A DNA stretch of 63,641 nt from IMG/VR virus record IMGVR_UViG_3300036830_000465, positions 1 to 63,641 of that record, one strand, 5' to 3'. This document shows positions 1 to 63,641 of the stretch, piece by piece. The position numbers and the translations under genes were made by a program. Positions within the stretch are counted from its first letter, which is position 1, and each line of letters begins with the position of its first letter. The DNA is from a virus (lineage: Duplodnaviria; Caudoviricetes). Below the pieces are notes generated by a model. It saw only the letters and a list, made by a program, of their open reading frames with translations, did not search any database and was not told the DNA's origin.

Positions 1-20
1 TGTCATTACTGGGTTCTCCG

Positions 21-779
21 TTATTTCTCGATTGATTTGACGGCGCGCTGCGCTTTCCATCCTGAGTCTCGCAGGTCGGTCCATTCCTTGATCAGCGTCC
101 GCATTCCTTCAACGTTACCATCCATCGACATGTAACGCTTCCCAAGCTGGACGTTTCGGTCGTGATTCGGATTGCCCTCTTCGGTTTCGTGCGAGCGCGG
201 ATGAAACAGGTGGTACACATTCCCATGGACGCGCTCGTTCGCGCCGCGCAATGTTTGCGGGGCTATTCTAAGGGCCCAATCATCTACGCCCCAGTAGTAC
301 AGGCGCTCGTCCAGCCACCCGATCTCATCGAATAGGTCTCGCCGGAACGCCTGGCAATTTGAAAATGTCGGGCCATAGGAACCATACGGAGGTTCGAGTA
401 AGTCGTCGGCCGGTTTCTCCGGAAGCCGCAGCGTGCCAGCCAGCAGCGCATCGGTTGCCGCGCCGTTTAAGGCATAGCGCCAGTCGTGACAATAGACCAT
501 TCTGCCCGTGTCTGCCGCGATCTGGAGGCCTTGCCGGACCTGCAGCACGCCTTGCATGATCACGTCAGAATCGATGATCAGGCAGAGTTCCCAGTTGCCA
601 GCATCGCGCGCCGCGTCATTGACCGCTTCGGCACGGGAGAATCCCCCGATGTTGTGGTGACCTTCGAAAATCTCGAGGTCTGGAAAGTAGTGTTCCCACC
701 AATCGCGGCAGAATCCCCAGAGGCGATCACGGCGGCCGCTGTCTTTGCGGCGGGGAACGAGGATGACGGTTTTCATCAT
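21..779 (-). CDS. GT-A fold glycosyltransferase (GT2/GT7C-like)
   Basis: IIDSDV DxD motif, WGVDD, YHLFH C-terminal motif. Confidence 0.85.
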   Translation of the reverse strand: MMKTVILVPRRKDSGRRDRLWGFCRDWWEHYFPDLEIFEGHHNIGGFSRAEAVNDAARDAGNWELCLIIDSDVIMQGVLQVRQGLQIAADTGRMVYCHDWRYALNGAATDALLAGTLRLPEKPADDLLEPPYGSYGPTFSNCQAFRRDLFDEIGWLDERLYYWGVDDWALRIAPQTLRGANERVHGNVYHLFHPRSHETEEGNPNHDRNVQLGKRYMSMDGNVEGMRTLIKEWTDLRDSGWKAQRAVKSIEK

Positions 780-949
780 CGGATTGTCATGGGCGGCGCC
801 GGAGGCGGCGCTGGCTTCAGATATAGCGGTGGGGCCGGTATCCGGTCGTTGCCAAACCTCGGCGGTGGAGGAGGATTTGGAGCTTTAACCGGCGGCCATG
901 ATTTTCGATTTCGAATTCCGGGACAGTATGAGCAGTAGAACAGGCGCAT
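776..949 (-). CDS. Small Pro-rich hypothetical protein
   Basis: Fills the gap between two genes; stop overlaps the downstream ATG (ATGA); start at 949 chosen manually. Confidence 0.4.
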   Translation of the reverse strand: MRLFYCSYCPGIRNRKSWPPVKAPNPPPPPRFGNDRIPAPPLYLKPAPPPAPPMTIR

Positions 950-986
950 CCTTCGATGGAAAATCAAATGAATGATTCTGGGCAGG

Positions 987-2288
987 CTAATATCCACTTC
1001 CAGTCCTTTCGATTCCGATATGTGTAACCCGAGGCCCGTCGCTTCGCTTCCCCAGAAACGCACACCGGTAGCCCTGATCCCACAACCGCGGCCCAAACTT
1101 CCCCTCTGATCCCGGAGCTTCCGGCCAGCCCATTCTCGCGATGCGGATGGGATACATACTGGGATTCGTCGAAAAGAACGCCCGGTGCGTCAGGTAATCT
1201 ACCCCGCCCCAGGACTCGTCCTTATAAAGGTCGGGCCACTGCGCAATGAACCCACCATCCGCTGGCTCCGCGCCCCACGGCTGGCGGCGCAAGCACACCT
1301 GCGCAAGGTCCGGATGGCTCTCCAGCAGGTTAAACGTTTCGTTCAAGTCCCACGGCTGATTGAGCAGAAAATCGTCTTCGCAGTGAACGATATATTCCGC
1401 GTGCGGCGGAATCAGCGCCCAGCCCTTTTGAATCGCGCCGGCGAAACCCAGGCGCCCCTGACTGTGGAAGATCGTAAACTCCGGAAACGCCGCGTCCAGC
1501 CATGCGGCATACTCCGGGCTCTGCGAGTCGTCGACCATGACATGGGAATTGCAGCGGGCCCGCACGCTGGCAAAGGAAGCCATCGTCCGCTCCATGCACT
1601 GCCGCCGCCCATCGGTAAGAACCAGCATGGCAATGTGACGGTCTTTGGCCCGGAAGATATCCGGGTGCACACGATCAGCGACGAACTGACGCTCGAACTG
1701 TGGCGGCAGCGTAATATCCGCCGTGATGTCTTCACGAATGTAGAGCATCCAGTTCTGGCGGTACCAGGGCGGAATCGCGGCCACATCCCAGAACTTGGAT
1801 TGAATAAACGGATGCGCCCAGAATTTCCGCTGATAGAAACGCTCGGCCCACCAGGACTGCCATTTTTCCGTCTGATGCCCTTCGCCGCCCTGGCCGGGGA
1901 TCGCCGCGGAGAACAAGACCATCGGCGCCATGTTGCACAGGTCGGCAACCAGCCGCTCTGCAGCGGCCGCGCTCAGGTGCTCAGCCACTTCCAGGCAGAT
2001 CGCCAACTCGCGCATTTTCCCGGCGATGTAACGGGACGATTCGAAGTTGTGGCGCCTGTACTCACCGACCGCGATCTCCATGCGCCGGTCCGCCCATTCG
2101 TGCCCGTCCACACCGTACACTTCGGCGGCGCCGCAGCGTTTGGCTTCGGCGAGAAAGTGACCCTCGCCACAGCCAATATCGATAATGGATTGCGGGTTGA
2201 ATAGGTCCATCAGCCAGGGAATCACCTGCGCTGCCGCAGCCTGACAGCCCGGACGAATGCTGTTGTAGAAGGCCTGATCGTAGCTCAC
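987..2288 (-). CDS. Class I SAM methyltransferase fused to C-terminal GT-A glycosyltransferase
   Basis: IIDIGCGEG and CLEVAEHL in the N-half; MVDDS and HCEDDF in the C-half. Confidence 0.85.
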   Translation of the reverse strand: MSYDQAFYNSIRPGCQAAAAQVIPWLMDLFNPQSIIDIGCGEGHFLAEAKRCGAAEVYGVDGHEWADRRMEIAVGEYRRHNFESSRYIAGKMRELAICLEVAEHLSAAAAERLVADLCNMAPMVLFSAAIPGQGGEGHQTEKWQSWWAERFYQRKFWAHPFIQSKFWDVAAIPPWYRQNWMLYIREDITADITLPPQFERQFVADRVHPDIFRAKDRHIAMLVLTDGRRQCMERTMASFASVRARCNSHVMVDDSQSPEYAAWLDAAFPEFTIFHSQGRLGFAGAIQKGWALIPPHAEYIVHCEDDFLLNQPWDLNETFNLLESHPDLAQVCLRRQPWGAEPADGGFIAQWPDLYKDESWGGVDYLTHRAFFSTNPSMYPIRIARMGWPEAPGSEGKFGPRLWDQGYRCAFLGKRSDGPRVTHIGIERTGSGY

Positions 2289-2827
2289 CGCGTGACCTTC
2301 AGGACAATTTCAATGCCGTGCTCGATTTCCCCGGCGCCGTGGCGGATGACTTCTTTGGTGAACGCGCATCCGGCGGCGCGAATGATATCGGTGAATTCAG
2401 TCTCGTTGAACGACAGGTCGGGTACCTCCGCGTGATTGAAGTGAATCCGGATGTCCCGGGTCGGACCATCATGCAACGGAGTGAATAAAACGATGAATAA
2501 TTTATTGCGGAACGAGGCCAGCGCGTTCTGGAGGATGGCCTTCCATTCGTAGTTATGCTCAAAAACATGGCGGATAAAAAGTGCCGGCACATCCGATCGG
2601 TAGGTTTCCAGATCGACAATCGCATCGACGTTCGGGCTTTTCGATCCATCGATGCCACGGTACTGGATTCCGCGTGGCAGCAGCCCCTTAAACCATCCAG
2701 GTCCGCAACCCCACTCCTCGATGAACGTTTGGTCCGCCAGCCAGACCGCGCCCATGTGATAGGTGGTGGTCACGCCATACGGGAAAACGGTTTCATGGTA
2801 TTTGTCCCACTTGCCCACATTGCTCAA
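2285..2827 (-). CDS. SAM-dependent methyltransferase-like protein
   Basis: EWGCGPG, YRGIDGS, RHVFEH; TTG start at 2827 overlaps the upstream stop (TTGA). Confidence 0.75.
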   Translation of the reverse strand: MSNVGKWDKYHETVFPYGVTTTYHMGAVWLADQTFIEEWGCGPGWFKGLLPRGIQYRGIDGSKSPNVDAIVDLETYRSDVPALFIRHVFEHNYEWKAILQNALASFRNKLFIVLFTPLHDGPTRDIRIHFNHAEVPDLSFNETEFTDIIRAAGCAFTKEVIRHGAGEIEHGIEIVLKVTR

Positions 2828-3453
2828 ATCAATCCTGCTTTCTGCGCGAGCGGCGTGTAGCGATCGCGAATTTGACCACAGATCTCCTGATATTGGCGAT
2901 GTTCCAGCTGGTTTCTCGATTGGGGGCGCCAGTTCTGGCGGTAGATCGAGCGCGGCGCAAAGCCGATCGAGGCGCCGGCTGTCCACGATTTCAAATAGAA
3001 AGCCCAGTCCTCGCAGATTCTCCAGTCGTCAAAGCCGCCCAGCCTCAGGAACAACTCTCGCCGGATGAACGCGCCGACGACAATGTAGTTGCCGGTCAGG
3101 AGTGGCCGCGGTTCGATCTCGAATGGTTCCGGCATCGGCGTTTCGTTTGGGCCTTCCGAGAGCACGCGCACCCGGGGCCGCCGAATGTCTCCGGTAGCCT
3201 CCAGCATCCCCTCGATATATTCCGGCTCCAGCTCGTCATCGCCGTCCAGGAAGCATAGCCAGTCGCATTCGGTCATGGCGGCTGCCGCGTTACGGGATTC
3301 CTGAAGCGTGCCGCGGTGAATGCGCAGTATTTCGTCGGGCTGGTGAGTCTGGGTTTGCAGCGAACCCACAGCGCGCCGGGCAAACTCATTCCATATGGAA
3401 CGGTCGCCGAATGTACAGATGAGCACGGCGGTGGTCTCAGAAGCAGATGCCAT
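2824..3453 (-). CDS. GT2 family glycosyltransferase
   Basis: RNAAA, WLCFLDGDD, GGFDD..EDW. Confidence 0.88.
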   Translation of the reverse strand: MASASETTAVLICTFGDRSIWNEFARRAVGSLQTQTHQPDEILRIHRGTLQESRNAAAAMTECDWLCFLDGDDELEPEYIEGMLEATGDIRRPRVRVLSEGPNETPMPEPFEIEPRPLLTGNYIVVGAFIRRELFLRLGGFDDWRICEDWAFYLKSWTAGASIGFAPRSIYRQNWRPQSRNQLEHRQYQEICGQIRDRYTPLAQKAGLI

Positions 3454-4024
3454 ACTTTTCTTTGTAAAGCGCCCAGCCGCGATTAAGCCAATAGGTCTTG
3501 TAAACAATCACCTCGACCGTGTCGTCTTCCGGGCTCTGATGCGTGATTGGCAGGGAGACCGGCGTCACGTCGAAGCCAGCATTTTCTGTTCGTAACTCGA
3601 AGTCGGTTTCCTCGAAGCTCCAGTGGAACCGGCAATCGAACATGTCCAGGCGCTCGAACCATTCCCGCCGGACGAACATCGCGGCCCCACAGACCCAGTT
3701 CTTCAGGCCCCACAGCTCAATAATTTCGCGGTTTTTCCCAAAGCTTTCGCCGCACACCATCGTCTTCGGCAGTCCGGCAAAGCACCGCTCCACCGCCTCC
3801 AGCGATCCGCTGACGACGGCATCCGGGTTGATGAATCCGAGAATGTCGGCGCGGGCTTGCAGCGCGCCCAGGTTGCAGGCCTTGGCGAAACCACGATTGT
3901 CGATGCGGTTGTCGATGACGATGAAATTGCCAATGCAGGGATCCGCCGCGAGAATCGGACGCAGCGCTTCGGCCTGGTCGTGGGTTTTTTCGTTATAGAC
4001 CACCGTCACCACGTCAATGCTCAT
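3437..4024 (-). CDS. GT2 family glycosyltransferase
   Basis: NRGFAKACNLG, FINPD, GAAMFVRR, FEETDF. Confidence 0.88.
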   Translation of the reverse strand: MSIDVVTVVYNEKTHDQAEALRPILAADPCIGNFIVIDNRIDNRGFAKACNLGALQARADILGFINPDAVVSGSLEAVERCFAGLPKTMVCGESFGKNREIIELWGLKNWVCGAAMFVRREWFERLDMFDCRFHWSFEETDFELRTENAGFDVTPVSLPITHQSPEDDTVEVIVYKTYWLNRGWALYKEKYGICF

Positions 4025-4368
4025 ACCGCTTTGACCACAACCCAGATGTCCGGCGCCGACGTCGAGGGGTAGGGATGCGTGCCGTCTCCATCGGCGACAA
4101 ACCAGCGCGCACGATACGGGGAAAGATCGGCTGAGAGATCGTCGGCGTCGCGATTGAATCGCGCCTTACTGAGCGCCTCGTCTTCCCAGACGACCTTGCC
4201 GCTGGTCACGACGGCCACACCGTCGCAGCCGCACAATTCCAGGGAAATGGTTTTCCCGGTGGCGTCAAACGGCGCCGGATCGTCAAAGGAATCAAACGCG
4301 CGGTTTTTCAACTGAACGATGACGGGCTCGTCAATGCTTTCGATAATGGAATCCAGCGTCAGGCTCAT
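4021..4368 (-). CDS. Virion structural protein, BppU-N-like
   Basis: Size and pattern (P.D.TG.TI.L, D.DL....Y.A.W, YPS) resemble BppU N-terminal domains; late-operon context. Confidence 0.5.
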   Translation of the reverse strand: MSLTLDSIIESIDEPVIVQLKNRAFDSFDDPAPFDATGKTISLELCGCDGVAVVTSGKVVWEDEALSKARFNRDADDLSADLSPYRARWFVADGDGTHPYPSTSAPDIWVVVKAV

Positions 4369-4629
4369 TCACTCCACCTTTCCAACGGTTCGGACAAGCG
4401 CCGCGGGAATACTCGAGCGCTCGATTGCTGCGTTGTGGCCCGACCGGACCATGGCCGCCGGCATGGCGCTCCCGAGATCGCGGGCATCGACGGTCGAGCG
4501 GTAAACCATATCCGGCAGGAAGTAGGACGTGAGGCGCGCGGCCACATGGGTAATGTTGTCGCCGAGATCTTCGACGACGGCCGGCGTCTGCCCCAAAGAG
4601 AATCGCCCGATCGGTGCTCCTCCAAACAT
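4369..4629 (-). CDS. Hypothetical virion-associated protein
   Basis: GGAG before ATG 4629; tightly packed in the operon. Confidence 0.55.
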   Translation of the reverse strand: MFGGAPIGRFSLGQTPAVVEDLGDNITHVAARLTSYFLPDMVYRSTVDARDLGSAMPAAMVRSGHNAAIERSSIPAALVRTVGKVE

Positions 4630-4636
4630 CGCTCCC

Positions 4637-5320
4637 TCAATCCAGATAGCTTCGCCATTCGGCGTCGTAAGTCTGCGGCGGCCCAATGCCGGGCAGGCCT
4701 TCAGTGAAATGCACCAGCGCGGGATCGATGTCCGGATTCGAATGGCCGGACAGCCAGTTCCAGGCTTCCGGCAGAAATCCGATTTCATGGTCCGGCAGCC
4801 AGCAAAACCGGTGCAGATCCCGGCCGGGTAACAAATTCAGCAAGTCGAGTGTCAGCCGCTGATGTGACGGGTGAGACAGATTCCAGAGCAGGACGCTGCT
4901 CCAGTTTTTGCGCGGATACGCGGTCTGAACATGGACGCCTTTCTTCACTGCCGCCGCCGGCTCGTAATGATGGGGAACCGCCATGACGGCAAACTGATGA
5001 TCCGCCAGCGCGAACAGCTGCTGAATGTCGGCGCGAAACAACACGTCTCCATCCACGAACAGCACCCAGGGGCAATCATCAATCTGCGGGATGAAGAAGC
5101 GCGCAATCGCATGTGCGGTGCTCATCGGCGCCTGAGAGATATCGTCCCAGGCTCGGCCATCACGAACGCTGGTCGCTCTCGTATAAAGCTGGTGCGCCAG
5201 ATGATGCCGGGAGATCCACCGGATATCGACGGGAGCGGTGGCGTGCCGGCGCAGCGATGCCGTCGCCACGCGCACCGCGTCCTGCTCGTCCGGATCCCAG
5301 CCGATGTACACGCGATTCAT
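4637..5320 (-). CDS. Glycosyltransferase (GT8-like, phage/CDI type)
   Basis: YIGWD, STAHAIARF, FVDGD, YPRKNWSS, VHFTEG. Confidence 0.85.
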   Translation of the reverse strand: MNRVYIGWDPDEQDAVRVATASLRRHATAPVDIRWISRHHLAHQLYTRATSVRDGRAWDDISQAPMSTAHAIARFFIPQIDDCPWVLFVDGDVLFRADIQQLFALADHQFAVMAVPHHYEPAAAVKKGVHVQTAYPRKNWSSVLLWNLSHPSHQRLTLDLLNLLPGRDLHRFCWLPDHEIGFLPEAWNWLSGHSNPDIDPALVHFTEGLPGIGPPQTYDAEWRSYLD

Positions 5321-5328
5321 GGCTGAAA

Positions 5329-5583
5329 TCAGGCAGCCTCTCCGGAGCCGGACCCGGCTTTCGAATCTTCGGTATCGACTGAAAATGGGACGCCGGCAAA
5401 CATCTTCTCCTTGAGGCTGCGCACCTCGGTCTTCAGGGCTTCAACCTGCGATTGCAGGACCGCCTTTTCGGCTGCGTCTGCGGTGGCCGTGATGGTCTTT
5501 CGGATCTCGGCGATCTTGACCCGGATTTCATCGACGCGGCGGACATAGAGTTGCTTGTTCTGTTTCTGTGGATTATTAGCCAT
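5329..5583 (-). CDS. Small coiled-coil protein
   Basis: GGAG RBS; heptad pattern. Confidence 0.6.
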   Translation of the reverse strand: MANNPQKQNKQLYVRRVDEIRVKIAEIRKTITATADAAEKAVLQSQVEALKTEVRSLKEKMFAGVPFSVDTEDSKAGSGSGEAA

Positions 5584-5595
5584 GGCGGATTCTCC

Positions 5596-6918
5596 TTATT
5601 TGCGTTTGGGTTTCGGACCGACGACGACGCGAAGCTCGCTCCCGGCTTCGACAATTTTCCGGATCTGAAAATGGCGTTCGAGTTTGGTTTCCCACCACTC
5701 CCGGCACTTCTGGATCAGATGGGTGTTGCGGCCGTCCGGCAGCGTCTTCTGTGCCGGGCGCATGCTGATGGTGAAGTAGCCGGCCTTGAGGACGCACCGG
5801 CGCAAATCGTCCAACACCAGATCGATGAATTCCGGCTCGATGTGTTCGAGCACGTCCGTACAGACGACGATATCGGCGGGCTTTGGACACTCGGTCTTGC
5901 CGGGAATCGCCGGGTCGTATTCCGCGATTGCCCAGGGGATGTTTTTACCGAGATGCCCCTTACCGCAGCCGTAGTCGAGAATGTTCTTGGTTTTCAGGAG
6001 TTCTGAAAAATGAATTACGATCGCTGCGTGCCGCGCGCCGCCCACGCCATAAGCCAGATTCTCGCGGTGCAACTGCTCGTTCATCGAGCGGTATTCCACC
6101 GACAGCAGTTCGGGTTTCTTCGATGCCATCGCCGGCATCCCGTTCTTATGGGTTTTCCGGACATAGCGTTTGGCCATCGCCTGGACCAGGCCTTCACCGT
6201 GGAACGTGGCGGTCACATCCGGCAGCTGATCCAGTTCGTGCCAGGTCTCTTTCGCGCACTGCAGCATGGCCGTTGTGGTGCGGTAGGACACCCCCTCGTA
6301 GTCGATGACGCTGAAATCCTGCGGCTGGTTCGGATGCGCCGCCGCGTGCTTGCCGAACGGCCCCTCGCAGCCGTCCATTCCAAAGACATGCAAATTGGTG
6401 TAGCCGAGAAAACGGGCGATGGTCATGGCGCGCAAGCCAACATTGGATCCGCCGGTGATTGCCCATTCGCCGCGTGGCTGCAGGCGCAGCAGCTCAAGCT
6501 CGTTGGTGAACACGTGCCAGAGCCGGACGTCAAAGCCTTCCAGGTGATCAAACAGCTTGGGATGACAGGCCGAGGCAATCAGGTATTCCACGCCCGCGTG
6601 CGGCAGTCCCAGTAGCGCCACCTTGTGTTCCCGCGGATCGACCTCGACGTGATGCGTGGGAATGATGCCGCGATCGATCAGGAATTTGTGGCTGCCCGAG
6701 CAGCTGATAATGGTTTTATAGGACCGGATCTCTTCCCAGGTTTCATTGAGGCTCGGCCCGTAGCAGACGATCGCCGCCGGCTGCGATTGCAGCCGGCCTT
6801 CCTGGATCCGCCCGCGCACGCGAGCGGTCGAGAGCCGGACCTGTTCGTCCCGAAGCCAGAGCGGAATGCAGTATTCGACTTTCAGTTGTTCATCGATGTG
6901 AAGCGTCCGGGGCTCCAT
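5596..6918 (-). CDS. Maf/DUF115 (MAF_flag10/MptE-like) domain fused to SAM methyltransferase
   Basis: AIVCYGPSL, VEVDP, GGSNVG..A...GY..LHVFGMD; C-terminal ILDYGCGKG and CTDVLEHI; true start near 6918 (TGATG overlap). Confidence 0.8.
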   Translation of the reverse strand: MEPRTLHIDEQLKVEYCIPLWLRDEQVRLSTARVRGRIQEGRLQSQPAAIVCYGPSLNETWEEIRSYKTIISCSGSHKFLIDRGIIPTHHVEVDPREHKVALLGLPHAGVEYLIASACHPKLFDHLEGFDVRLWHVFTNELELLRLQPRGEWAITGGSNVGLRAMTIARFLGYTNLHVFGMDGCEGPFGKHAAAHPNQPQDFSVIDYEGVSYRTTTAMLQCAKETWHELDQLPDVTATFHGEGLVQAMAKRYVRKTHKNGMPAMASKKPELLSVEYRSMNEQLHRENLAYGVGGARHAAIVIHFSELLKTKNILDYGCGKGHLGKNIPWAIAEYDPAIPGKTECPKPADIVVCTDVLEHIEPEFIDLVLDDLRRCVLKAGYFTISMRPAQKTLPDGRNTHLIQKCREWWETKLERHFQIRKIVEAGSELRVVVGPKPKRK

Positions 6919-7535
6919 CACGCCCATAAATCGATCCTTCCCACGCCGGTATAGTCGCGAACGATGACGTCGGTGATTTCCACGTCGCCGATTGCGCCCG
7001 GCGGCTGCACCATGAGGCCCACCTGTCCTTTGCCGCTGGCAATATTGGTGTCCGTGGCTTTGGTGATCAGGACGCCATTCTGATAAACGAAAATACTGCT
7101 GCCGATGGCGACGGCTGTATAGATATCGCCGACAGTCATCGTGATCGTCGGTGGGGTATTGATCGCCGTTTCCACGCCGGCGACCAGCGCCCACATCTCG
7201 GCGCGCTGACTGCTGCCACTGGCATTCATGACGAAAAATATTTCGTAGCCGTTGTTGCCGGCCACATCCGCACGCAGGAACAGAATCACCGAAGTCACGC
7301 CAGGGTTTGCCGGATTGAGCGTGGCCAGTCGGCAGCTCACCATCTGATCCGGCGTTGGCGTGAATCCGCCGAAGATTCCGGTGTTGTAGGGGCCCGGGTT
7401 CACCAGAGCTGAGGACCGGACCTTGTTGCCCACCACCTTCAGGGGGACTCCGGTGGTGCCCACGCTCCACTTGCCGCCGCTCGATAGCGGATTCTCGTCG
7501 GCCTGCGGGAAGCTGTCCTTGTAGTACTGGATCAT
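6918..7535 (-). CDS. Beta-rich (ConA/lectin-like) virion protein
   Basis: Beta-strand-rich composition; coupled to the fibre gene. Confidence 0.55.
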   Translation of the reverse strand: MIQYYKDSFPQADENPLSSGGKWSVGTTGVPLKVVGNKVRSSALVNPGPYNTGIFGGFTPTPDQMVSCRLATLNPANPGVTSVILFLRADVAGNNGYEIFFVMNASGSSQRAEMWALVAGVETAINTPPTITMTVGDIYTAVAIGSSIFVYQNGVLITKATDTNIASGKGQVGLMVQPPGAIGDVEITDVIVRDYTGVGRIDLWA

Positions 7536-10500
7536 GCGATTTTAAACACCTGAATGTAGGACCCGGCTTCAATGGTGATCGCCGCCGTGGTGGTGCTGGC
7601 TTTGGCCTGCAGCTGAATGACGCCCGTGGTGCTGACCACAAACAATCCGGTATAGGTCACAAACGCGCTGATCTGGGTTGCGGAAATCGTCGACACAATC
7701 ACCGAGCCCGACGCCGCGTCTCCGTCGAAGGGAACGTGCTGGCCGACTACGGAAATGGTCTGGAATCCCTGGAGAGCCGAACCCGAGGCATAAACCTTGC
7801 CGCGCGCCCGAACCATAGCCGGGAAGGTCAGCCCGAACCCATAAGGCTGGGCCGCCGCACCGCGCAGCGTGTAGAGAAATGCCTGTAGCTGATAGATGCC
7901 GCCCGCCACCACGGCAGCGCTCAGTCCCGCAATATTGGTCAGCGACGTCGCCGAAATCACCACCGGCGATGCGAGAACTCTTGTGATTGGCCCCTTGACC
8001 ACGGCAGAAAGTACCGATACCTGTTGGCTGAGCACAGAAACGTCCTGGGATACGGCATTAACAGCCGAGGCGCGGACGCTCGCTTCGTTGCTGAGAACGG
8101 TGGAAATCACGCTCGCCTGCTGGCTGATGACAGACAGCCCTTGAGATAATGCGTTCACGGCAGAAACACGGTTCGCTGTTTCTGCGCTCAGGGCATTACT
8201 GACGATCGAGGCGGCGTTCGATGCGGCATTGACTCCCGAAATTCGATTGCTCGTCTCATTGCTCAAGGCATTGCTGACCACGGACACACCTTGAGAGAGA
8301 ACCGAAATCTGCTGGCTCAGGATGGAAACCGAATTCAGCAGCGCCGCTGCTGCCGACACCCGGTTCGAGGTTTCATTCGACAGCGCATTACTCACCACGT
8401 CAATCGCGCTTTTCGCCTGGGCGCTGACCGCGGACAGCTCATCGCTCGTCACGGATCCCGTCCCGGCCGCGACCGCGCTGTTTGCCGAGACTCGATTCGA
8501 AAGCACATTGTGCGCTGAAGTGAGATTGGAGACCTGAGCCGTCAAGACGCTGATCTGCTGGCTCAGGACCGATGCCGCTTGACTTAGGGTGTCATCTTTT
8601 GAAATTCGCGCCGCGGTCTCAACGCTTAACGCCTGAGACACGATGGATGCTGCGCTTGAAGCCGCGTTCGCTACCGAGAGGGCATTCGATGCCGCCGTCG
8701 AGACGATCGACACGGCCTGGCTCACAATGCTTGCCGCGTTGCTGGCGGCGTTGACGCCCGATATCCGGTTACTGGTTTCGTTGCTGAGCGCGTTGGCGGC
8801 AACAGAAACCGATTGCGAGGCCACACTGACCGCCTGGGATAGCAGGGATACCTGCTGGCTCAAGATCGATACGGAATTGGAAAGCGCGTTGTGCGCGGAC
8901 TGCCGATTGGAGATCTCATTCGAAAGGCCCTGCGACGCCACCGACACACCCTGGCTCAAAGTGGAAGCCTGTTGACTCAGCACCGAGGCCGCCTGGCTCA
9001 CCACGTTCACCGCAGACGCGCGATTCGATGCCTCGTTCGAGAGGCCCTGAGACAGTAGCGAGAGCGCCTGGCTCAGCGTGGACACCTGCTGGGAAAGCAC
9101 CGAAATCCCCTGCGACAGAGTGTCATCTTTCGCCACCCGGGCGGCCGATTCCACGCTCAGGGCCTGGGAAATAATCGACGCGGCATTGCTGACGACGTTG
9201 ATCGCCGAGGCCGCTTTCGCCGACACCGCCGAGAGTTCATTGCTCGTCACGCTGCCGCTTCCGCCACCGGCCGATACCAGATTGCTGACCGTGTTCGACA
9301 GCGTATTATGTGAGGCCGCCAGCGCGGACAGTGAATTGGACAGCGCGGCATCAGCCGAGGTGCGATTGCTGGTTTCGTTACTCAGGCCTTGCGATAAAAC
9401 GGATGCTGCTTGACTGACCGCGTTGACGGCTGAGGTTCGGACCGAGATTTCATTGGAAAGTGCGCCGCTTAGAATGGACGCCGCCTGGCTGAGAACCGAG
9501 GCTTGCTGCGACAGCACGGACGTGGCGTTCGACAGCAGGTCGTTCTTAGCAATCCGCGCTGCGGTTTCTACGCTGAGTCCCTGGCTGACCACACTGGCAG
9601 CATTACTTGCCGCATCGGCAACGCTTTTGACGTTCGAGAGTTCGGTGCTGGTGACACTCCCGGAGCCGCCACCGGCGGCGCTGTTGGCGGAAACGCGGTT
9701 ACTCAGGACGTCGTGCGCAGAAGCCAGATTGCTGAGCGTGTTCGATACCTGCCCGATGGCCGAGCCGCGGTTCGACGTTTCGTTGCTGAGGGCCTGGCTG
9801 ATAACGGAAGCACTTTGCGACAGGGAGTCCACGGCTGCCACTCGAACCGACTGCTCGTTCGACAGCGCACCGGAAACGCGGTTGACCGCGGAACTGCGAT
9901 TGGACGTTTCATTGGAAAGCGCCTGGGAGATCACCGAAGCGGACTGGGATACCGCGTCCACCTGCCCCTGCCGGGCGACGGCTTCGGTCGATACGAGACC
10001 GGACACCAGCGCCAGCCCCACGGCGATCGCGCTGATGGCATTGGAGGCCAGCGCGATCGCGGCGGTAAAGACGCCATCCACTGATGTGCGGGCGGCGGAT
10101 TCGACGCTCAACTGCTGGGAGACGGCCGAGATCCCGCTGGCCAGCTGCACGTCCACCGACGCGCGCGACGCGGATTCTGCGGCAATGCTCTCTGACAGAA
10201 CTGAAACGGCGGCGCTCAAGGCATCGTCGCCGGCTACTCGCGCGCTGGTTTCATTCGATGCCGCCTGTCCCAATCCTGCGGTTTCGGCGGCAAGCACGGA
10301 AACTGCAGCGCTCAGGGATTCGCGGGCGGCGCTTTCGGAATCGAATGCGCTTTCAATGTCGTCGAAATCTTTGGCTGTGGCCGCCCGGGCAATGTTGTCA
10401 TTGGCGCCAATCGCCAGCGCGGCGGTACCTTCTTGCGCCCTGGCATCGAGCGTCAGGACATCGCCGGCGCGATTCGACACCCGGACAATTTCCGCGCTTC

Positions 10501-10684
10501 CGTTCAGCGGAAACGAATCGGCAGCTGGCCAGACAATCAAGTTGTACCAGGTGGACGGATCGGCAAGTACGGCGAGAGGAAACCGGGCCCCATGCCCGGA
10601 CTGCAGGGTGAGGCTCAGTCCCGATAAGGCAGGGCTCGGTGCGGCGAGAACCGTCGAGTAGGCCAGATTCGTTCTCGGGTCCAT
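7532..10684 (-). CDS. Long Ser/Ala/Val-rich coiled-coil fibre protein
   Basis: N-terminal EIVRV...GDVLTL..RAQEGT anchor-like motif; repeated SNETSNR/SVETAAR and S-x-L-S-Q heptads; beta-rich C-terminal domain. Confidence 0.8.
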   Translation of the reverse strand: MDPRTNLAYSTVLAAPSPALSGLSLTLQSGHGARFPLAVLADPSTWYNLIVWPAADSFPLNGSAEIVRVSNRAGDVLTLDARAQEGTAALAIGANDNIARAATAKDFDDIESAFDSESAARESLSAAVSVLAAETAGLGQAASNETSARVAGDDALSAAVSVLSESIAAESASRASVDVQLASGISAVSQQLSVESAARTSVDGVFTAAIALASNAISAIAVGLALVSGLVSTEAVARQGQVDAVSQSASVISQALSNETSNRSSAVNRVSGALSNEQSVRVAAVDSLSQSASVISQALSNETSNRGSAIGQVSNTLSNLASAHDVLSNRVSANSAAGGGSGSVTSTELSNVKSVADAASNAASVVSQGLSVETAARIAKNDLLSNATSVLSQQASVLSQAASILSGALSNEISVRTSAVNAVSQAASVLSQGLSNETSNRTSADAALSNSLSALAASHNTLSNTVSNLVSAGGGSGSVTSNELSAVSAKAASAINVVSNAASIISQALSVESAARVAKDDTLSQGISVLSQQVSTLSQALSLLSQGLSNEASNRASAVNVVSQAASVLSQQASTLSQGVSVASQGLSNEISNRQSAHNALSNSVSILSQQVSLLSQAVSVASQSVSVAANALSNETSNRISGVNAASNAASIVSQAVSIVSTAASNALSVANAASSAASIVSQALSVETAARISKDDTLSQAASVLSQQISVLTAQVSNLTSAHNVLSNRVSANSAVAAGTGSVTSDELSAVSAQAKSAIDVVSNALSNETSNRVSAAAALLNSVSILSQQISVLSQGVSVVSNALSNETSNRISGVNAASNAASIVSNALSAETANRVSAVNALSQGLSVISQQASVISTVLSNEASVRASAVNAVSQDVSVLSQQVSVLSAVVKGPITRVLASPVVISATSLTNIAGLSAAVVAGGIYQLQAFLYTLRGAAAQPYGFGLTFPAMVRARGKVYASGSALQGFQTISVVGQHVPFDGDAASGSVIVSTISATQISAFVTYTGLFVVSTTGVIQLQAKASTTTAAITIEAGSYIQVFKIA

Positions 10685-11383
10685 TTACTCCACCCGCGAA
10701 ATGACATGACAACCCTGATTGGAATTGACCGCGCCTGCCGCATCCAGCCGCAGATGCGCACACCGCCGGTCCGGCACCGAGACCACTTTCAAGCCGGCGC
10801 GAATCGCCGAGAGCGTGAAGAACCCGTCGTGCCCGCCATACTCGAAACTGTTAGGAACCAAATCGAGAAACGGCTTCGGTGTCGCGCTGCCCGGATGACG
10901 CATGCCGGGGGCCAGATCCGTGCGGAACCACGGGTCCGGTAGAACCTCAAAAACGGACCGCTTAATTAACATGCAGCCGGTGCCCAGCGTGTGCAGTTCG
11001 CCATCTAGTGTCCGGATTTCCGAGTTCCGGTTCGGCCCGCCCACTTTCAGGTTGTAGTTGATCGCGGCAACGTCGGCGTCCATGGCCAGCATTTGCGGAA
11101 TGGCGTCGAGGGGCGCCACAACATCCTCTTCGAGAATCCAGGCGTAATCGATCGGCGATTGCAGGAACTCCCGAACCAGCACATTGAAGCTGTCGGGAAT
11201 CGGCAACTCCCATTGCCGGAATTGCCGCACGCGGGACTGAATGCACTCGCTATCGATCGCAACCGACAATGCGAAATCGATCGAGTCCGCAGACTCCGAA
11301 AACTCCAGCCCGCGCGTCGGGCGCAGCACGGCCAGCGAAGGAGGCCCTCCAGCCGCACCGGCCCGATCGCGCAGGATCTCCAT
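10685..11383 (-). CDS. GT-A glycosyltransferase
   Basis: WILEEDVV, GTGCMLIKRSVF, YGGHDGFF; paralog of 17114-17722. Confidence 0.8.
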   Translation of the reverse strand: MEILRDRAGAAGGPPSLAVLRPTRGLEFSESADSIDFALSVAIDSECIQSRVRQFRQWELPIPDSFNVLVREFLQSPIDYAWILEEDVVAPLDAIPQMLAMDADVAAINYNLKVGGPNRNSEIRTLDGELHTLGTGCMLIKRSVFEVLPDPWFRTDLAPGMRHPGSATPKPFLDLVPNSFEYGGHDGFFTLSAIRAGLKVVSVPDRRCAHLRLDAAGAVNSNQGCHVISRVE

Positions 11384-12439
11384 TTACGCGGCCACCAGCA
11401 ATTCAGAGGTATCCACCGCGCAGCGCACCGCCCAGGTCAGGTACGGATCGGAAACACCTTTCAGGATCGTGTCTTCGGAGAGCGTGAAGGTATAGGCGGT
11501 CTGCATGTCGATTTCCGAAAACGCTTCGGCGGAAATCTTCACATGCGGGAACGTCAGCTGGACCTGGTTGTAATAACCGGTCGATCCAATCTGATCGCCC
11601 ACGAAAGTCACACGCAGCTCGCATTCGGTATCGTTTAAAAACAGGTTACGCCGGGCGCTGTCGATGAAGCACACCAGCGAACCGCTGGCCGCCTGATCGC
11701 CAATCAGCGCCTTGCTCAGCAGGTTCTCTTCTCCGGATGCGGCGCCGGGCAGCCACCAGCCCTTGGCGTTCTGGGTGATGTTGAAGCTCATGGACAGCAC
11801 GTCGGTCGAGATGCGCGTGGCGTAGGAGCCACCCGATGCGGCGAACCGGATGTCGGCCTTCAGTAATTTGAAAAACGACTGCGAGGCCGCAAGCGACGGC
11901 ATGGATGTGGCATTGCTGGCCATCTTCCGGGCGAACCCTTCCCAGGCTAAAACGACATGATCGTTACGCTCGGCCTTGACGCTGTAGCTGTTGATGACCG
12001 CGCCGCTGATCAGGTTCTGATATTCACCGCCCATCTTTTCGATGAAGCTGGTGTTGATGCAGTTCGGGTTCGATGACGGCGACTGGAACGTGAACGAATG
12101 GTCATAGACGCTCGGCGCACTGGCGCTGTTGGGCTGCGAGGACGCGAGGCTTCCCAGCACGTTGGCCGCGGCAAACAGCGCCGAAAGTTGCGTCATCGAA
12201 TACTCGCGCGAGGGAATCACCAGGCGCTGGTCGATGTTGTCTTTGAACGTGGCGAAGCTGTGGCCCTTGCCATACCAGGACCGGTCACTGACCTGATCGG
12301 GGAATTCCTGTGTGCTCGGGGTGAAGCCCCGCTGGGGCAGCATTTTGTTGATTTGGGACGCGGTGATTCCGGTCCCGATGGCGCTCTGCTTGTTCAAGGA
12401 GAACGCGAATTGCATCTCTCTGGCTCTTAAAACGGACAT
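11384..12439 (-). CDS. Major tail tube protein
   Basis: 351 aa, strong GAGGAGG RBS, follows neck genes; YDHSFT motif. Confidence 0.75.
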   Translation of the reverse strand: MSVLRAREMQFAFSLNKQSAIGTGITASQINKMLPQRGFTPSTQEFPDQVSDRSWYGKGHSFATFKDNIDQRLVIPSREYSMTQLSALFAAANVLGSLASSQPNSASAPSVYDHSFTFQSPSSNPNCINTSFIEKMGGEYQNLISGAVINSYSVKAERNDHVVLAWEGFARKMASNATSMPSLAASQSFFKLLKADIRFAASGGSYATRISTDVLSMSFNITQNAKGWWLPGAASGEENLLSKALIGDQAASGSLVCFIDSARRNLFLNDTECELRVTFVGDQIGSTGYYNQVQLTFPHVKISAEAFSEIDMQTAYTFTLSEDTILKGVSDPYLTWAVRCAVDTSELLVAA

Positions 12440-12459
12440 GATTTCATCCTCCTCAAACG

Positions 12460-12882
12460 TTACAGATATTCACCGAACAGGATCGTGACTTCGATGGCGC
12501 CGTAGGCTCGCGTTTCCATCCCATAGCTGGGCGCGACCTTCACCACGTTGCCTTTCCACTCTTCCGCGTTCGCGGTGGCCGCCTTGATGGCGTCCTTGAT
12601 CAACTGCGCTTTCTCAATCAGCGTGACGGCGATGTTTTTGTTCGGCTCGGCCGGCACATAGAGCCAAACCTTGAACATCGTCCGGGCATTGAACGGCTCG
12701 ATCCATTTCAGATCTCCACCTACGATCTCCAGCGCCTCGTCATCCCAGATCAGATACATCGCCGGTATGGGCGATGTCGTGGGCGGCAAGGGAATCGGAT
12801 CGATCTTGGGCAGCGTCTCGATTCCATTGAGAACGTCCTCGATCTGTCCGTAGAGCCGTAACAGTCCGTTGCGTTCTGCCAT
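12460..12882 (-). CDS. Tail terminator/completion protein
   Basis: Position and size before the tube gene. Confidence 0.55.
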   Translation of the reverse strand: MAERNGLLRLYGQIEDVLNGIETLPKIDPIPLPPTTSPIPAMYLIWDDEALEIVGGDLKWIEPFNARTMFKVWLYVPAEPNKNIAVTLIEKAQLIKDAIKAATANAEEWKGNVVKVAPSYGMETRAYGAIEVTILFGEYL

Positions 12883-13358
12883 CAGCTTCTCGTGACCCGG
12901 ATGACCCGGTCCTGAAAGCTGTTGCCGATGGCTTTGCTGAATTCGTTCTCCGCGGTATCCGTCATGTAAGGCACCGACTGATCGAGCCCCGGCTGGATGA
13001 ACGGCCGTGCGGCAAACGTTTTCGCGGGAATGTTGGCGCGGCGGCGGAAAATGAATTCACCGCCCACCGCAAACCGCAGGGCTTTGGCGCGAATCGGAAC
13101 GACCGTAAACGCCGGGCGTGTGAATCCCAGCTCCCAGCCCACGCCATAAACGACACTCGTGCCCACGGTAAAACTGTCGTTGGTTTCTGAGGCCTCGTCG
13201 GCAATCGAGCGCACCAGCGTTCCGGTGCGCCGCTTCAGGACCTGCCCGGCGAGGAACTTGTCGCGGATGGTGTTGACCACGTACAGGCGCGATTTCGCGA
13301 CCCACGTTTTCATCGCGCCCAGAATCGCGATGCCGACCGATGAAGTGGAATCGCTCAT
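12882..13358 (-). CDS. Neck protein (HK97 gp10-like)
   Basis: RTGTLVRSI, YGVGWELG, ARPFIQPG; ATGA-coupled start at 13358. Confidence 0.75.
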   Translation of the reverse strand: MSDSTSSVGIAILGAMKTWVAKSRLYVVNTIRDKFLAGQVLKRRTGTLVRSIADEASETNDSFTVGTSVVYGVGWELGFTRPAFTVVPIRAKALRFAVGGEFIFRRRANIPAKTFAARPFIQPGLDQSVPYMTDTAENEFSKAIGNSFQDRVIRVTRS

Positions 13359-14041
13359 CGCGTGGCGCTCGGGAACACGCCACGCTTGAGACCGCGCAGC
13401 ATGCCCAGCTCCTGTTTGGTTAAGTGACAGTCCAGATACGAAGTGGACATCCCGTCCATCGTGATCGAGGACACATTCCACTGGTTATTTTTGAACTGGT
13501 TGAAAATGCGGGCGGCCGCCATGAAGCAAACCGTCCGCATCAGATCGAGATCGCCCGATGCGGCCGCGAGGGTGGAATAGTTGGCCAGCATGTTCATGGT
13601 CCCGGCCGGGAAACCGTAATACGGCCACGCTTCGATCAGGATCCAATCGAGAATCCGGATGATGCCGGTGGCCAGCTCCACCGCGTACACGTTGGGTGGA
13701 ACCGTCGAGGTGGCCGTCACACTGCCATCGGTCGGGCTGCGTTCGGTGACAATGCGCAGGGACGCAAATGCCGACAACGGCGCGCGGCGCAGCATGAGGC
13801 TCCGGACCGGACGGATAATGATGTCGTCCTGGACCACCGGACGCGGGATGGAATATTCCTCGTTGGCAATGGTCAACGCCTCGCCCGTGGCGTTGCATTC
13901 GCGCTTCACCAGCGCTTCGACGGCACGAATGACGATCGATTCCCGGTCCACCTTGCCGCCGCCGAATGTGCCCGCTGCGGCAAAGCCCGCGCACATGGTG
14001 GCGTATTCGAGATTGGTGGCCAGGGTGCCGACGTCAGCCAT
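13355..14041 (-). CDS. Head-tail adaptor
   Basis: Position; SSITMDGMSTSY C-terminal motif typical of adaptors. Confidence 0.6.
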   Translation of the reverse strand: MADVGTLATNLEYATMCAGFAAAGTFGGGKVDRESIVIRAVEALVKRECNATGEALTIANEEYSIPRPVVQDDIIIRPVRSLMLRRAPLSAFASLRIVTERSPTDGSVTATSTVPPNVYAVELATGIIRILDWILIEAWPYYGFPAGTMNMLANYSTLAAASGDLDLMRTVCFMAAARIFNQFKNNQWNVSSITMDGMSTSYLDCHLTKQELGMLRGLKRGVFPSATR

Positions 14042-14582
14042 TCAACTCCTTGATGCGGTTTTCAATCGCGGCAATGACGCCAACGCGGCCGTTCTGAAAT
14101 TCCGGATGCGCTTTCTCTCCAGCCAGCAAGGCCTGGAGCGTGGGCACATCGTTGACGCCGGCAACCAGAGTTTTGGAGTCCGCACTGTTCAGGGAATGGG
14201 TTTCGGTGCCCGCGGCTGAAACTTGGACGGGCTCGGGAGCGGCGGCAACAAGATCGGCGAGCGCAAATTCCTGTCGCTGATCGCCCCAGACGCACAGGGC
14301 CTGGCATTCGGCAATGCGCTCGATCTTCATTTCCGGGCCGCCCGATTTCAGAACAACGGATTGTCCGGGCGCGAGAGCGGCGGGCGGAGGCGGGGCTGCC
14401 GGTGGAACGGCCGGCCGCTGCGCCACATGGGCGACGGCGCCGGTCAGAAGGCGTTCCTGGCGTTCGGTGACCTCCACATAGGGACGGCCTTCATTGTCAG
14501 GATCCCGTTTCATCTGGACGATTTCACCGCCGAGATTCAATTCCAGTTCGTACGCCGGCATGTAGATGCGCTTCAGGGCCAT
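14034..14582 (-). CDS. Post-capsid protein with internal YodC/DUF2158-like domain
   Basis: GQSVVLKSGGPEM.I......CVW motif; helical C-terminus. Confidence 0.65.
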   Translation of the reverse strand: MALKRIYMPAYELELNLGGEIVQMKRDPDNEGRPYVEVTERQERLLTGAVAHVAQRPAVPPAAPPPPAALAPGQSVVLKSGGPEMKIERIAECQALCVWGDQRQEFALADLVAAAPEPVQVSAAGTETHSLNSADSKTLVAGVNDVPTLQALLAGEKAHPEFQNGRVGVIAAIENRIKELNG

Positions 14583-14598
14583 AGAGATCTCCTTCGGA

Positions 14599-14637
14599 AA
14601 GTAATGCGGAAGCCGCCCGGTGAAGGACGGCTCCCGC
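14599..14637 (-). terminator. Stem-loop after capsid gene (terminator/attenuator)
   Basis: 13-bp stem GCGGGAGCCGTCC/GGGCGGCTTCCGC, loop TTCACC, followed by ATTACTTT. Confidence 0.6.
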
Positions 14638-14660
14638 GGATTGCATCGACTGGGCAGCGG

Positions 14661-15683
14661 TTAGGCTGTCGGGTTGATGACTGTGGTACGCGTGGCGATA
14701 TTCAGTCGCACCGTGTGATCCGAAAACGCATCCCCATCGAGAGCGCCAAACTGGATCGCCTTGTGCTTTTCGCTCAAGTCGGTTTCCTGTTTGAATTCGA
14801 CCACCTTCGGCTCCGGACCCACAGAACCGAGAACTTCAATGAATTCCCAGCGCAGCTTGTCCATGGAGACGATGAACGTCGGATAGGCATCCGGAGTTCC
14901 GGCCACTACCGAATTGAAGGGATCGGAAAACACCGGCAACCGGCCGGCCGCGGTGTCGAGATAGGTCACCGGCACGCCCTGAACCAGAGGATCGCTGGGC
15001 TGGATGTACACCATCTTCTCACCCATGATCTCCTGCTCTTGCCGGATGAAATCCGCGACCATCGCATTGGTCAGAATGTGCGTCGGACGCACGTTCTTGG
15101 CTGTGGTGTTGATCATCGTGATCACAGCCGCCCGGATAGCCTTGATGACCGACGTCGAAGCTGAAACCGAAGAACCGCTGCCGCAGAGAATCTTCAATCC
15201 GTCGAAGTCCAGCGGATCGCCCGACGACGTTCCGTTGTAGAACTTGTCGGTCCAGAGCTTCCGCATGGCAACGACCATGTCATTCAGATCCAGCTGTGTC
15301 AGATCGCCGTACTGCTGGCCCTGTTGCGCATAGACAGATCGTCCGTAGATTCCGAACGCCCGGTCGGAGGTCAGCGCCTTGATTTCCCGCGGTGTGCGGG
15401 CGGAGCGTGTCGCCGTAGTCGCCGAATAGTCGATGTTGTTCTTGTCGACCATCCGGGCGGCCCCGAAACCGGTCTGGACAAAGCCGGCCGTCCAGTCGCC
15501 AACGGCCTTGACCTTCTTGACCATTGCCCAGACGGGATACTCCCGCCTCAGGTCGTCGAAGATCACTGGCTCATACTCGTCGTGAATCAGGAAGCCCTCG
15601 CCATACGAAATGTTCGGCGGAACATTGGCGGCCCGCAGAGCGGCCTTCTGATGCGACATTGCGCGAATCGATGAGATATGCAT
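14661..15683 (-). CDS. Major capsid protein (HK97 fold)
   Basis: 340 aa after protease/scaffold; FYNG....PLDFDGL motif. Confidence 0.82.
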   Translation of the reverse strand: MHISSIRAMSHQKAALRAANVPPNISYGEGFLIHDEYEPVIFDDLRREYPVWAMVKKVKAVGDWTAGFVQTGFGAARMVDKNNIDYSATTATRSARTPREIKALTSDRAFGIYGRSVYAQQGQQYGDLTQLDLNDMVVAMRKLWTDKFYNGTSSGDPLDFDGLKILCGSGSSVSASTSVIKAIRAAVITMINTTAKNVRPTHILTNAMVADFIRQEQEIMGEKMVYIQPSDPLVQGVPVTYLDTAAGRLPVFSDPFNSVVAGTPDAYPTFIVSMDKLRWEFIEVLGSVGPEPKVVEFKQETDLSEKHKAIQFGALDGDAFSDHTVRLNIATRTTVINPTA

Positions 15684-15685
15684 TG

Positions 15686-17113
15686 TTAGTTCACCCCCAT
15701 CAGTTCGCGTTCCAGGCGTTTCTTGATTGGGACGATGGAATCAAGCGCACGCTTGCGCTCATCCCCGGTCGTCGAAGCATTGATGTGGGCGATGGCCATA
15801 TTGAAGCCGTCGATTGTGGTTTCTTCTCCGACGACGGAATCCGGCGCCCACCGTTTGACGGTTGCCAAATCGGCGGCCGACAGCTTCATCAGTTCTGCGC
15901 CGGAAAGCGTTTTTCGTTTTCCGTTCTGTTCTTCGGCTCCCGCGCCAACTCCGGCAGTCTTCAGGCCAGCCGTTACCGCAGCGGTAACAGCCTCGGTGAT
16001 GGTTTTCGTCAGATCGGCGGCCGTCAGTGCGACTTCCGGCTTTTTGCCGTCCTCGGTCTTCTCCGGCGCTTTCTTGCCGGCGGCCTCCAGCGCGTCCAGG
16101 CGGGCACCGACTGCCTGTTGCGTGGTTTTCACCTCCGCAATACCGGCTGTCAACGGAGCCAGCAGGGTCGCCATGAGAGCCTTCAATTGCTCTTCATTCA
16201 TGATCGTGTTTCCTTTTAAGGAAAGCTCGGGCTGCGTGCTGCGTGTGCTGGGTGCGCCATGAGCGGGTTGATGGTTTTCGAGATCCGCGGATGCTGCATT
16301 GGGAGGCGGCGGAGTCTCGAGCTTATTGGCGGCCAAATTGGTAAAGAAATAGGCGGCGGCTTCCCGGCGAAGGGCGGTTGCGCCGCGCCATTCGAAATCA
16401 TCCAGAATGAGAATCGTCTCGCCGGGAGCGACTTCAGAATCCAGGTGCGCTTTAAAATTCTTCAGGTCGTAACTGAACCCCAGTTCGCCACTGCGGGCCC
16501 GGTCGATGATTTTGGCAATCAGCGCCGGGTCGGATTTCTTATCCAGGAATCCCGAAGCGTAGACCTGATAGATTTCGGTTCCGGGAACCCGCTCACTGCG
16601 GGAATCGAGAAACTGGCCGATCTGCGCGGCATTGTCGTGACTGTCGAGTCCCTGGGCGGCGAAGACACTCTTACCGATCAGGCCAGCCACGCGCGCATTC
16701 ATCACTTCAACGGGAATCAATACGCGCAAGGGGCCGACGACTTTTCCGGCGTCATCCTTAATAAACTCGGTGCCACCGACACAGCCATCGCTGACATAGC
16801 CGGCACAGGTGACTGTCGCCAGAAACGGCTGTTTGGTCAGGTCGCTGGCGCCGGCCGTCAGCTGCAGCGGGATGTCGGCAAGCTGCAGACTCATCGTCAC
16901 TGGCACGCGAATGGCGCGGGCGGCGGCCCGGAGGCTATCGCCAGTGATGATCGTTTTCGGCAGCCAGCCTTTCCCGTTACAGCGGCCGCAGGCTTCCGGG
17001 ATGCCTTCCTTCAAAACGCGTCCGGATCCATGGCAGGTGCTGCAACTGACACAATCTTTGCAGTTGGGATACGGCCCATTCCAGTCCGGATTTCTGCAGC
17101 GCGCGCACGCCAC
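15686..17113 (-). CDS. Prohead protease/scaffold with N-terminal Cys-rich zinc finger
   Basis: LDSHD...IG and LGFSYD (His/Ser catalytic-type motifs); helical scaffold C-half; CxxCxGxG twice at the N-terminus. Confidence 0.7.
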   Translation of the reverse strand: MACARCRNPDWNGPYPNCKDCVSCSTCHGSGRVLKEGIPEACGRCNGKGWLPKTIITGDSLRAAARAIRVPVTMSLQLADIPLQLTAGASDLTKQPFLATVTCAGYVSDGCVGGTEFIKDDAGKVVGPLRVLIPVEVMNARVAGLIGKSVFAAQGLDSHDNAAQIGQFLDSRSERVPGTEIYQVYASGFLDKKSDPALIAKIIDRARSGELGFSYDLKNFKAHLDSEVAPGETILILDDFEWRGATALRREAAAYFFTNLAANKLETPPPPNAASADLENHQPAHGAPSTRSTQPELSLKGNTIMNEEQLKALMATLLAPLTAGIAEVKTTQQAVGARLDALEAAGKKAPEKTEDGKKPEVALTAADLTKTITEAVTAAVTAGLKTAGVGAGAEEQNGKRKTLSGAELMKLSAADLATVKRWAPDSVVGEETTIDGFNMAIAHINASTTGDERKRALDSIVPIKKRLERELMGVN

Positions 17114-17722
17114 TTAGAGTGCCTCCACTGTGTGGCAGCCGTGATTGCTGTGTGCTTGGCCCATGTGGCGAACCCTCAAATGCTCGACTTCAATTCCGTC
17201 AATGCGGTGAATATCGATTCCTGCCTGCTGGAGCGCGTAGCAGAAGGAAATATCCTGACCACCGTATTGCGTTTCTCCGGCAGACGGCGCGAGCCGCTGA
17301 CGGACGCCATCGCGATCAATCGTGAAACTTCGAGTGGAGAACCAAGGCAAGGGGAGCGTTTGGAAGATCTGCGCAGCAACGAGCGTGCAACCGAGGCCGC
17401 AAAATAACACGCGGCCCGCCTTGTCCAGCGCTGTCGAGCGGCCTCCACCTTCCAAGGCATAGTCGACGCACTGAACCAATTGCGGCGATTGTACATGAGA
17501 AATCAAATCACGCGGAACAACAATGTCTTCCTCGATGTAAAGAATCGATTCACATCCCAGCGACAAGGCCCGCCTGGTGATTTCGTTCTGCGCGCCGGGA
17601 ATCGGTTGATCGTGGGTGAGTAGCAGCCGGGTCTCGATGGCCGTGGCCCGGCGCATTTCCTCGATGGCTTCCATGGTTCGGCTGTGGACAAGGCCGCGGG
17701 AACACAGGCAAATCGCGATCAT
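17114..17722 (-). CDS. GT-A glycosyltransferase in head module
   Basis: LYIEEDIVV, GLGCTLV, YGGQDISF. Confidence 0.8.
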   Translation of the reverse strand: MIAICLCSRGLVHSRTMEAIEEMRRATAIETRLLLTHDQPIPGAQNEITRRALSLGCESILYIEEDIVVPRDLISHVQSPQLVQCVDYALEGGGRSTALDKAGRVLFCGLGCTLVAAQIFQTLPLPWFSTRSFTIDRDGVRQRLAPSAGETQYGGQDISFCYALQQAGIDIHRIDGIEVEHLRVRHMGQAHSNHGCHTVEAL

Positions 17723-17916
17723 TTCGTGATGCGAATCACCGCGCCGGCTTCCGCCGATTCGTGCTCGGCGATCATGGCTTCCATGTCGTCGACGGCTTTT
17801 TGGTGGAGCGCGATCGCTTCTTTGTGCGCGGCAACGCAGGCTTTCATTTTGTTGAGGTTTTTCTTCGAGAGCGCTTTGCCGACAGCTTCGAGGCCTTCAT
17901 TCATTTCAATATCCAT
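17719..17916 (-). CDS. Hypothetical protein
   Basis: Coupled ORF, helical. Confidence 0.55.
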   Translation of the reverse strand: MDIEMNEGLEAVGKALSKKNLNKMKACVAAHKEAIALHQKAVDDMEAMIAEHESAEAGAVIRITK

Positions 17917-18116
17917 CCCGTCAAAAGAGAAATTCCCAATGTGATCGCGCTACCGATCGCGAGCATCCGCAGGCAACTGGGACACAGGCACCGCGGCGGC
18001 TCGGAGCAGTTGACGCACCGGCTGAAATTGAATTTCACGAAACGAAATTGTCCGGAAGGAAGTGCAGCGTTTGGAGCGGAAGGTGGCCGGAGGTTTCGGG
18101 CGGCTGTTTCATTCAA
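17901..18116 (-). CDS. Hypothetical protein (Cys motif plus hydrophobic tail)
   Basis: Overlaps both neighbours in operon fashion. Confidence 0.4.
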   Translation of the reverse strand: MNETAARNLRPPSAPNAALPSGQFRFVKFNFSRCVNCSEPPRCLCPSCLRMLAIGSAITLGISLLTGWILK

Positions 18117-18339
18117 TGATCTCCAGACGGAACCGCCGCTGATATTTCATGCCGCAGCAGTTGAGAATGTGCCGCAGGGCTTCGGCGGTTTTGCCGAGCT
18201 TGCCGATGACCTTACCGATGTCGTTCTTATGCGTCCGCACTTCGAAAATGGTATTTTCCTCGCCGACGATTTCCATGATTTGCACATCTTCGGGATGGTC
18301 GACCAGGGCCTTGACGTTATCTTCAACCAACTGCTTCAT
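18109..18339 (-). CDS. khpA: Single KH-domain RNA-binding protein (KhpA/UPF0109)
   Basis: LVDHPEDV...DIGKVIGKLGKTAEALR; AGGAG RBS; 76 aa. Confidence 0.88.
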   Translation of the reverse strand: MKQLVEDNVKALVDHPEDVQIMEIVGEENTIFEVRTHKNDIGKVIGKLGKTAEALRHILNCCGMKYQRRFRLEIIE

Positions 18340-18368
18340 ATTGAGTTTCTCCTGAGTTAGAGCTTGAG

Positions 18369-20081
18369 CTAGAGCCATTGATCCACCTCGTCGCTGGGGA
18401 CATATAACGCCGTACAGCGACAATTCTTCACGACCACACCATTGGCGATGTAATATCCTCTACGTGTTTCGAGGGTAAATACATGACCGCTAAAATCACT
18501 TCTTTCGACAGAGACGATCTTGTCCGTGCCCGTCAGGACAGACTCACGCTTGAGCAAATGGCAGAGCGCTTCGGCTGCAGCATTCCCCTTATATCGAAGC
18601 GCCTCGTAGAGTGGGATTTCGAACGAACGGGCGGGCGACTGAAATTTGATACCGCCGAGATCGTTGCGCGTTTCAAGCGTGGCGAATCGGTCAAGGCGAT
18701 CGCCGCGGCCTTGAATACGTCCAGAAACGTTATCGGCCGCCGACTTCACGAATCGCGCATCACGCCCCGCAATAGAAGCGAAGGCATGCTTCAGAGAATG
18801 GCGAATTCTACGGCTGAGGAGCGGAGCCGTTGGTCTGATGCCGCCCATGCTGCAGTTCGCGGGAACCGCCAGCATTTCATCCGTACGGCCCTTACAAGGA
18901 ATTGCAAGATCGGTCGGGGAGAACTGGACATGATTGGCTGGCTCGGTGAGCGCGGCATTGCCTGCGTTCCGCAGAAGCCGGTCCAGTCGTATGTAATCGA
19001 TATCGCCTGCGCCCCGGTCGCCGTAGAAATTTACGTTCTGATTAGCAATCCGATGACTTTCGTGAAGCGCCGAAACCGAGCGATAGAAATCATGAAATCC
19101 GGATGGAGCTTTATCGGCGTTTGGATTTCGCAGAGACACCCGGTCTTGATCGAAGCGGCCGCTGATCACGTGGTCGCCTTCATTCAGGAGTCCAAGGGCT
19201 TTCCAGCCGGAGAGCGTCAGTACCGGGTGATTCGGGGTTCCGGTGAGCTTTACGCCGCTGGCCGTTTGGATGGTGACCACCTGACCGACATATAGCTGCC
19301 GGAACAGGCCTGCAGCATCCGGCGATTCAAATTCAGTCTCACCGATAAAGCAGTTCGCTATTTCTTCGATCGGTCCATTGGGGTCCAGGGGATAAAGGAG
19401 TCCGTTGCTGAAGGTGTCATCCATGTCCACCGCCTCCCGGATCTGATGCGACTCCCGCACCTTCTCATCCTGAGAGTTCGACCAGATCTTCTGGAGGTCG
19501 AGACCGGTCGCCTTCGCATTGATGTAGTCGCCGCCACTGGCGGCAATGCCGGTTTCCACCTGAGCAATCAACTCCGAGCGCGACACGCTCATTTCGTCGA
19601 ACAGGTCGCGGATATCCTTCGCGGTCTCGACAATGCTGTTGCCGTTTTTGATGCCTTCGGCCACGCGCACCGAAACGCGCTTCAGTGTGGTCTCGGCGAT
19701 ATCGTCGGAGACTTTGGCAACGCGGGACTTGGCAAACGCCGTCGCCTGCTTATCGAACAATTTCAGGTCGATGTTGACGCCGAGGTCGTGCAGCCCGGCA
19801 TTGTTCTGCGTGCCGGTCAGCTTCATCGCGCCTTTGATTTTGACCTGCAGCAGCTTGTTCCATTCCTTCTGGGACTCCGATAACACCTCAGTCACGGCAA
19901 TGTCGATCGAGTGGCCATCGTTGAAATCGATCTGCCGGGAGGCCTCCAGGCCGGTAATGCGATCGGCAATCATACGGCCCTGCTTTCGGAATAATGGCTT
20001 GAGCTTCTTTGCGAACTCGCGCTCGTAAGCGAGGAGTTTGGCCGACCGCTTCTGCTGGTATTCTTCAATCGTTTTTACCGT
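18369..20081 (-). CDS. MuF-like minor head protein containing an intein; frame open back to the A9 run at the portal 3' end
   Basis: RSELIAQVET, KIW....D.KVR.SH, FSNGL.YP.DP, N|CRC; first in-frame ATG at 19973. Confidence 0.85.
   Translation of the reverse strand, partial: TVKTIEEYQQKRSAKLLAYEREFAKKLKPLFRKQGRMIADRITGLEASRQIDFNDGHSIDIAVTEVLSESQKEWNKLLQVKIKGAMKLTGTQNNAGLHDLGVNIDLKLFDKQATAFAKSRVAKVSDDIAETTLKRVSVRVAEGIKNGNSIVETAKDIRDLFDEMSVSRSELIAQVETGIAASGGDYINAKATGLDLQKIWSNSQDEKVRESHQIREAVDMDDTFSNGLLYPLDPNGPIEEIANCFIGETEFESPDAAGLFRQLYVGQVVTIQTASGVKLTGTPNHPVLTLSGWKALGLLNEGDHVISGRFDQDRVSLRNPNADKAPSGFHDFYRSVSALHESHRIANQNVNFYGDRGAGDIDYIRLDRLLRNAGNAALTEPANHVQFSPTDLAIPCKGRTDEMLAVPANCSMGGIRPTAPLLSRRIRHSLKHAFASIAGRDARFVKSAADNVSGRIQGRGDRLDRFATLETRNDLGGIKFQSPARSFEIPLYEALRYKGNAAAEALCHLLKRESVLTGTDKIVSVERSDFSGHVFTLETRRGYYIANGVVVKNCRCTALYVPSDEVDQWL
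18423..19352 (-). mobile_element. Intein (310 aa) in MuF
   Basis: Starts CFIGET, block B TPNHPV, ends VFTLET....Y.ANGVVVKN followed by +1 Cys; splits the conserved NCRC motif. Confidence 0.88.
18483..19295 (+). CDS. HTH-HTH plus Vsr/DUF559-like endonuclease nested antisense in the intein
   Basis: Two HTH segments (LEQMAERFGCS, SVKAIAAALNTS); E.....L...GI....QK....Y.IDIA...VAVEI nuclease-type motif. Confidence 0.78.
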   Translation: MTAKITSFDRDDLVRARQDRLTLEQMAERFGCSIPLISKRLVEWDFERTGGRLKFDTAEIVARFKRGESVKAIAAALNTSRNVIGRRLHESRITPRNRSEGMLQRMANSTAEERSRWSDAAHAAVRGNRQHFIRTALTRNCKIGRGELDMIGWLGERGIACVPQKPVQSYVIDIACAPVAVEIYVLISNPMTFVKRRNRAIEIMKSGWSFIGVWISQRHPVLIEAAADHVVAFIQESKGFPAGERQYRVIRGSGELYAAGRLDGDHLTDI

Positions 20082-21454
20082 TTTTTTTTACGGACGGCGG
20101 TTAATACCAAAGAACGGGAAGCGGAGGCGGATCCGGAATCACCGTCCCCCTCATCGGGCGGCGGCACGCCCAGCACGGCCTTGTACTGCGACACGAACTC
20201 GCTGTGGCTCATATCGTCGGTCCCATCACCGGCCGGAGCAAATCCCAGGGCGGCGCGGTATTCTCCGCGGCTGATGCCATCGGCGAGCCACTGCTTGGTG
20301 GCCAGGTCGGTCTGTTCTTTCTCGTCCCAGGGATCGATGTTCGTGTAGGTGTAAACCAGATCCAGAATCTTCGGATCATTGGCGAGTTTGGCAATGCGGG
20401 GAATCACACGCTCGGTAATCCGGTTGGCCAGCGCGATACCGTAGGGCCGGACCGACTCTTCGATGCTGGCCGCCTGGCTGACCTCACCCTGGCTGCGGTT
20501 CACATCGCGCTCGATATTGAAATCCTGAGCCTTGAGCCGGAACGAAAACGCAAACACGCGGATCAGGATTTCCCAGTACTTGAGATACATCCCGTCGTCG
20601 TCGAGCGCCTTCAGCTGCAGCGTTTCTGGCTTGCCCATGCCGCCGAAAATGCCGGGCTTGGCGCGGCCAGTCAGCGTCGATTCCCAGTAATTCTGAAACC
20701 GGTCGACCATCGTCTGGTCGGCGGCCTCTCCCAGGGAAACCAAAAACGCAGGGTAAGCATCGGAAGCGACGTTGGCCTGATAGTTGGACAGCTTCAAGTA
20801 GGCGTCCATAGTGCTCAGCGCGACTTCGAGTGGGGACACGCCATAGGCCGTCGACGAGCGCCGGCGCATGATGATCGCTTCAATCTGGGAATCCAGCAGC
20901 GGGACAGGTTTCGGGCCGCCCTGCTGGACCCAGCGCGGCTTTGTGGGATCGCCGGCCCAGAGTTCGGTGCGCTCCAGACACCAGCCGGGAATCGGGATCA
21001 GCGCCAGAATGTCGTTCGGTACCGGCGCCGGCGTGGGTTTTTCCACGTATTCAAAGACACCCATGTCGAACGTCAGCTGATCCTCGACAATCTGCCCGAC
21101 AAACGTGGGCCAGTCGCCATCGTCGATGTTCGGATTGTCGAGCACGCGGCGCACGGTATCGATCTGTTTGGAATAGTCCACGCTGTCGTCGATGTGTTCG
21201 GGCGACGGCTCGATGCTGTATTCCAGCGCCTTCACCTTGTCCGTGATGAGGGTAATGGCACGCGATGCAATGGGAGTTTCTGCAAGCTTGATCAGCGTGC
21301 GCCAGTCGCGCCGCAGCTTTCGGGATTCGCTGGAGCCTCTCGGCCGCGGAACGCCACCAAACCGCAGCTGGGCCGCGGGAATGGTCACCTGCTCGGCCGC
21401 CCGCAGTTCGGGTAACGGCTGGAGCAATCCAAACTTTTCGAGAAGCTCTCTCAA
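20075..21454 (-). CDS. Portal protein
   Basis: 459 aa after TerL; LDNPN, YGVSPLE motifs. Confidence 0.88.
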   Translation of the reverse strand: MRELLEKFGLLQPLPELRAAEQVTIPAAQLRFGGVPRPRGSSESRKLRRDWRTLIKLAETPIASRAITLITDKVKALEYSIEPSPEHIDDSVDYSKQIDTVRRVLDNPNIDDGDWPTFVGQIVEDQLTFDMGVFEYVEKPTPAPVPNDILALIPIPGWCLERTELWAGDPTKPRWVQQGGPKPVPLLDSQIEAIIMRRRSSTAYGVSPLEVALSTMDAYLKLSNYQANVASDAYPAFLVSLGEAADQTMVDRFQNYWESTLTGRAKPGIFGGMGKPETLQLKALDDDGMYLKYWEILIRVFAFSFRLKAQDFNIERDVNRSQGEVSQAASIEESVRPYGIALANRITERVIPRIAKLANDPKILDLVYTYTNIDPWDEKEQTDLATKQWLADGISRGEYRAALGFAPAGDGTDDMSHSEFVSQYKAVLGVPPPDEGDGDSGSASASRSLVLTAVRKKKR

Positions 21455-21684
21455 TTAGCGTGTCCCTTTTTCAGGCGTTCGGCGAACGACGATCCCACTT
21501 TTCCAAACTGGGATGCCAGGACAAGTGCAGCTTCAACGAGGAGAACCAGCGGCCAAAAGAGCATGATCAAGCCGAGCGTGGTGGCCTGCTTCGGCGGCGC
21601 CATGGCCAGAATATAAGCGACCAGGAATATCGCGCCGGTCAAACAATACAGCAGAAGCAGCAATGCGGCGAAGGGTAATTGCAT
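21451..21684 (-). CDS. Small two-TM membrane protein
   Basis: Two hydrophobic helices; AGG RBS. Confidence 0.55.
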   Translation of the reverse strand: MQLPFAALLLLLYCLTGAIFLVAYILAMAPPKQATTLGLIMLFWPLVLLVEAALVLASQFGKVGSSFAERLKKGHAN

Positions 21685-21712
21685 GGGACCTGAGCCTTTC
21701 TCCGGTGAACGG

Positions 21713-23092
21713 TTAAAACATGAAAACGAGTTTCTGTTTGCGCACCTGCTCCAACGCATAGCGAATGGAATCGATGACGTGATTCTGCTTGTCAACCGGC
21801 ACCGGCAGCACCAGGCCGGACTGCGGATCGACTTTCCACGAGTAATTGCGCAGCTCCCGCAGGGTGTTCACGCAGCGCGGGTGAACGACGACGTCATAGC
21901 TCTTGATGAACTCGATGCCGTCCTTGACCGAGTTCGCGCCTTTTTCCGCGGCGATCATCTTCGGGAAACCATGGCTCTTCATGTGCGCGATGGTTTCCGG
22001 CCGCGCCGAATCGGCCCGGATGGGCCAGTCCCGGGAGCCGGGAATTCCCGGACAGTCGCGCCACCGGTTCATGCCGTCCGACTCCCATGCCTCGACGTTC
22101 AAGCCGCGCAGCTGGCGGTCTGCGGTGCCACCGAACAGGAATGGCAGGTAGGCGATATCGCAATGCTGCGCATAGGCCTCGTAATCGATGTAGAGGGTTT
22201 TCTCTTCGATGAACGTGCGCACCAGCACACTCGGATCGACCGCATAGCCCCAGTCTCCGCCGAAGAAAAAATGAGTGCCTTCCTTCGGCTCCGGGAATTC
22301 TCCGGGCTTCGCCTCTCGAAAGTTTTTAAAGATCCGCGCCTCGGAATTGCGTTCGTAGCCGCCCATCCAGATGTGTTCGTACTTGTCGGAATCGCGCTTG
22401 CGGTCCCATTCCATATCGACACGCAACGATGACGGGAACCACGGATTGTCCCAGTAGTTCACCTGGCGGACGATGGCTTCCGGATGCAGCTCCCAGTTTT
22501 GCCCGGGCTTGCGCGGGCCGTTGCCGCGGAAGAAATCATCGACCGGATCGGAAGGGTTCGTGGGATTCCAGGAGAACCACAGTTCGGCACGTTCCGCCAG
22601 CTGCAGATCCATGACATCGGTGGATTCCGAATCTGTCGGCGCGCTGGCAGGCCGGTCTTTCCGGATGGTCGGCGTCAGCTTTTCGAAGCTGGCTTTCGAA
22701 ACCGTCTGCGCCTCTTCGACCCAGACGCGGTCGATGCCTTCCATGGATTTGATCGAGTTGATGCTGCTGCGCAGTCCGGCAAACACGAACAGGGAATTGT
22801 TTTTCCGGCCGCGGATTTCCGTGTCCGTCGATTCGAACAGATCCGACAGGCCAAGCGCGGCAATCTTGTCATCGAGCAGCAGCTTCACCGAATCTTTGAT
22901 CGATGCCTGAATCTCACGGCAGCAGAGCGTGCGGTACGGACGGCTGACACTGGTGGTAATCAGCGCCTCGGCGATGGAATGACTCTTTGCGGAACCGCGG
23001 CCGCCCCAGACGCCTTTGTAGCGCATCGGCTGATAGAGGAAATCGAAGACTTCCGGGATGTGCGATTTAACGTGGAGTGTCGGACTTGACAA
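21713..23092 (-). CDS. terL: Terminase large subunit (PBSX family)
   Basis: GGRGSAKS Walker A, WVEEAQ Walker B, GGDWG, ADSARPETI, NHVIDSIRYA. Confidence 0.95.
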   Translation of the reverse strand: MSSPTLHVKSHIPEVFDFLYQPMRYKGVWGGRGSAKSHSIAEALITTSVSRPYRTLCCREIQASIKDSVKLLLDDKIAALGLSDLFESTDTEIRGRKNNSLFVFAGLRSSINSIKSMEGIDRVWVEEAQTVSKASFEKLTPTIRKDRPASAPTDSESTDVMDLQLAERAELWFSWNPTNPSDPVDDFFRGNGPRKPGQNWELHPEAIVRQVNYWDNPWFPSSLRVDMEWDRKRDSDKYEHIWMGGYERNSEARIFKNFREAKPGEFPEPKEGTHFFFGGDWGYAVDPSVLVRTFIEEKTLYIDYEAYAQHCDIAYLPFLFGGTADRQLRGLNVEAWESDGMNRWRDCPGIPGSRDWPIRADSARPETIAHMKSHGFPKMIAAEKGANSVKDGIEFIKSYDVVVHPRCVNTLRELRNYSWKVDPQSGLVLPVPVDKQNHVIDSIRYALEQVRKQKLVFMF

Positions 23093-23426
23093 ACGTGACC
23101 TCCACCTTGATTTCCTTCAGGCCTTCGATATCGGGCGCGACTTCGATCCGCTGTGTGGGCTTGCCTTCGACGCGATTGGCGATCTCGCGCAGGGCTTCCA
23201 CGTCGCCGTGAAGGGCGCGGCGCGCGAGTTGATCGGCCATCTTTTCAGCGACCGTCATCCTGCGCTTCCGGGGCTTCGCTGCGGTTTCGTCATCGTTGAG
23301 CCGGCGATCCAGCAGATCGCGCAATGCGTCGGAGATCGGCAATCGCTTCGGCCGCCCGCTGGGATTGCCGGATTGACCCTTCACCCAGGGAATTAAATTC
23401 TGGTGGCCCTTGTTGGTTGTGGACAT
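23067..23426 (-). CDS. terS: Terminase small subunit (DUF5681-type)
   Basis: KGQSGNPSGRPK; directly upstream of terL. Confidence 0.8.
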   Translation of the reverse strand: MSTTNKGHQNLIPWVKGQSGNPSGRPKRLPISDALRDLLDRRLNDDETAAKPRKRRMTVAEKMADQLARRALHGDVEALREIANRVEGKPTQRIEVAPDIEGLKEIKVEVTFVKSDTPR

Positions 23427-23513
23427 GGCTCCTCACGGTGGAGATCGAGGAGCAGCTGAGCGCGGCGCGCCCGGAGTAGGAGGAAGAACGTGATTTGATT
23501 TTATGCCTGATGG

Positions 23514-23762
23514 TCAAGCGGGCCATTTCTGTTCCCGCTCCAGGCGTTCCTTTTCAAGCTTCTCCGCAAACAGCAGCAGATTTTCCCCGTAACCAATCTG
23601 CTGGAATGCCTCGCCCTTGACCTTGATGAAATTCAGGGCAGCATCCAGCGTCGGGAAATCCCGGTAGCCATTCGGAAGCACAAGTGTCTTGACCACGCCT
23701 TCAATGAATTCGTTCTTTTTGTTGTAGCTGCTGGGAAGCTGCTGCAGGTAGCGAACGATCAT
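23514..23762 (-). CDS. Hypothetical protein
   Basis: GGAG RBS; ATGA coupling. Confidence 0.55.
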   Translation of the reverse strand: MIVRYLQQLPSSYNKKNEFIEGVVKTLVLPNGYRDFPTLDAALNFIKVKGEAFQQIGYGENLLLFAEKLEKERLEREQKWPA

Positions 23763-23938
23763 GAATCGGTTTTCTCCCCCACCGTCAACGCCCCCCTCTT
23801 GTAATTCTCCCGGTGCATCACCTTGTTTTCGTCAAACCAGATGCAGGCCACGGTGTCGCCGGACTGGTACTGCACGGTCATGCGGACGCCGGACTCGGAC
23901 GTCACGATGGTTCCGGACTTTAAGCGGTCATCAGGCAT
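23759..23938 (-). CDS. YodC/DUF2158-like small protein (59 aa, absent from ORF track)
   Basis: Manual translation MPDDRLKSGTIVTSESGVRMTVQYQSGDTVACIWFDENK...; AAGGAG RBS. Confidence 0.7.
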   Translation of the reverse strand: MPDDRLKSGTIVTSESGVRMTVQYQSGDTVACIWFDENKVMHRENYKRGALTVGEKTDS

Positions 23939-23948
23939 AGGACTCCTT

Positions 23949-24128
23949 TCAATCTTGATTCTCAGTAACCACCGTCAGCGTCTTCGGATCGAACCCGCCG
24001 CGCTTGCGTGTCTTGCCCTCAAACCAGACGCAATTCACGCGGTCCTTCGTCACATGCTCGACGGTCATCGGGACAGTACTACCGGTCTGGGTCACCACGT
24101 CGCCAACGGTGAATTGTTGGTCAGACAT
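23949..24128 (-). CDS. YodC/DUF2158-like small protein
   Basis: FTVGDVV......PMTV........CVWF; AGGAG RBS. Confidence 0.75.
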   Translation of the reverse strand: MSDQQFTVGDVVTQTGSTVPMTVEHVTKDRVNCVWFEGKTRKRGGFDPKTLTVVTENQD

Positions 24129-24492
24129 TACGTTTCTCCTTGACGCACAATTTTCGGGAAAACCAGCCACGGAAACCGACTGACGGCTTCGGCCTGATCG
24201 TCCATAGCGCATCCGCGTCGAGTTGCGGGTCTCTGTATGGTTCTGGCCTGATCGTATTCAGTGGGCTTGCATCGCGCCGCGGATCTCGGTGAGGCAGGCA
24301 GTAAACGTGACGGTCAAGCTTCGCCCAGAGTTGGACGATCTGATCTTCAATCTCGCGATGTGCCCGCTCCGCCGCGTGCGCCCTCTTGAATAAATCCTCG
24401 CATTCGGCGCTGACGCGGCGTTCTTCCGTCTGAAGTGTCCCGATCTCTTCCAATATTGCGAGCTTTTCCAGCCGGTCTTTCGTCTCTGCCAT
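24121..24492 (-). CDS. Hypothetical coiled-coil protein
   Basis: RBS, operon packing. Confidence 0.55.
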   Translation of the reverse strand: MAETKDRLEKLAILEEIGTLQTEERRVSAECEDLFKRAHAAERAHREIEDQIVQLWAKLDRHVYCLPHRDPRRDASPLNTIRPEPYRDPQLDADALWTIRPKPSVGFRGWFSRKLCVKEKRNV

Positions 24493-24494
24493 AG

Positions 24495-25028
24495 CTATCC
24501 TTCCAAAATCGTGAATGGGCCACGCACACCAGCACTGAAACGCTCGGCCGCTTTCAGGGCAATCTCAATCCGTGGCCTTGGTTCAACGTGTGACGTCGCG
24601 AACATCGCGCCATTTGCAACTTGGTCACCGCAGCCACAGGCTGCGAATCCATCGGCGGCGGCCGCAACTTGGTAGTCGCTATCGACGTAATACAGTTTGC
24701 CGCGGTAGCCCAGCAGAAACGTTCCGCCGCGTTCTCTGCCATCGTGCGACGTTGCGAATCCCCCGGATTTCAGAATGTCGCGAACCGCATTGATGAACGT
24801 CGTCACAAGAAAGCGGTAATCATCCACGCCTTCGGCGCGGGACGGCGGACTAAAACTGAATCGAAGGAGCTGCCCCATGCGAAACGATGTCGTGAAGCCG
24901 AAAAGGAATTCGCCGTTCTTGAAAACCTTTTCGTCGGAGCGCACCGTTAAGTCCAGCCCGGAAACTCCGGCGCTGTCCCCTCCGATATATACTTTGCCGT
25001 TTTCGGCAATGCCGACAATGCAGGTCAT
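24495..25028 (-). CDS. Ntn-hydrolase (HslV/proteasome beta-like) peptidase
   Basis: N-terminal (M)TCIVG, GGDS, EKVF, A.GCG...A.GAM. Confidence 0.78.
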   Translation of the reverse strand: MTCIVGIAENGKVYIGGDSAGVSGLDLTVRSDEKVFKNGEFLFGFTTSFRMGQLLRFSFSPPSRAEGVDDYRFLVTTFINAVRDILKSGGFATSHDGRERGGTFLLGYRGKLYYVDSDYQVAAAADGFAACGCGDQVANGAMFATSHVEPRPRIEIALKAAERFSAGVRGPFTILEG

Positions 25029-25303
25029 GCTTGGCAGGCCCCGACGTGAACGGTGTCATCGCTGCGCATCGCAGCTAATGCACGGCCTATTGTTTTAAAT
25101 GCGCTGGTGGTGGTAGTACCGGGATTTGCATCGTCGCCATGGATGGGATCGACGTAGAAGTTGGTGCCATAAAAGACAGGCGCATTGTTCGACTCGAAAA
25201 GGATTCCTTCCGTTGCAGGCGCTGGCGCAGCTTCAGCCGCAGTGGGAACTGCAACTGCCAGCGGAATCCCCAGCAGTGACTTGAGTAAGTGTCTTCGGTT
25301 CAT
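25025..25303 (-). CDS. Tat-signal mini-protein with DUF1565-like motif
   Basis: MNRRHLLK + hydrophobic stretch + AEA; YVDPIHGDDANPGT....FKTI..A. Confidence 0.6.
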   Translation of the reverse strand: MNRRHLLKSLLGIPLAVAVPTAAEAAPAPATEGILFESNNAPVFYGTNFYVDPIHGDDANPGTTTTSAFKTIGRALAAMRSDDTVHVGACQA

Positions 25304-25671
25304 ACGGTGCTTCCTTTCGGCCTGGCGACGGCAAGACGCAGGCGCTCAATACATTTATCGGTCAGGCGAATATTGCCGTCGTCCAGCAGTTCGGCAAATC
25401 CAGCCTCGGCTAGCTCCTCTGGACACGGCCCCAGGAATGGGTTCGTCAGTAGACTCTTCCAGTACTGGCTCTTTTCGCTGAGAGCCTTCAACACTGCAAT
25501 GATTTCACTGCCCATGATCGGGCGCCATACGTTGCCGCGCTCAGCCAAGGCCTGCACGATGCAGGCGGCGGTAAATTCAAGCTCCGTACGGCCAAGAGTT
25601 GCCGTTAGCGGGATACCGCAAATCTGAACATCGGCCGGATTGAAGTCTGGCGCTAGAGTTGTCTCGCTCAC
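25300..25671 (-). CDS. Hypothetical protein
   Basis: GAGG RBS; coupled stop/start. Confidence 0.55.
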   Translation of the reverse strand: MSETTLAPDFNPADVQICGIPLTATLGRTELEFTAACIVQALAERGNVWRPIMGSEIIAVLKALSEKSQYWKSLLTNPFLGPCPEELAEAGFAELLDDGNIRLTDKCIERLRLAVARPKGSTV

Positions 25672-25708
25672 TTGATGCCTCGCATTCTAATTAAGTCATC
25701 GCGGCCGG

Positions 25709-25879
25709 TTATTTAGTGCGAAAAGTCAGATGGCTTTCTGACCATACCTGAATGATGATTTCGCCATCCTCATACTCGACATCTTCAGCGATGCCGAGTG
25801 GTTCACCGTTGTTATAAAGGCGCACCTCGCAGTCGTCGCCCATATCTTGCATCGCGTCGATTAATTCGCGCTTCGTCAT
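25709..25879 (-). CDS. Small acidic hypothetical protein (56 aa)
   Basis: Manual translation MTKRELIDAMQDMGDDCEVRL... Confidence 0.5.
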   Translation of the reverse strand: MTKRELIDAMQDMGDDCEVRLYNNGEPLGIAEDVEYEDGEIIIQVWSESHLTFRTK

Positions 25880-26000
25880 AGCTCTCGCTTTCTATTTTGC
25901 GATGGCCGGATTTGCACCGGCCGCTTAACGGCTGCATCGGGGAAAGGATAAAGCCCGATTGCAATCTTCCGGCGCACCCGGGAAGAGCACCGCGCAATTC

Positions 26001-26435
26001 CTACTGATCCTCGACCGGCCCGGTCTGGATCGTGAAGCCCACAGCCTCGGCCGCAATCACCGTCACATCCAGCGTCCCGGTGATCGAGCGCACGCCTTCA
26101 CCGAGATCGGCATCGGCCGTCACGTTGACCTGAACGCTGCCCGGCGCGAGTCCGGAGATCACGCAGGATAGGCCGTCTGCTGCGGGAGACAGGGTCACCA
26201 CGCCATCGGCGGACACTGACCAGAGCGGACCGCCATCGACGGCGGCCGGATTGCCCTTGACGTCAACGGGCTGAATCGAGACATTGCACTTTTGAACGGC
26301 GGACAAACTGAGCATGGAAATCTCCTTGTGATGAAAAATGAAACGAAATCCGGCGGCCGAACGCTTCGGCCCCAGATGCAACAGGACAACGATCAGGACG
26401 AAGAGAATCGCGATGAGGATTAAATCGAAAATCAT
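26001..26435 (-). CDS. Ig-like domain protein with N-terminal TM anchor (second start at 26315)
   Basis: TM MIFDLILIAILFVLIVVLL; D.KGNP...W.VS..G.V...V.V.A Ig-like pattern. Confidence 0.65.
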   Translation of the reverse strand: MIFDLILIAILFVLIVVLLHLGPKRSAAGFRFIFHHKEISMLSLSAVQKCNVSIQPVDVKGNPAAVDGGPLWSVSADGVVTLSPAADGLSCVISGLAPGSVQVNVTADADLGEGVRSITGTLDVTVIAAEAVGFTIQTGPVEDQ

Positions 26436-26956
26436 GCGGCGGGGGTTCCTTTCGCGGTGCCAGTGGATGTTTCTCTGAATTGAAAGAACTGGCAGCCGCG
26501 CGCCAAGCAATACCAGGGGAAGTCGAAGCGAAATATAGGGCGGCTGAAAGTCGTGATCTCGCCACACTTCGGACATGTGGCATCGTGGATAAACTCGTAT
26601 TGGCTAGGAACTTCGGTTGTGCTGGCGGTTCCTTTCCGCTCCGATTCCGCAGGCACGAACTTAAGATCCGCTCGGTTGTAGAGCGTTTGACATAGCTGTG
26701 CTGTACACCGGAAAAATGTATTACTGGCCCTAGGTCTGGTGAGGTCCGAGGGGATTCCACACTGCGGACACTTGCCGCCGCGTATTCTCTCTTCGTTGCC
26801 GAAAACCTCGACGATGATCGGAGAGTCTTTGGTGTCTGGCTTCAGCCCGTAAAGCTCCCGTATCGCCTCCAGTCCTGCAATCCCGCGGTCAATCAACTCG
26901 CGTTCGTGTTTGAGATCCGCCAGGGCTTCATCGAGTGTGGATGGGGCGAATTTCAT
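26432..26956 (-). CDS. Zinc-ribbon protein
   Basis: CPQC/CTAQLC and CPKC/CLARGC pairs. Confidence 0.6.
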   Translation of the reverse strand: MKFAPSTLDEALADLKHERELIDRGIAGLEAIRELYGLKPDTKDSPIIVEVFGNEERIRGGKCPQCGIPSDLTRPRASNTFFRCTAQLCQTLYNRADLKFVPAESERKGTASTTEVPSQYEFIHDATCPKCGEITTFSRPIFRFDFPWYCLARGCQFFQFRETSTGTAKGTPAA

Positions 26957-27414
26957 AAGAGTTCTCCGACTTGAATTTCCGCACGTTCCGGCAGGCCATA
27001 AAACTTTCGAACATAGATTTCGACAAACTGCGCGTCATCGGTCACGATCGTCCCGGTCAGCGAATCGAACACGGCGCGCAGCAACTTGTCTCCATCGGGC
27101 TTCACCGTCATCCCGGGCCGCGACTTCACCGACGCGCCCTTGGGACGTTCGAAGAAAAAATCCACAGCGATCGACACCGGCCGGTTCTTCCCGATCAACG
27201 GCGCACCCAATGCCATCGCGGTTTCGCTCAGCTGTTGGCGCCACGGTTTGAGATTTTTGTTGTCGCTCGTGATCACGGCGCGGCCGAGACTCTTGATGAA
27301 AAATGCGCGGGTGCTGCCCTGCGGCTGCGGTTTTCCAAACACGGTAAATTTCACCGACGTTGGCGACAGCGGGCTCGCCGGAGAATCGCTGAACAGTGGC
27401 GTTGCGGCGCTCAA
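26953..27414 (-). CDS. rusA: RusA family Holliday junction resolvase
   Basis: G.PQPQGS, KPDGDKLLRAVFDSLTG..VTDDAQ. Confidence 0.88.
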   Translation of the reverse strand: MSAATPLFSDSPASPLSPTSVKFTVFGKPQPQGSTRAFFIKSLGRAVITSDNKNLKPWRQQLSETAMALGAPLIGKNRPVSIAVDFFFERPKGASVKSRPGMTVKPDGDKLLRAVFDSLTGTIVTDDAQFVEIYVRKFYGLPERAEIQVGELL

Positions 27415-27677
27415 TTTGCCGCCGCCCGCTTCGCCGCCAGCATCTGCAGCGTCCGCTGTTGCAACCGTGGCAGCATCACGCAGTCACAGCAGAATTTCAC
27501 CGCGACCAGGCCGTCACCGGGATCTTGGCCGATCGAGGCAATCGTTCGCGCGTCGGCCATGAAGAGCGCGGCGTGCGCGGCATCCGGTATGCCGCAAATA
27601 ACGCACGGCCGGCGCTCGGCCCGGACTTCGGACATCCGCCGGGCGAGGTGGTCCTGCATGTTGAATTCAGGGCTCAT
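27411..27677 (-). CDS. Small Cys-motif protein
   Basis: CVIC...CCDC; coupled. Confidence 0.55.
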   Translation of the reverse strand: MSPEFNMQDHLARRMSEVRAERRPCVICGIPDAAHAALFMADARTIASIGQDPGDGLVAVKFCCDCVMLPRLQQRTLQMLAAKRAAAN

Positions 27678-28393
27678 AATTTCTCTGTTAGCACTGGGGT
27701 TTTCGCCTGGATTTCTTCGAACTGGCGCTTTAGGAGAGCCTTCCGCTGCTCGAATTCTTCGGGGGTCTGTTCGTGGGGAATCCGGAGTTTTTTCTCCGGC
27801 GCTGGTGGGCGGGATTTCACTTCCGGCAGAGCCTTTTTATCACCCGCCATGGACTGGAGTTGCTTCAGGGTTTCTCCGGCCAGTTGCCGGCTGAGATACG
27901 TCTGGGCGCCGCCTTCGGCGGTGAACCGCTGGTGCGCGGCCAGGAAGTCCCGCCGGTTGAACGGCGCCGCGGTTTCCAACGGCGCGAATAAGGCCTGGAT
28001 GCCGCCGATTTGACGCAGTGCGTACTCGATCGCGGGTGTGATTTTCGCCTCGCCGCCGCCGTAAAACCCGACATCGGGATGCCAGTGATGCCGCGCAATC
28101 TGCTGCACGAGGTCCCAATCCTGCTCGGCCTGCAATTGCGGATTCTGGCCCGGGATCCTCGCGATAATGAAACTCAGCAACGGAAACATGCTGGGCTTAT
28201 CCCATTCGCGCAAGGTCCGGTTAAACGCTTCAGCCAACGCCGCTTCCGGGATGGACGCCAACTGCTCCAGGTAGACCGCCTGGGCTGTCTCCGTCAGATC
28301 CGCGTTCATCGCTGCCGAGATCTTCAGCATCCAGCCGAGCACATAGGCGCGCTGCGGCTTCGATATTTTTTTCGATTCGGGTTTTGGACTCAT
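27674..28393 (-). CDS. Putative helicase loader (lambda P-like position)
   Basis: Follows initiator; Y...L......L..A...MFP pattern. Confidence 0.55.
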   Translation of the reverse strand: MSPKPESKKISKPQRAYVLGWMLKISAAMNADLTETAQAVYLEQLASIPEAALAEAFNRTLREWDKPSMFPLLSFIIARIPGQNPQLQAEQDWDLVQQIARHHWHPDVGFYGGGEAKITPAIEYALRQIGGIQALFAPLETAAPFNRRDFLAAHQRFTAEGGAQTYLSRQLAGETLKQLQSMAGDKKALPEVKSRPPAPEKKLRIPHEQTPEEFEQRKALLKRQFEEIQAKTPVLTEKL

Positions 28394-29183
28394 GGGGCTT
28401 GGCTCCTGCGTGGTTTATGGGTTTTCCGTAGCGGTCAAGGGGTGAGTTTTTGAACGTGTCGAACTTCGAGACGAAGTGCTGGAGGCTGTATTCGTCGAAC
28501 GGGGACGCGAAATAGTTCTCGACCGCGGCTTCCCATCCGGGCGGGGTGGCTGTGGTTTCAATTCCCAGGCGCTTCCGGAGTTTCGCCAGCTGCGGAAAAT
28601 CCCCGGAACGCCAGCCGTAAGGGTTGCCCATTCGGAGTTTGTATGAAGCTGAAAACTGGTCAGCCGCCAAATCCGGCCTCCCGGCGCGTTTTTCAGCCGC
28701 CGGGGATTCCCCTTGCTTCTTTCCCATTTCCCCTTCTTTTGGAAATGGAGATGGAGAGGGAAATGGAGATGGAGATGGAGGGGTTGTCTTTTGCTTAACC
28801 CGGGTGGTTGGTTTTTGGTTAACCAAATTCGGGTTGCCGCCCAAGCTTCCCGCAGCCTTACGGATTTTCCGGAGAGCCTCATCGCGGACCATCCGGCGGT
28901 TCATAATGGCGCCATCCTCCCGGCGAGTTCCGGTACCACTGTCAAGAATGGCTATAATCGACTTACGGCACTGACTCATTGATAAACCTAGGTTATTTGC
29001 GATATCTCTCTCGGTCATCGGCCTGCCGTTGGGCAGCAACAGAACGCCGCGTTCGGGCGAATCGTGCATGATGCAGACCATGTCGAGCCATACACTTCGG
29101 TCGTGCCGCGGCATTGAAAGGACGGCATGATCGTTGCGCCAATCCTGCGGATAAAACTGGAAGGATGGGAACTTGTCATTCAC
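28230..29183 (-). CDS. Replication initiator (YdaU/DUF1376-like)
   Basis: PSFQFYPQDW, NRRMVRD, R.AAG.LGGNP, PSPSP linker. Confidence 0.78.
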   Translation of the reverse strand: MNDKFPSFQFYPQDWRNDHAVLSMPRHDRSVWLDMVCIMHDSPERGVLLLPNGRPMTERDIANNLGLSMSQCRKSIIAILDSGTGTRREDGAIMNRRMVRDEALRKIRKAAGSLGGNPNLVNQKPTTRVKQKTTPPSPSPFPSPSPFPKEGEMGKKQGESPAAEKRAGRPDLAADQFSASYKLRMGNPYGWRSGDFPQLAKLRKRLGIETTATPPGWEAAVENYFASPFDEYSLQHFVSKFDTFKNSPLDRYGKPINHAGAKPHESKTRIEKNIEAAARLCARLDAEDLGSDERGSDGDSPGGLPGAVGVHPGSGVG

Positions 29184-29191
29184 TGAAAATT

Positions 29192-29359
29192 TCAGCCGAA
29201 AATCTTCAGAAAAACTGTGACGGCCGCGAGTAAAAACAGCGCCCCGCCGAGCAGGATCCCCTCGGCCTGATGGAGACGCTTCTGTTCCTTGAGGTATGCC
29301 GGGTCGGCAAAATCCGCGCGCCGGTAGTTGAAATAGTGATTCGGTGTCGGGGTGTGCAT
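29192..29359 (-). CDS. Small membrane protein
   Basis: AAAGGA RBS; C-terminal TM. Confidence 0.5.
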   Translation of the reverse strand: MHTPTPNHYFNYRRADFADPAYLKEQKRLHQAEGILLGGALFLLAAVTVFLKIFG

Positions 29360-29406
29360 GGTTTGTCCTTTCATGGGTTACAATGCCCGCCTTCAGAGGT
29401 GGCAGG

Positions 29407-30537
29407 ATGTCGCTGTATAAACGCGGGCTGGTCTGGTTCTACGATTTCAAATTTGGCGGCCGGCGCCACCGTGGCTCGACGAAAGTCCGCAACCAGGCTA
29501 AAGCGCGGCAGATTGAAGAAAAACTGAAAACCGATCTGGCGCTGGGCAGGGCCGGGTTGCTGCAGTTGAAGCCCGCGCCGCAATTCCGCGTCTTTGCCGG
29601 CGGGAAATTCACCGATCACATTGAGGTCCACCACGCGAACAAGCCGCAGACCGTCAAGTTCTACGCCGAGAAAATCCGCCGGCTGCTCGAGTTCGCGGCG
29701 CTCGCCGATGCCCACCTGAACCAGATTGATGCTGATTTGATCGAGCGCTATGTCCAGTTCCGGGCGAAGAAAGGCCGCAAGCCGGGCGCGATCAACAGGG
29801 AACTGGCGACACTGCGCAAAGGCTTGAATCTCGCCGCGGAATGGAAGCTGCTGGCCCGGCCGCCGAAAATCCGGCTGATGCCCGGGGAGACCGGCAGGGA
29901 TTTCGTTCTGACCTACGCCATGGAAAAGGCTTATCTGGCGGCGGCGCCGAACCCCTTGAATGACGTCGCGGTACTGGGTCTCGATACCGGGCTGCGCCTG
30001 GCTGAAGCCCTGGCGCTGCAGTGGACGGACTTGACGGCAAACCGGGACGGCGACTGGATTTATCTGACGGTGCGCTCGGGCAAGAGTGCCAACGCGCACC
30101 GATCGATTCCGCTGACCGACCGTGGCCGGGCGATGTTGACCGTACGCCGCGAGGTTTTTCCGGATGCGCTCTGGGTCTTTCCCGGGCAGCGGAAAGGGAA
30201 GCACCTGACGGTCTGGGCGCTGGACAATATCCACGCGCAGCTGCGCCGGACGGCGGTCGATGCCGATGGCAAGACCATCTTCCCGCCGGAGTTCGTGATA
30301 CACTCCCTGCGCCATACGTTCGGAACGCGGCTCGGGGAAACCGGCGCCAACCCGTACCAGATCATGAAGTTGATGGGCCACTCCAGCCTGACGGTGAGCC
30401 AGAAGTACGTGCACCCGACTGCGGGGGGATTGGAGGCCGTCATGCGAGGTCTGGAGGCGATGAATCGTTTGGTGGGTGGTGAAACCGTAGAATCTCATGC
30501 GGGTACCCCCACGGTCCGTTCCCGTCCTGGTTCATGA
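29407..30537 (+). CDS. int: Tyrosine integrase
   Basis: TGLR, HSLRH, LMGH, KY catalytic set; N-terminal arm-binding segment. Confidence 0.95.
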   Translation: MSLYKRGLVWFYDFKFGGRRHRGSTKVRNQAKARQIEEKLKTDLALGRAGLLQLKPAPQFRVFAGGKFTDHIEVHHANKPQTVKFYAEKIRRLLEFAALADAHLNQIDADLIERYVQFRAKKGRKPGAINRELATLRKGLNLAAEWKLLARPPKIRLMPGETGRDFVLTYAMEKAYLAAAPNPLNDVAVLGLDTGLRLAEALALQWTDLTANRDGDWIYLTVRSGKSANAHRSIPLTDRGRAMLTVRREVFPDALWVFPGQRKGKHLTVWALDNIHAQLRRTAVDADGKTIFPPEFVIHSLRHTFGTRLGETGANPYQIMKLMGHSSLTVSQKYVHPTAGGLEAVMRGLEAMNRLVGGETVESHAGTPTVRSRPGS

Positions 30538-30869
30538 GTGGTTCGTCCCCGGCTGACCCGGTCGTCCGTGTTTTCCTGGGCTGTTCCAGCGCGAAGATGC
30601 GCGGGGTTGCAACAGGGCGGATTGTCGCAGGAGTGGAGGACGAGCATGCCGTCCGGTATCGGGCCGGATGATAAAATGTATGCCGCGCGATGGGCGGCAA
30701 CGTTATGATGGTGACCGTTATGGCGAACGGAGAAGAGGCCGTAGCCCTTTTGATTTCGGGAGGCTTTCCAGATCCAGCAACGATTGGAAGTCCGCTCGAC
30801 CTTAGCCCAGAATCGGTGGCGATGGGCGAGGAGAAGTTCGGGAGTAAGCAGCAGGCCGCAGTTCATCAT
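30495..30869 (-). CDS. HNH endonuclease
   Basis: RFWAKV, CWIW, GYG, AHR, LHSCDNPPCCNPAHL. Confidence 0.9.
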   Translation of the reverse strand: MMNCGLLLTPELLLAHRHRFWAKVERTSNRCWIWKASRNQKGYGLFSVRHNGHHHNVAAHRAAYILSSGPIPDGMLVLHSCDNPPCCNPAHLRAGTAQENTDDRVSRGRTTHEPGRERTVGVPA

Positions 30870-30882
30870 GAACGGGTTGCCC

Positions 30883-31098
30883 TACCCCCATTTTTCACCC
30901 CATCGTGTTTTTTTGGTCTGTAAGTTATTGGCGCCCGTGGCGCAGATGGATAGCGCGACGGACTACGAAACCGATTTAGGGTTTTAGTGGGCGCGGTCAT
31001 CGGTGGCTCACCACCGTCTTTTCAATGGTTTCCACGGGTACGGAAACCCCACCAGACTGCGCTTCCCCGCGTGGGGTACCCCCAGTTTTCACCCCATC
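30883..31098. repeat. attP arm-type direct repeats
   Basis: TACCCCCA(T/G)TTTTCACCCCATC at 30883-30904 and 31077-31098 (21/22 identical) flank the tRNA fragment. Confidence 0.8.
30931..30969 (+). pseudogene. 5' half of tRNA-Arg(ACG), probable attP core
   Basis: GCGCCCG-TG-GCGC-AGATGGATA-GCGC-G-ACGGA-CTACGAA; no T-arm (no TTCGA) downstream. Confidence 0.75.
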
Positions 31099-31263
31099 CT
31101 TTTTCGAGGAATCCACGTATGCCCAGAGATCCACTTCATCGATGCGCACCAGGTTGCCCAGCTTCACGATCGGGATTTGATTTTCCCGGATCCGGAGCTT
31201 CAGGAAACTGATCGAGACCTGGAGAATCTCCGCCGCCTGTTCGCGCGTGAGAAGCTTTCTCAT
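30997..31263 (-). CDS. Excisionase (HTH_17)
   Basis: LLTREQAAEILQVS...I....IP.VKLG..VRI. Confidence 0.82.
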   Translation of the reverse strand: MRKLLTREQAAEILQVSISFLKLRIRENQIPIVKLGNLVRIDEVDLWAYVDSSKKDGVKTGGTPRGEAQSGGVSVPVETIEKTVVSHR

Positions 31264-31598
31264 GATTTCGTCATGTCCTCCAGTTGCTTGTTGCTCACCG
31301 GCCGCAGCAGAAAATCTTCCAGCATGAACGTCCCCGGATGCGTCACCGAAAAGTGACTGCCACAGGTGCAGCGGTACAGGACCGTCGTGCAGGAATGGCC
31401 GAGCAGGACCGGCGATACCGCCACCGGCGTGAGCTTGCCGGAATGGGTACAGTCGGGTTCGGGTGCGGGTGGTGGCGCTGGTGGTAGAGCGGCGGCCTCA
31501 ACCCGGCGTTTGCGAATCTGCCGTTGCGCGAGGACGGCCATGCAAAAGCAATAGCCGGAGATGATGCCGAAGGTGAGAAAGGCGGCGCGTTCAATCAC
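31260..31598 (-). CDS. Membrane-anchored Cys protein
   Basis: N-terminal TM, CTH/CTCG. Confidence 0.5.
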   Translation of the reverse strand: MIERAAFLTFGIISGYCFCMAVLAQRQIRKRRVEAAALPPAPPPAPEPDCTHSGKLTPVAVSPVLLGHSCTTVLYRCTCGSHFSVTHPGTFMLEDFLLRPVSNKQLEDMTKS

Positions 31599-31801
31599 CA
31601 GCCGCCCCGTTCTTCAGATTGGCGGCAATGGCATCAATCCACTCCAGCCATGTTGGCCAGAGTGTACCTTCGGCGTCGTGTTGTGCGGTCCGATCAATTG
31701 TATGTTCCACCGAATTACCTTCGGTCGGAACGGGGCGGTAGCTTGCGAGGCTGGCGGCAGGTTCGCTGAAAATGAAAATTAAATCAAGAAATATTTTGCG
31801 G

Positions 31802-32017
31802 TCACGGCAGATCAATGCAGGACGCTGGGTTGTCCGGCCTACAGCGCAACAATCTTCCAATGCTTCGGCGGAGGCCGAGCGGCAATCCATATTTCTGAAT
31901 CGCAATCACGGCATACTCGGAACATGTCGGATGAAACCGGCAGCTGATTTTCCGCACAAGGCGCGGCGAAATCCGGCACTGATAAACGCGAATCAGCCAG
32001 AGCGTAAACCGCTTCAC
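31802..32017 (-). CDS. yidD: YidD membrane protein insertion efficiency factor-like
   Basis: IRVYQ..ISP......CRFHPTCSEYA..AI.KYG...G......RLLRC.P. Confidence 0.85.
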   Translation of the reverse strand: MKRFTLWLIRVYQCRISPRLVRKISCRFHPTCSEYAVIAIQKYGLPLGLRRSIGRLLRCRPDNPASCIDLP

Positions 32018-32364
32018 GTCGCTTGGTGTTCGACGATTTCTTTGGTGACCGCCCGCGATCCGCACTTCGGGCATTTATTCAAATCGATTGGCGTTTTCGT
32101 GGGGATAAAAACTGCGGGCAGGCATCCCGTACAGCACATCATGGCCTTGCCAGCATCTTGCATCGCATTGCCAGCCTCTCGAAGCGAATCCATCTTTCCA
32201 TAATGCCAGACGTTTCCACATGCGGCGCAGGTGCAGCGGGTTTCTTTAATCAGGCGCGGACCTGGGGCTAGTTCCTTGTGGCAATATCCGCAGATGACAG
32301 CGAAGTCTTTGATGGTTTTGCCGCAGAACGGGCAGACTTTCGTTTTTGGGGGCTCAGCGCTCAA
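32014..32364 (-). CDS. Multi zinc-ribbon protein
   Basis: CPFC, CGYC, CAAC, CPKC; start uncertain. Confidence 0.7.
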   Translation of the reverse strand: MSAEPPKTKVCPFCGKTIKDFAVICGYCHKELAPGPRLIKETRCTCAACGNVWHYGKMDSLREAGNAMQDAGKAMMCCTGCLPAVFIPTKTPIDLNKCPKCGSRAVTKEIVEHQAT

Positions 32365-32893
32365 TTTCTTTCCATTCCGGACTGGAGGCATCGGCGATTT
32401 TTCCGGTTTCCCATCGAATCGTTCCGTCTTTCGATGAAACGTAAAGCGATGGGTCGTCGGGCCGCAGCGGTATCGCTCTTACGAAATAATCCCTAGCGTC
32501 GGCAGCTGCTTCCATCTGGAATTTGTATCCTTGGCTGTCCGATAGGTAAAGCTCCGGCTTGCAGTAAGCGGGGAGTTCGATAAAACTCTTTGCAAAAAGT
32601 CCCCGATTCTCTGCGAGGTATGTCACTTGACATGTCATTAAGGTGTTCAGCATAGCCCGGACCAATTTCCGTCTCGATTTCGTTCTCTCCGTCGCAATGC
32701 TAAGGCTGGCATTGGCTTCTGTCGCGACGGCGGTTGAAGGATATTTATCAACGACGGTCTTTAGGAGAGCCTCGGATTCCGCTTGATTCCCGGCCCGCTC
32801 CGCAGCCAGCGCCTGATTGAATGCAGTCCGCGCCTTCTCTTCGTTGCTTGTGCAGCCGAAGATCAAGAGCGCGAGAAGTAAGAATATCGCCAT
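32354..32893 (-). CDS. Lipoprotein with TPR-like and pilin-like C-terminal domain
   Basis: LIFGC lipobox; VVDKYPST; Q..Y....G.FA...GYKF...Y...A.P. Confidence 0.65.
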   Translation of the reverse strand: MAIFLLLALLIFGCTSNEEKARTAFNQALAAERAGNQAESEALLKTVVDKYPSTAVATEANASLSIATERTKSRRKLVRAMLNTLMTCQVTYLAENRGLFAKSFIELPAYCKPELYLSDSQGYKFQMEAAADARDYFVRAIPLRPDDPSLYVSSKDGTIRWETGKIADASSPEWKEIER

Positions 32894-32909
32894 GGGGCTC
32901 CTTCCGCAT

Positions 32910-33464
32910 TTACCGGAATCCGATAGCGATTCCGATCTTGATTTCCAGTATCGATCTTCCGACGATTCCCCGTAGAAACCATTTCGATTTTGGGGTTCGA
33001 AACCGGTCTATATATCCGGCGGTGACATATGGGCAAGGATCATCGTCGATGCGATAGCCGCCGCCAACCATCATGCCGGTCGACGGGATTATAGCGCTCG
33101 CGTCAATCATTCCAGCCATCCTGACGGTCCCCGCGCCGCCGCATGATCCGTCGCTTGCAAATTGTCCAGTGTTGAGATTTCGGCAGCGAGTCTGGCCGTT
33201 CGACAGATGGTCCGTGGCAAACCCCGACGGTGCCGAGCCGCGAAGATTGTAGGCGTCGAATGCGGCTGTTGCGAAGAAACCCTGGCCCAACAATAGCGAC
33301 GCCCCAAGATTGCCGCCCGTAGAATTGTTCTTGCTCATCTGCCCTACTTGAGTGAATCCGATATCGAGAAGAAATCCCGGAGTCACGTGCTGGGCCCGCA
33401 ATTGGACGGAAACAGAAAGCATGGCGAGTGCAACCAGGGCCATGCGCGTTTTCCAAATTAACAC
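32910..33464 (-). CDS. Secreted/outer-membrane beta-barrel-like protein
   Basis: Signal peptide; alternating beta strands; ends GIAIGFR. Confidence 0.5.
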   Translation of the reverse strand: MLIWKTRMALVALAMLSVSVQLRAQHVTPGFLLDIGFTQVGQMSKNNSTGGNLGASLLLGQGFFATAAFDAYNLRGSAPSGFATDHLSNGQTRCRNLNTGQFASDGSCGGAGTVRMAGMIDASAIIPSTGMMVGGGYRIDDDPCPYVTAGYIDRFRTPKSKWFLRGIVGRSILEIKIGIAIGFR

Positions 33465-33577
33465 CTTCGATCCTTAATCCCTCCCGAAAGAGCCATTCAT
33501 CGAAACGTCGCTTCAATGCAAAATTGTTTTGGGTTGGGAAGCCTACGGCGCGCGGGGCTTATTTACGGCTCCCGCCT

Positions 33578-34036
33578 TTAGCCAGTCTGCAATTTGGACG
33601 ACGCGCGCCGTTTTCCCTGTACCTCAGCGGTCCTTCCCTTTTCGTTCGCGGCAATGTTTCCGACCTGCTCTTTGCTTTCGGCCGGAGGTTCCATGTCATT
33701 AAAGGCGGCCGTCAGATAGCGCTTCACGTCACGTTCAAACGCTTCATCGTTTAAAAGTAGATCTAGCCACCGGTGCAGTTTTGCGTTCCTCTCTCTAATT
33801 TCCGGCAGGGATATGCATTCCTCAACTCTGTAGTCTCCGAGTTCCACGATCCGCTCGAATAGCTCCATTGACGGTTTAGTGCTCCCGTTTTCGAGATGGG
33901 ATATTGCGCTCTGGAAGTTTTCCTTATCGCCTCCCAGTTGAAGCGCGGCACCAAACTCGGTCTGGGTCATCTTTTTCTTTGCGCGAATGTCGCGCACTAA
34001 GTTCTTTAATTTCACCGCATAGGAAGTAAACCCCAA
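33578..34036 (-). CDS. Repressor (XRE HTH)
   Basis: IRAKKKMTQTEFG...AISHLENG..KPS; divergent from Cro-like gene. Confidence 0.8.
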   Translation of the reverse strand: MGFTSYAVKLKNLVRDIRAKKKMTQTEFGAALQLGGDKENFQSAISHLENGSTKPSMELFERIVELGDYRVEECISLPEIRERNAKLHRWLDLLLNDEAFERDVKRYLTAAFNDMEPPAESKEQVGNIAANEKGRTAEVQGKRRASSKLQTG

Positions 34037-34075
34037 ATCGGATTGGAATTAGATGGGAAATCAATATACTTCTGC

Positions 34076-34104
34076 TTGACATATAATTCAGTTACATGTA
34101 TGTT
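34076..34104 (+). promoter_or_regulatory. Sigma70 early promoter
   Basis: TTGACA-17 nt-TATGTT. Confidence 0.7.
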
Positions 34105-34114
34105 TCCATTCGAA

Positions 34115-34330
34115 ATGAGACTGGATGCGAGAAAGTTAATCAATGCGAGACATCGAAAGATGATGAGCCAGGCCGAGCTTGCGGACGCGTGCGGCCTCAC
34201 CAGGCAGACAGTTTGGAATGCAGAGCACGGCGAGGTTCTTTCAACCGGAACTGCAAAATCATTGGTTCGATTTCTGGAACTGGACCCGGACGACGTGGTG
34301 CTTCCCATGGAGGGTGGCGATGCAGCGTGA
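34115..34330 (+). CDS. Cro-like HTH protein
   Basis: MSQAELADACGLTRQTVWNAE.G. Confidence 0.8.
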   Translation: MRLDARKLINARHRKMMSQAELADACGLTRQTVWNAEHGEVLSTGTAKSLVRFLELDPDDVVLPMEGGDAA

Positions 34331-34580
34331 GACAACGATTGTCATTTCGAATAAGCCGCGGTGCCTGTGGCCGCGGTGTCCGAACGAGGGAACGAGTCGC
34401 GGCAACTGCAATAACCATTATCAGGTTTATAAGCGCGGCGTAGAAATCACGAAGGAATGGACATGGGAAGAATTGGAATATGAAGGACTGACCATTCCAA
34501 AACAGCGGAACGCCCGCGCGTTCATCCTTCAGAGGCTCGGCAAGAAAATAGCGGCAGAGCCGGTCGGTATAGGCCGGTAA
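34320..34580 (+). CDS. Small Zn-binding protein
   Basis: C.xxxC......RG.C..HY; GGAGG RBS. Confidence 0.6.
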   Translation: MQRETTIVISNKPRCLWPRCPNEGTSRGNCNNHYQVYKRGVEITKEWTWEELEYEGLTIPKQRNARAFILQRLGKKIAAEPVGIGR

Positions 34581-34679
34581 ACATTTAACACGTCGGAACT
34601 GTGGCGGAGCTTGCGAGGCACCCCATATATCGACAAAACGGCAGTTCGAACTTACGGGAGAGCTGCGTTCGGAGGAACA

Positions 34680-35327
34680 GTGGACAAGTTACGCGCCTTT
34701 CACGGCGATGAATCAATCAAGAGCGAGTGGATTCATCTTCTGGAAACTCGCCAAGAGAAAGGCCTGATAGTCCGGCGTCACGGACTGGATGGCATCTATG
34801 GTCAGCCGGTCGACTACGTGCGCAATCTGGTTTTACCGGCGTCCTTCGAGCCAATTGAGCTCGCCCTGTTTGAAAACCTCCCGGATCCGGCGTGGGAGCG
34901 CTTCCCATTGTTGTTTCTGGAGGCGGTACCGGTTGGCGCGGATCTGTCGCGGGTAACGGCAAAATTCATGCACTGGATCTTAACCGGCCCAGATTCCCGG
35001 CTGGCTCAAATCCACGAAGCCGTAGCGCCACTGTTTTTCGGTCTACCGGCTATTGATGGAGTTGCGGAGGCGCTACATCGAACTCTCGGCGGCGAGATCG
35101 TCCCTTCGGAGGAATGGGAAACCCTGAGAGCGAAGACCGATACCTCCGGTGCATTCGCGCTTCCCGCCGCATGGATGGCCGCCGCGATGCAGGGCAACCC
35201 CGAACATGCGGGGCAGGCCATTCGTGAGACCGCCAGAATCCTCGGCGAATCCCACGTGCCCGCGCTGGCGGACAAATTGCTGGAGCTGCTGGCCGCGGCG
35301 CCGGTGGTGGAGGGCGAGCAATCATGA
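34680..35327 (+). CDS. Hypothetical protein
   Basis: GGAGG RBS before GTG 34680. Confidence 0.65.
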   Translation: MDKLRAFHGDESIKSEWIHLLETRQEKGLIVRRHGLDGIYGQPVDYVRNLVLPASFEPIELALFENLPDPAWERFPLLFLEAVPVGADLSRVTAKFMHWILTGPDSRLAQIHEAVAPLFFGLPAIDGVAEALHRTLGGEIVPSEEWETLRAKTDTSGAFALPAAWMAAAMQGNPEHAGQAIRETARILGESHVPALADKLLELLAAAPVVEGEQS

Positions 35328-35566
35328 CTCTCCCCGAACTTTGGACGCGCTTCAATCGGCATCACGACGCGATTCGCTGCAAGCGATGTCCCATCGTTTT
35401 CCACGTGGACGCCACGCGAGAGTCCCTGGAATCGCACTGGATGGAGCGGCATGACCCGTCGATTGAGCAGCGGAGTTTCTCGATTCCACGGACGGAGTTT
35501 GGCGTGGGCGAGGACAGGCTGCAGGCGGCGGACAACAGTTATTTCAAAATGTGGGGGATGCGATGA
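35324..35566 (+). CDS. Hypothetical protein
   Basis: Coupled at both ends. Confidence 0.55.
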   Translation: MTLPELWTRFNRHHDAIRCKRCPIVFHVDATRESLESHWMERHDPSIEQRSFSIPRTEFGVGEDRLQAADNSYFKMWGMR

Positions 35567-36396
35567 GCGAAGCGACCCGCCCGCAGCTTCATTTTTCGGC
35601 GCTGGAGAAACTCTGGGCCTGCGGCGTCGCTTTCGCGCGCCGGTATCTGAACAAGGAGCGCGGGATCGCTCCCAGCTATATCCATGTGGGAAAGGCCGTC
35701 GATCACGCGGCCAACACCAACCTGCAACACAAAATCGATAGCGATTCCCTGCTGCCGGTCGAGCAGGTGGTCGACGAAGCCCGCGACGTTGTCACGCGCA
35801 GCATGGAAGACGAGGGGCTGCAGCTCGAGCCCGCCGATCGCGTCATCGGTGAGAAAGCCGCCAAGGCTGCGGTGGTCGATAAGACTGTTCGCGTCTGCAA
35901 GGCCCACGCCATGACTCTGGCGCCCCGGTTGAAACCAAAACGTGTTCAGGCGAAATGGTCGCTGGAAATTCCGGGAATGCCGTTTGACCTGGTGGGCACG
36001 CGCGACTTGGATGAAACCGACGATTCCGTCGCGGACCTGAAAACTTCAAAGCAATCGCCGAATAAAAATCAGGCCGTCACCAGCGATCAGCTCACCACCT
36101 ACGCCCTGTCGGTTCACGTAATCGGTAAAGTCCCGGTCCCGGTAAAAGTCCACCTCGACTACATCGTCGATTTGAAGACCGGAACGAAGGTGGCCGACCG
36201 GCTGACATCCACTCGCGGGAAAGATGATTTTGGCGTCCTGCTGCGCCGCCTGGAAAACGCATCGACCATTCTGCAGAAGGGCGCTTTTACCCCGGCCAAT
36301 CAGGGCCGCGACTGGTGGTGCAGCGTCCAGTACTGCGAGTTCGCCACAACCTGTCCCTATTTTCGAATGTCTCTGGCCGAATCAGAAGGAGAGTAA
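35563..36396 (+). CDS. PD-(D/E)XK RecB-family exonuclease
   Basis: G.AVD, GTRDL, ADLKT, QL..Y, C...C.F...C. Confidence 0.82.
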   Translation: MSEATRPQLHFSALEKLWACGVAFARRYLNKERGIAPSYIHVGKAVDHAANTNLQHKIDSDSLLPVEQVVDEARDVVTRSMEDEGLQLEPADRVIGEKAAKAAVVDKTVRVCKAHAMTLAPRLKPKRVQAKWSLEIPGMPFDLVGTRDLDETDDSVADLKTSKQSPNKNQAVTSDQLTTYALSVHVIGKVPVPVKVHLDYIVDLKTGTKVADRLTSTRGKDDFGVLLRRLENASTILQKGAFTPANQGRDWWCSVQYCEFATTCPYFRMSLAESEGE

Positions 36397-36398
36397 AC

Positions 36399-37646
36399 AT
36401 GTCCACAGAAGTCGCGAAGGTCGATCAGGTAAAAATCGAATTATTAAAACCCATCAACGATGAGAACAATGTCCGCGCATTACTGGCTCAGTACCGCAAG
36501 GCATTCGAAGTCGCCGCAGTCAAGCACCTCGACGTCGACCGGCTGCTTCGCGTCGCGCTGATGACAGTATCCCGCAGTTCCGCATTGTTGGAGTGCACCG
36601 CAGCCAGCCTCCTTGGTTCAGTGATGCTGTCGGCCCAATTGGGCCTGGACATTGCGGCCCGCGAAGCATATTTGGTGCCCTTCAAAAACAAATACGGGAA
36701 GCGCGAGTGTCAGCTGATCCCGGATTATCGCGGGATCATGAAGCTGGTCCGGCAGAGCGGAATGGTTTCAAATTTCCGCGCGCGCTGCGTCTACAGGCAA
36801 GACAAGCTCGACATCGAAGAGGGCCTCAACCCGAGATTGGTGCACGTTCAATCCTATGAGCACGACTTCAAGGACGAAGACCTGATCGGCGTGTACACGG
36901 TCGCCGATTTCTGCGGTCCTGATGGTGCCCCTAGCGGCCTGAAGGATTTTCAATTCATGCCAATCGGTGCGATTAAAAGAATTCGCGCACGCAGCAAGGC
37001 CAGTAATGACGGACCGTGGGTGACCGACTTCGCGGAAATGGCGATGAAGACCGGCATCAAGCACCATGCGAAAACGCTGCCGCAGAATATTCAGATTGCC
37101 ACCGCGCTGCAGCTGGACGACCGGGCGACGATGGCACGGCCTCAGAAAATACAGATGTTTGAAGAAAATGGATTGACCACGATCGGCATTGATCCGGTTG
37201 AAGACCGCGACGATGCTCCGGAACGTGCCCGCGGCGTTGTCGACATCAATTCCCTGAAAGCGGGCTCCGAAGAAAACCGCGGCCACGGCAACGACAACCT
37301 CGATCAGGTTGGCAAGGACGCCGGCAAACCTGAGACGAAAACCGATAAAACTGAGACGCTCGACCAGAAACGCGCACGCCAGACCGCCGAAGCTGAGACG
37401 AAGAAGACCTCCCCTGAGAAGGCGGCCGCCTCTGACGGCGCCGATCCGGAAGCCGCGCTAACTCAGGAACAGCAGGAACAGCTGGAGACGGTCCGTCTCA
37501 ACCAGAACGTCGAGCCGCGCACCTGGAATACGTGGATCCGCAAAGCCTTCGATATCAAGTTGAGTTCCCATCTGCGGCAAAAACATTTCCCCCGCTGCCT
37601 CGCCTGGTGCGAAGCGGGAGGTCAGGAGCAACAGGATGCGCAGTAA
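36399..37646 (+). CDS. recT: RecT family recombinase
   Basis: AQLGL, AYLVPF, YRG...LV.QSG, GPWVTDFAEMA.KT. Confidence 0.9.
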   Translation: MSTEVAKVDQVKIELLKPINDENNVRALLAQYRKAFEVAAVKHLDVDRLLRVALMTVSRSSALLECTAASLLGSVMLSAQLGLDIAAREAYLVPFKNKYGKRECQLIPDYRGIMKLVRQSGMVSNFRARCVYRQDKLDIEEGLNPRLVHVQSYEHDFKDEDLIGVYTVADFCGPDGAPSGLKDFQFMPIGAIKRIRARSKASNDGPWVTDFAEMAMKTGIKHHAKTLPQNIQIATALQLDDRATMARPQKIQMFEENGLTTIGIDPVEDRDDAPERARGVVDINSLKAGSEENRGHGNDNLDQVGKDAGKPETKTDKTETLDQKRARQTAEAETKKTSPEKAAASDGADPEAALTQEQQEQLETVRLNQNVEPRTWNTWIRKAFDIKLSSHLRQKHFPRCLAWCEAGGQEQQDAQ

Positions 37647-39036
37647 CAACGATCGGCCGGCGGTTCATGTGACCGCCCTCCGCATACACAACTTCATGGG
37701 TCTTTCGGATTTCGAGATCAAGCCCGGCAAAGTAACTCTCGTCCGGGGTTCCAACGGCGTCGGAAAGACATCGATCCTCGAAGCATTCAAAGCCGTTTTG
37801 AAAGGAGGTCATGATGCGAGTTTAATCCGGAAGGGCGAGGACGGCGCCGAGCTCGGCCTCGTCCTTTCCGATGGCGCGGACATTCAGAAGCGCATCCGCC
37901 AGGGTGATTCCAAAACGCAGGTCGACCACCCGGACTTCGGGCGGCTGCCCTCATCGGCGAAGTACCTGGGGAGTCTCTGCGATGCGTTCGCCGTCAATCC
38001 GGTGGAGTTCCTGACGGCCAAACCGGACAAGCGCGTGGAGCTGCTGCTGTCGGCGATTCCCATGACGGTGGCGGCTGTCGATCTGGCCGGAATACTCGAG
38101 CTGTGCTCGTCAAAGCCAGACCTGTCCCGGCACGCGCTGCAGGTGATCGCCGGTATCGAGAAAGACCTGTACGACCAGCGCACCGGGGTGAATCGGGCGG
38201 CGAAGGAGAAGCGGGCGACGATCAGCGAAATGCGGCGCGCGTTGCCGAAAGAGTCCGGAAACGCCGAAGAGACTGAACTGGTCAACACCGAGCGCGAATA
38301 TCGAGACATTCAGGCCAGCTGGGAAAAACGTAAAACGGAAGTCATCGAAATTCGCGCCAATGAGATCGGCCTGATCAAGGATGAAGGCCGCGCGTTTGCG
38401 GCGAAACACTTCGCAGAACGTGATCGTGAAATCGAGGCGATCCGCAAAAAGTATCAGGCCGAGGTGGATGCATATGCAGAATCCAAACAGGCCGAGGCCG
38501 CAGCGCTCAATTCAAAGTCGGATGAAAGCCTTCAGGAACTCGCCGAGGAGCGCACTTCACAAACCCAGGAATTTGAATCTCGAATTGCCAGGTTGCGCGC
38601 GGATAGAGACGCATTCGTTCGCTCCAGGGACGCCCGTATCGCCGTCGCCAAAATGGAAAGCGGCGCCGCCACGCTGGAATCCGATTCCTCCGCCTTCTCC
38701 GAAGCGCTGAAGATGCTCGACGACGTGCGCGGCAACCTGACCGAGCAGCTGCCCATCAAAGGCGTGACGCTCCGCGACGGCGACATCTACGTTGACGGGA
38801 TTCCGTTTGACCGCGTGAATGAGTCCCGGCGCATGCGGCTGGCGATTGAGATCGCCATGCTCCGCTCCGGAAACCTTCCGTTCATTGTGGTCGACGGCGC
38901 CGAAGCGCTGGATGCGAACAACCTGGAATTGCTGGCGGACACGGCCGTGGAGATGGGCGTCCAGATGGTTCTCGGTCTGGTGGCGGATGGGCCGAACGGG
39001 GAGCCGCGGCCGCTGGAAATAAAACAGATTGCATGA
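37636..39036 (+). CDS. SMC/Rad50-like AAA ATPase
   Basis: GSNGVGKTS, long coiled coil, IVVDGAE. Confidence 0.82.
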   Translation: MRSNNDRPAVHVTALRIHNFMGLSDFEIKPGKVTLVRGSNGVGKTSILEAFKAVLKGGHDASLIRKGEDGAELGLVLSDGADIQKRIRQGDSKTQVDHPDFGRLPSSAKYLGSLCDAFAVNPVEFLTAKPDKRVELLLSAIPMTVAAVDLAGILELCSSKPDLSRHALQVIAGIEKDLYDQRTGVNRAAKEKRATISEMRRALPKESGNAEETELVNTEREYRDIQASWEKRKTEVIEIRANEIGLIKDEGRAFAAKHFAERDREIEAIRKKYQAEVDAYAESKQAEAAALNSKSDESLQELAEERTSQTQEFESRIARLRADRDAFVRSRDARIAVAKMESGAATLESDSSAFSEALKMLDDVRGNLTEQLPIKGVTLRDGDIYVDGIPFDRVNESRRMRLAIEIAMLRSGNLPFIVVDGAEALDANNLELLADTAVEMGVQMVLGLVADGPNGEPRPLEIKQIA

Positions 39037-39141
39037 GATTGCCTTCGGGCAATTGCGGCCTCGGCACTCAGGGGCGTTAAGGAGGATGCGGGCGGCGGTC
39101 ATAGCGAGAGCCGTTGCGGGCCGCCGCCGCACTCTGGAGGA

Positions 39142-39327
39142 ATGATGGCAGACAACACTCACTGCGAGACGTGCGATGACACTGGAATCATCGAAATACT
39201 TGTTGAATGCAGCAAGCCTGATTGCGATTCCATCGCGCCGACAACAAAAAGCCCAAGGTCTCATTATTTCGATGTTCCGTGTCCGTGTTGCAAATCGAAA
39301 CTCCTTGCAGGGATACGAATCCAATGA
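39142..39327 (+). CDS. Small Cys-rich protein
   Basis: CETCDDTG...CPCC; GGAGG RBS. Confidence 0.6.
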   Translation: MMADNTHCETCDDTGIIEILVECSKPDCDSIAPTTKSPRSHYFDVPCPCCKSKLLAGIRIQ

Positions 39328-39557
39328 CCAAGCGTGAACTTCTCAAGGCTCTGGAGCACACCCCAGACGATACCGTTATCGGTTTCGATGAGGCCGCACG
39401 GTTCGCTGTGGAACGCGTTGAGAATCGCCGGTACGCGCTTCACGCTGGGGCGTGCGCCATCTATAAATTTGAAGGCCCTGCAACATACGAGAACGAGGCT
39501 GCGCGTGTGTCTGTAGAGATCATGGCTGCAATCCAAAAACTGGAAAGCGGGGAGTAA
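39324..39557 (+). CDS. Hypothetical protein
   Basis: ATGA coupling. Confidence 0.55.
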   Translation: MTKRELLKALEHTPDDTVIGFDEAARFAVERVENRRYALHAGACAIYKFEGPATYENEAARVSVEIMAAIQKLESGE

Positions 39558-39725
39558 GTGTACGAACAACTCGGAATCATCTACATCGTCGTCGCCTTCA
39601 TCACGTTCACCGTGGGCATCGGGTATTTCGCGATTCGCGGCGTGCTGGAACATCAGCGTCTCATCAATGAGGGCCGGAAGCGGGATCGCGAAGTGGAGCA
39701 GCTGGAGAGGATCATCAAGCCGTGA
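39558..39725 (+). CDS. Small membrane protein (55 aa)
   Basis: Manual translation MYEQLGIIYIVVAFITFTVGIGYF... Confidence 0.55.
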   Translation: MYEQLGIIYIVVAFITFTVGIGYFAIRGVLEHQRLINEGRKRDREVEQLERIIKP

Positions 39726-39973
39726 GCGACGCGGTAAACCATCCGGCGCACTACAACGCCGGAAAGCTGGAGCCCATCGAGGTTATTGAGGATTGGAAAC
39801 TTGGCTTCAGTCTCGGAAACGCCGTCAAATATATCGCCCGCGCTCCCTATAAAGGCTCAGAGCTGGAAGACCTGAAAAAGGCGCGCTGGTACATCGACCG
39901 ACATATTCAGCAATTGGAAAGGCAGGCGGATGCAACTCGTAGAACCGTACGCAAAAATCCTAAACGTTCCTGA
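39722..39973 (+). CDS. DUF3310 (T7 gp1.7-like) protein
   Basis: VNHPAHY, GNAVKY..R...KG...EDLKKARWY. Confidence 0.88.
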   Translation: MSDAVNHPAHYNAGKLEPIEVIEDWKLGFSLGNAVKYIARAPYKGSELEDLKKARWYIDRHIQQLERQADATRRTVRKNPKRS

Positions 39974-40604
39974 TCTGGCGGCTGGAATCCGGCTACTGCG
40001 CAATGTCGAGTATTACGCCCGCGTGTCGCACCGATCCGAAGAGTCCGCCACCGATGATTCCTGGGAGCGCTTCATTCGCGCCGTCGTCTTGGGCCATGGC
40101 GATTTTTCCGTGATCGAGCATGAGGTCGTCAACGTCGAGATGCTGGTGGATCGCGGGATCACCCATGAGATCGTCCGGCACCGGCTGGCCAGCTACACGC
40201 AGGAAAGCACCCGGTTCGTGAATTACCAGAAGAAGGGCGGCGAAGCGAAGTTCGTTTGCCCATTCACGGATGACGGCACCCTCGATAGCTACGATTGCGC
40301 CGAACAATGGAAGCTCGCGATGCAGATGGCGGAAAAGTCGTACATGTACATGATCGACCGTGGCGTGAAACCCCAGATCGCGCGCAGTGTTTTTCCGAAT
40401 GCGCTGGCCTCGAAAATCATTTGCACGATGAACCTCCGGACGTGGAGGCATTTCTTCCTGATGCGCACCAGCGCTGAAGCGCACCCCCAGATGAAACAGG
40501 TCACGGTTCCGCTCTTGGCGCAATTCCAGCAACGCATTCCGGTTCTGTACGAAGACATCGTGCCCGGTAATCGACAGATCGAAAACATGAGGCTGGCGCG
40601 TTGA
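39930..40604 (+). CDS. thyX: Flavin-dependent thymidylate synthase
   Basis: RHRLASYTQESTR motif, GH.SVIEH. Confidence 0.93.
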   Translation: MQLVEPYAKILNVPDLAAGIRLLRNVEYYARVSHRSEESATDDSWERFIRAVVLGHGDFSVIEHEVVNVEMLVDRGITHEIVRHRLASYTQESTRFVNYQKKGGEAKFVCPFTDDGTLDSYDCAEQWKLAMQMAEKSYMYMIDRGVKPQIARSVFPNALASKIICTMNLRTWRHFFLMRTSAEAHPQMKQVTVPLLAQFQQRIPVLYEDIVPGNRQIENMRLAR

Positions 40605-40834
40605 CCGAATTTTCACCTGAAGACGAGTCCCGCGCCCGCGCCGCCGTTCGCGCTGTCGCCTCCATCAAAGCCAAGCTCGAATCCGGGGCCGAGTTCCGGC
40701 AACCCACTGCGGCGGATTTCTACGCGCGCATGCGGGATGCCACGGCGAAGTATGGGACGCGGACGTTTGTGAGCGAGGGGCAACTCAGCTGGTTAACCAG
40801 TATCGACGAACGTTTGAAAGGAAAGAAAAAGTGA
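40601..40834 (+). CDS. Hypothetical protein
   Basis: Coupled ORF. Confidence 0.55.
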   Translation: MTEFSPEDESRARAAVRAVASIKAKLESGAEFRQPTAADFYARMRDATAKYGTRTFVSEGQLSWLTSIDERLKGKKK

Positions 40835-41028
40835 GCTGTAAAGCGTGCGAAGCGTTTCAGCGCTCTGCCTATACCGCGTTCTTCCGCTGGAGAAACGCCA
40901 CCATCGAAGTCCGCGCCTGCGATGAGCATCGCGCCGAAGTCTTTGACGCGCTACGAAAAGCCCTTCCCTACGATACATCGATTCCTTACGAAGTTGTCGA
41001 TAGAGCGCCAGAGGTCTCCGGTGAATGA
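40831..41028 (+). CDS. Hypothetical protein
   Basis: Coupled ORF. Confidence 0.5.
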   Translation: MSCKACEAFQRSAYTAFFRWRNATIEVRACDEHRAEVFDALRKALPYDTSIPYEVVDRAPEVSGE

Positions 41029-41219
41029 TCTCCAAATATCCCGGCAAATGCCGAATCTGCGGCAAGCCTTACAGGGTGGGCGATGAAATCAATTGGAGTA
41101 AAGAAGATGGTGCCAGCCACCCGGCATGCCGCCCCGCCGAACAGGGAGAGCTTCTCGCCGAGTCCGAAGCCGAGGAGCTGGCGGAGAGACTCGGATTCAG
41201 GAAGCATGATGAGTTTTGA
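41025..41219 (+). CDS. Small Zn-binding protein
   Basis: SKYPGKC..CG...GD.I.W......H..C. Confidence 0.6.
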   Translation: MISKYPGKCRICGKPYRVGDEINWSKEDGASHPACRPAEQGELLAESEAEELAERLGFRKHDEF

Positions 41220-41347
41220 ACGCACCGGCCTTTGCTTCTATTGCCATGAGCCACTGGAAAGCCTCCAGCCCGGCGGTACAGGAACGCGGCATGTGGGGAC
41301 GAAGGTGCCTTACGGGAGTTGCCGCCCATGACTCTGAGCGAGCAGTT

Positions 41348-42031
41348 ATGAGCCGCAAGGTTTGGTCTGCCAGTGACGACGATACTTTGCGACGCCTGTA
41401 TCCGAATGAACCAACATCGACGATTGCGGCCCAATTGGGACGGACGATGGGGTCCATCTACGGGCGGGCATTTACGTTCGGGCTCAAGAAGAGCGCTGCC
41501 TATAACGCCAGTCCGGCGGCATGCCGTCTGCGTCGCGGTGATGCCGTTGGCAAATCGTTTCGGTTTCTCCCGGGTCACGTTCCGGCGAACAAGGGATTGC
41601 GGCGCCCCGGATATGCGCCTGGTCGAATGAAGGAAACGCAGTTCAGGCCGAATGAGCGGCGCGGCGTTGCCGTAAAGCTTTACAAGCCGGTCGGCACGCA
41701 GCGGATCAGTAAGGACGGATATCTCGAACGCAAAGTGAACGACGACATGCCGCTGCAGCGGCGGTGGCGCGCGGAGCATCTCATCATGTGGGAGGCAGCG
41801 AACGGGCCGCTTCCCGCCGGGCATGCTGTCGTGTTCCTGAATGGCGACAAGCGGGATATCCGGCTCGACAATTTAGGACTCATCACGCGCGCCGATCTCA
41901 TGCGCCGCAACACGATCCACAACCTGTATCCGGAACTGAAGGAAACGATCCAGCTCAAAGGCAGGGTTAACCGGGCAATCAAGAAAAGGATGAAATCAGA
42001 TGCCGAAAAATCGTCTCGAAGATCTGCGTGA
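41348..42031 (+). CDS. HNH endonuclease with NUMOD-like N-terminus
   Basis: F.PGHVPANKG, H..WE..NGP.P.GH.V.F.NGD....RLDNL. Confidence 0.82.
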   Translation: MSRKVWSASDDDTLRRLYPNEPTSTIAAQLGRTMGSIYGRAFTFGLKKSAAYNASPAACRLRRGDAVGKSFRFLPGHVPANKGLRRPGYAPGRMKETQFRPNERRGVAVKLYKPVGTQRISKDGYLERKVNDDMPLQRRWRAEHLIMWEAANGPLPAGHAVVFLNGDKRDIRLDNLGLITRADLMRRNTIHNLYPELKETIQLKGRVNRAIKKRMKSDAEKSSRRSA

Positions 42032-42248
42032 CCACCTGTTTGAAACGTTGGAGGCGCTCCGGGACAAAGAGGAGCCGATGGACATTGAGCGGGCGCGGGC
42101 CGTCGCCGAAGTCTCAGGGGTACTCATTGAGTCGGCCAAAGTGGAACTGAAATTTCTCGAGTTGACGGGACAGGAATCACAGAGCAAGTTTCTGAATCCG
42201 AAACCAGAGGCGGCGGAATTACCAGCAAAGACCCCTCAGGGAAAATGA
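42000..42248 (+). CDS. Conserved phage hypothetical protein
   Basis: N.L.DLR.HLF..LE.L....MDIERA.A. Confidence 0.65.
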   Translation: MPKNRLEDLRDHLFETLEALRDKEEPMDIERARAVAEVSGVLIESAKVELKFLELTGQESQSKFLNPKPEAAELPAKTPQGK

Positions 42249-42388
42249 CGCTCAGCACTGCCGCCCCCGCTTCCCCCAAACCCCACGGCACCCGCCTGCG
42301 GTACATGACCGGTTGCCGCTGCACGCCCTGCCGCTCGGCAAACTCGCGGTATGCCAGCAGCCGCCTGGAGAGGTTGTTACAGTCATGA
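42245..42388 (+). CDS. HGT-CRC micro zinc-finger protein
   Basis: Manual translation ..HGTRLRYMTGCRCTPCRSAN; ATGA-coupled at both ends. Confidence 0.6.
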   Translation: MTLSTAAPASPKPHGTRLRYMTGCRCTPCRSANSRYASSRLERLLQS

Positions 42389-43569
42389 TTCCATCAAATA
42401 CGTTTACCTTGCGCCCCTACCAGCGCGAAGCCTCCGAGGCTTCAGTGCGATTCCTCACGTCGCATTCCCGCAAACACGGACTGCTGGTGCTTCCGACCGG
42501 ATCAGGGAAGAGTCTCGTGATTGCCGACATCGTCGAAAAGCTGCAGGCTCCGACGCTCGTGTTTCAGCCATCGCGCGAAATCCTAAAGCAGAACTTCGCG
42601 AAACTGATGAAGTACGGGTTTCGGCCGGCCGTCTATTCCGCATCGCTGGGCCGCAAGCAGATCAGTCTCGCGGTCACCCTGGCGACGATTGGCAGCGTCG
42701 CCAAAAACGCGTCCGATTTCGATCATGTGAAATACATCATCATTGATGAATGTCACGGCGTGAACGCGAAAAGCGGTATGTACGCCGCGTTTTTCCAGCA
42801 GTTGGAATCCCAGGGAATCCGCATCCTCGGACTGACCGCAACGCCGTACCGACTGGTGTCCACGATGGATGGCCCAATCCTGAAGTTTCTGACGCGCACG
42901 CGGCCGCGCGTCTTCGATGAACTGGTTTACTACGTTCAGAACGGTCAGCTCTTCCGCGACGGGCATCTGGCGAAACTCCAATATTTCCCAATCAAAGGAT
43001 TCGACCGTTCGAAACTGCAGGCCAATTCCACTGGCGCCGACTATACCGATAAGTCGGTGCAGCTGCATTTCCGGGAATTGGGATTCTCCGGGAAACTCCA
43101 GCGCGTTGTCGAGCGCCTGGTGGAGATCAAGCGCCGCGGCGTTCTCGTATTCACGCGCTTCGTCGAAGAAAGTAAATATCTCGTGGACCGCATCCCCGGA
43201 GCGGCGATGGTCTCCGCCGAGACCGCAGACGCGGAACGCGATCGCATTCTCAAGGAATTTCAGGCGGGCACGATTCGCGTGGTCTGTAACGTGGGAGTGC
43301 TGACGACGGGGTTTGACTATCCCGAGCTCGATACGGTGGTCCTTGCACGGCCCACAATGTCCCTGGCCCTCTTCTATCAAATGGTCGGACGCTGTGTCCG
43401 GCCGCATCCCAACAAGGTTTACGGCATGGTTGTCGATATGGTCGGGCTGACCGAGCAGTTCGGCCGCGTCGAAGACCTGCGTATCGAGACCGGCCCCAAC
43501 AAACTGCATTACGTCGCCAGTGGCGGGAGACAGCTAACGAATATCGTTTTTAACGGGAGAGGAAGATGA
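42385..43569 (+). CDS. SF2 DExH helicase (RadD/YejH-like)
   Basis: LRPYQ, PTGSGKS, IDECH, GLTATP, TTGFD, QMVGR. Confidence 0.92.
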   Translation: MIPSNTFTLRPYQREASEASVRFLTSHSRKHGLLVLPTGSGKSLVIADIVEKLQAPTLVFQPSREILKQNFAKLMKYGFRPAVYSASLGRKQISLAVTLATIGSVAKNASDFDHVKYIIIDECHGVNAKSGMYAAFFQQLESQGIRILGLTATPYRLVSTMDGPILKFLTRTRPRVFDELVYYVQNGQLFRDGHLAKLQYFPIKGFDRSKLQANSTGADYTDKSVQLHFRELGFSGKLQRVVERLVEIKRRGVLVFTRFVEESKYLVDRIPGAAMVSAETADAERDRILKEFQAGTIRVVCNVGVLTTGFDYPELDTVVLARPTMSLALFYQMVGRCVRPHPNKVYGMVVDMVGLTEQFGRVEDLRIETGPNKLHYVASGGRQLTNIVFNGRGR

Positions 43570-44159
43570 CTAGAACTGTGCATGCCTATACCTGCAAACA
43601 ATGCGGCAAACGTAGCGGAAATATAAGAAAAGGCCGCGTGTTTTGCGGGATGCCGTGCTTCGTTGAATTCAATCGCCAGCGCAAAGGGCCGCGCAGCAAC
43701 CTATTCAAGCACGGGCACGCTGGCTACAGGGATAGCCCTGAATATGTGGCATGGCTGGCAATGAAGCAGCGCTGCTTTTATCGGCGAGGCAAATCATACA
43801 AGGACTACGGCGCTCGCGGAATTACGGTCAGCCCGGAATGGCTGGGCGACGGCGGCTTCGAGCGATTCCTTTCCCATATTGGCCCGAAGCCGACGAAGAG
43901 TCACACGATCGAGCGAATCAGGAACGACGGGAACTACGAACCTGGCAACGTGAAATGGGCCACGCGGATGGAACAGTCTTGCAACAAGAGACCGAATAAA
44001 TCCGAAACGCATTGCCGTCGAGGCGGCCATGAATTCACGCCGGAAAACACAATCTGGGAACTCGGGAAGTATCGACGCTGCCGAATCTGCCGCGATGCCA
44101 GCCGCGATAAATACCGCACAAATCAAAACAATTCACAGTCACAACCCGAAAGGAACTAA
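43566..44159 (+). CDS. HNH-like endonuclease
   Basis: W.AMKQRC, YGARGI.V..EW, TIERI.NDGNYEPGN.KWAT. Confidence 0.82.
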   Translation: MTRTVHAYTCKQCGKRSGNIRKGRVFCGMPCFVEFNRQRKGPRSNLFKHGHAGYRDSPEYVAWLAMKQRCFYRRGKSYKDYGARGITVSPEWLGDGGFERFLSHIGPKPTKSHTIERIRNDGNYEPGNVKWATRMEQSCNKRPNKSETHCRRGGHEFTPENTIWELGKYRRCRICRDASRDKYRTNQNNSQSQPERN

Positions 44160-44162
44160 CCG

Positions 44163-44813
44163 ATGTTTAAATCCGAGCGCGTCCCCTGTTACCTCAATTC
44201 CTTCAGCGGTCATGGCGATGATCCGGACAACAAAGAACTGAAGCTGGTGTTTCACGTCTTCACCATCACGCCGGAACTGGCGACTGAGATTTCGCCGTTC
44301 ATCGCGGATCGGCTCTTCCGCAACGTCGACGGTGAAATGACGCAGGCGCGCGAACTCTCGAAGGCCAGCTTCGCCAGCATTCAGGTGCCGATGCAAAACC
44401 TGACGCTCTATCCATATCCGGAAGCCCAGCCCCGGGAAGGCGCGGCCATGATTCCCGGCGCCGCGATCTCCAATCTGCGGTCTGTTCGCGATCCATCGAG
44501 CATCCGGCTGGAGTTCGATGTGGTGATTCCCATGGACAGCCTGACGATGGACCTGGTCGAGAAGTATTACAAGGCCACCTGCTTTATCACCATGGAAGCG
44601 ATTCAGCGCGAGATCGAAATGACGGACGAAGAATCCGATGCGGATGAGCAGGGCCTTCTCCAGGACGCCGCGGACGCGGAACCGGAAATGGTCGGCGTCG
44701 GGGCGGCGGATGGGAAGTCGGCGGCGGCTGGGCGCGATGATGATGCCAGCGATACCAGCCACATCAACCGGCCGAAGGGCGGTAAAACGAAGCGGAAGGA
44801 AGCGGTGCATTGA
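44163..44813 (+). CDS. Hypothetical protein with acidic tail
   Basis: AAGGA RBS; 216 aa. Confidence 0.65.
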   Translation: MFKSERVPCYLNSFSGHGDDPDNKELKLVFHVFTITPELATEISPFIADRLFRNVDGEMTQARELSKASFASIQVPMQNLTLYPYPEAQPREGAAMIPGAAISNLRSVRDPSSIRLEFDVVIPMDSLTMDLVEKYYKATCFITMEAIQREIEMTDEESDADEQGLLQDAADAEPEMVGVGAADGKSAAAGRDDDASDTSHINRPKGGKTKRKEAVH

Positions 44814-45220
44814 TGAGCGAATCCTGCAGCTCCTGCGCGTTCCGTCCGGGATGCGCGACCTATGACAAGGAAGCGTGGAACCGCCTGCGGTCCACGATTT
44901 CCGCGCTCTCCGGGCGGCCGTTCTTTTGTCACAAAGGCCTGAATTGGCGGAAGCCGATGGCCGTCAAGAATGGAATCGTTGTCGATACGGAAGGGAACTC
45001 CCGGAGGCTGAAGGTTTGCCAGGGATGGAAAAATGAAGTCGTCAAGCATGTCCGGCCGGGGATTGAGCATCGCGCCGAAAGAATCCGGCGGCGGCGCTAT
45101 GGGTCGATGGCAATGGAATGGCTCCAGCTCTGGCTGGACGAAAAGAATCCGCACTTCAAGGCCCGGCTTCAGCGGCGGCTCAATGTCCTGATGCGATTGC
45201 TTCGATGGAGGCAGCGATGA
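44810..45220 (+). CDS. Hypothetical Cys protein
   Basis: C..CAFRPG...F.CH...C.G. Confidence 0.55.
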   Translation: MMSESCSSCAFRPGCATYDKEAWNRLRSTISALSGRPFFCHKGLNWRKPMAVKNGIVVDTEGNSRRLKVCQGWKNEVVKHVRPGIEHRAERIRRRRYGSMAMEWLQLWLDEKNPHFKARLQRRLNVLMRLLRWRQR

Positions 45221-45426
45221 AAGCGCCTCCCAGCAACCTGCGCTACCGCGTCACGGTCACGCGTATGCACGACGATCCCAGCCGGGACGCGGAATTCGAT
45301 CCTCTCTATGAAGGTGAATTCAACGCGAACGAAAACACTGCGGATGAGATTGCCGAGATGTCCGCCAATTGTATCGAAGAAGCAATCAGCTGCGATGTGA
45401 CAGCCAGAATGGACGGCCAGCAATGA
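45217..45426 (+). CDS. Hypothetical protein
   Basis: GGAGG RBS; coupled. Confidence 0.5.
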   Translation: MKAPPSNLRYRVTVTRMHDDPSRDAEFDPLYEGEFNANENTADEIAEMSANCIEEAISCDVTARMDGQQ

Positions 45427-45854
45427 CCAATGACGGCACCGTGCGCGGCCGAGCAAGCGAGCGGCCCACCGGCATTATTCGAACGTTACCGAGCCTCTAC
45501 GGCCAGCGGGCGGCCTTTGCCGCATCCGTGAATTCGCGCGAAGAATCCATCGGTGCCAAACGGTACCGGCAGTCGATGAAGCTGCTGGAGGCTGGAAAGC
45601 TGGAGGCTATTTATATCGCGCTGCAGGCCATCCCACGCTTCGACGTGCTGCATCTGTACCTTCTCATTGATGGCCGGATTGATGCGCGGCTGAACATTGC
45701 AGGTTACGAACCCGGCGACTCCCGGAAGTGCTGGGACGAAACCATCCGCAAGCCGAAATACTGGGCGGTCTGCACGACTCCCGTTAGCCGGCCGCCCGAG
45801 CCACTCCTGCGGCGCGGGTTTCAGGGAATGCGTTATACCGAGGATCTTTGGTAA
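45423..45854 (+). CDS. Hypothetical protein
   Basis: Coupled; ends RGFQGMRY. Confidence 0.55.
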   Translation: MTNDGTVRGRASERPTGIIRTLPSLYGQRAAFAASVNSREESIGAKRYRQSMKLLEAGKLEAIYIALQAIPRFDVLHLYLLIDGRIDARLNIAGYEPGDSRKCWDETIRKPKYWAVCTTPVSRPPEPLLRRGFQGMRYTEDLW

Positions 45855-46354
45855 TGAGCGACGAATCGAAAATTGAATGGACGGAAATTCTAATTGAACG
45901 GTTCTGGTCTTATGTAGACCAGCGCGGTCCTGACGAATGCTGGCCGTGGAAGGCTGCCCGTTTTGAAAAAGGATATGGCCAATTTCGGGCCGGAAAACGA
46001 AAAGTGAAGGCCCATCGTTGCGCGCTGGAACTAACCATTGGTCCTTTGCCGGAAGGATTTCTATCACTCCACAAATGCGATAACCCGCCGTGCTGCAACC
46101 CGGGCCATCTTTTTTCTGGTACCACCAAAGCCAATGCAGAAGACAGAGAGCGTAAAGGTCGAGGATCAAAAGCGGCTCGCCCATCACTTCCAGGAGAGAG
46201 CAATCCAGCAGCGCGATTGGCGGAAAGCGACGTCATCGAAATTCGCAGGCAGTTGGGGATAAAGCATTGCAAGGAAGTCGCAGCGCTATTCAATGTGTCG
46301 CCATCAACGATCCGAGGAATTTGGAAGGGGGAAACGTGGGCATCAGTTCAATAG
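45854..46354 (+). CDS. HNH endonuclease carrying a DUF5131-like N-terminus
   Basis: MSDESKIEWTE then RFW, CWPW, AHR, LHKCDNPPCCNPGHL, C-terminal HTH. Confidence 0.88.
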   Translation: MSDESKIEWTEILIERFWSYVDQRGPDECWPWKAARFEKGYGQFRAGKRKVKAHRCALELTIGPLPEGFLSLHKCDNPPCCNPGHLFSGTTKANAEDRERKGRGSKAARPSLPGESNPAARLAESDVIEIRRQLGIKHCKEVAALFNVSPSTIRGIWKGETWASVQ

Positions 46355-47139
46355 AGTGGACCGACGTCGTTTGGAATTGCATTCGCGGCTGCGTCAAGGT
46401 CAGTCCGGGATGCAAAAACTGTTACGCCGAAACCTTCGCCGAGCGTTGGCGTGGCGTTCCCGGACATCCCTACGAGCAAGGCTTTGACCTGCGTTTGGTG
46501 CCGGAGAAATACGATGAACCGCGCAAATGGAAAAAGCCGCGAAAGATTTTCGTCAATTCGATGAGCGACCTGTTTCAGGACGATGTTCCCGAAATTGCAA
46601 TCTATCGAGTACTCGGAACAATTCAGGCGACACCGCAACATACCTATCAAATCCTAACGAAGAGGCCTGAACGTGCCCTTCGAATCTTTCAATCAATAAA
46701 ATGGGCTGGCTGGCCATTGCCGAACCTATGGTTGGGAGTGAGCGCGGAAAATCAGGAATGGGCCGACAAGCGCATCCCGCTGCTGCTGCAGACTCCGGCG
46801 GCCGTCAGGTTCGTGAGCTATGAGCCTGCGCTGGGGCCGGTGGATTTTAGAGCATGGCTTCTGCCTTACTTCTGCCCAACATGCGAAGCGAGAAATCTGA
46901 ATCGGCCATGTGCGGTATGTGGAAGAGAATGCTATTCCATTCCACGACTGAATCAAATAATTGTCGGCGGTGAATCCGGGCCTGGAGCCCGTTCCATAAA
47001 TCCCGAATGGGCAACCTCCGTTCGCGATCAGTGCGTTGACGCGAAGGTGCCGTTTTTCTTCAAGCAGTGGGGCGGAGTGCAAAAGAAAAAGGCGGGGCGA
47101 TTGTTGGAAGGCCGCGAATGGAATGAGTTTCCCGCATGA
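46336..47139 (+). CDS. DUF5131 (phage Gp37/Gp68) protein
   Basis: SIEWTD.VWN...GC.KVSPGC.NCYA, FVNSMSDLF, LTKRP, GGESG, FFFKQWGG. Confidence 0.92.
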   Translation: MGISSIEWTDVVWNCIRGCVKVSPGCKNCYAETFAERWRGVPGHPYEQGFDLRLVPEKYDEPRKWKKPRKIFVNSMSDLFQDDVPEIAIYRVLGTIQATPQHTYQILTKRPERALRIFQSIKWAGWPLPNLWLGVSAENQEWADKRIPLLLQTPAAVRFVSYEPALGPVDFRAWLLPYFCPTCEARNLNRPCAVCGRECYSIPRLNQIIVGGESGPGARSINPEWATSVRDQCVDAKVPFFFKQWGGVQKKKAGRLLEGREWNEFPA

Positions 47140-47312
47140 CCCACGGCACACTCACCGGCTACATCAACCACTACTGCAGGTGCGGGCTCTGCTGCAGTGC
47201 GCATTCCAAATATCAGGCCATGCGCTACCAGTTGCGCAAGCGGGGCAAGGTCAAGCTCGATGCGGTAAGGTTGTTTGTGTGGCTGGGGCAACAACTACGG
47301 GCCTCAAAATAA
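47136..47312 (+). CDS. HGT-CRC micro zinc-finger protein
   Basis: Manual translation MTHGTLTGYINHYCRCGLC... Confidence 0.55.
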   Translation: MTHGTLTGYINHYCRCGLCCSAHSKYQAMRYQLRKRGKVKLDAVRLFVWLGQQLRASK

Positions 47313-47336
47313 ATCCACGTCACGTTGCTTTTTATA

Positions 47337-47365
47337 TTGACACCGCAGCGTTTCCGATTTAAACT
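47337..47365 (+). promoter_or_regulatory. Sigma70 promoter
   Basis: TTGACA-17 nt-TAAACT. Confidence 0.7.
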
Positions 47366-47398
47366 CCTCTCATGATCGCAATTGAGGAGCGCAAAGCA

Positions 47399-47683
47399 AT
47401 GACAATCACAATCACAACGGAGCGTCACGGATCGATGACGTTGACTACTGAGCATGCGGCCTCCAGTTACCAGCAGTTGGTTGCCGTAAAGGACGGCCAG
47501 GCGTTCGGCCCTGCCGACGTATGGCAGGAGACAGTTTTTGGCGTAGAGACGGCGGCCAGGTTTGCAGCAGACATGTTCGGGATTTCCGGCCTGAGCCGTG
47601 GACAGCTACCGATGGATCAATTTGAGGCGCTGCGCAGATTTTGCGGTGAGCACATGCCTACGGCGTGGGCGGCAAATGTCTAA
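47399..47683 (+). CDS. Hypothetical protein
   Basis: GAGGAG RBS; LTTEHAASSY motif. Confidence 0.65.
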   Translation: MTITITTERHGSMTLTTEHAASSYQQLVAVKDGQAFGPADVWQETVFGVETAARFAADMFGISGLSRGQLPMDQFEALRRFCGEHMPTAWAANV

Positions 47684-47714
47684 TTCCACGATGGCAATCA
47701 CAGGGGAGAACGCA

Positions 47715-48125
47715 ATGAAGAATACGACGACGCTCTACAGTAACGGCAATATCACGATGGGGATGGAGGGCGCGGTGACGGTGTCGCAAAAACCGTCCGA
47801 GACGGCCGTCTACAAAAACGGTCAGCGAATCGCAATGCCACGGCCGCGATATGCGCTGTCGGCCGACCAGCCGCTCTCCGGTCAGCCGGGACGCGCAGAA
47901 TTTGAATCCGACCTGAGGAGCGTCCTCGCCGGTGCGTGCGGCCGGGAATATGCGGCCCAGCTGATCGCCGACACCTACAACAATCAGGACGGCGTGAGTC
48001 CGTACAGGCCCTCGGATGACATTGCCGATGGCGACTATCAGTATCTGCGGTCGCTCGGCGGGGACACCGGCGAGTTGGAACGGATTTATCGTGCTGCGTT
48101 TAACGCTGCCGTGGAGGCCGCGTAA
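47715..48125 (+). CDS. Hypothetical protein
   Basis: GGAG RBS before MKNTTT. Confidence 0.6.
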   Translation: MKNTTTLYSNGNITMGMEGAVTVSQKPSETAVYKNGQRIAMPRPRYALSADQPLSGQPGRAEFESDLRSVLAGACGREYAAQLIADTYNNQDGVSPYRPSDDIADGDYQYLRSLGGDTGELERIYRAAFNAAVEAA

Positions 48126-48130
48126 ATTCG

Positions 48131-48328
48131 ATGACCCGCCAGCAATATAAGGCCCTCCGCAAATCACTTGCCCTCTCACAGCGGGAGATGGGCGAACGGG
48201 TGGGCGTGGCGAAAAATACCATCCAGCGGCGCGAGGCTGGGGAGTTGCCGATTCCGCGGGAAGCCGAACTGGCTATTAAGTGCGTGGCGGAACACGGGCG
48301 ACGTAAGCCGCCGGCCGAATCGAACTAA
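48131..48328 (+). CDS. Small XRE HTH protein
   Basis: LRKSLALSQ.EM...VGV...TI.R.EAG..PIP. Confidence 0.8.
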   Translation: MTRQQYKALRKSLALSQREMGERVGVAKNTIQRREAGELPIPREAELAIKCVAEHGRRKPPAESN

Positions 48329-48528
48329 CTAATCGGCTCCTCCGGCAAGAGTTTCGCGAGGTCCATAGGCTGCCCGGTCTGGCTCTGGTACCCCTCCGCA
48401 ACCGCTCGCGCAATCGCTTCCAATCCTTGAATCATCGCCACGTCTTTTTCCGCTCCGGTTCCGGTGGCGGCCGTCCGCGCCAGCCCGGTAACCAATTCCA
48501 GTATCAGTAGAATAGCTTCCATGTTCAT
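48325..48528 (-). CDS. Hypothetical protein (lysis module end)
   Basis: GGAG RBS; coupled. Confidence 0.5.
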   Translation of the reverse strand: MNMEAILLILELVTGLARTAATGTGAEKDVAMIQGLEAIARAVAEGYQSQTGQPMDLAKLLPEEPIS

Positions 48529-48713
48529 GATTTCTCTCCTTTATCAATGAAGTCCGCAACCTTGTCTTGCGCCTGAGAAAGCAGATTGATGGCATCCGTC
48601 AACAGCACATCGCATCCGGCTTCTTCAACAACGCGAATCGCCTCGCGAATTGCCAGTTCTGCTGGAGTCATCGAGTAGACCTGATTGCGGCGTGGGACAT
48701 CCCCCTCACTCAC
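48525..48713 (-). CDS. Hypothetical protein
   Basis: AGGAG RBS; coupled. Confidence 0.55.
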   Translation of the reverse strand: MSEGDVPRRNQVYSMTPAELAIREAIRVVEEAGCDVLLTDAINLLSQAQDKVADFIDKGEKS

Positions 48714-49066
48714 GGCCTGACTCCTTTGAATGCGGCAATCGCTTTGTTGAGCGCGGCCACAGCGGCGTTTAGTTTGGCGAGTTGCTGGTCCGCGGGCAAT
48801 CCCGCATGAATCGCCTTGTCGTATTCCTGCAGTGCTGGCGCCGCGATGTTGTAGGACGTGACAATCGCGTTCATTGCCGGTTTGAGTGTGGCCGGTAGCA
48901 CGCCCGAGGCAAACTGGTCGCGACTCACATCAATGAGCGTCTTAGCCCCGCTGATGGCATCGTAGGTGGTGGACTCAAACTGATTCGCCGCGCCGGGATG
49001 AATCACGTACCCATGGCAGGCGGTGAGGGACAGAGCGAGGCAGACTGACATGATAAACAGTTTCAT
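48710..49066 (-). CDS. Lipoprotein, possible spanin component
   Basis: MKLFIMSVCLALSLTAC lipobox; helical; lysis context. Confidence 0.6.
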   Translation of the reverse strand: MKLFIMSVCLALSLTACHGYVIHPGAANQFESTTYDAISGAKTLIDVSRDQFASGVLPATLKPAMNAIVTSYNIAAPALQEYDKAIHAGLPADQQLAKLNAAVAALNKAIAAFKGVRP

Positions 49067-49308
49067 GGTTTTTTCTCCGGTGGTGGTGTCGTGGAGACGG
49101 TTTCCGTGACCGAGCCATTCGGCAACGGCCGCTTCAGGGAATTGATGAGTGTGGTCATGGCGACGATGACCGCGCCAATCGTGTTCATGGCCCACGTCGA
49201 GGCCGTGTTGTCGTGCCAGTGGATGAAGAACAGCAGGCAGATCATCAGCGCCAGCAGGATGACGAGCAAAAGTAGTTCGGCGAAATTGGTTTGAATGAAA
49301 TCCTTCAT
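49063..49308 (-). CDS. Holin-like two-TM protein
   Basis: Two TM helices next to the endolysin. Confidence 0.6.
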   Translation of the reverse strand: MKDFIQTNFAELLLLVILLALMICLLFFIHWHDNTASTWAMNTIGAVIVAMTTLINSLKRPLPNGSVTETVSTTPPPEKKP

Positions 49309-49703
49309 GTGAGCCTTTCTCCCGGTGTTTCGGCAACGACCTGCAGGCGGTTGTCGCCCGCCTTTGCCAGCGAGTCCACGTGTTCGCGTACAACACGGCT
49401 TTGAACGATGCAGCCCTTCGAGGCCATTCCCATGTGCTGCGCAGAGTCGCCGTGCATGCGGAATTCCGAGCGTCCAAACATTTCATTGGAGGCGTCTGGC
49501 GTGAGATTCATCGTCACAGGCCCGAGCGTTGGATGTTCATAAGCCGGACCGATGGTGTACCAGCCGCACGGCAACGGGCCAGTCTCGTGAACCGACTGCA
49601 TGTCCGGATTGTTCTTTCCGGTGTAGCGGCCAGCGTAACCGGAGCCGACAAGAAATCCGTTGTGGAGCAGGGAGCCGGTGCGTTGCACGTAAGTCCATGT
49701 CAT
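49305..49703 (-). CDS. Tlde1/DUF2778 (L,D-transpeptidase fold) putative endolysin
   Basis: GYAG, GPLP.G.Y.I, RS.F.MHGD......AS.GCI (HxxxxC-type catalytic pair). Confidence 0.78.
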   Translation of the reverse strand: MTWTYVQRTGSLLHNGFLVGSGYAGRYTGKNNPDMQSVHETGPLPCGWYTIGPAYEHPTLGPVTMNLTPDASNEMFGRSEFRMHGDSAQHMGMASKGCIVQSRVVREHVDSLAKAGDNRLQVVAETPGERLT

Positions 49704-50060
49704 TTATTCGTACCTATCCTCACCCCTGCCGCGCTTCTGCTTCTTGAACCATCCCGCAAACTGCAATCCCAGCGAGCTAAAAATCCCCGCGCCAATCATG
49801 CGCAGCAGCCATGTATCGCTTTCAGCGAGATTCTCCAGCGACGTGATGCGCTGGTTCGAACTGAATCGGTAGTCCTGTAGGTCTCGAATCTCGCGCTCGG
49901 AATTGGCGATGTGCGTGTCAATGCGATCAGCCAGCACTTCGGTTGAGGGCACGTAGTGGTAGTCGTTCTGCGCAAAGACGGCGATATCCCGTCCGAGGCA
50001 ATACAGCATGACGATGAGACAGGCGGCCAGTACGGGCCCGCGCATTTTCATTTCAATCAC
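49704..50060 (-). CDS. Membrane protein (lysis module)
   Basis: N- and C-terminal hydrophobic helices with coiled coil between. Confidence 0.55.
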   Translation of the reverse strand: MIEMKMRGPVLAACLIVMLYCLGRDIAVFAQNDYHYVPSTEVLADRIDTHIANSEREIRDLQDYRFSSNQRITSLENLAESDTWLLRMIGAGIFSSLGLQFAGWFKKQKRGRGEDRYE

Positions 50061-50277
50061 CGCCCCGGTGGATGGTCAGTGGACTATTGAATCGCTGCAG
50101 CATGGCGACGGTCAGCAGGACCACGAGGACAATTGCGACATAGCGGATGATGTCCTTGGTTCGGGCGCTAAGCGGTAGCAGCGGGAGCCATACCGCCAGA
50201 GTCCCGCCGGACAAAAGCCAGATGGTCAGAATCGACATAATGAGGTAGCCATACCCCGGCTGAAAAATGTTGCGCAT
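50053..50277 (-). CDS. Two-TM membrane protein
   Basis: GGAGG RBS; two TMs. Confidence 0.55.
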   Translation of the reverse strand: MRNIFQPGYGYLIMSILTIWLLSGGTLAVWLPLLPLSARTKDIIRYVAIVLVVLLTVAMLQRFNSPLTIHRGGD

Positions 50278-50291
50278 GAGACCTCCAATCG

Positions 50292-52907
50292 TTAAGGCGT
50301 TTGCGTCACTGTGGCAGCCAGTCGTCCGGCCACCGTCCCGTCAATCGTGGCATCCTGCCCAGCGGTAAAGATTTTGTTGACGTCCGGCCCCCACAGCAGG
50401 AAATGCCCGCCGCTGGAGCCGTCCCAGAGCGCCAGCTGCGTCACGGTGACCGCGGGCATGGAATCGAATTCCACCAGTGCTTGATAGTCGAGGGAGAAGA
50501 GTGTGTTGCCCAGCAGCAGCGTCCCTGTGTCCGCCCAATCCGCAATGGTGGCAATCTGGCGCGCGTAGGAACCGCCAGCGACTTCATTGCCGCCGGTGTC
50601 GTCCTTCGCTCCTGTGTGCAATGCCCAATAACAGGGCGCGCTGGTAAAGCCGGTAGCCTTGAAAATGTATTCGAGTAATTTGTTGGCCAGGTACACGCTG
50701 AAGTTTGCCGAGAGCTTGACGACGAGCGAGCCCACGTCGAAAAACGGCGCTTTCCCGGCCTTCAGGGTCACCGGGTAATTCAGGGTGACGCCCATCAGGA
50801 ACGTTCCACCGCTGGAGGAATCCCAGAACCCCACATCCGTGATGGTGGTCAGCGGTGTCGCCGTGAACTGGATCAGCGTCCGGTTTGCAATTTGACGATT
50901 GGCTGCCGTACCCCAAAAGGAAGCGTTTGCCGCAAACCGCCCGTAGCTGCCGCCGGTGACCTCGTTTGCGCCAGTGAGTCCGGTACGCCCCGTATGCAGC
51001 GAAATGTAAATCGGCGACACCAGAAAATCGATGTCCTTGAGCACCTTGTCCAGTAGCGATTGCGCAAACGAATCCGGAGGCGGTGGTGGTGGAGGCGGTG
51101 AACCCGAGAGCGGGATCCCGATCGCGCCCACATAGAACGAGCCGCCGGTGTCGCCGTCCGAAATGCTGATCGCGTTGATGCTCGTGGTCCCGGCCAGCAT
51201 GTCCATCCAGGAGGAGAACGTGACGCCGGCATCAATGGAGACCCGGTACTGGCCAGCATGGCCGGCGGCATCCAGTTGCAGGCGAGTGTCGTATGGCATA
51301 TCCGGAACGTAATCGCCCAGATCGATGAAGCTGGAGGCGCCGTAGTCGAACGCCTGGATCTTGCCGCCCGGTCCGAGGCGCACGGCCGCGCGGTCGCTGG
51401 CATCGAGCGAACCGCCCGACTGCAGCAGAAACGCCATGCTGCTGGTCGGGGTGTTGTAATCGGCCTGCAGAATGACAATCACGGTGCCCGTATCGAATGG
51501 CGCGCAGAATCGGCGCGCTCCGGAGAATGTGGTCGGTGTGCACTTCGCCGCGTTGCCGGCATCGCCGCCGGCCGGTGCGGTGACCACCGTTACCGGCTGG
51601 TCGCCCTGGTCTTCCCAGTCGCCCACCCAGTTGGTCCCGCCGCTGTTGCCGGCCAGCGGAGCGCTCGTGGTGTAGGCAAAATCCTCGATCGGCGGATCCC
51701 CGGAAGGAGGCGGCGCGGAGCCATCGAACTCGAACGCACCACGAGACGGAGGGCTTGAAAACAGCAAACCATCGGCATCGAGCGCAACCCCAACATCGAC
51801 GCCAGCGCCAATGCAGGGGCTCCCGGACTGGAGATGGAAATCCTCGGCGGACGGATCGACAAACAGCGGGTCACCGTCCGAATCGACCCAGTTGTGGGAT
51901 AGCGTGGTGCCGACACCGTTGTCTGTGATGCCCGCCCCGTTGCCCACCGCAATACAGTTTTTGGCAGCGCAATCGATTTCGGCGGATCCGAAAATGAGAA
52001 TCGCGTCGAGCTGGTTGCCGTACAGAACGCAATTGAGAAGTTGCGCCAGAGTCTCAGAATTACTGAGCTGCACCCCAGGCCCGGAATTGTTGTAGATGAG
52101 GCAGCAATAGACGAGATTCCGGTCGCCCGACTGCAGAACAAGGCCACCCGCGCCACCGTTTTCCACGAGGTCGTTGTCGTGGATTCGCACGTACCGCAGG
52201 ATGCAATCGTTAATGACGCCGCCATGCCCCTGATCATTGAATTGGATTCCGTAGCCGTGCGGGGCGTGGTCGTACTCGCCGCCATCGATCAGCAGGTACG
52301 ATCCGACGTTCCAGTACAGGTTATGGTTCTGATTCGTGTCGTTGCCGTTGTGGTGGCCATGGCAGTTGATCAGCTCGATGTAGTCGCCGCCCAGCAAGGC
52401 CCCCTGGTTGAACGCGCCCGTCCACTCCACGTTAACGAATCGGAAGTGATTCATCCCGGCGCCGCTGGCTTGAATGGCGCAATTTAGCTGAGCGGTACCG
52501 CGCCCGGCCGGAATGTTGTACGTCGGGTCGCCCGGGTCAAGGAAGCCGTTCGAGCCGGTGGAATCAAATTTGATGTCCTGAACGATGACGTAATCGCCAT
52601 TGAACATCGCGCAACCGATCGGATCGGTGGAAGTGGCGACGACGGTTTCGCCGGGATATGCGGAGATCTTGACCGGCGCGGACCAGTCGGTGCCGGAGGG
52701 GTAATCCCAGGCATCGAAACTCGGACCCATGCCAAAGATGTATCCAGCATTGGGATGCGTTCCAGCGAGAGTTCCCTCGCGAATCCAAAGCGTCTCGCCG
52801 GGCCCGCGGTCCAGAACGGCAGTCTTCAGATCATTGAATGGCGCACCTATCGACCCATCGCCACCGCCAGCCGCGCCAACGTCGAGGAAGAATTCCGTGA
52901 CTGGCAT
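50292..52907 (-). CDS. Tail spike/fibre: parallel beta-helix, lectin-like domain, tandem C-terminal repeats
   Basis: N/G/I-rich helix repeats, DP.FVD....DFHLQSGSPCIGAG, two Y..LHTG...G.NEV.GGSY.R domains. Confidence 0.75.
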   Translation of the reverse strand: MPVTEFFLDVGAAGGGDGSIGAPFNDLKTAVLDRGPGETLWIREGTLAGTHPNAGYIFGMGPSFDAWDYPSGTDWSAPVKISAYPGETVVATSTDPIGCAMFNGDYVIVQDIKFDSTGSNGFLDPGDPTYNIPAGRGTAQLNCAIQASGAGMNHFRFVNVEWTGAFNQGALLGGDYIELINCHGHHNGNDTNQNHNLYWNVGSYLLIDGGEYDHAPHGYGIQFNDQGHGGVINDCILRYVRIHDNDLVENGGAGGLVLQSGDRNLVYCCLIYNNSGPGVQLSNSETLAQLLNCVLYGNQLDAILIFGSAEIDCAAKNCIAVGNGAGITDNGVGTTLSHNWVDSDGDPLFVDPSAEDFHLQSGSPCIGAGVDVGVALDADGLLFSSPPSRGAFEFDGSAPPPSGDPPIEDFAYTTSAPLAGNSGGTNWVGDWEDQGDQPVTVVTAPAGGDAGNAAKCTPTTFSGARRFCAPFDTGTVIVILQADYNTPTSSMAFLLQSGGSLDASDRAAVRLGPGGKIQAFDYGASSFIDLGDYVPDMPYDTRLQLDAAGHAGQYRVSIDAGVTFSSWMDMLAGTTSINAISISDGDTGGSFYVGAIGIPLSGSPPPPPPPPDSFAQSLLDKVLKDIDFLVSPIYISLHTGRTGLTGANEVTGGSYGRFAANASFWGTAANRQIANRTLIQFTATPLTTITDVGFWDSSSGGTFLMGVTLNYPVTLKAGKAPFFDVGSLVVKLSANFSVYLANKLLEYIFKATGFTSAPCYWALHTGAKDDTGGNEVAGGSYARQIATIADWADTGTLLLGNTLFSLDYQALVEFDSMPAVTVTQLALWDGSSGGHFLLWGPDVNKIFTAGQDATIDGTVAGRLAATVTQTP

Positions 52908-53194
52908 CAGGCTTCACCCGCCAGAATCTTCAGCCGCTGGATTTCTGCCGCGTCGGCTTTTGCCTTTGCGGCATCCGCTTTCGCGCGCGCCTCTGCCTGA
53001 GCCAGAATCCTGCGGATATCGCAATCGCGGTTCATCAGGTACTTGTCATGCAATCGCAGGTGATGGTTATCGACGCGCAACTCACCAATGGCGATATAGG
53101 CCTTCTGTAGTTCTTCGCGCAGGACGGTCTCGGTGGGCCGGGCGTGAATCGCCGTCAAGATTTCTGGATGAAGCGGCTGGAATCGCACTCTCAT
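52907..53194 (-). CDS. Hypothetical protein
   Basis: Coupled at both ends. Confidence 0.5.
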   Translation of the reverse strand: MRVRFQPLHPEILTAIHARPTETVLREELQKAYIAIGELRVDNHHLRLHDKYLMNRDCDIRRILAQAEARAKADAAKAKADAAEIQRLKILAGEA

Positions 53195-55401
53195 GCCGCC
53201 TCGATGTCTTCGACGGTCAAACCACCGCCGATAGAAAACGTTGCCGAGAGGCCCGGCGAGGTGTCCGGTAGAACCGGTTCCACATAGCCAGAGAGAATCA
53301 ATTGCGCGGTTTTCGGCGAAGGAGTCAGCCGCGTTTCCAGAATCACGATGCGCGTTGACACAAAGCCGGAATCGCCAATCCCCTCGATGTGCGTAACCGC
53401 GCAAATGTCGCCCAGATCAATACTGTCGAAATTCTCGATATCGGTTTCCAGTTCGGCCTGGTTGCCGTTTTCGCGCCGCAGTGACAGGTAAAGCGCTCCA
53501 AGGCTGTAGGGAACACTCGGATCCCCGTCGAGCGATCGCGCAAACCACAGACTCAGATTGTCCGGGATATCGTTTTTGAGATTGACCTTTTCCGCTTCGC
53601 TGACAATGTCCGGGGTGTGCCCAAAATATTCATTGCCCGGACTCGCATAGTTGTAGTCGTAATTGACCTGGAGTCGGGAGGCGAAGTCGGCGGAACTATA
53701 GCCGCGCTGCTTAAACGTGCCCTTGATGATGCCGCGGCCTTCAGACACCGTCAGCGCCGGGGTTTTCGTCAGGCCGATGAAATCGAGCGCCCACAGGCCA
53801 TTCCGTTTTCGGAACATCCGCAGGCCCCAGCTCTTGAGGAATCGCCCGATGATATCGCTCAAGGCAAAATCGGCCTTCGTGACAATCAGCGTGCCGCTAT
53901 AACCGCGATCATCGAACTCGGTTTTGACCCGGTCCCAGGACACCGCGTCGAATTCCGAACCATCGGCGGCAAAGCCTGCCCGGGTTTTGAGGAAATATTC
54001 AAACAGGTAAATCGGCCGGCTCTCGTAAGCCATGCCGCCCGCCAGCACGCCATCCCCGGACCAGGTGACCTCGGTTTCATCGGTCGTGTGTACCGTAAAG
54101 TCCCGCGGATCCGCCGCGAATGTGATGATGGTAAAAACCTCGCCACCGGTCGCTGTAAACGTGTCGAGCGTGTAATCGGTCGTGATGGTTTTCAGTTTGC
54201 CGTAGACGTAGACACTGGACACCGTGACCGCTTCATGCGCCGCCACATAGATAAAGTTCACCGGATCAATGCAGAAAGCGGGAAGCTGCCCGGCGTTGTC
54301 GCCCGAGCTCGAGGGCTGAACGCGGCCACCGACCCAGGGGATGAGATACCCCTGCATGTAATTGGGCGTCGCGTTGGGATAGCCGCCGGACACCAGACGT
54401 TTAAGGTATTTGGTAGCGGGCGCCTTGAACCGATCGAGCGAATCATCGGAAACCTCGACCTGAAATTCATCATTGGCGGCAATCCAGTCGCTGATAACGC
54501 CGGTGAATGTCTCCGAAAACGAACTGGCGCCGTCGTTGGGATCGCCCTGTAGTGTGCGCACCGTGCGCCCGCGCCATGCCTGATCCGCCCGCAGGCGCGA
54601 GAAAGACTGATCGCTGTTTTGGAATGTGATGATGACGCTGCCCACACTGAACAGGCCGCACAATCTGGGAATCTGCCGGACGATCGAGCCAATCGAGAGA
54701 ACCCGCTTTTCGTAGAACTTCGCCGGGGTCTCCGAGCCATCCATGGCAAACAGGCGCGTCGCGTCGTCGAACTCCATCTCCACCAGCGGAATGAATTGCC
54801 GGACGTTCGGATCCACGCTGGCCGGGGCGGCCGCTTCCAGAAGATCCAGATTCTCGGAATATCCGGAGGCATCATTGCCGGTCCCCACGCTGTCGTTGTA
54901 GCCGGCCATCACTGCGATATACCGGAATGATGTGGCGGTCACCGTGATCGAGAGCGTTTTGATCAGCACCGTGCGCGCCGCATCGGTATAGACCTTGCAG
55001 CTGAGGGTATTGCCCGAACGCTCCAGCACGCAGTAGTACGGCGTATCGAGCGACATGCTCATCGTGTCGTTGGTGCCGCCGGTGGTTTCCAGCGCCAGCG
55101 TGCGCGCGCTCGAATATGCATAGAGCGCGTGGTAGGCGCCATCGACGTCGGCGGCCCGGAAGTCACCCGCGGCATTCGAGGCCAGCCAGTAGGCGAGCGT
55201 CGCCACGCCGCTGGCGCTGTGCAGATAAATAGTGATCAGGTGCCGGAAGTCTCCGGCCAAATGTCCGGCGCCCAGATCCACCTGAACGCTGCCATTATCA
55301 TTGCGGGTTTCGAAGGCCGCCGCGGTGACGCGGGAGGCGGCAACGGTGAGGGCACTCCCGGCGTCGGTTTCAATGTAGCTGCTGAAATTCTCGATGCTCA
55401 T
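53191..55401 (-). CDS. Tail tip/hub protein
   Basis: 736 aa after distal tail gene; FTGVI, LGDI.AVTH motifs. Confidence 0.65.
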   Translation of the reverse strand: MSIENFSSYIETDAGSALTVAASRVTAAAFETRNDNGSVQVDLGAGHLAGDFRHLITIYLHSASGVATLAYWLASNAAGDFRAADVDGAYHALYAYSSARTLALETTGGTNDTMSMSLDTPYYCVLERSGNTLSCKVYTDAARTVLIKTLSITVTATSFRYIAVMAGYNDSVGTGNDASGYSENLDLLEAAAPASVDPNVRQFIPLVEMEFDDATRLFAMDGSETPAKFYEKRVLSIGSIVRQIPRLCGLFSVGSVIITFQNSDQSFSRLRADQAWRGRTVRTLQGDPNDGASSFSETFTGVISDWIAANDEFQVEVSDDSLDRFKAPATKYLKRLVSGGYPNATPNYMQGYLIPWVGGRVQPSSSGDNAGQLPAFCIDPVNFIYVAAHEAVTVSSVYVYGKLKTITTDYTLDTFTATGGEVFTIITFAADPRDFTVHTTDETEVTWSGDGVLAGGMAYESRPIYLFEYFLKTRAGFAADGSEFDAVSWDRVKTEFDDRGYSGTLIVTKADFALSDIIGRFLKSWGLRMFRKRNGLWALDFIGLTKTPALTVSEGRGIIKGTFKQRGYSSADFASRLQVNYDYNYASPGNEYFGHTPDIVSEAEKVNLKNDIPDNLSLWFARSLDGDPSVPYSLGALYLSLRRENGNQAELETDIENFDSIDLGDICAVTHIEGIGDSGFVSTRIVILETRLTPSPKTAQLILSGYVEPVLPDTSPGLSATFSIGGGLTVEDIEAA

Positions 55402-56189
55402 GCCGCCATCCTCACGCCGCGGGACTCTTCGGTGAGGACAAGATCGGCAACGGTGATCCGGCGGTTAACGACCTCTTCGACCGTCGAGGAACTCAAGGTC
55501 ACCACATAGCCCTTGTACACGGCCGGATCCGGAATCAGGAACAGGTAGATCGCATCACCATTGAGCGAGTCTGTGAAATCGGTTAAGGTCTGCGCCTGCG
55601 CGTCGGTCATTTCCTCGAAGGTGAACACGAACTCGAAATATTTCCGGATCTTGTTGACGCTGCGCGCGCCCAGTTCGCTGCGCTTCGAGTTGTTCTCCTG
55701 CACGTGGCGGCGGCGCCAGTCGTAACTGAAGTTGTTATCCAGCGTGACGGCCAGGCCAATCATCAGACGCCCGATGGAATAGGCGTGCGAGGCAGTAATT
55801 GCGTCGACGATGCCGATGGTCAGGTAGCGATCGGTGCGCGTGGAGGCCGTCCGGAAGTACGCATCGATCTCCCGGTACGTCATCGTGTCGGTGTGGTCGA
55901 TCACGCCGGACGTGGTGCCGCTTTTAATGGTGATGACGACGCTCGGATCGAAATCGTGATTGACGAGCATGATCTGGTTCCACGGTGTCGGCGCGCCCAG
56001 ATCGACGGTAATGAGGTTGTTGTAGCCGCCGGTAACGTTCGTCGTGGTATACCGCTGCGAGATGTCGGTGGTCTGCAGGTTGAGCTGCGAACTGCCCGGC
56101 GCCGCGCTGTAGTTCACGCCCCAATTGGTGGCATTGCTCAGCGGCTGAAACAAATCGTCGGTGGATCGCAGGAAGGTGAAGAAGCTCAT
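55398..56189 (-). CDS. Distal tail protein
   Basis: Follows tape measure; L.NH.F, IGRL.IG. Confidence 0.62.
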   Translation of the reverse strand: MSFFTFLRSTDDLFQPLSNATNWGVNYSAAPGSSQLNLQTTDISQRYTTTNVTGGYNNLITVDLGAPTPWNQIMLVNHDFDPSVVITIKSGTTSGVIDHTDTMTYREIDAYFRTASTRTDRYLTIGIVDAITASHAYSIGRLMIGLAVTLDNNFSYDWRRRHVQENNSKRSELGARSVNKIRKYFEFVFTFEEMTDAQAQTLTDFTDSLNGDAIYLFLIPDPAVYKGYVVTLSSSTVEEVVNRRITVADLVLTEESRGVRMAA

Positions 56190-59100
56190 ACGCGCGCGGC
56201 GCTCCCGGCGCGGTTCACGGCTTCCTTGAGCCTGCCATCGGTTTGCAGTCCGCGGATGATTTCTTCTCTGATCTTTCGGCCGGTATCTGCCGGTGAGTCG
56301 GTTGCCGTTCCGTAAACGTGAATGTCGCCAACGGTGATATTGCTTCGGCCGCTATCTCTCGACGATCCCCGGTTCTGCGCCGCCGTGGTGACCCGCTCCC
56401 CCTGGTGCAGGAAATACGCGCCATCCCAAGGCACCCACGGCGTCCCCATCGCGTATTGGGTCAGCGGCGTGCCGACTTCGGTACCATAGCTGACCGTGCC
56501 GTAACCCGGCGAGTAGGTGTTGACGAGGTTTGTGTTGGAGGTATCCGGCGCGACCGTGCGCACGATGCTGTCAATCCAGTTGAGCCAGTTGTTGACAAAC
56601 GGACTTTCTGTAGCGAAGAACTGATCGCCGACCTGCTTGCGGTCGCTGCTGTTGCCCTCCCAGCGGATAACCGCGCCGGTGACATCGCTCCACGCCTGAT
56701 ACATGGCCTGCTGCGCATTGGTGGCCTCGTAGGGCTGAATGGTTCCGGCATCGACGCCGGTGGTCACGGCATTGATGATTCCGGCGAATTGCTGATCGAA
56801 CGGATTCTGGAAGTTTTTAACCAGATCGTTGGCTTCAAAATGCGCCATGGATTTGATCAGGCCGGTGATACCCAGAACCGAACCGGCAACGGCCAGCGTG
56901 ATCGGATTGGTGGCAAAGGCGCCGATGGAAGCAAGAGTTCCGCCGCCAGCAGTTCCGGCGGTAGCCGCGGCGGCGCTCCCAGCACCAACGACGTTATCGG
57001 CGCTGAATCCGGCCTTCGCCAGGGCCGCGCTGTAACCCCCATCTCCACCCAAAGCGTCGAGGAATCCGGCGGTCAATGATGTCAATTTCTCCCGCAGCGG
57101 TCCCAGCGCCGCATCAATGATGGAATTCAGGGTCTTATTGAAAAACGTCTCGAACTCGTTTTGGATCGGCCCGATGAACCAGCCCGCGATTTTCTCTCCG
57201 GCATCTTTCGCGACATTGCCCATCGTGAGGGCGCCCTGATGAAAGTGATCGAAGAAGGTGTCTGTGATGTTGCCCCACGTCAGGGCCTCGCCGTGCAGCG
57301 TGGCGCTGATGCCTTCGATGCTGGTATTGACCGATGCGACGTGCGCCTCATACTGTTTTTGCGCCGCGTCGAGGGCCGCCGTACGCTTCTTCTCGTCCGA
57401 TTCATACTGCGCCGTGGTGACCTGATCGAGCGAGGCCTGGAAGCCCGCGATGAGTTTGTCCTCACCTACCAGAAAGGCAGCATTGGACGCCGACAGGTTT
57501 TTTGAGGCATCGGCAACAGCCTGCATTCCGCTGGTAATCAATTTGGTTTCGTCGTCGAAGAATTTCTCCAGCGAGGCGGCGCTGGTTTTCGCGAGACCGG
57601 TATTGATCTCGCTGATCATGTGGGACCAATCGTTGATCTGCTTGGTGTTGTTATCGAGGAAGGTCTTAAAATCGAACGAACTCGCCAGTGCCTGAACGCT
57701 GGCATTGACCGTGATTCCGGCCGCATGAAATTTGCTCGCCATGTCGGAGGCCTGCTTGCCCATTTCCGGCAGCAGCTGATTCAGCGTTAGTCCGCGGCCT
57801 TGAAGCAAAAGAATCGCGCCGGCCAGGTCTTTTTCCGCGGCCGTGGTGGGAATGACCGACGCGGTAAGACTGGCGACCGCGTCGGCATGCCTTTTCGCCT
57901 CCTCTTCCGCCTGCTTCAATGCGAGAGTAACTTTATCGATTACCGGCGGAACGATGCCATGGGCCTTTATGAAATCCTGAATTTTTGCGGTGTTGTCGCC
58001 AATGCCATCGGAATTCGTCAGTAGGGCATTGCGCATATCCCACAGGTTTGCGGAGGTCTTTAAGATGGAATTTCCGGCATCGGTCAACGTCTTTCCGAGC
58101 CCGGTCTGACCGAGAGCCGTTGCCAGCGTGCCCGCGCCTTGTCCCAGGGCGCCAAGATAGAAAATCAAATCCGCCGTGACACCCAGAACACCAGCAGCCA
58201 AAACATCCTTGTAATGGAGGGCCGCAGTGGTCAGGCCAACGAACGCGAGAATGGAGAGACTGATCGGGTTCGCATCCATTACGAGATTGAGGGCCACCCA
58301 TGCGGTTTTCAGATTCGCAATTCCAACAATCAAACCGCCAGTCCCTAGCAGAACCGCGCCTACTTCGACCGCCGCTCGCGATATATCCAGAAGGGAGGTC
58401 ACGACGTCCGGGTTTTCCTTCGCCCAGTCTTTTACCTGGACAATGGCGTCGGTCGCCGAAGTGATCCATTTCTCCAGAATCGGATAAGCCTCTTCGCCAA
58501 TCGCATGCGACAGGCCCGTAAAACTGAGATGTAAATTGTCGAGCGTGTCTTCGAACTGATTGGCCTTGTCTGCGGCTTCCTTGTCGAAAACAATTCCCAG
58601 CCGGTGCGCCTGATCCGCGAGTTCGGAAATGCCGTCACGCCCGAGATTCAATACGGGAATCATGGCCAACCCGCCGCGGCCAAAGAGTTCGACGGCAAGT
58701 GCGGATTTTTCCGCACCGTCCGCCATGTGAGAAAACTTATCGGCGACGTCCAGAAGAACATCCTGCGTGGGGCGCAGCTGGCCGTTAGCAGAGGTGGCGC
58801 TGATGCCGAGTTTCAGGAACGTATCAGCGGCCGCGCCTCCCTTCGTCTGGGCGTCTTCCATGTGCGTCGCGAGAATCCGCAGCCCGGAGGTCATGGCATC
58901 AAGGGAAGTGCCTTGCTGGCTGGCAACGTAGCCCCACTCGGAAAGCGCAGTCGCGGAAAGACCGGTGCTCTGGTAAAGCGTGTAAATCTGAGACCCGGCC
59001 TTTGATGTCGAGTCCGCCATTTCAAGGAGCGTCCCAATGATCGTCACGCCAGCCCCGGCAATGGCGGCCCCGGACAAAGCGAATGTCGAGCCGACCTGTG

Positions 59101-59254
59101 TCCAACTGACTTCCATCTCCTTTGCCGCGTCGCCAGACTTTTCGCCTAAGTCCTCCGCAGCGTCAGAAGTGCGCTCAATGCCCTGCGCAATCTTCTCGAA
59201 TGTCGAGATGACGCCTTCTTCGTTGATCTTGGTGATGAATTGGATGGTTGGCAA
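56186..59254 (-). CDS. Tape measure protein
   Basis: 1022 aa Ala-rich helical; A.ELFGRGG..M.P.L; YAMGT.WVP.DG..FLHQGERV. Confidence 0.9.
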   Translation of the reverse strand: MPTIQFITKINEEGVISTFEKIAQGIERTSDAAEDLGEKSGDAAKEMEVSWTQVGSTFALSGAAIAGAGVTIIGTLLEMADSTSKAGSQIYTLYQSTGLSATALSEWGYVASQQGTSLDAMTSGLRILATHMEDAQTKGGAAADTFLKLGISATSANGQLRPTQDVLLDVADKFSHMADGAEKSALAVELFGRGGLAMIPVLNLGRDGISELADQAHRLGIVFDKEAADKANQFEDTLDNLHLSFTGLSHAIGEEAYPILEKWITSATDAIVQVKDWAKENPDVVTSLLDISRAAVEVGAVLLGTGGLIVGIANLKTAWVALNLVMDANPISLSILAFVGLTTAALHYKDVLAAGVLGVTADLIFYLGALGQGAGTLATALGQTGLGKTLTDAGNSILKTSANLWDMRNALLTNSDGIGDNTAKIQDFIKAHGIVPPVIDKVTLALKQAEEEAKRHADAVASLTASVIPTTAAEKDLAGAILLLQGRGLTLNQLLPEMGKQASDMASKFHAAGITVNASVQALASSFDFKTFLDNNTKQINDWSHMISEINTGLAKTSAASLEKFFDDETKLITSGMQAVADASKNLSASNAAFLVGEDKLIAGFQASLDQVTTAQYESDEKKRTAALDAAQKQYEAHVASVNTSIEGISATLHGEALTWGNITDTFFDHFHQGALTMGNVAKDAGEKIAGWFIGPIQNEFETFFNKTLNSIIDAALGPLREKLTSLTAGFLDALGGDGGYSAALAKAGFSADNVVGAGSAAAATAGTAGGGTLASIGAFATNPITLAVAGSVLGITGLIKSMAHFEANDLVKNFQNPFDQQFAGIINAVTTGVDAGTIQPYEATNAQQAMYQAWSDVTGAVIRWEGNSSDRKQVGDQFFATESPFVNNWLNWIDSIVRTVAPDTSNTNLVNTYSPGYGTVSYGTEVGTPLTQYAMGTPWVPWDGAYFLHQGERVTTAAQNRGSSRDSGRSNITVGDIHVYGTATDSPADTGRKIREEIIRGLQTDGRLKEAVNRAGSAARV

Positions 59255-59692
59255 TTATGCGCCCCTCGACTGCCGTTCCCACTCCCAGGCAAATGCGCTG
59301 AGATGTTGAAATTCGGTTTCCCGTAAATCCGAAATCGTGAGAAGTCCAAGTCGAGCGGCGTGATAGAAACGCTGAGCGAGGTCGATGTCCGGCCAGTATA
59401 GTTCGATTAACTTTTCGTCGTCCTGTTTTTCTTCCGTCTTCTCCTTGCCCCGGGGGTTATCCGGGCATCCGTAACAGGCGTGCGGCGACATGCTGAGTTT
59501 GCCGCATTCCAGCTTTGGTTTCAGATTGAAGAGCCATTCCGCGGCCGCCTGCTTGTCGCTGTCGCTGGCATCGGGCTTCGGCAGTTTCGGAAAGATGTCT
59601 CTCCATTGTGGCTCCCATTGGCATGTTCCCGAAGATCCCCGCAGGTGCGCGGCAACCGCAGTGCGGAATTCTTCGAGAGCTACACGTTTTTT
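59255..59692 (-). CDS. Tail chaperone GT extension reached by -1 frameshift
   Basis: A_AAA_AAC at 59692-59686; -1 frame open into the 59255-59491 ORF. Confidence 0.8.
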   Translation of the reverse strand, partial: KKRVALEEFRTAVAAHLRGSSGTCQWEPQWRDIFPKLPKPDASDSDKQAAAEWLFNLKPKLECGKLSMSPHACYGCPDNPRGKEKTEEKQDDEKLIELYWPDIDLAQRFYHAARLGLLTISDLRETEFQHLSAFAWEWERQSRGA

Positions 59693-60453
59693 CTCTGCGC
59701 CTCCTGAAACAACTGTTCAATCGCGTTGATCTTCCATTGAAAGGGAAGTGTGCGAACGACGTCGGCGCGATCGCCGATAACACCATCCACATGGTGAATC
59801 ATGGCGTCGTAGAGCTTTCCCAGTTCTTTGTAATTGACCACCACCTTGCGCGCGCCACCGTCGAGCGTGCGGAACTTCTGCGAACGCTGATACGTGGTGG
59901 CCTGTTGCGCGGTCGGCAATTCGAAGTGATGCACGAGGCATAATTCCTGCTCGACGTTGTTATCGTCGGCCAGCAACATGCGCTGCTCGACGCTGGGCAG
60001 ATCCTCCAGCAACTCATCGAGTGTCGGCGCCGCGCGTTCTGCCGCCTTCGGCGTTCCGACCGTCAGTAGACCCTGAAGCACGGTATGCAGCCTTAGATTG
60101 TTGATGCGGTCCAGCCGGTCGAATTGTTCGGGCGAGAGTTCGGTTCCCTGATAGGCCACGGCAATCCGGTGATCATCGAAGAAGCGAGCGATCGCGTCGA
60201 TCGAGCCAGGCTCGTGATCGGTGCCGCCGTCTTTGTCCGGAGAAGCGACGGAATACCCGTTGCGTTCGCGCAAGATGGCCATGGTGCGCTCGGCAGTGGC
60301 GGGCTTCAGGTGACAGAAGAATTCCAGTTTTTGGCCGGCGCGTTTGATCGTCAGGGCGACACAGAGACGCTCGCCGGAAAGATCGTATTGGGGAATCGGT
60401 GACTGACTGAGGTCGGTGGAATTGAGGAGGACGAGGACATTCTTACCTTGCAT
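59680..60453 (-). CDS. Tail assembly chaperone G
   Basis: Upstream of TMP; ends ..RKNV* at the slippery site. Confidence 0.75.
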   Translation of the reverse strand: MQGKNVLVLLNSTDLSQSPIPQYDLSGERLCVALTIKRAGQKLEFFCHLKPATAERTMAILRERNGYSVASPDKDGGTDHEPGSIDAIARFFDDHRIAVAYQGTELSPEQFDRLDRINNLRLHTVLQGLLTVGTPKAAERAAPTLDELLEDLPSVEQRMLLADDNNVEQELCLVHHFELPTAQQATTYQRSQKFRTLDGGARKVVVNYKELGKLYDAMIHHVDGVIGDRADVVRTLPFQWKINAIEQLFQEAQRKNV

Positions 60454-60516
60454 TGTCTTGATCTCCGTCCCGGCTCAGCTGGAGATACGCGACAATGCCG
60501 GGTTGAAAAATGTTAG

Positions 60517-60810
60517 TTACAGTGGGCGATCCGGACAGCCGGTGCACCCGTCGGGATTCAGCGCAATCAAAGAACACGCTGGCTTCAACGCGGCTATCTT
60601 CTCAGAATTACCCGCCGCCCGCAATACCAACTCGAATCGATGACGTTCCGGACACTGACTGTCGGCCAGAAGCCTGAAGTCGAACACTTTCAGGTGGAGC
60701 GCCCTTCTCTTGCCATCGTACTCGATCGATGCGGAATCCACTTCAATGCGGTGGCCGTTATATTCGATCTCGATCGCATGGCGATTCTTGTCCAGTCTGG
60801 CGGTGATCAT
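60517..60810 (-). CDS. Hypothetical protein (left flank of cassette)
   Basis: ATGA-coupled to the HTH gene. Confidence 0.6.
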   Translation of the reverse strand: MITARLDKNRHAIEIEYNGHRIEVDSASIEYDGKRRALHLKVFDFRLLADSQCPERHRFELVLRAAGNSEKIAALKPACSLIALNPDGCTGCPDRPL

Positions 60811-61070
60811 TTTCTCAATCGTACGCCAGGACCGCCGCCATTCTTCTCAATAAAAATCACTCCAGCTTTTGTGAGCGCCGCACAGATCCGCTCCATTGTG
60901 CCGGATCGCTGGTTTGCCCCTGCGGCTTCAATCATGACGAGAGTTCGCAGTGATACCCCGCACTCTTCCGCCAGTCTATCGCGCGACCAATTCAGAAGTG
61001 CACGCGCCGCCCTGATCTGAGAGGCCGTAATTTCAGTTGCATGTTTTGTGCAATATTCTCTTGACTGCAT
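60807..61070 (-). CDS. XRE HTH regulator of the inverted cassette
   Basis: QIRAARALLNWS...LA...GVS..T...E...GV.FI..NGGGPGVRL; start uncertain. Confidence 0.85.
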   Translation of the reverse strand: MQSREYCTKHATEITASQIRAARALLNWSRDRLAEECGVSLRTLVMIEAAGANQRSGTMERICAALTKAGVIFIEKNGGGPGVRLRK

Positions 61071-61097
61071 CGCGTGCAGTATTGCACGATTCGTGCA
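61037..61097. promoter_or_regulatory. Three TGCA-bounded palindromes (operators) overlapping a TTGACT -35 element
   Basis: TTGCA-N7-TGCAA 61037-53; ACTGCA-N5-TGCAGT 61064-80; TGCACGA-T-TCGTGCA 61083-97. Confidence 0.65.
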
Positions 61098-61135
61098 TCT
61101 GTCAAACGACAGAAAAACACACCAAGGAGAATGCA

Positions 61136-61798
61136 ATGGCAACTACGAAGACCTCGGAAACAAAGTCGGTGGCAATTCCAGCGCCGAGATTCGGAAGGGC
61201 TGAATTCCTGATTGAGGGCACCGCCCCGCTCGTCATCCATCGGTTTTCAGCGAAGACAAAAGAGCAGATGAAACAAAAGATGGAGACCGGCAAGGCCGCC
61301 GGGAGCCGCAAAAACCGTGAGGCCAAACAGACCGATGATCTTTACAAAGAAGCGCGCTATATCAGCAAGGAAGGCTGGGACGGGTTTCACGCCGGAGCCG
61401 TGCGCAACGCTCTCATTTCAGCGTGCCGCCTTGTCGGCTTCAAAATGACGCTCGCTAAACTCTCGCTATTCGTCGAGGCCGATGGGCGCGATGCGGAAGA
61501 GCCCCAGATTCCACTCGTTCGAATCATCGGAAAATGCGTCAAGCAGGAAGATATGGCCAGGGTCGAAACCGGACAGCCTTACGTCACAGTTCGGGCGGCG
61601 TTCCATGAATGGAAGGCTAAGATCCGGCTGCGCTGGGACGAGGATCAGTTCACACTACAAGACGTTACCAATCTTCTCTCGCGAGTTGGAATGCAGGTCG
61701 GCCTGTGTGAGGGGCGCCCCGATTCTCCGAATTCTGCAGGAATGGGATGGGGCTTGTTTGAGATTTCCAAAACCGAACCAAGAAAGGCGACAGCGTGA
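61136..61798 (+). CDS. RAMP/Cas7-like protein (putative RNA-guided effector)
   Basis: IEGTAPLVIH first strand, A.AVRNAL..A helix, C-terminal Gly-rich loop VGLCEGRP....GMGWGLF; AAGGAG RBS. Confidence 0.6.
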   Translation: MATTKTSETKSVAIPAPRFGRAEFLIEGTAPLVIHRFSAKTKEQMKQKMETGKAAGSRKNREAKQTDDLYKEARYISKEGWDGFHAGAVRNALISACRLVGFKMTLAKLSLFVEADGRDAEEPQIPLVRIIGKCVKQEDMARVETGQPYVTVRAAFHEWKAKIRLRWDEDQFTLQDVTNLLSRVGMQVGLCEGRPDSPNSAGMGWGLFEISKTEPRKATA

Positions 61799-62235
61799 CA
61801 AATCAGAAAATCATTTCGGAGCTTCGGCGCATCGCGAAAAAGCACGATGGCCTATTGAATCCATCGGACGTTGTCGAAGAGGCTCGCTCGAAATCTTCGC
61901 CGCTGCATGGAAAGTTCGAGTGGGACGATTCCGCGGCTGCGGAGCGTTACCGGCTCTGGCAGGCCCGTCAGCTTATCTCGGTTACCGTCGAATATGTCGG
62001 CGGCAATAAGGACGGCGTTCTTTCCAGAGTATTCGTAAGCCTCAGTTCGGACCGCAAAGAAGAGGGTGGCTACCGGACGATTGAAGCTGTCATGTCGAGG
62101 CAGGGAAGCCGCGAACGATTGCTTCAGGATGCGCTGGACGATATGCAGACATTCAGGGATCGTTATTCGGCGCTCAAGGAATTGGCCGGCGTCTTTGCGG
62201 CGATGCGCAAAGTCAGGGGCAAAGCAGCGGCATAG
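61795..62235 (+). CDS. Conserved partner protein of the RAMP-like gene
   Basis: GTGA-coupled; L.P..VV..AR...SPLH..FEWDD..AA..YRL.QAR.LI. Confidence 0.75.
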   Translation: MTNQKIISELRRIAKKHDGLLNPSDVVEEARSKSSPLHGKFEWDDSAAAERYRLWQARQLISVTVEYVGGNKDGVLSRVFVSLSSDRKEEGGYRTIEAVMSRQGSRERLLQDALDDMQTFRDRYSALKELAGVFAAMRKVRGKAAA

Positions 62236-62244
62236 AGACTCTTT

Positions 62245-62570
62245 GGCGTGGATGGGCAGGTGGGGTCGTGCACGAAATGGCCTGTGGCGGCTGGGAGAGC
62301 TAAGGATGGGAATGGCTCTGCAGGTTAGGCGAGTCGGGTCAATGTCGGGACGGGAGTGTTCTGGTGTGGATTGTTAAGGCGCGGCAGGTCAGGTCAGGAA
62401 TGTTCAGGTGCGGCCGGGGTAGGCTGGTGAGGCCTGGGGTGGCAGGACAGGCGAGGTACGGATTGGACTGGATGGCCCAGGAGTGGAAAGTTTCTGTAGG
62501 GCAGGCAAGGTGCGGTATGGAAAGTCGGGGCGGGAAGCGTCGCGGGTAGGTAAGACGCGGCAGGCAAGTC
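62245..62570 (+). repeat. 5-nt periodic GGNNN array in GGCA-delimited units (putative guide ncRNA)
   Basis: (G/T)GCAGG at 62255, 62319, 62383, 62441, 62500, 62559; 39 of 56 pentamers start with GG and 53 of 56 with G. Confidence 0.85.
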
Positions 62571-63404
62571 TTAGCTTCCGAGAATGGGGACTGGATCAAG
62601 CACCAGCTCCCCCATTCTGTCCTCGCGAAAATAGAAGTAACGCTCGAACCAATCGCGCAAGGCGGGCTCACCGCCGCGTTCGTAGGCCGCATAGTAGCTT
62701 CGCCAGTGCGCCCCCTCGTGTTCTGGAAGATTCGCCACCCGGTAAGCCAATCCGCCGTTGATCGATTTTTTTATGAAATGCTCGGCGCTTCTGTAGGGAA
62801 AGTGTGCGATGCGCAGCGCCGTCGTTTTCTTCGTTTGAAGAAGGCTCCCATCCGCATTCAGCGCGCTGTGATTGCCTTGCTGGACGGTCATCCCTGGGCT
62901 TGCGCGGAATATAACTTTCGGTAACACGTTCGGCGGCTTGTGCCGATGCTGGATGCGGAGGAAGGGATTCGCGTTCTCCTTGTCCATGTGACAAGGAAAG
63001 TAGTTGGCCATCGGAATTTCGAAACCGCGAACGTCGTCTTCCATTTCGAAGGACCGGAGATAGTCGCTGAAGGTTTCGCCGGTGTTGCAGATTAATAACT
63101 CGTCGGCATCGAATGGCACCAGCCAGGGGCGCTCGACGCCGGATAACTCGATTGCCCTGCCCACGAGAGATGTCATCTTCTGGCTCTGGTAGTAGCCCCG
63201 CTCCGGATCGTCGATAAGAATGATTGGGATGCCCGCCGATTTCTGAATGGTGGAAATCTGATAGCGCGTGCTGTCGGATGAGGCATTATCCGCAATGATG
63301 ATGCCGTCCACGCCGGAGGCGATGAGATGGAGTAGGGTGAAGGAAATGATGTCGGCTTCGTCCTTTACCATTCCAACAGCCCAGACCTGCGGAGCCTTGC
63401 TCAC
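62571..63404 (-). CDS. GT2-like glycosyltransferase (right flank of cassette)
   Basis: MVKDEADII, IADN.SSDST, WLVPFDADE, HFPYRS. Confidence 0.88.
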   Translation of the reverse strand: MSKAPQVWAVGMVKDEADIISFTLLHLIASGVDGIIIADNASSDSTRYQISTIQKSAGIPIILIDDPERGYYQSQKMTSLVGRAIELSGVERPWLVPFDADELLICNTGETFSDYLRSFEMEDDVRGFEIPMANYFPCHMDKENANPFLRIQHRHKPPNVLPKVIFRASPGMTVQQGNHSALNADGSLLQTKKTTALRIAHFPYRSAEHFIKKSINGGLAYRVANLPEHEGAHWRSYYAAYERGGEPALRDWFERYFYFREDRMGELVLDPVPILGS

Positions 63405-63640
63405 TGCGCGAATGCCGAGCGCTCGGCCAGCATCAGTCTTTCAACCGTGGCATCGTGAAGAAGTCGCGCCCCATCGAGAGTTATCGAGCACTCGTAGCTT
63501 TGCTGAAATCCGGAGCTGTCCTTAATCTCGACCGCCCATGCGCCATGCAGCTGGTGATACCACGTCTCGACTTTCTGGCCATTATCGAGCGTCGTGATTC
63601 GTGATCCGTCCGGCCACTGCCTCTCGTTGACGATTGTCAT
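63401..63640 (-). CDS. Hypothetical protein
   Basis: Its RBS (GGAG) lies across the circular junction near positions 16-19. Confidence 0.6.
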   Translation of the reverse strand: MTIVNERQWPDGSRITTLDNGQKVETWYHQLHGAWAVEIKDSSGFQQSYECSITLDGARLLHDATVERLMLAERSAFAQ

Positions 63641-63641
63641 T

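What the first reader, a model, noticed from the sequence alone, without database searches (positions are those of the whole stretch)
62245..62570. Array grammar: 4-nt GGCA delimiter plus 11-12 GG-N-NN pentamers
Seen: unit lengths are 64, 64, 58 (39+19 via a GGCT variant), 59 and 59, i.e. 5n-1. Unit 2 = TGCA GGTTA GGCGA GTCGG GTCAA TGTCG GGACG GGAGT GTTCT GGTGT GGATT GTTAA GGCGC. Unit 5 = GGCA GGCAA GGTGC GGTAT GGAAA GTCGG GGCGG GAAGC GTCGC GGGTA GGTAA GACGC. Positions 1-2 are conserved while positions 4-5 vary freely and differ between units, so repeat and spacer are interleaved. A decaying microsatellite would not keep phase while diversifying only these positions.
Basis: seen in the sequence. 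Interest (0 to 1): 0.85.

Follow-up and report, generated by a model that had tools for sequence, protein, structure and literature searches.

The report
Phage VIPR guide-RNA array (staggered)
This G-rich stretch is the guide-RNA array of a phage VIPR system, an RNA-guided DNA-silencing system first described in 2026, so it is real and well read but not new.

Summary
The 335-nt spacer 62236-62570 has a G periodicity of about 4.9 nt, far beyond chance (power 10.16; 500 simulated sequences reached at most 2.71). It parses into GG-N-NN pentamers broken by 4-nt GGCA, TGCA or GGCT steps, giving units of 64, 64, 39+19, 59 and 59 nt.

The interpretation, that repeat and spacer are interleaved, is also right. 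It matches VIPR (Viral Interference Programmable Repeat) systems, published as 2026 preprints.
- **Adjacent protein:** the 221-aa protein two genes upstream (61133-61798) has a Cas7-like RAMP fold. Its family profile hits the solved SUSP1 Vipr protein (E 5.2e-6).
- **Linkage:** homologues of this protein carry same-strand period-5 arrays in 24 of 25 viral loci and 3 of 4 genome loci. None of 25 loci sharing only the downstream glycosyltransferase has one.
- **Architecture:** there is no 3' tail, and the 5n-1 step fits the published "staggered arrays" with 1-nt overlap.

No target was found, and expression could not be tested. What is left beyond the papers' text is a conserved GGCA|GG junction, and staggered arrays still lack experimental confirmation.

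The parts
61133..61798 (+). vipr gene: 221-aa RAMP (Cas7-like) protein, phrog_4652
   Evidence: No Pfam family; phrog_4652, function unknown. AF2 model pLDDT 93.3. The top Foldseek PDB hits are Cmr4, Csm3 and type VII Cas7 chains, E 4.3e-5 to 1e-3. A 75-sequence family profile hits PDB 36pp_D 'SUSP1 Vipr protein' at E 5.2e-6.
61795..62235 (+). candidate vipr-accessory gene (vap): 146-aa protein, phrog_15946, overlapping the vipr stop by 4 nt
   Evidence: A homologue (39-54% identity) lies directly downstream of vipr in 16 of 25 related viral loci. AF2 model pLDDT 88.7. Only weak winged-helix-like matches for residues 1-97, VIA Z at most 6.2, which is inconclusive.
62245..62258 (+). array leader: two pentamers (GGCGT GGATG) and the first junction GGCA (62255-62258)
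   Evidence: Segmentation.
62259..62323 (+). predicted guide vr1, 13 pentamers, ends TGCAG (junction TGCA at 62319-62322)
62323..62387 (+). predicted guide vr2, 13 pentamers, ends GGCAG (junction GGCA at 62383-62386)
62387..62445 (+). predicted guide vr3, split by an extra 4-nt step (GGCT, 62422-62425) into 8 + 4 pentamers; ends GGCAG (junction 62441-62444)
   Evidence: The 4-pentamer piece is below the published 9-16 range, so it may be a register-breaking 1-nt deletion.
62445..62504 (+). predicted guide vr4, 12 pentamers, ends GGCAG (junction 62500-62503)
62504..62563 (+). predicted guide vr5, 12 pentamers, ends GGCAG (junction 62559-62562); the array decays after 62567

Best explanation
The array is the vrRNA (guide RNA) array of a phage-encoded VIPR system, and belongs to the tail-less 'staggered' architecture.

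Proposed mechanism:
1. The vipr-vap operon (61133-62235, + strand) is transcribed on into the array.
2. Vipr, a minimal Cas7-like RAMP, polymerises along the RNA with one protomer per pentamer. It sequesters each GG(Y) and exposes the two variable bases.
3. The 11-13 exposed dinucleotides of a guide jointly recognise double-stranded DNA in which every third base is skipped (NNxNNx...). This silences transcription of a competing phage, prophage or satellite.
4. Guides are delimited by a one-base register slip at a conserved GGCA|GG junction, not by a structured tail.

Shown here: the periodic grammar, its conservation, its physical linkage to the protein, the protein's RAMP fold, and its sequence relationship to a solved Vipr.

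Inferred from the published type II systems (SUSP1, P. fulva): transcription and processing, filament formation, the 1-nt-skip target rule, and the silencing function.
For: 1. The period of about 4.9 nt is far beyond chance and unique in the record.
2. The grammar matches published vrRNAs of 9-16 YNNGG repeats with conserved GGY and hypervariable NN (papers read). Here the guides have 12-13 pentamers, with G1 0.97, G2 0.74, position 3 G-depleted, and positions 4-5 at 1.95-1.97 bits.
3. Linkage to the protein. 24 of 25 viral loci with a homologue (48-79% identity) of the 221-aa protein have a same-strand period-5 G array (power 4.7-8.9), downstream and sometimes also upstream. These 25 loci represent 21 distinct phages, because four pairs are duplicates. 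3 of 4 genome-collection loci have one too. In contrast, 0 of 25 loci sharing only the GT2 neighbour and 0 of 17 unrelated loci exceed power 2.2.
4. Protein identity. The AF2 model (pLDDT 93.3) has Cmr4, Csm3 and Cas7 chains as its top Foldseek hits. The family profile hits SUSP1 Vipr at E 5.2e-6. SUSP1 R138 aligns to R154 (nearly invariant), D177 to E193, and R179 to invariant R195. The structure paper names R138 and D177 as G-contacting residues whose alanine mutants abolish silencing, and R179 as the residue contacting Y3.
5. The two-gene vipr-vap layout flanked by long non-coding arrays fits the published locus description.
6. The 5n-1 step fits 'staggered vrRNA arrays ... 1 nt overlapping positions' (Fig. 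S18 legend). In the homologous arrays, 4-nt steps outnumber 6-nt steps 227 to 34, and 114 of the 227 are GGCA.
7. The RNA folds no better than shuffles (z -0.30), as expected for a protein-held unstructured guide. No self-target was found, matching the published control.
Against: - No natural target was found for any guide.
- Expression and processing are untested.
- The Vipr relationship to the solved protein covers only the C-terminal 48 residues at sequence level. SUSP1 W178, which stacks on G2, aligns to an invariant Gly here.
- Position 3 is A in 28% of pentamers, although the SUSP1 pocket is described as excluding purines.
- The window array is somewhat less regular than its relatives (G2 0.74 against 0.81), and vr3 has an internal register break.
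- The mechanism has been demonstrated only for tailed type II systems. The paper's text says that only the hammerhead-interspersed and single-vrRNA architectures were confirmed by small-RNA sequencing, not the staggered one.
Confidence: 0.9

Rival explanations
1. It is a VIPR array, but a decaying or inactive one. It would be carried as a remnant, or serve as a decoy or competitor RNA, rather than as working guides.
For: G at position 2 is 0.74 here against 0.81 in relatives. vr3 carries an extra 4-nt step that leaves a 4-pentamer piece. No target was found. Solo or decoy vrRNAs are described in the abstract of the competition paper.
Against: vipr is intact, with the family's invariant residues. 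vap is intact and overlaps vipr, which suggests translational coupling. Four of the five guides have 12-13 in-register pentamers with canonical junctions. The failure to find targets says little, given exact-match scans of sub-patterns only.
Confidence: 0.06
2. It is a DNA- or transcript-level structural element unrelated to guide RNAs. Options are a G-quadruplex or R-loop-prone G-skewed tract such as an origin, or, read on the minus strand, a C-rich Rho-dependent terminator for the convergent glycosyltransferase gene.
For: GC skew reaches +0.44 to +0.48 across the region. Nine two-tetrad G4-type motifs are present. The region lies between convergent genes.
Against: None of these needs a strict 5-nt phase, a conserved GGCA|GG junction, or maximal entropy confined to positions 4-5. 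There is no canonical G3+ quadruplex motif. The array travels with the RAMP gene and not with the GT2 gene: 24 of 25 against 0 of 25 loci. In other loci it also lies upstream of vipr.
Confidence: 0.02
3. It is a decaying pentanucleotide microsatellite, or a translated low-complexity region.
For: Tandem short period. Open frames of up to 81 codons exist in the G-rich sequence.
Against: Tandem Repeats Finder calls nothing in the array. Variation is confined to positions 3-5, and phase is kept over 320 nt. Period-3 power is 0.45, against 2.7-8.2 in the flanking genes. The 4-nt steps would shift any reading frame. Homologous arrays differ freely in length and content.
Confidence: 0.01

Closest known systems
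VIPR systems with staggered vrRNA arrays (bioRxiv 10.64898/2026.04.26.720920, also PMC13142463; text and Fig. S18 legend)
   Same: A phage-encoded minimal RAMP (Vipr) plus one accessory gene, flanked by non-coding arrays of GGY/NN pentamers. Consecutive guides overlap by 1 nt, which is the 5n-1 step here. Guide lengths fall within 9-16 repeats.
   Different: I could read only the legend, not the figure or the supplementary data. I therefore cannot say whether this Vipr clade or the GGCA|GG junction is the one shown. 'GGCA' occurs 0 times in the held main texts of the three VIPR papers. Per the text, this architecture was not among those confirmed by small-RNA sequencing.
Type II VIPR of Escherichia phage SUSP1 and the P. 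fulva prophage (same paper; structures in 10.64898/2026.04.26.720927; PDB 36pp)
   Same: Pentamer code, a Vipr of about 200 aa with a RAMP fold, conserved thumb Arg (R138/R154) and G-loop Arg (R179/R195), and arrays downstream (and in relatives upstream) of vipr-vap.
   Different: SUSP1 vrRNAs are about 100 nt, with an invariant 3' tail of about 40 nt that forms a pseudoknot. Here there is no tail, only a 4-nt junction, and the guides abut. The sequence relationship is remote (single-sequence E 0.043, profile E 5.2e-6, C-terminal 48 residues only). W178 aligns to Gly. Position 3 tolerates A.
Class 1 CRISPR backbone (Cas7, Csm3, Cmr4 on crRNA)
   Same: RAMP fold (Foldseek E 4.3e-5 to 1e-3). One protomer per short RNA segment, with periodic flipped bases (from the papers).
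   Different: 6-nt rather than 5-nt periodicity; a contiguous spacer flanked by repeats rather than interleaved constant and variable bases; no cas operon and no CRISPR repeats here.
TRAP binding to the trp leader (recalled, not tested)
   Same: A protein oligomer reads about 11 short G-containing motifs spaced about 5 nt apart on single-stranded RNA.
   Different: Different fold (ring, not RAMP filament). The spacers there carry no information. The resemblance is recalled from general knowledge only.

Membership tests
VIPR system | An adjacent gene encodes a Vipr protein: a minimal RAMP with RRM core, G-loop and thumb, in a non-CRISPR context | tested here: met
   AF2 pLDDT 93.3. The top Foldseek hits are Cmr4, Csm3 and Cas7. 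The profile hits PDB 36pp_D SUSP1 Vipr at E 5.2e-6, with R138 and R179 equivalents conserved. No cas genes or CRISPR repeats are nearby.
VIPR system | Non-coding array of tandem pentamers with conserved GG(Y) and hypervariable NN, 9-16 repeats per guide | tested here: met
   Four guides have 12-13 pentamers and one is split 8+4. Positions 4-5 carry 1.95-1.97 bits. Position 3 is pyrimidine in 64% here and 77% in relatives, so GGY is met loosely. The paper also lists NNNGG variants.
VIPR system | The array is on the same strand as vipr, flanks it, and co-occurs with it across relatives | tested here: met
   24 of 25 viral and 3 of 4 genome loci with vipr homologues have arrays. 0 of 25 GT2-only loci do.
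VIPR system | A vipr-accessory gene (vap) in a two-gene operon | tested here: inconclusive
   A 146-aa gene overlaps the vipr stop and is conserved in 16 of 25 loci. Its fold matches are weak (winged-helix-like, Z at most 6.2). Its identity with any published vap1-6 could not be checked because the supplements are closed.
VIPR system | vrRNAs are expressed, processed and bound by Vipr | not testable with these tools
   No sequencing run could be listed for the locus.
VIPR system | Guides match natural DNA targets by the 1-nt-skip (NNx) rule | tested here: inconclusive
   There is no hit above shuffled guides in the window plus 50 loci. Four exact sub-pattern scans of viral contigs and one of metagenome contigs gave 0, 0, 9, 7 and 1 hits. 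All are chance-like outside the seeded part. 104 guides from relatives show no skip-1 enrichment in about 0.6 Mb.
Type II (SUSP1-like) VIPR | An invariant 3' tail of about 40 nt (pseudoknot) after each repeat tract | tested here: not met
   Guides abut through a 4-nt junction. The junction logo shows no conserved sequence beyond GGCA|GG. The array folds no better than shuffles.
Staggered-array VIPR architecture | Successive guides overlap by 1 nt, so that the end of one marks the start of the next | tested here: met
   Unit lengths are 5n-1, with 6 junctions plus one internal step. In relatives there are 227 four-nt steps against 34 six-nt steps. The comparison rests on the Fig. S18 legend only.
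CRISPR-Cas (class 1) | Repeat-spacer array with repeats of about 30 nt and a multi-gene cas operon | tested here: not met
   No direct-repeat family lies in the region. Only two genes are linked to the array. No Rfam CRISPR repeat family reached threshold.

The most novel reading that the evidence does not exclude
In this very large, tail-less Vipr clade, the only constant element between guides is the GGCA|GG one-base register slip. It may be a guide-delimiting mechanism of its own. One option is that it acts as a cleavage signal for Vipr or a host RNase. The other is that it works with no cleavage at all: a 4-nt step breaks the 5-nt cooperativity of the filament, so each Vipr filament ends there, and one unprocessed transcript could carry several independent effector filaments. 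Either would be a guide-biogenesis logic distinct from the pseudoknot tails and hammerhead ribozymes shown experimentally so far.
Probability: 0.3. Interest if true: 0.55.

Novelty: new member of a known kind. Interest (0 to 1): 0.33.

Why it matters
That code was published only in 2026, so the call is correct but the biology is already in print.

What this locus adds:
- **A clean example.** It is a natural example of the tail-less staggered architecture, which the paper's text does not list among the architectures confirmed by small-RNA sequencing.
- **Clade size.** The Vipr clade is very large. At least 4999 clusters at 90% identity match at E<=1e-3. The search of 50%-identity cluster representatives reported 2000 matches at E<=1e-3, of which 957 are at E<=1e-10.
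- **A junction consensus.** Across 215 junctions the consensus is G .75, G .99, C .77, A .72, then GG .90/.88. It can be tested directly as a processing or filament-phasing signal.

Five natural guides are defined here for target hunting in soil viromes.

Tried and rejected
- **Relatives of the record.** These cannot be drawn for a virus record, so I used the search for related loci instead.
- **146-aa protein in viral contigs.** It gave no relatives by pattern-seeded search, although tblastn on loci fetched through vipr found 16. The 257-aa upstream protein gave none.
- **Curated libraries.** Rfam gave only 5 sub-threshold chance-like matches and no hammerhead. Pfam, NCBIfam and PADLOC name neither protein.
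- **DNA similarity.** The phage and plasmid collections hold no match to the array. The only hit, Cyanophage Cy-LDV1 at 71.8%, lies inside vipr.
- **Sequencing runs.** None was listed and no RNA holder was listed.
- **Host inference.** It failed. The 4 genome-collection loci sit on short contigs of metagenome bins labelled Anaerolineales, Gemmatimonadaceae, Planctomycetota and Gammaproteobacteria, which I do not trust as hosts.
- **Target search, held sequence.** A scan for self-targets and cross-locus targets found nothing above shuffled guides. The best was 15 of 16 for the short vr3a piece, against a shuffle maximum of 14, which is not significant after multiple tests.
- **Target search, viral contigs.** Exact 10-dinucleotide sub-patterns of vr4 and vr5 gave 0 hits. 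8-dinucleotide sub-patterns of vr2 and vr1 gave 9 and 7 hits. Outside the seed these match only 1-4 of 10 bases.
- **Target search, metagenome contigs.** One hit for vr4's first 10 dinucleotides. It lies in AT-rich sequence, in a frame with a stop, and 1 of the 4 remaining bases matches. I judge it chance.
- **Array evolution.** Close pairs of loci for measuring how arrays change were not available. vipr genes were either identical or at most 78% identical in DNA.
- **Ideas dropped.** TRAP-like ring binding, a CsrA sponge, small-terminase or pac sites, iterons and telomere-like repeats were considered early. They were dropped once the RAMP link appeared.
- **Not used.** Complex prediction was not used.

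Full report
**What is there.** The window is the whole held record, a 63,641-nt virus record. It has phage hallmark genes: large terminase at 21713-23092 (-), portal at 20075-21454 (-) and tape measure at 56186-59254 (-). The finding lies in a 335-nt non-coding spacer, 62236-62570. The spacer sits between a 146-aa ORF (61795-62235, +; phrog_15946) and a convergent GT2 glycosyltransferase (62571-63404, -; PF13704).

- G makes up 153 of 335 bases.
- Autocorrelation shows a comb at 5, 10 and 15 that slips to 19, 24, 29... 59, 64.
- G-indicator spectral power peaks at period 4.9 with a value of 10.16. In 500 first-order-Markov simulated sequences the mean was 1.34, sd 0.31 and maximum 2.71. Nothing else in the record comes near this.
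Pentamers starting GG are interrupted by 4-nt steps at 62255 (GGCA), 62319 (TGCA), 62383 (GGCA), 62422 (GGCT), 62441 (GGCA), 62500 (GGCA) and 62559 (GGCA). Unit lengths are 64, 64, 39+19, 59 and 59.
- Over the 58 pentamers, position 1 is G in 97% and position 2 in 74%. Position 3 is G-depleted (9%) and 64% pyrimidine. Positions 4 and 5 carry 1.97 and 1.95 bits of entropy.
- The segmentation rewards GG, so positions 1-2 are partly ascertained. The Fourier result and positions 3-5 are not.
- Tandem Repeats Finder sees no repeat in the array. Period-3 power is 0.45, against 2.7-8.2 in the neighbouring genes. The RNA folds no better than shuffles (z -0.30). The region is therefore neither a microsatellite, nor coding, nor a structured RNA.

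**What it travels with.** I fetched loci through each neighbour in turn.
- None of 25 viral loci with homologues (34-44% identity) of the glycosyltransferase has a period-5 signal; the maximum power is 2.2.
- 24 of 25 viral loci with homologues (48-79% identity) of the 221-aa protein two genes upstream (61133-61798, +; phrog_4652) have a strong G array on the same strand (power 4.7-8.9). It lies mostly just downstream, and in several loci also immediately upstream. The one exception, L033, ends about 780 nt after the gene.
- Four pairs of these loci are the same phage sampled twice, so they represent 21 distinct phages, of which 20 carry arrays.
- Three of 4 loci from the genome collection also carry arrays, and 17 unrelated loci do not.
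- The arrays in the relatives show the same grammar. In 1882 pentamers, G1 is 0.89 and G2 0.81. Position 3 is C .52, T .25, A .17, G .06. Positions 4-5 carry 1.96-1.97 bits.
- 4-nt steps outnumber 6-nt steps 227 to 34. Of the 227, 114 are GGCA and 153 are NGCA. They lie mostly 44-59 nt apart.
- A logo of 215 unique junctions gives G .75, G .99, C .77, A .72, then GG .90/.88. The flanking variable positions show essentially no conservation.

**What the protein is.**
- The family is very large and unnamed. At least 4999 clusters at 90% identity match at E<=1e-3, none of the 120 listed has a Pfam domain, and the only names given are 'hypothetical protein'.
- The search of 50%-identity cluster representatives reported 2000 matches at E<=1e-3, of which 957 are at E<=1e-10.
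- A single-sequence search of PDB sequences gave one weak hit, 36pp_D 'SUSP1 Vipr protein' (E 0.043). A 75-sequence profile raised this to E 5.2e-6 over the C-terminal 48 residues.
- In that alignment SUSP1 R138, D177 and R179 align to R154 (nearly invariant), E193 and R195 (invariant). W178 aligns to an invariant glycine.
- An AlphaFold2 model (pLDDT 93.3, pTM 0.86) has as its top Foldseek PDB matches the backbone RAMPs of type III and type VII CRISPR complexes. The best is Cmr4 6s6b_I at E 4.3e-5, followed by Csm3 chains and type VII Cas7 chains. Twelve chains have E<=1e-3. That copy of the PDB ends on 2026-04-08 and holds no Vipr entry.

**What is known.** A literature search on the PDB name led to three 2026 preprints from one group and a fourth from a language-model survey.
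- 10.64898/2026.04.26.720920 (also PMC13142463). I read the abstract, the whole Results, the Discussion, Methods sections 18, 20 and 27, and figure-legend passages.
- 10.64898/2026.04.26.720927. I read the abstract and the whole Results.
- 10.64898/2026.10.15.759431. I read the abstract, Methods section 17 and passages.
- 10.64898/2026.10.21.760802. I read passages only.

They describe VIPR systems as follows.
- A minimal, mostly phage-encoded RAMP (Vipr), usually one accessory gene (vap), and flanking vrRNAs of 9-16 YNNGG repeats, in which GGY is conserved and NN is hypervariable.
- Vipr forms a helical filament with one protomer per repeat. It hides GGY and presents NN.
- The NN dinucleotides pair with double-stranded DNA while skipping every third target base, and transcription is silenced.
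- Natural targets are competing prophages and satellites.
- Seven types exist, with varied array architectures. These include 'staggered arrays with overlapping vrRNAs', whose legend says that individual vrRNAs derive from positions overlapping by 1 nt.
- The survey paper independently recovers 99 period-5 clusters next to Vipr-like folds.

**Fit.** The window locus meets the tested criteria.
- It has a RAMP gene related to a solved Vipr.
- The next gene is conserved in 16 of 25 relatives and overlaps the vipr stop.
- The array is on the same strand, is non-coding, and follows the GGY/NN grammar with guide lengths in range.
- The 5n-1 step corresponds to the 1-nt stagger. Each guide ends in a GGCAG pentamer whose last G begins the next guide.
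- It is not SUSP1-like type II. There is no 3' tail of about 40 nt and no conserved sequence beyond the 4-nt junction.
- I could not assign a type or match the 146-aa protein to vap1-6, because that information is in figures and supplements I could not see. Its model (pLDDT 88.7) gives only weak winged-helix-like matches for residues 1-97 plus a helical hairpin (VIA Z at most 6.2; no Foldseek match at E<=1e-3). This is compatible with, but does not establish, the 'predicted DNA-binding' vaps of the paper.

**What remains unshown.** Transcription, processing and Vipr binding are inferred.
- No sequencing run could be listed for this record.
- No target was found. The five guides have no match above shuffled-guide controls in the record itself or in 50 fetched loci, which agrees with the published absence of self-targets.
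- Exact sub-pattern scans gave 0, 0, 9 and 7 hits in viral contigs and 1 in metagenome contigs. All behave like chance outside the seeded part.
- 104 guides parsed from relatives show no preference for the 1-nt skip over 0-, 2- or 3-nt skips in the small amount of sequence held. The rule is therefore neither confirmed nor contradicted for this clade.
- The host is unknown.

**Points of difference worth recording.**
- Position 3 is A in 28% of pentamers here (17% in relatives), although the SUSP1 pocket is described as excluding purines.
- T at position 2 is more frequent here (17%) than in relatives (7%).
- vr3 has an extra register break.
- The tryptophan that stacks on G2 in SUSP1 is not conserved. 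A second glycine-rich segment with a conserved Trp (consensus GxGWGxF, residues 203-209) follows the aligned G-loop.

**Verdict.** I class it as a new member of a known kind.

The residual open point is how tail-less staggered arrays are delimited. The paper's text says that small-RNA sequencing confirmed the hammerhead-interspersed and single-guide architectures, not this one. The string GGCA does not occur in the held main texts of the three VIPR papers, although it may be visible in Fig. S18 or in logos I could not see.

Noticed in passing
window 60807-61142 (-), promoter-like site 61105-61078 (-): An Xre-type HTH_3 regulator gene (PF01381, E 5.4e-7) lies divergent from vipr. A sigma-70-like promoter match (10 of 12) lies inside its annotated 5' end, so the true start is probably a downstream ATG. 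No homologue was found next to vipr in any of the 25 related viral loci, so it is probably not part of the VIPR module.
   Followed up: partly
window 62581-62618: A 9-bp perfect hairpin (AGAATGGGG / CCCCATTCT) with an inner 4-bp stem lies just past the array, inside the 3' end of the convergent glycosyltransferase gene. It has no U-tract. It may stop transcription reading out of the array, or out of the GT gene.
   Followed up: no
window 61361-61752 vs BK059895.1 31497-31888: Cyanophage Cy-LDV1 (host Cylindrospermopsis raciborskii) has a stretch 71.8% identical in DNA to the vipr gene, annotated as hypothetical protein. This is likely another unannotated VIPR locus in a deposited phage genome.
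   Followed up: no
L039 4491-4920, 6171-7030, 7931-8060; L028 6161-6850: Some relatives carry far larger arrays than the window: up to about 860 nt in one block, and three blocks in one locus, upstream and downstream of vipr-vap.
   Followed up: partly
L028, L029, L036/L037, L046, L047: These vipr loci have arrays but no tblastn-detectable homologue of the 146-aa protein. In L028, L029 and L036/L037 a gap of about 450-700 nt between vipr and the array remains, which suggests a different accessory gene.
   Followed up: no
window 7532-10684 (-): A 1050-aa ORF with no PHROG match holds several families of internal direct repeats (D1, D2, D4, D6). It is probably a repetitive tail-fibre or decoration-type protein.
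   Followed up: no
L051-L054: Vipr homologues of 50-77% identity sit on short contigs of metagenome bins assigned to four different phyla. Either phage contigs were mis-binned, or this Vipr clade is spread unusually widely.
   Followed up: no
window 50292-52907 (-) and 18369-19973 (-): Head-protein-like PHROG hits occur in two distant parts of the record (phrog_240 at about 50-53 kb; phrog_15127 at about 18-20 kb). The vipr module is wedged between the tape-measure side and the record's end. The record may be circularly permuted.
   Followed up: no
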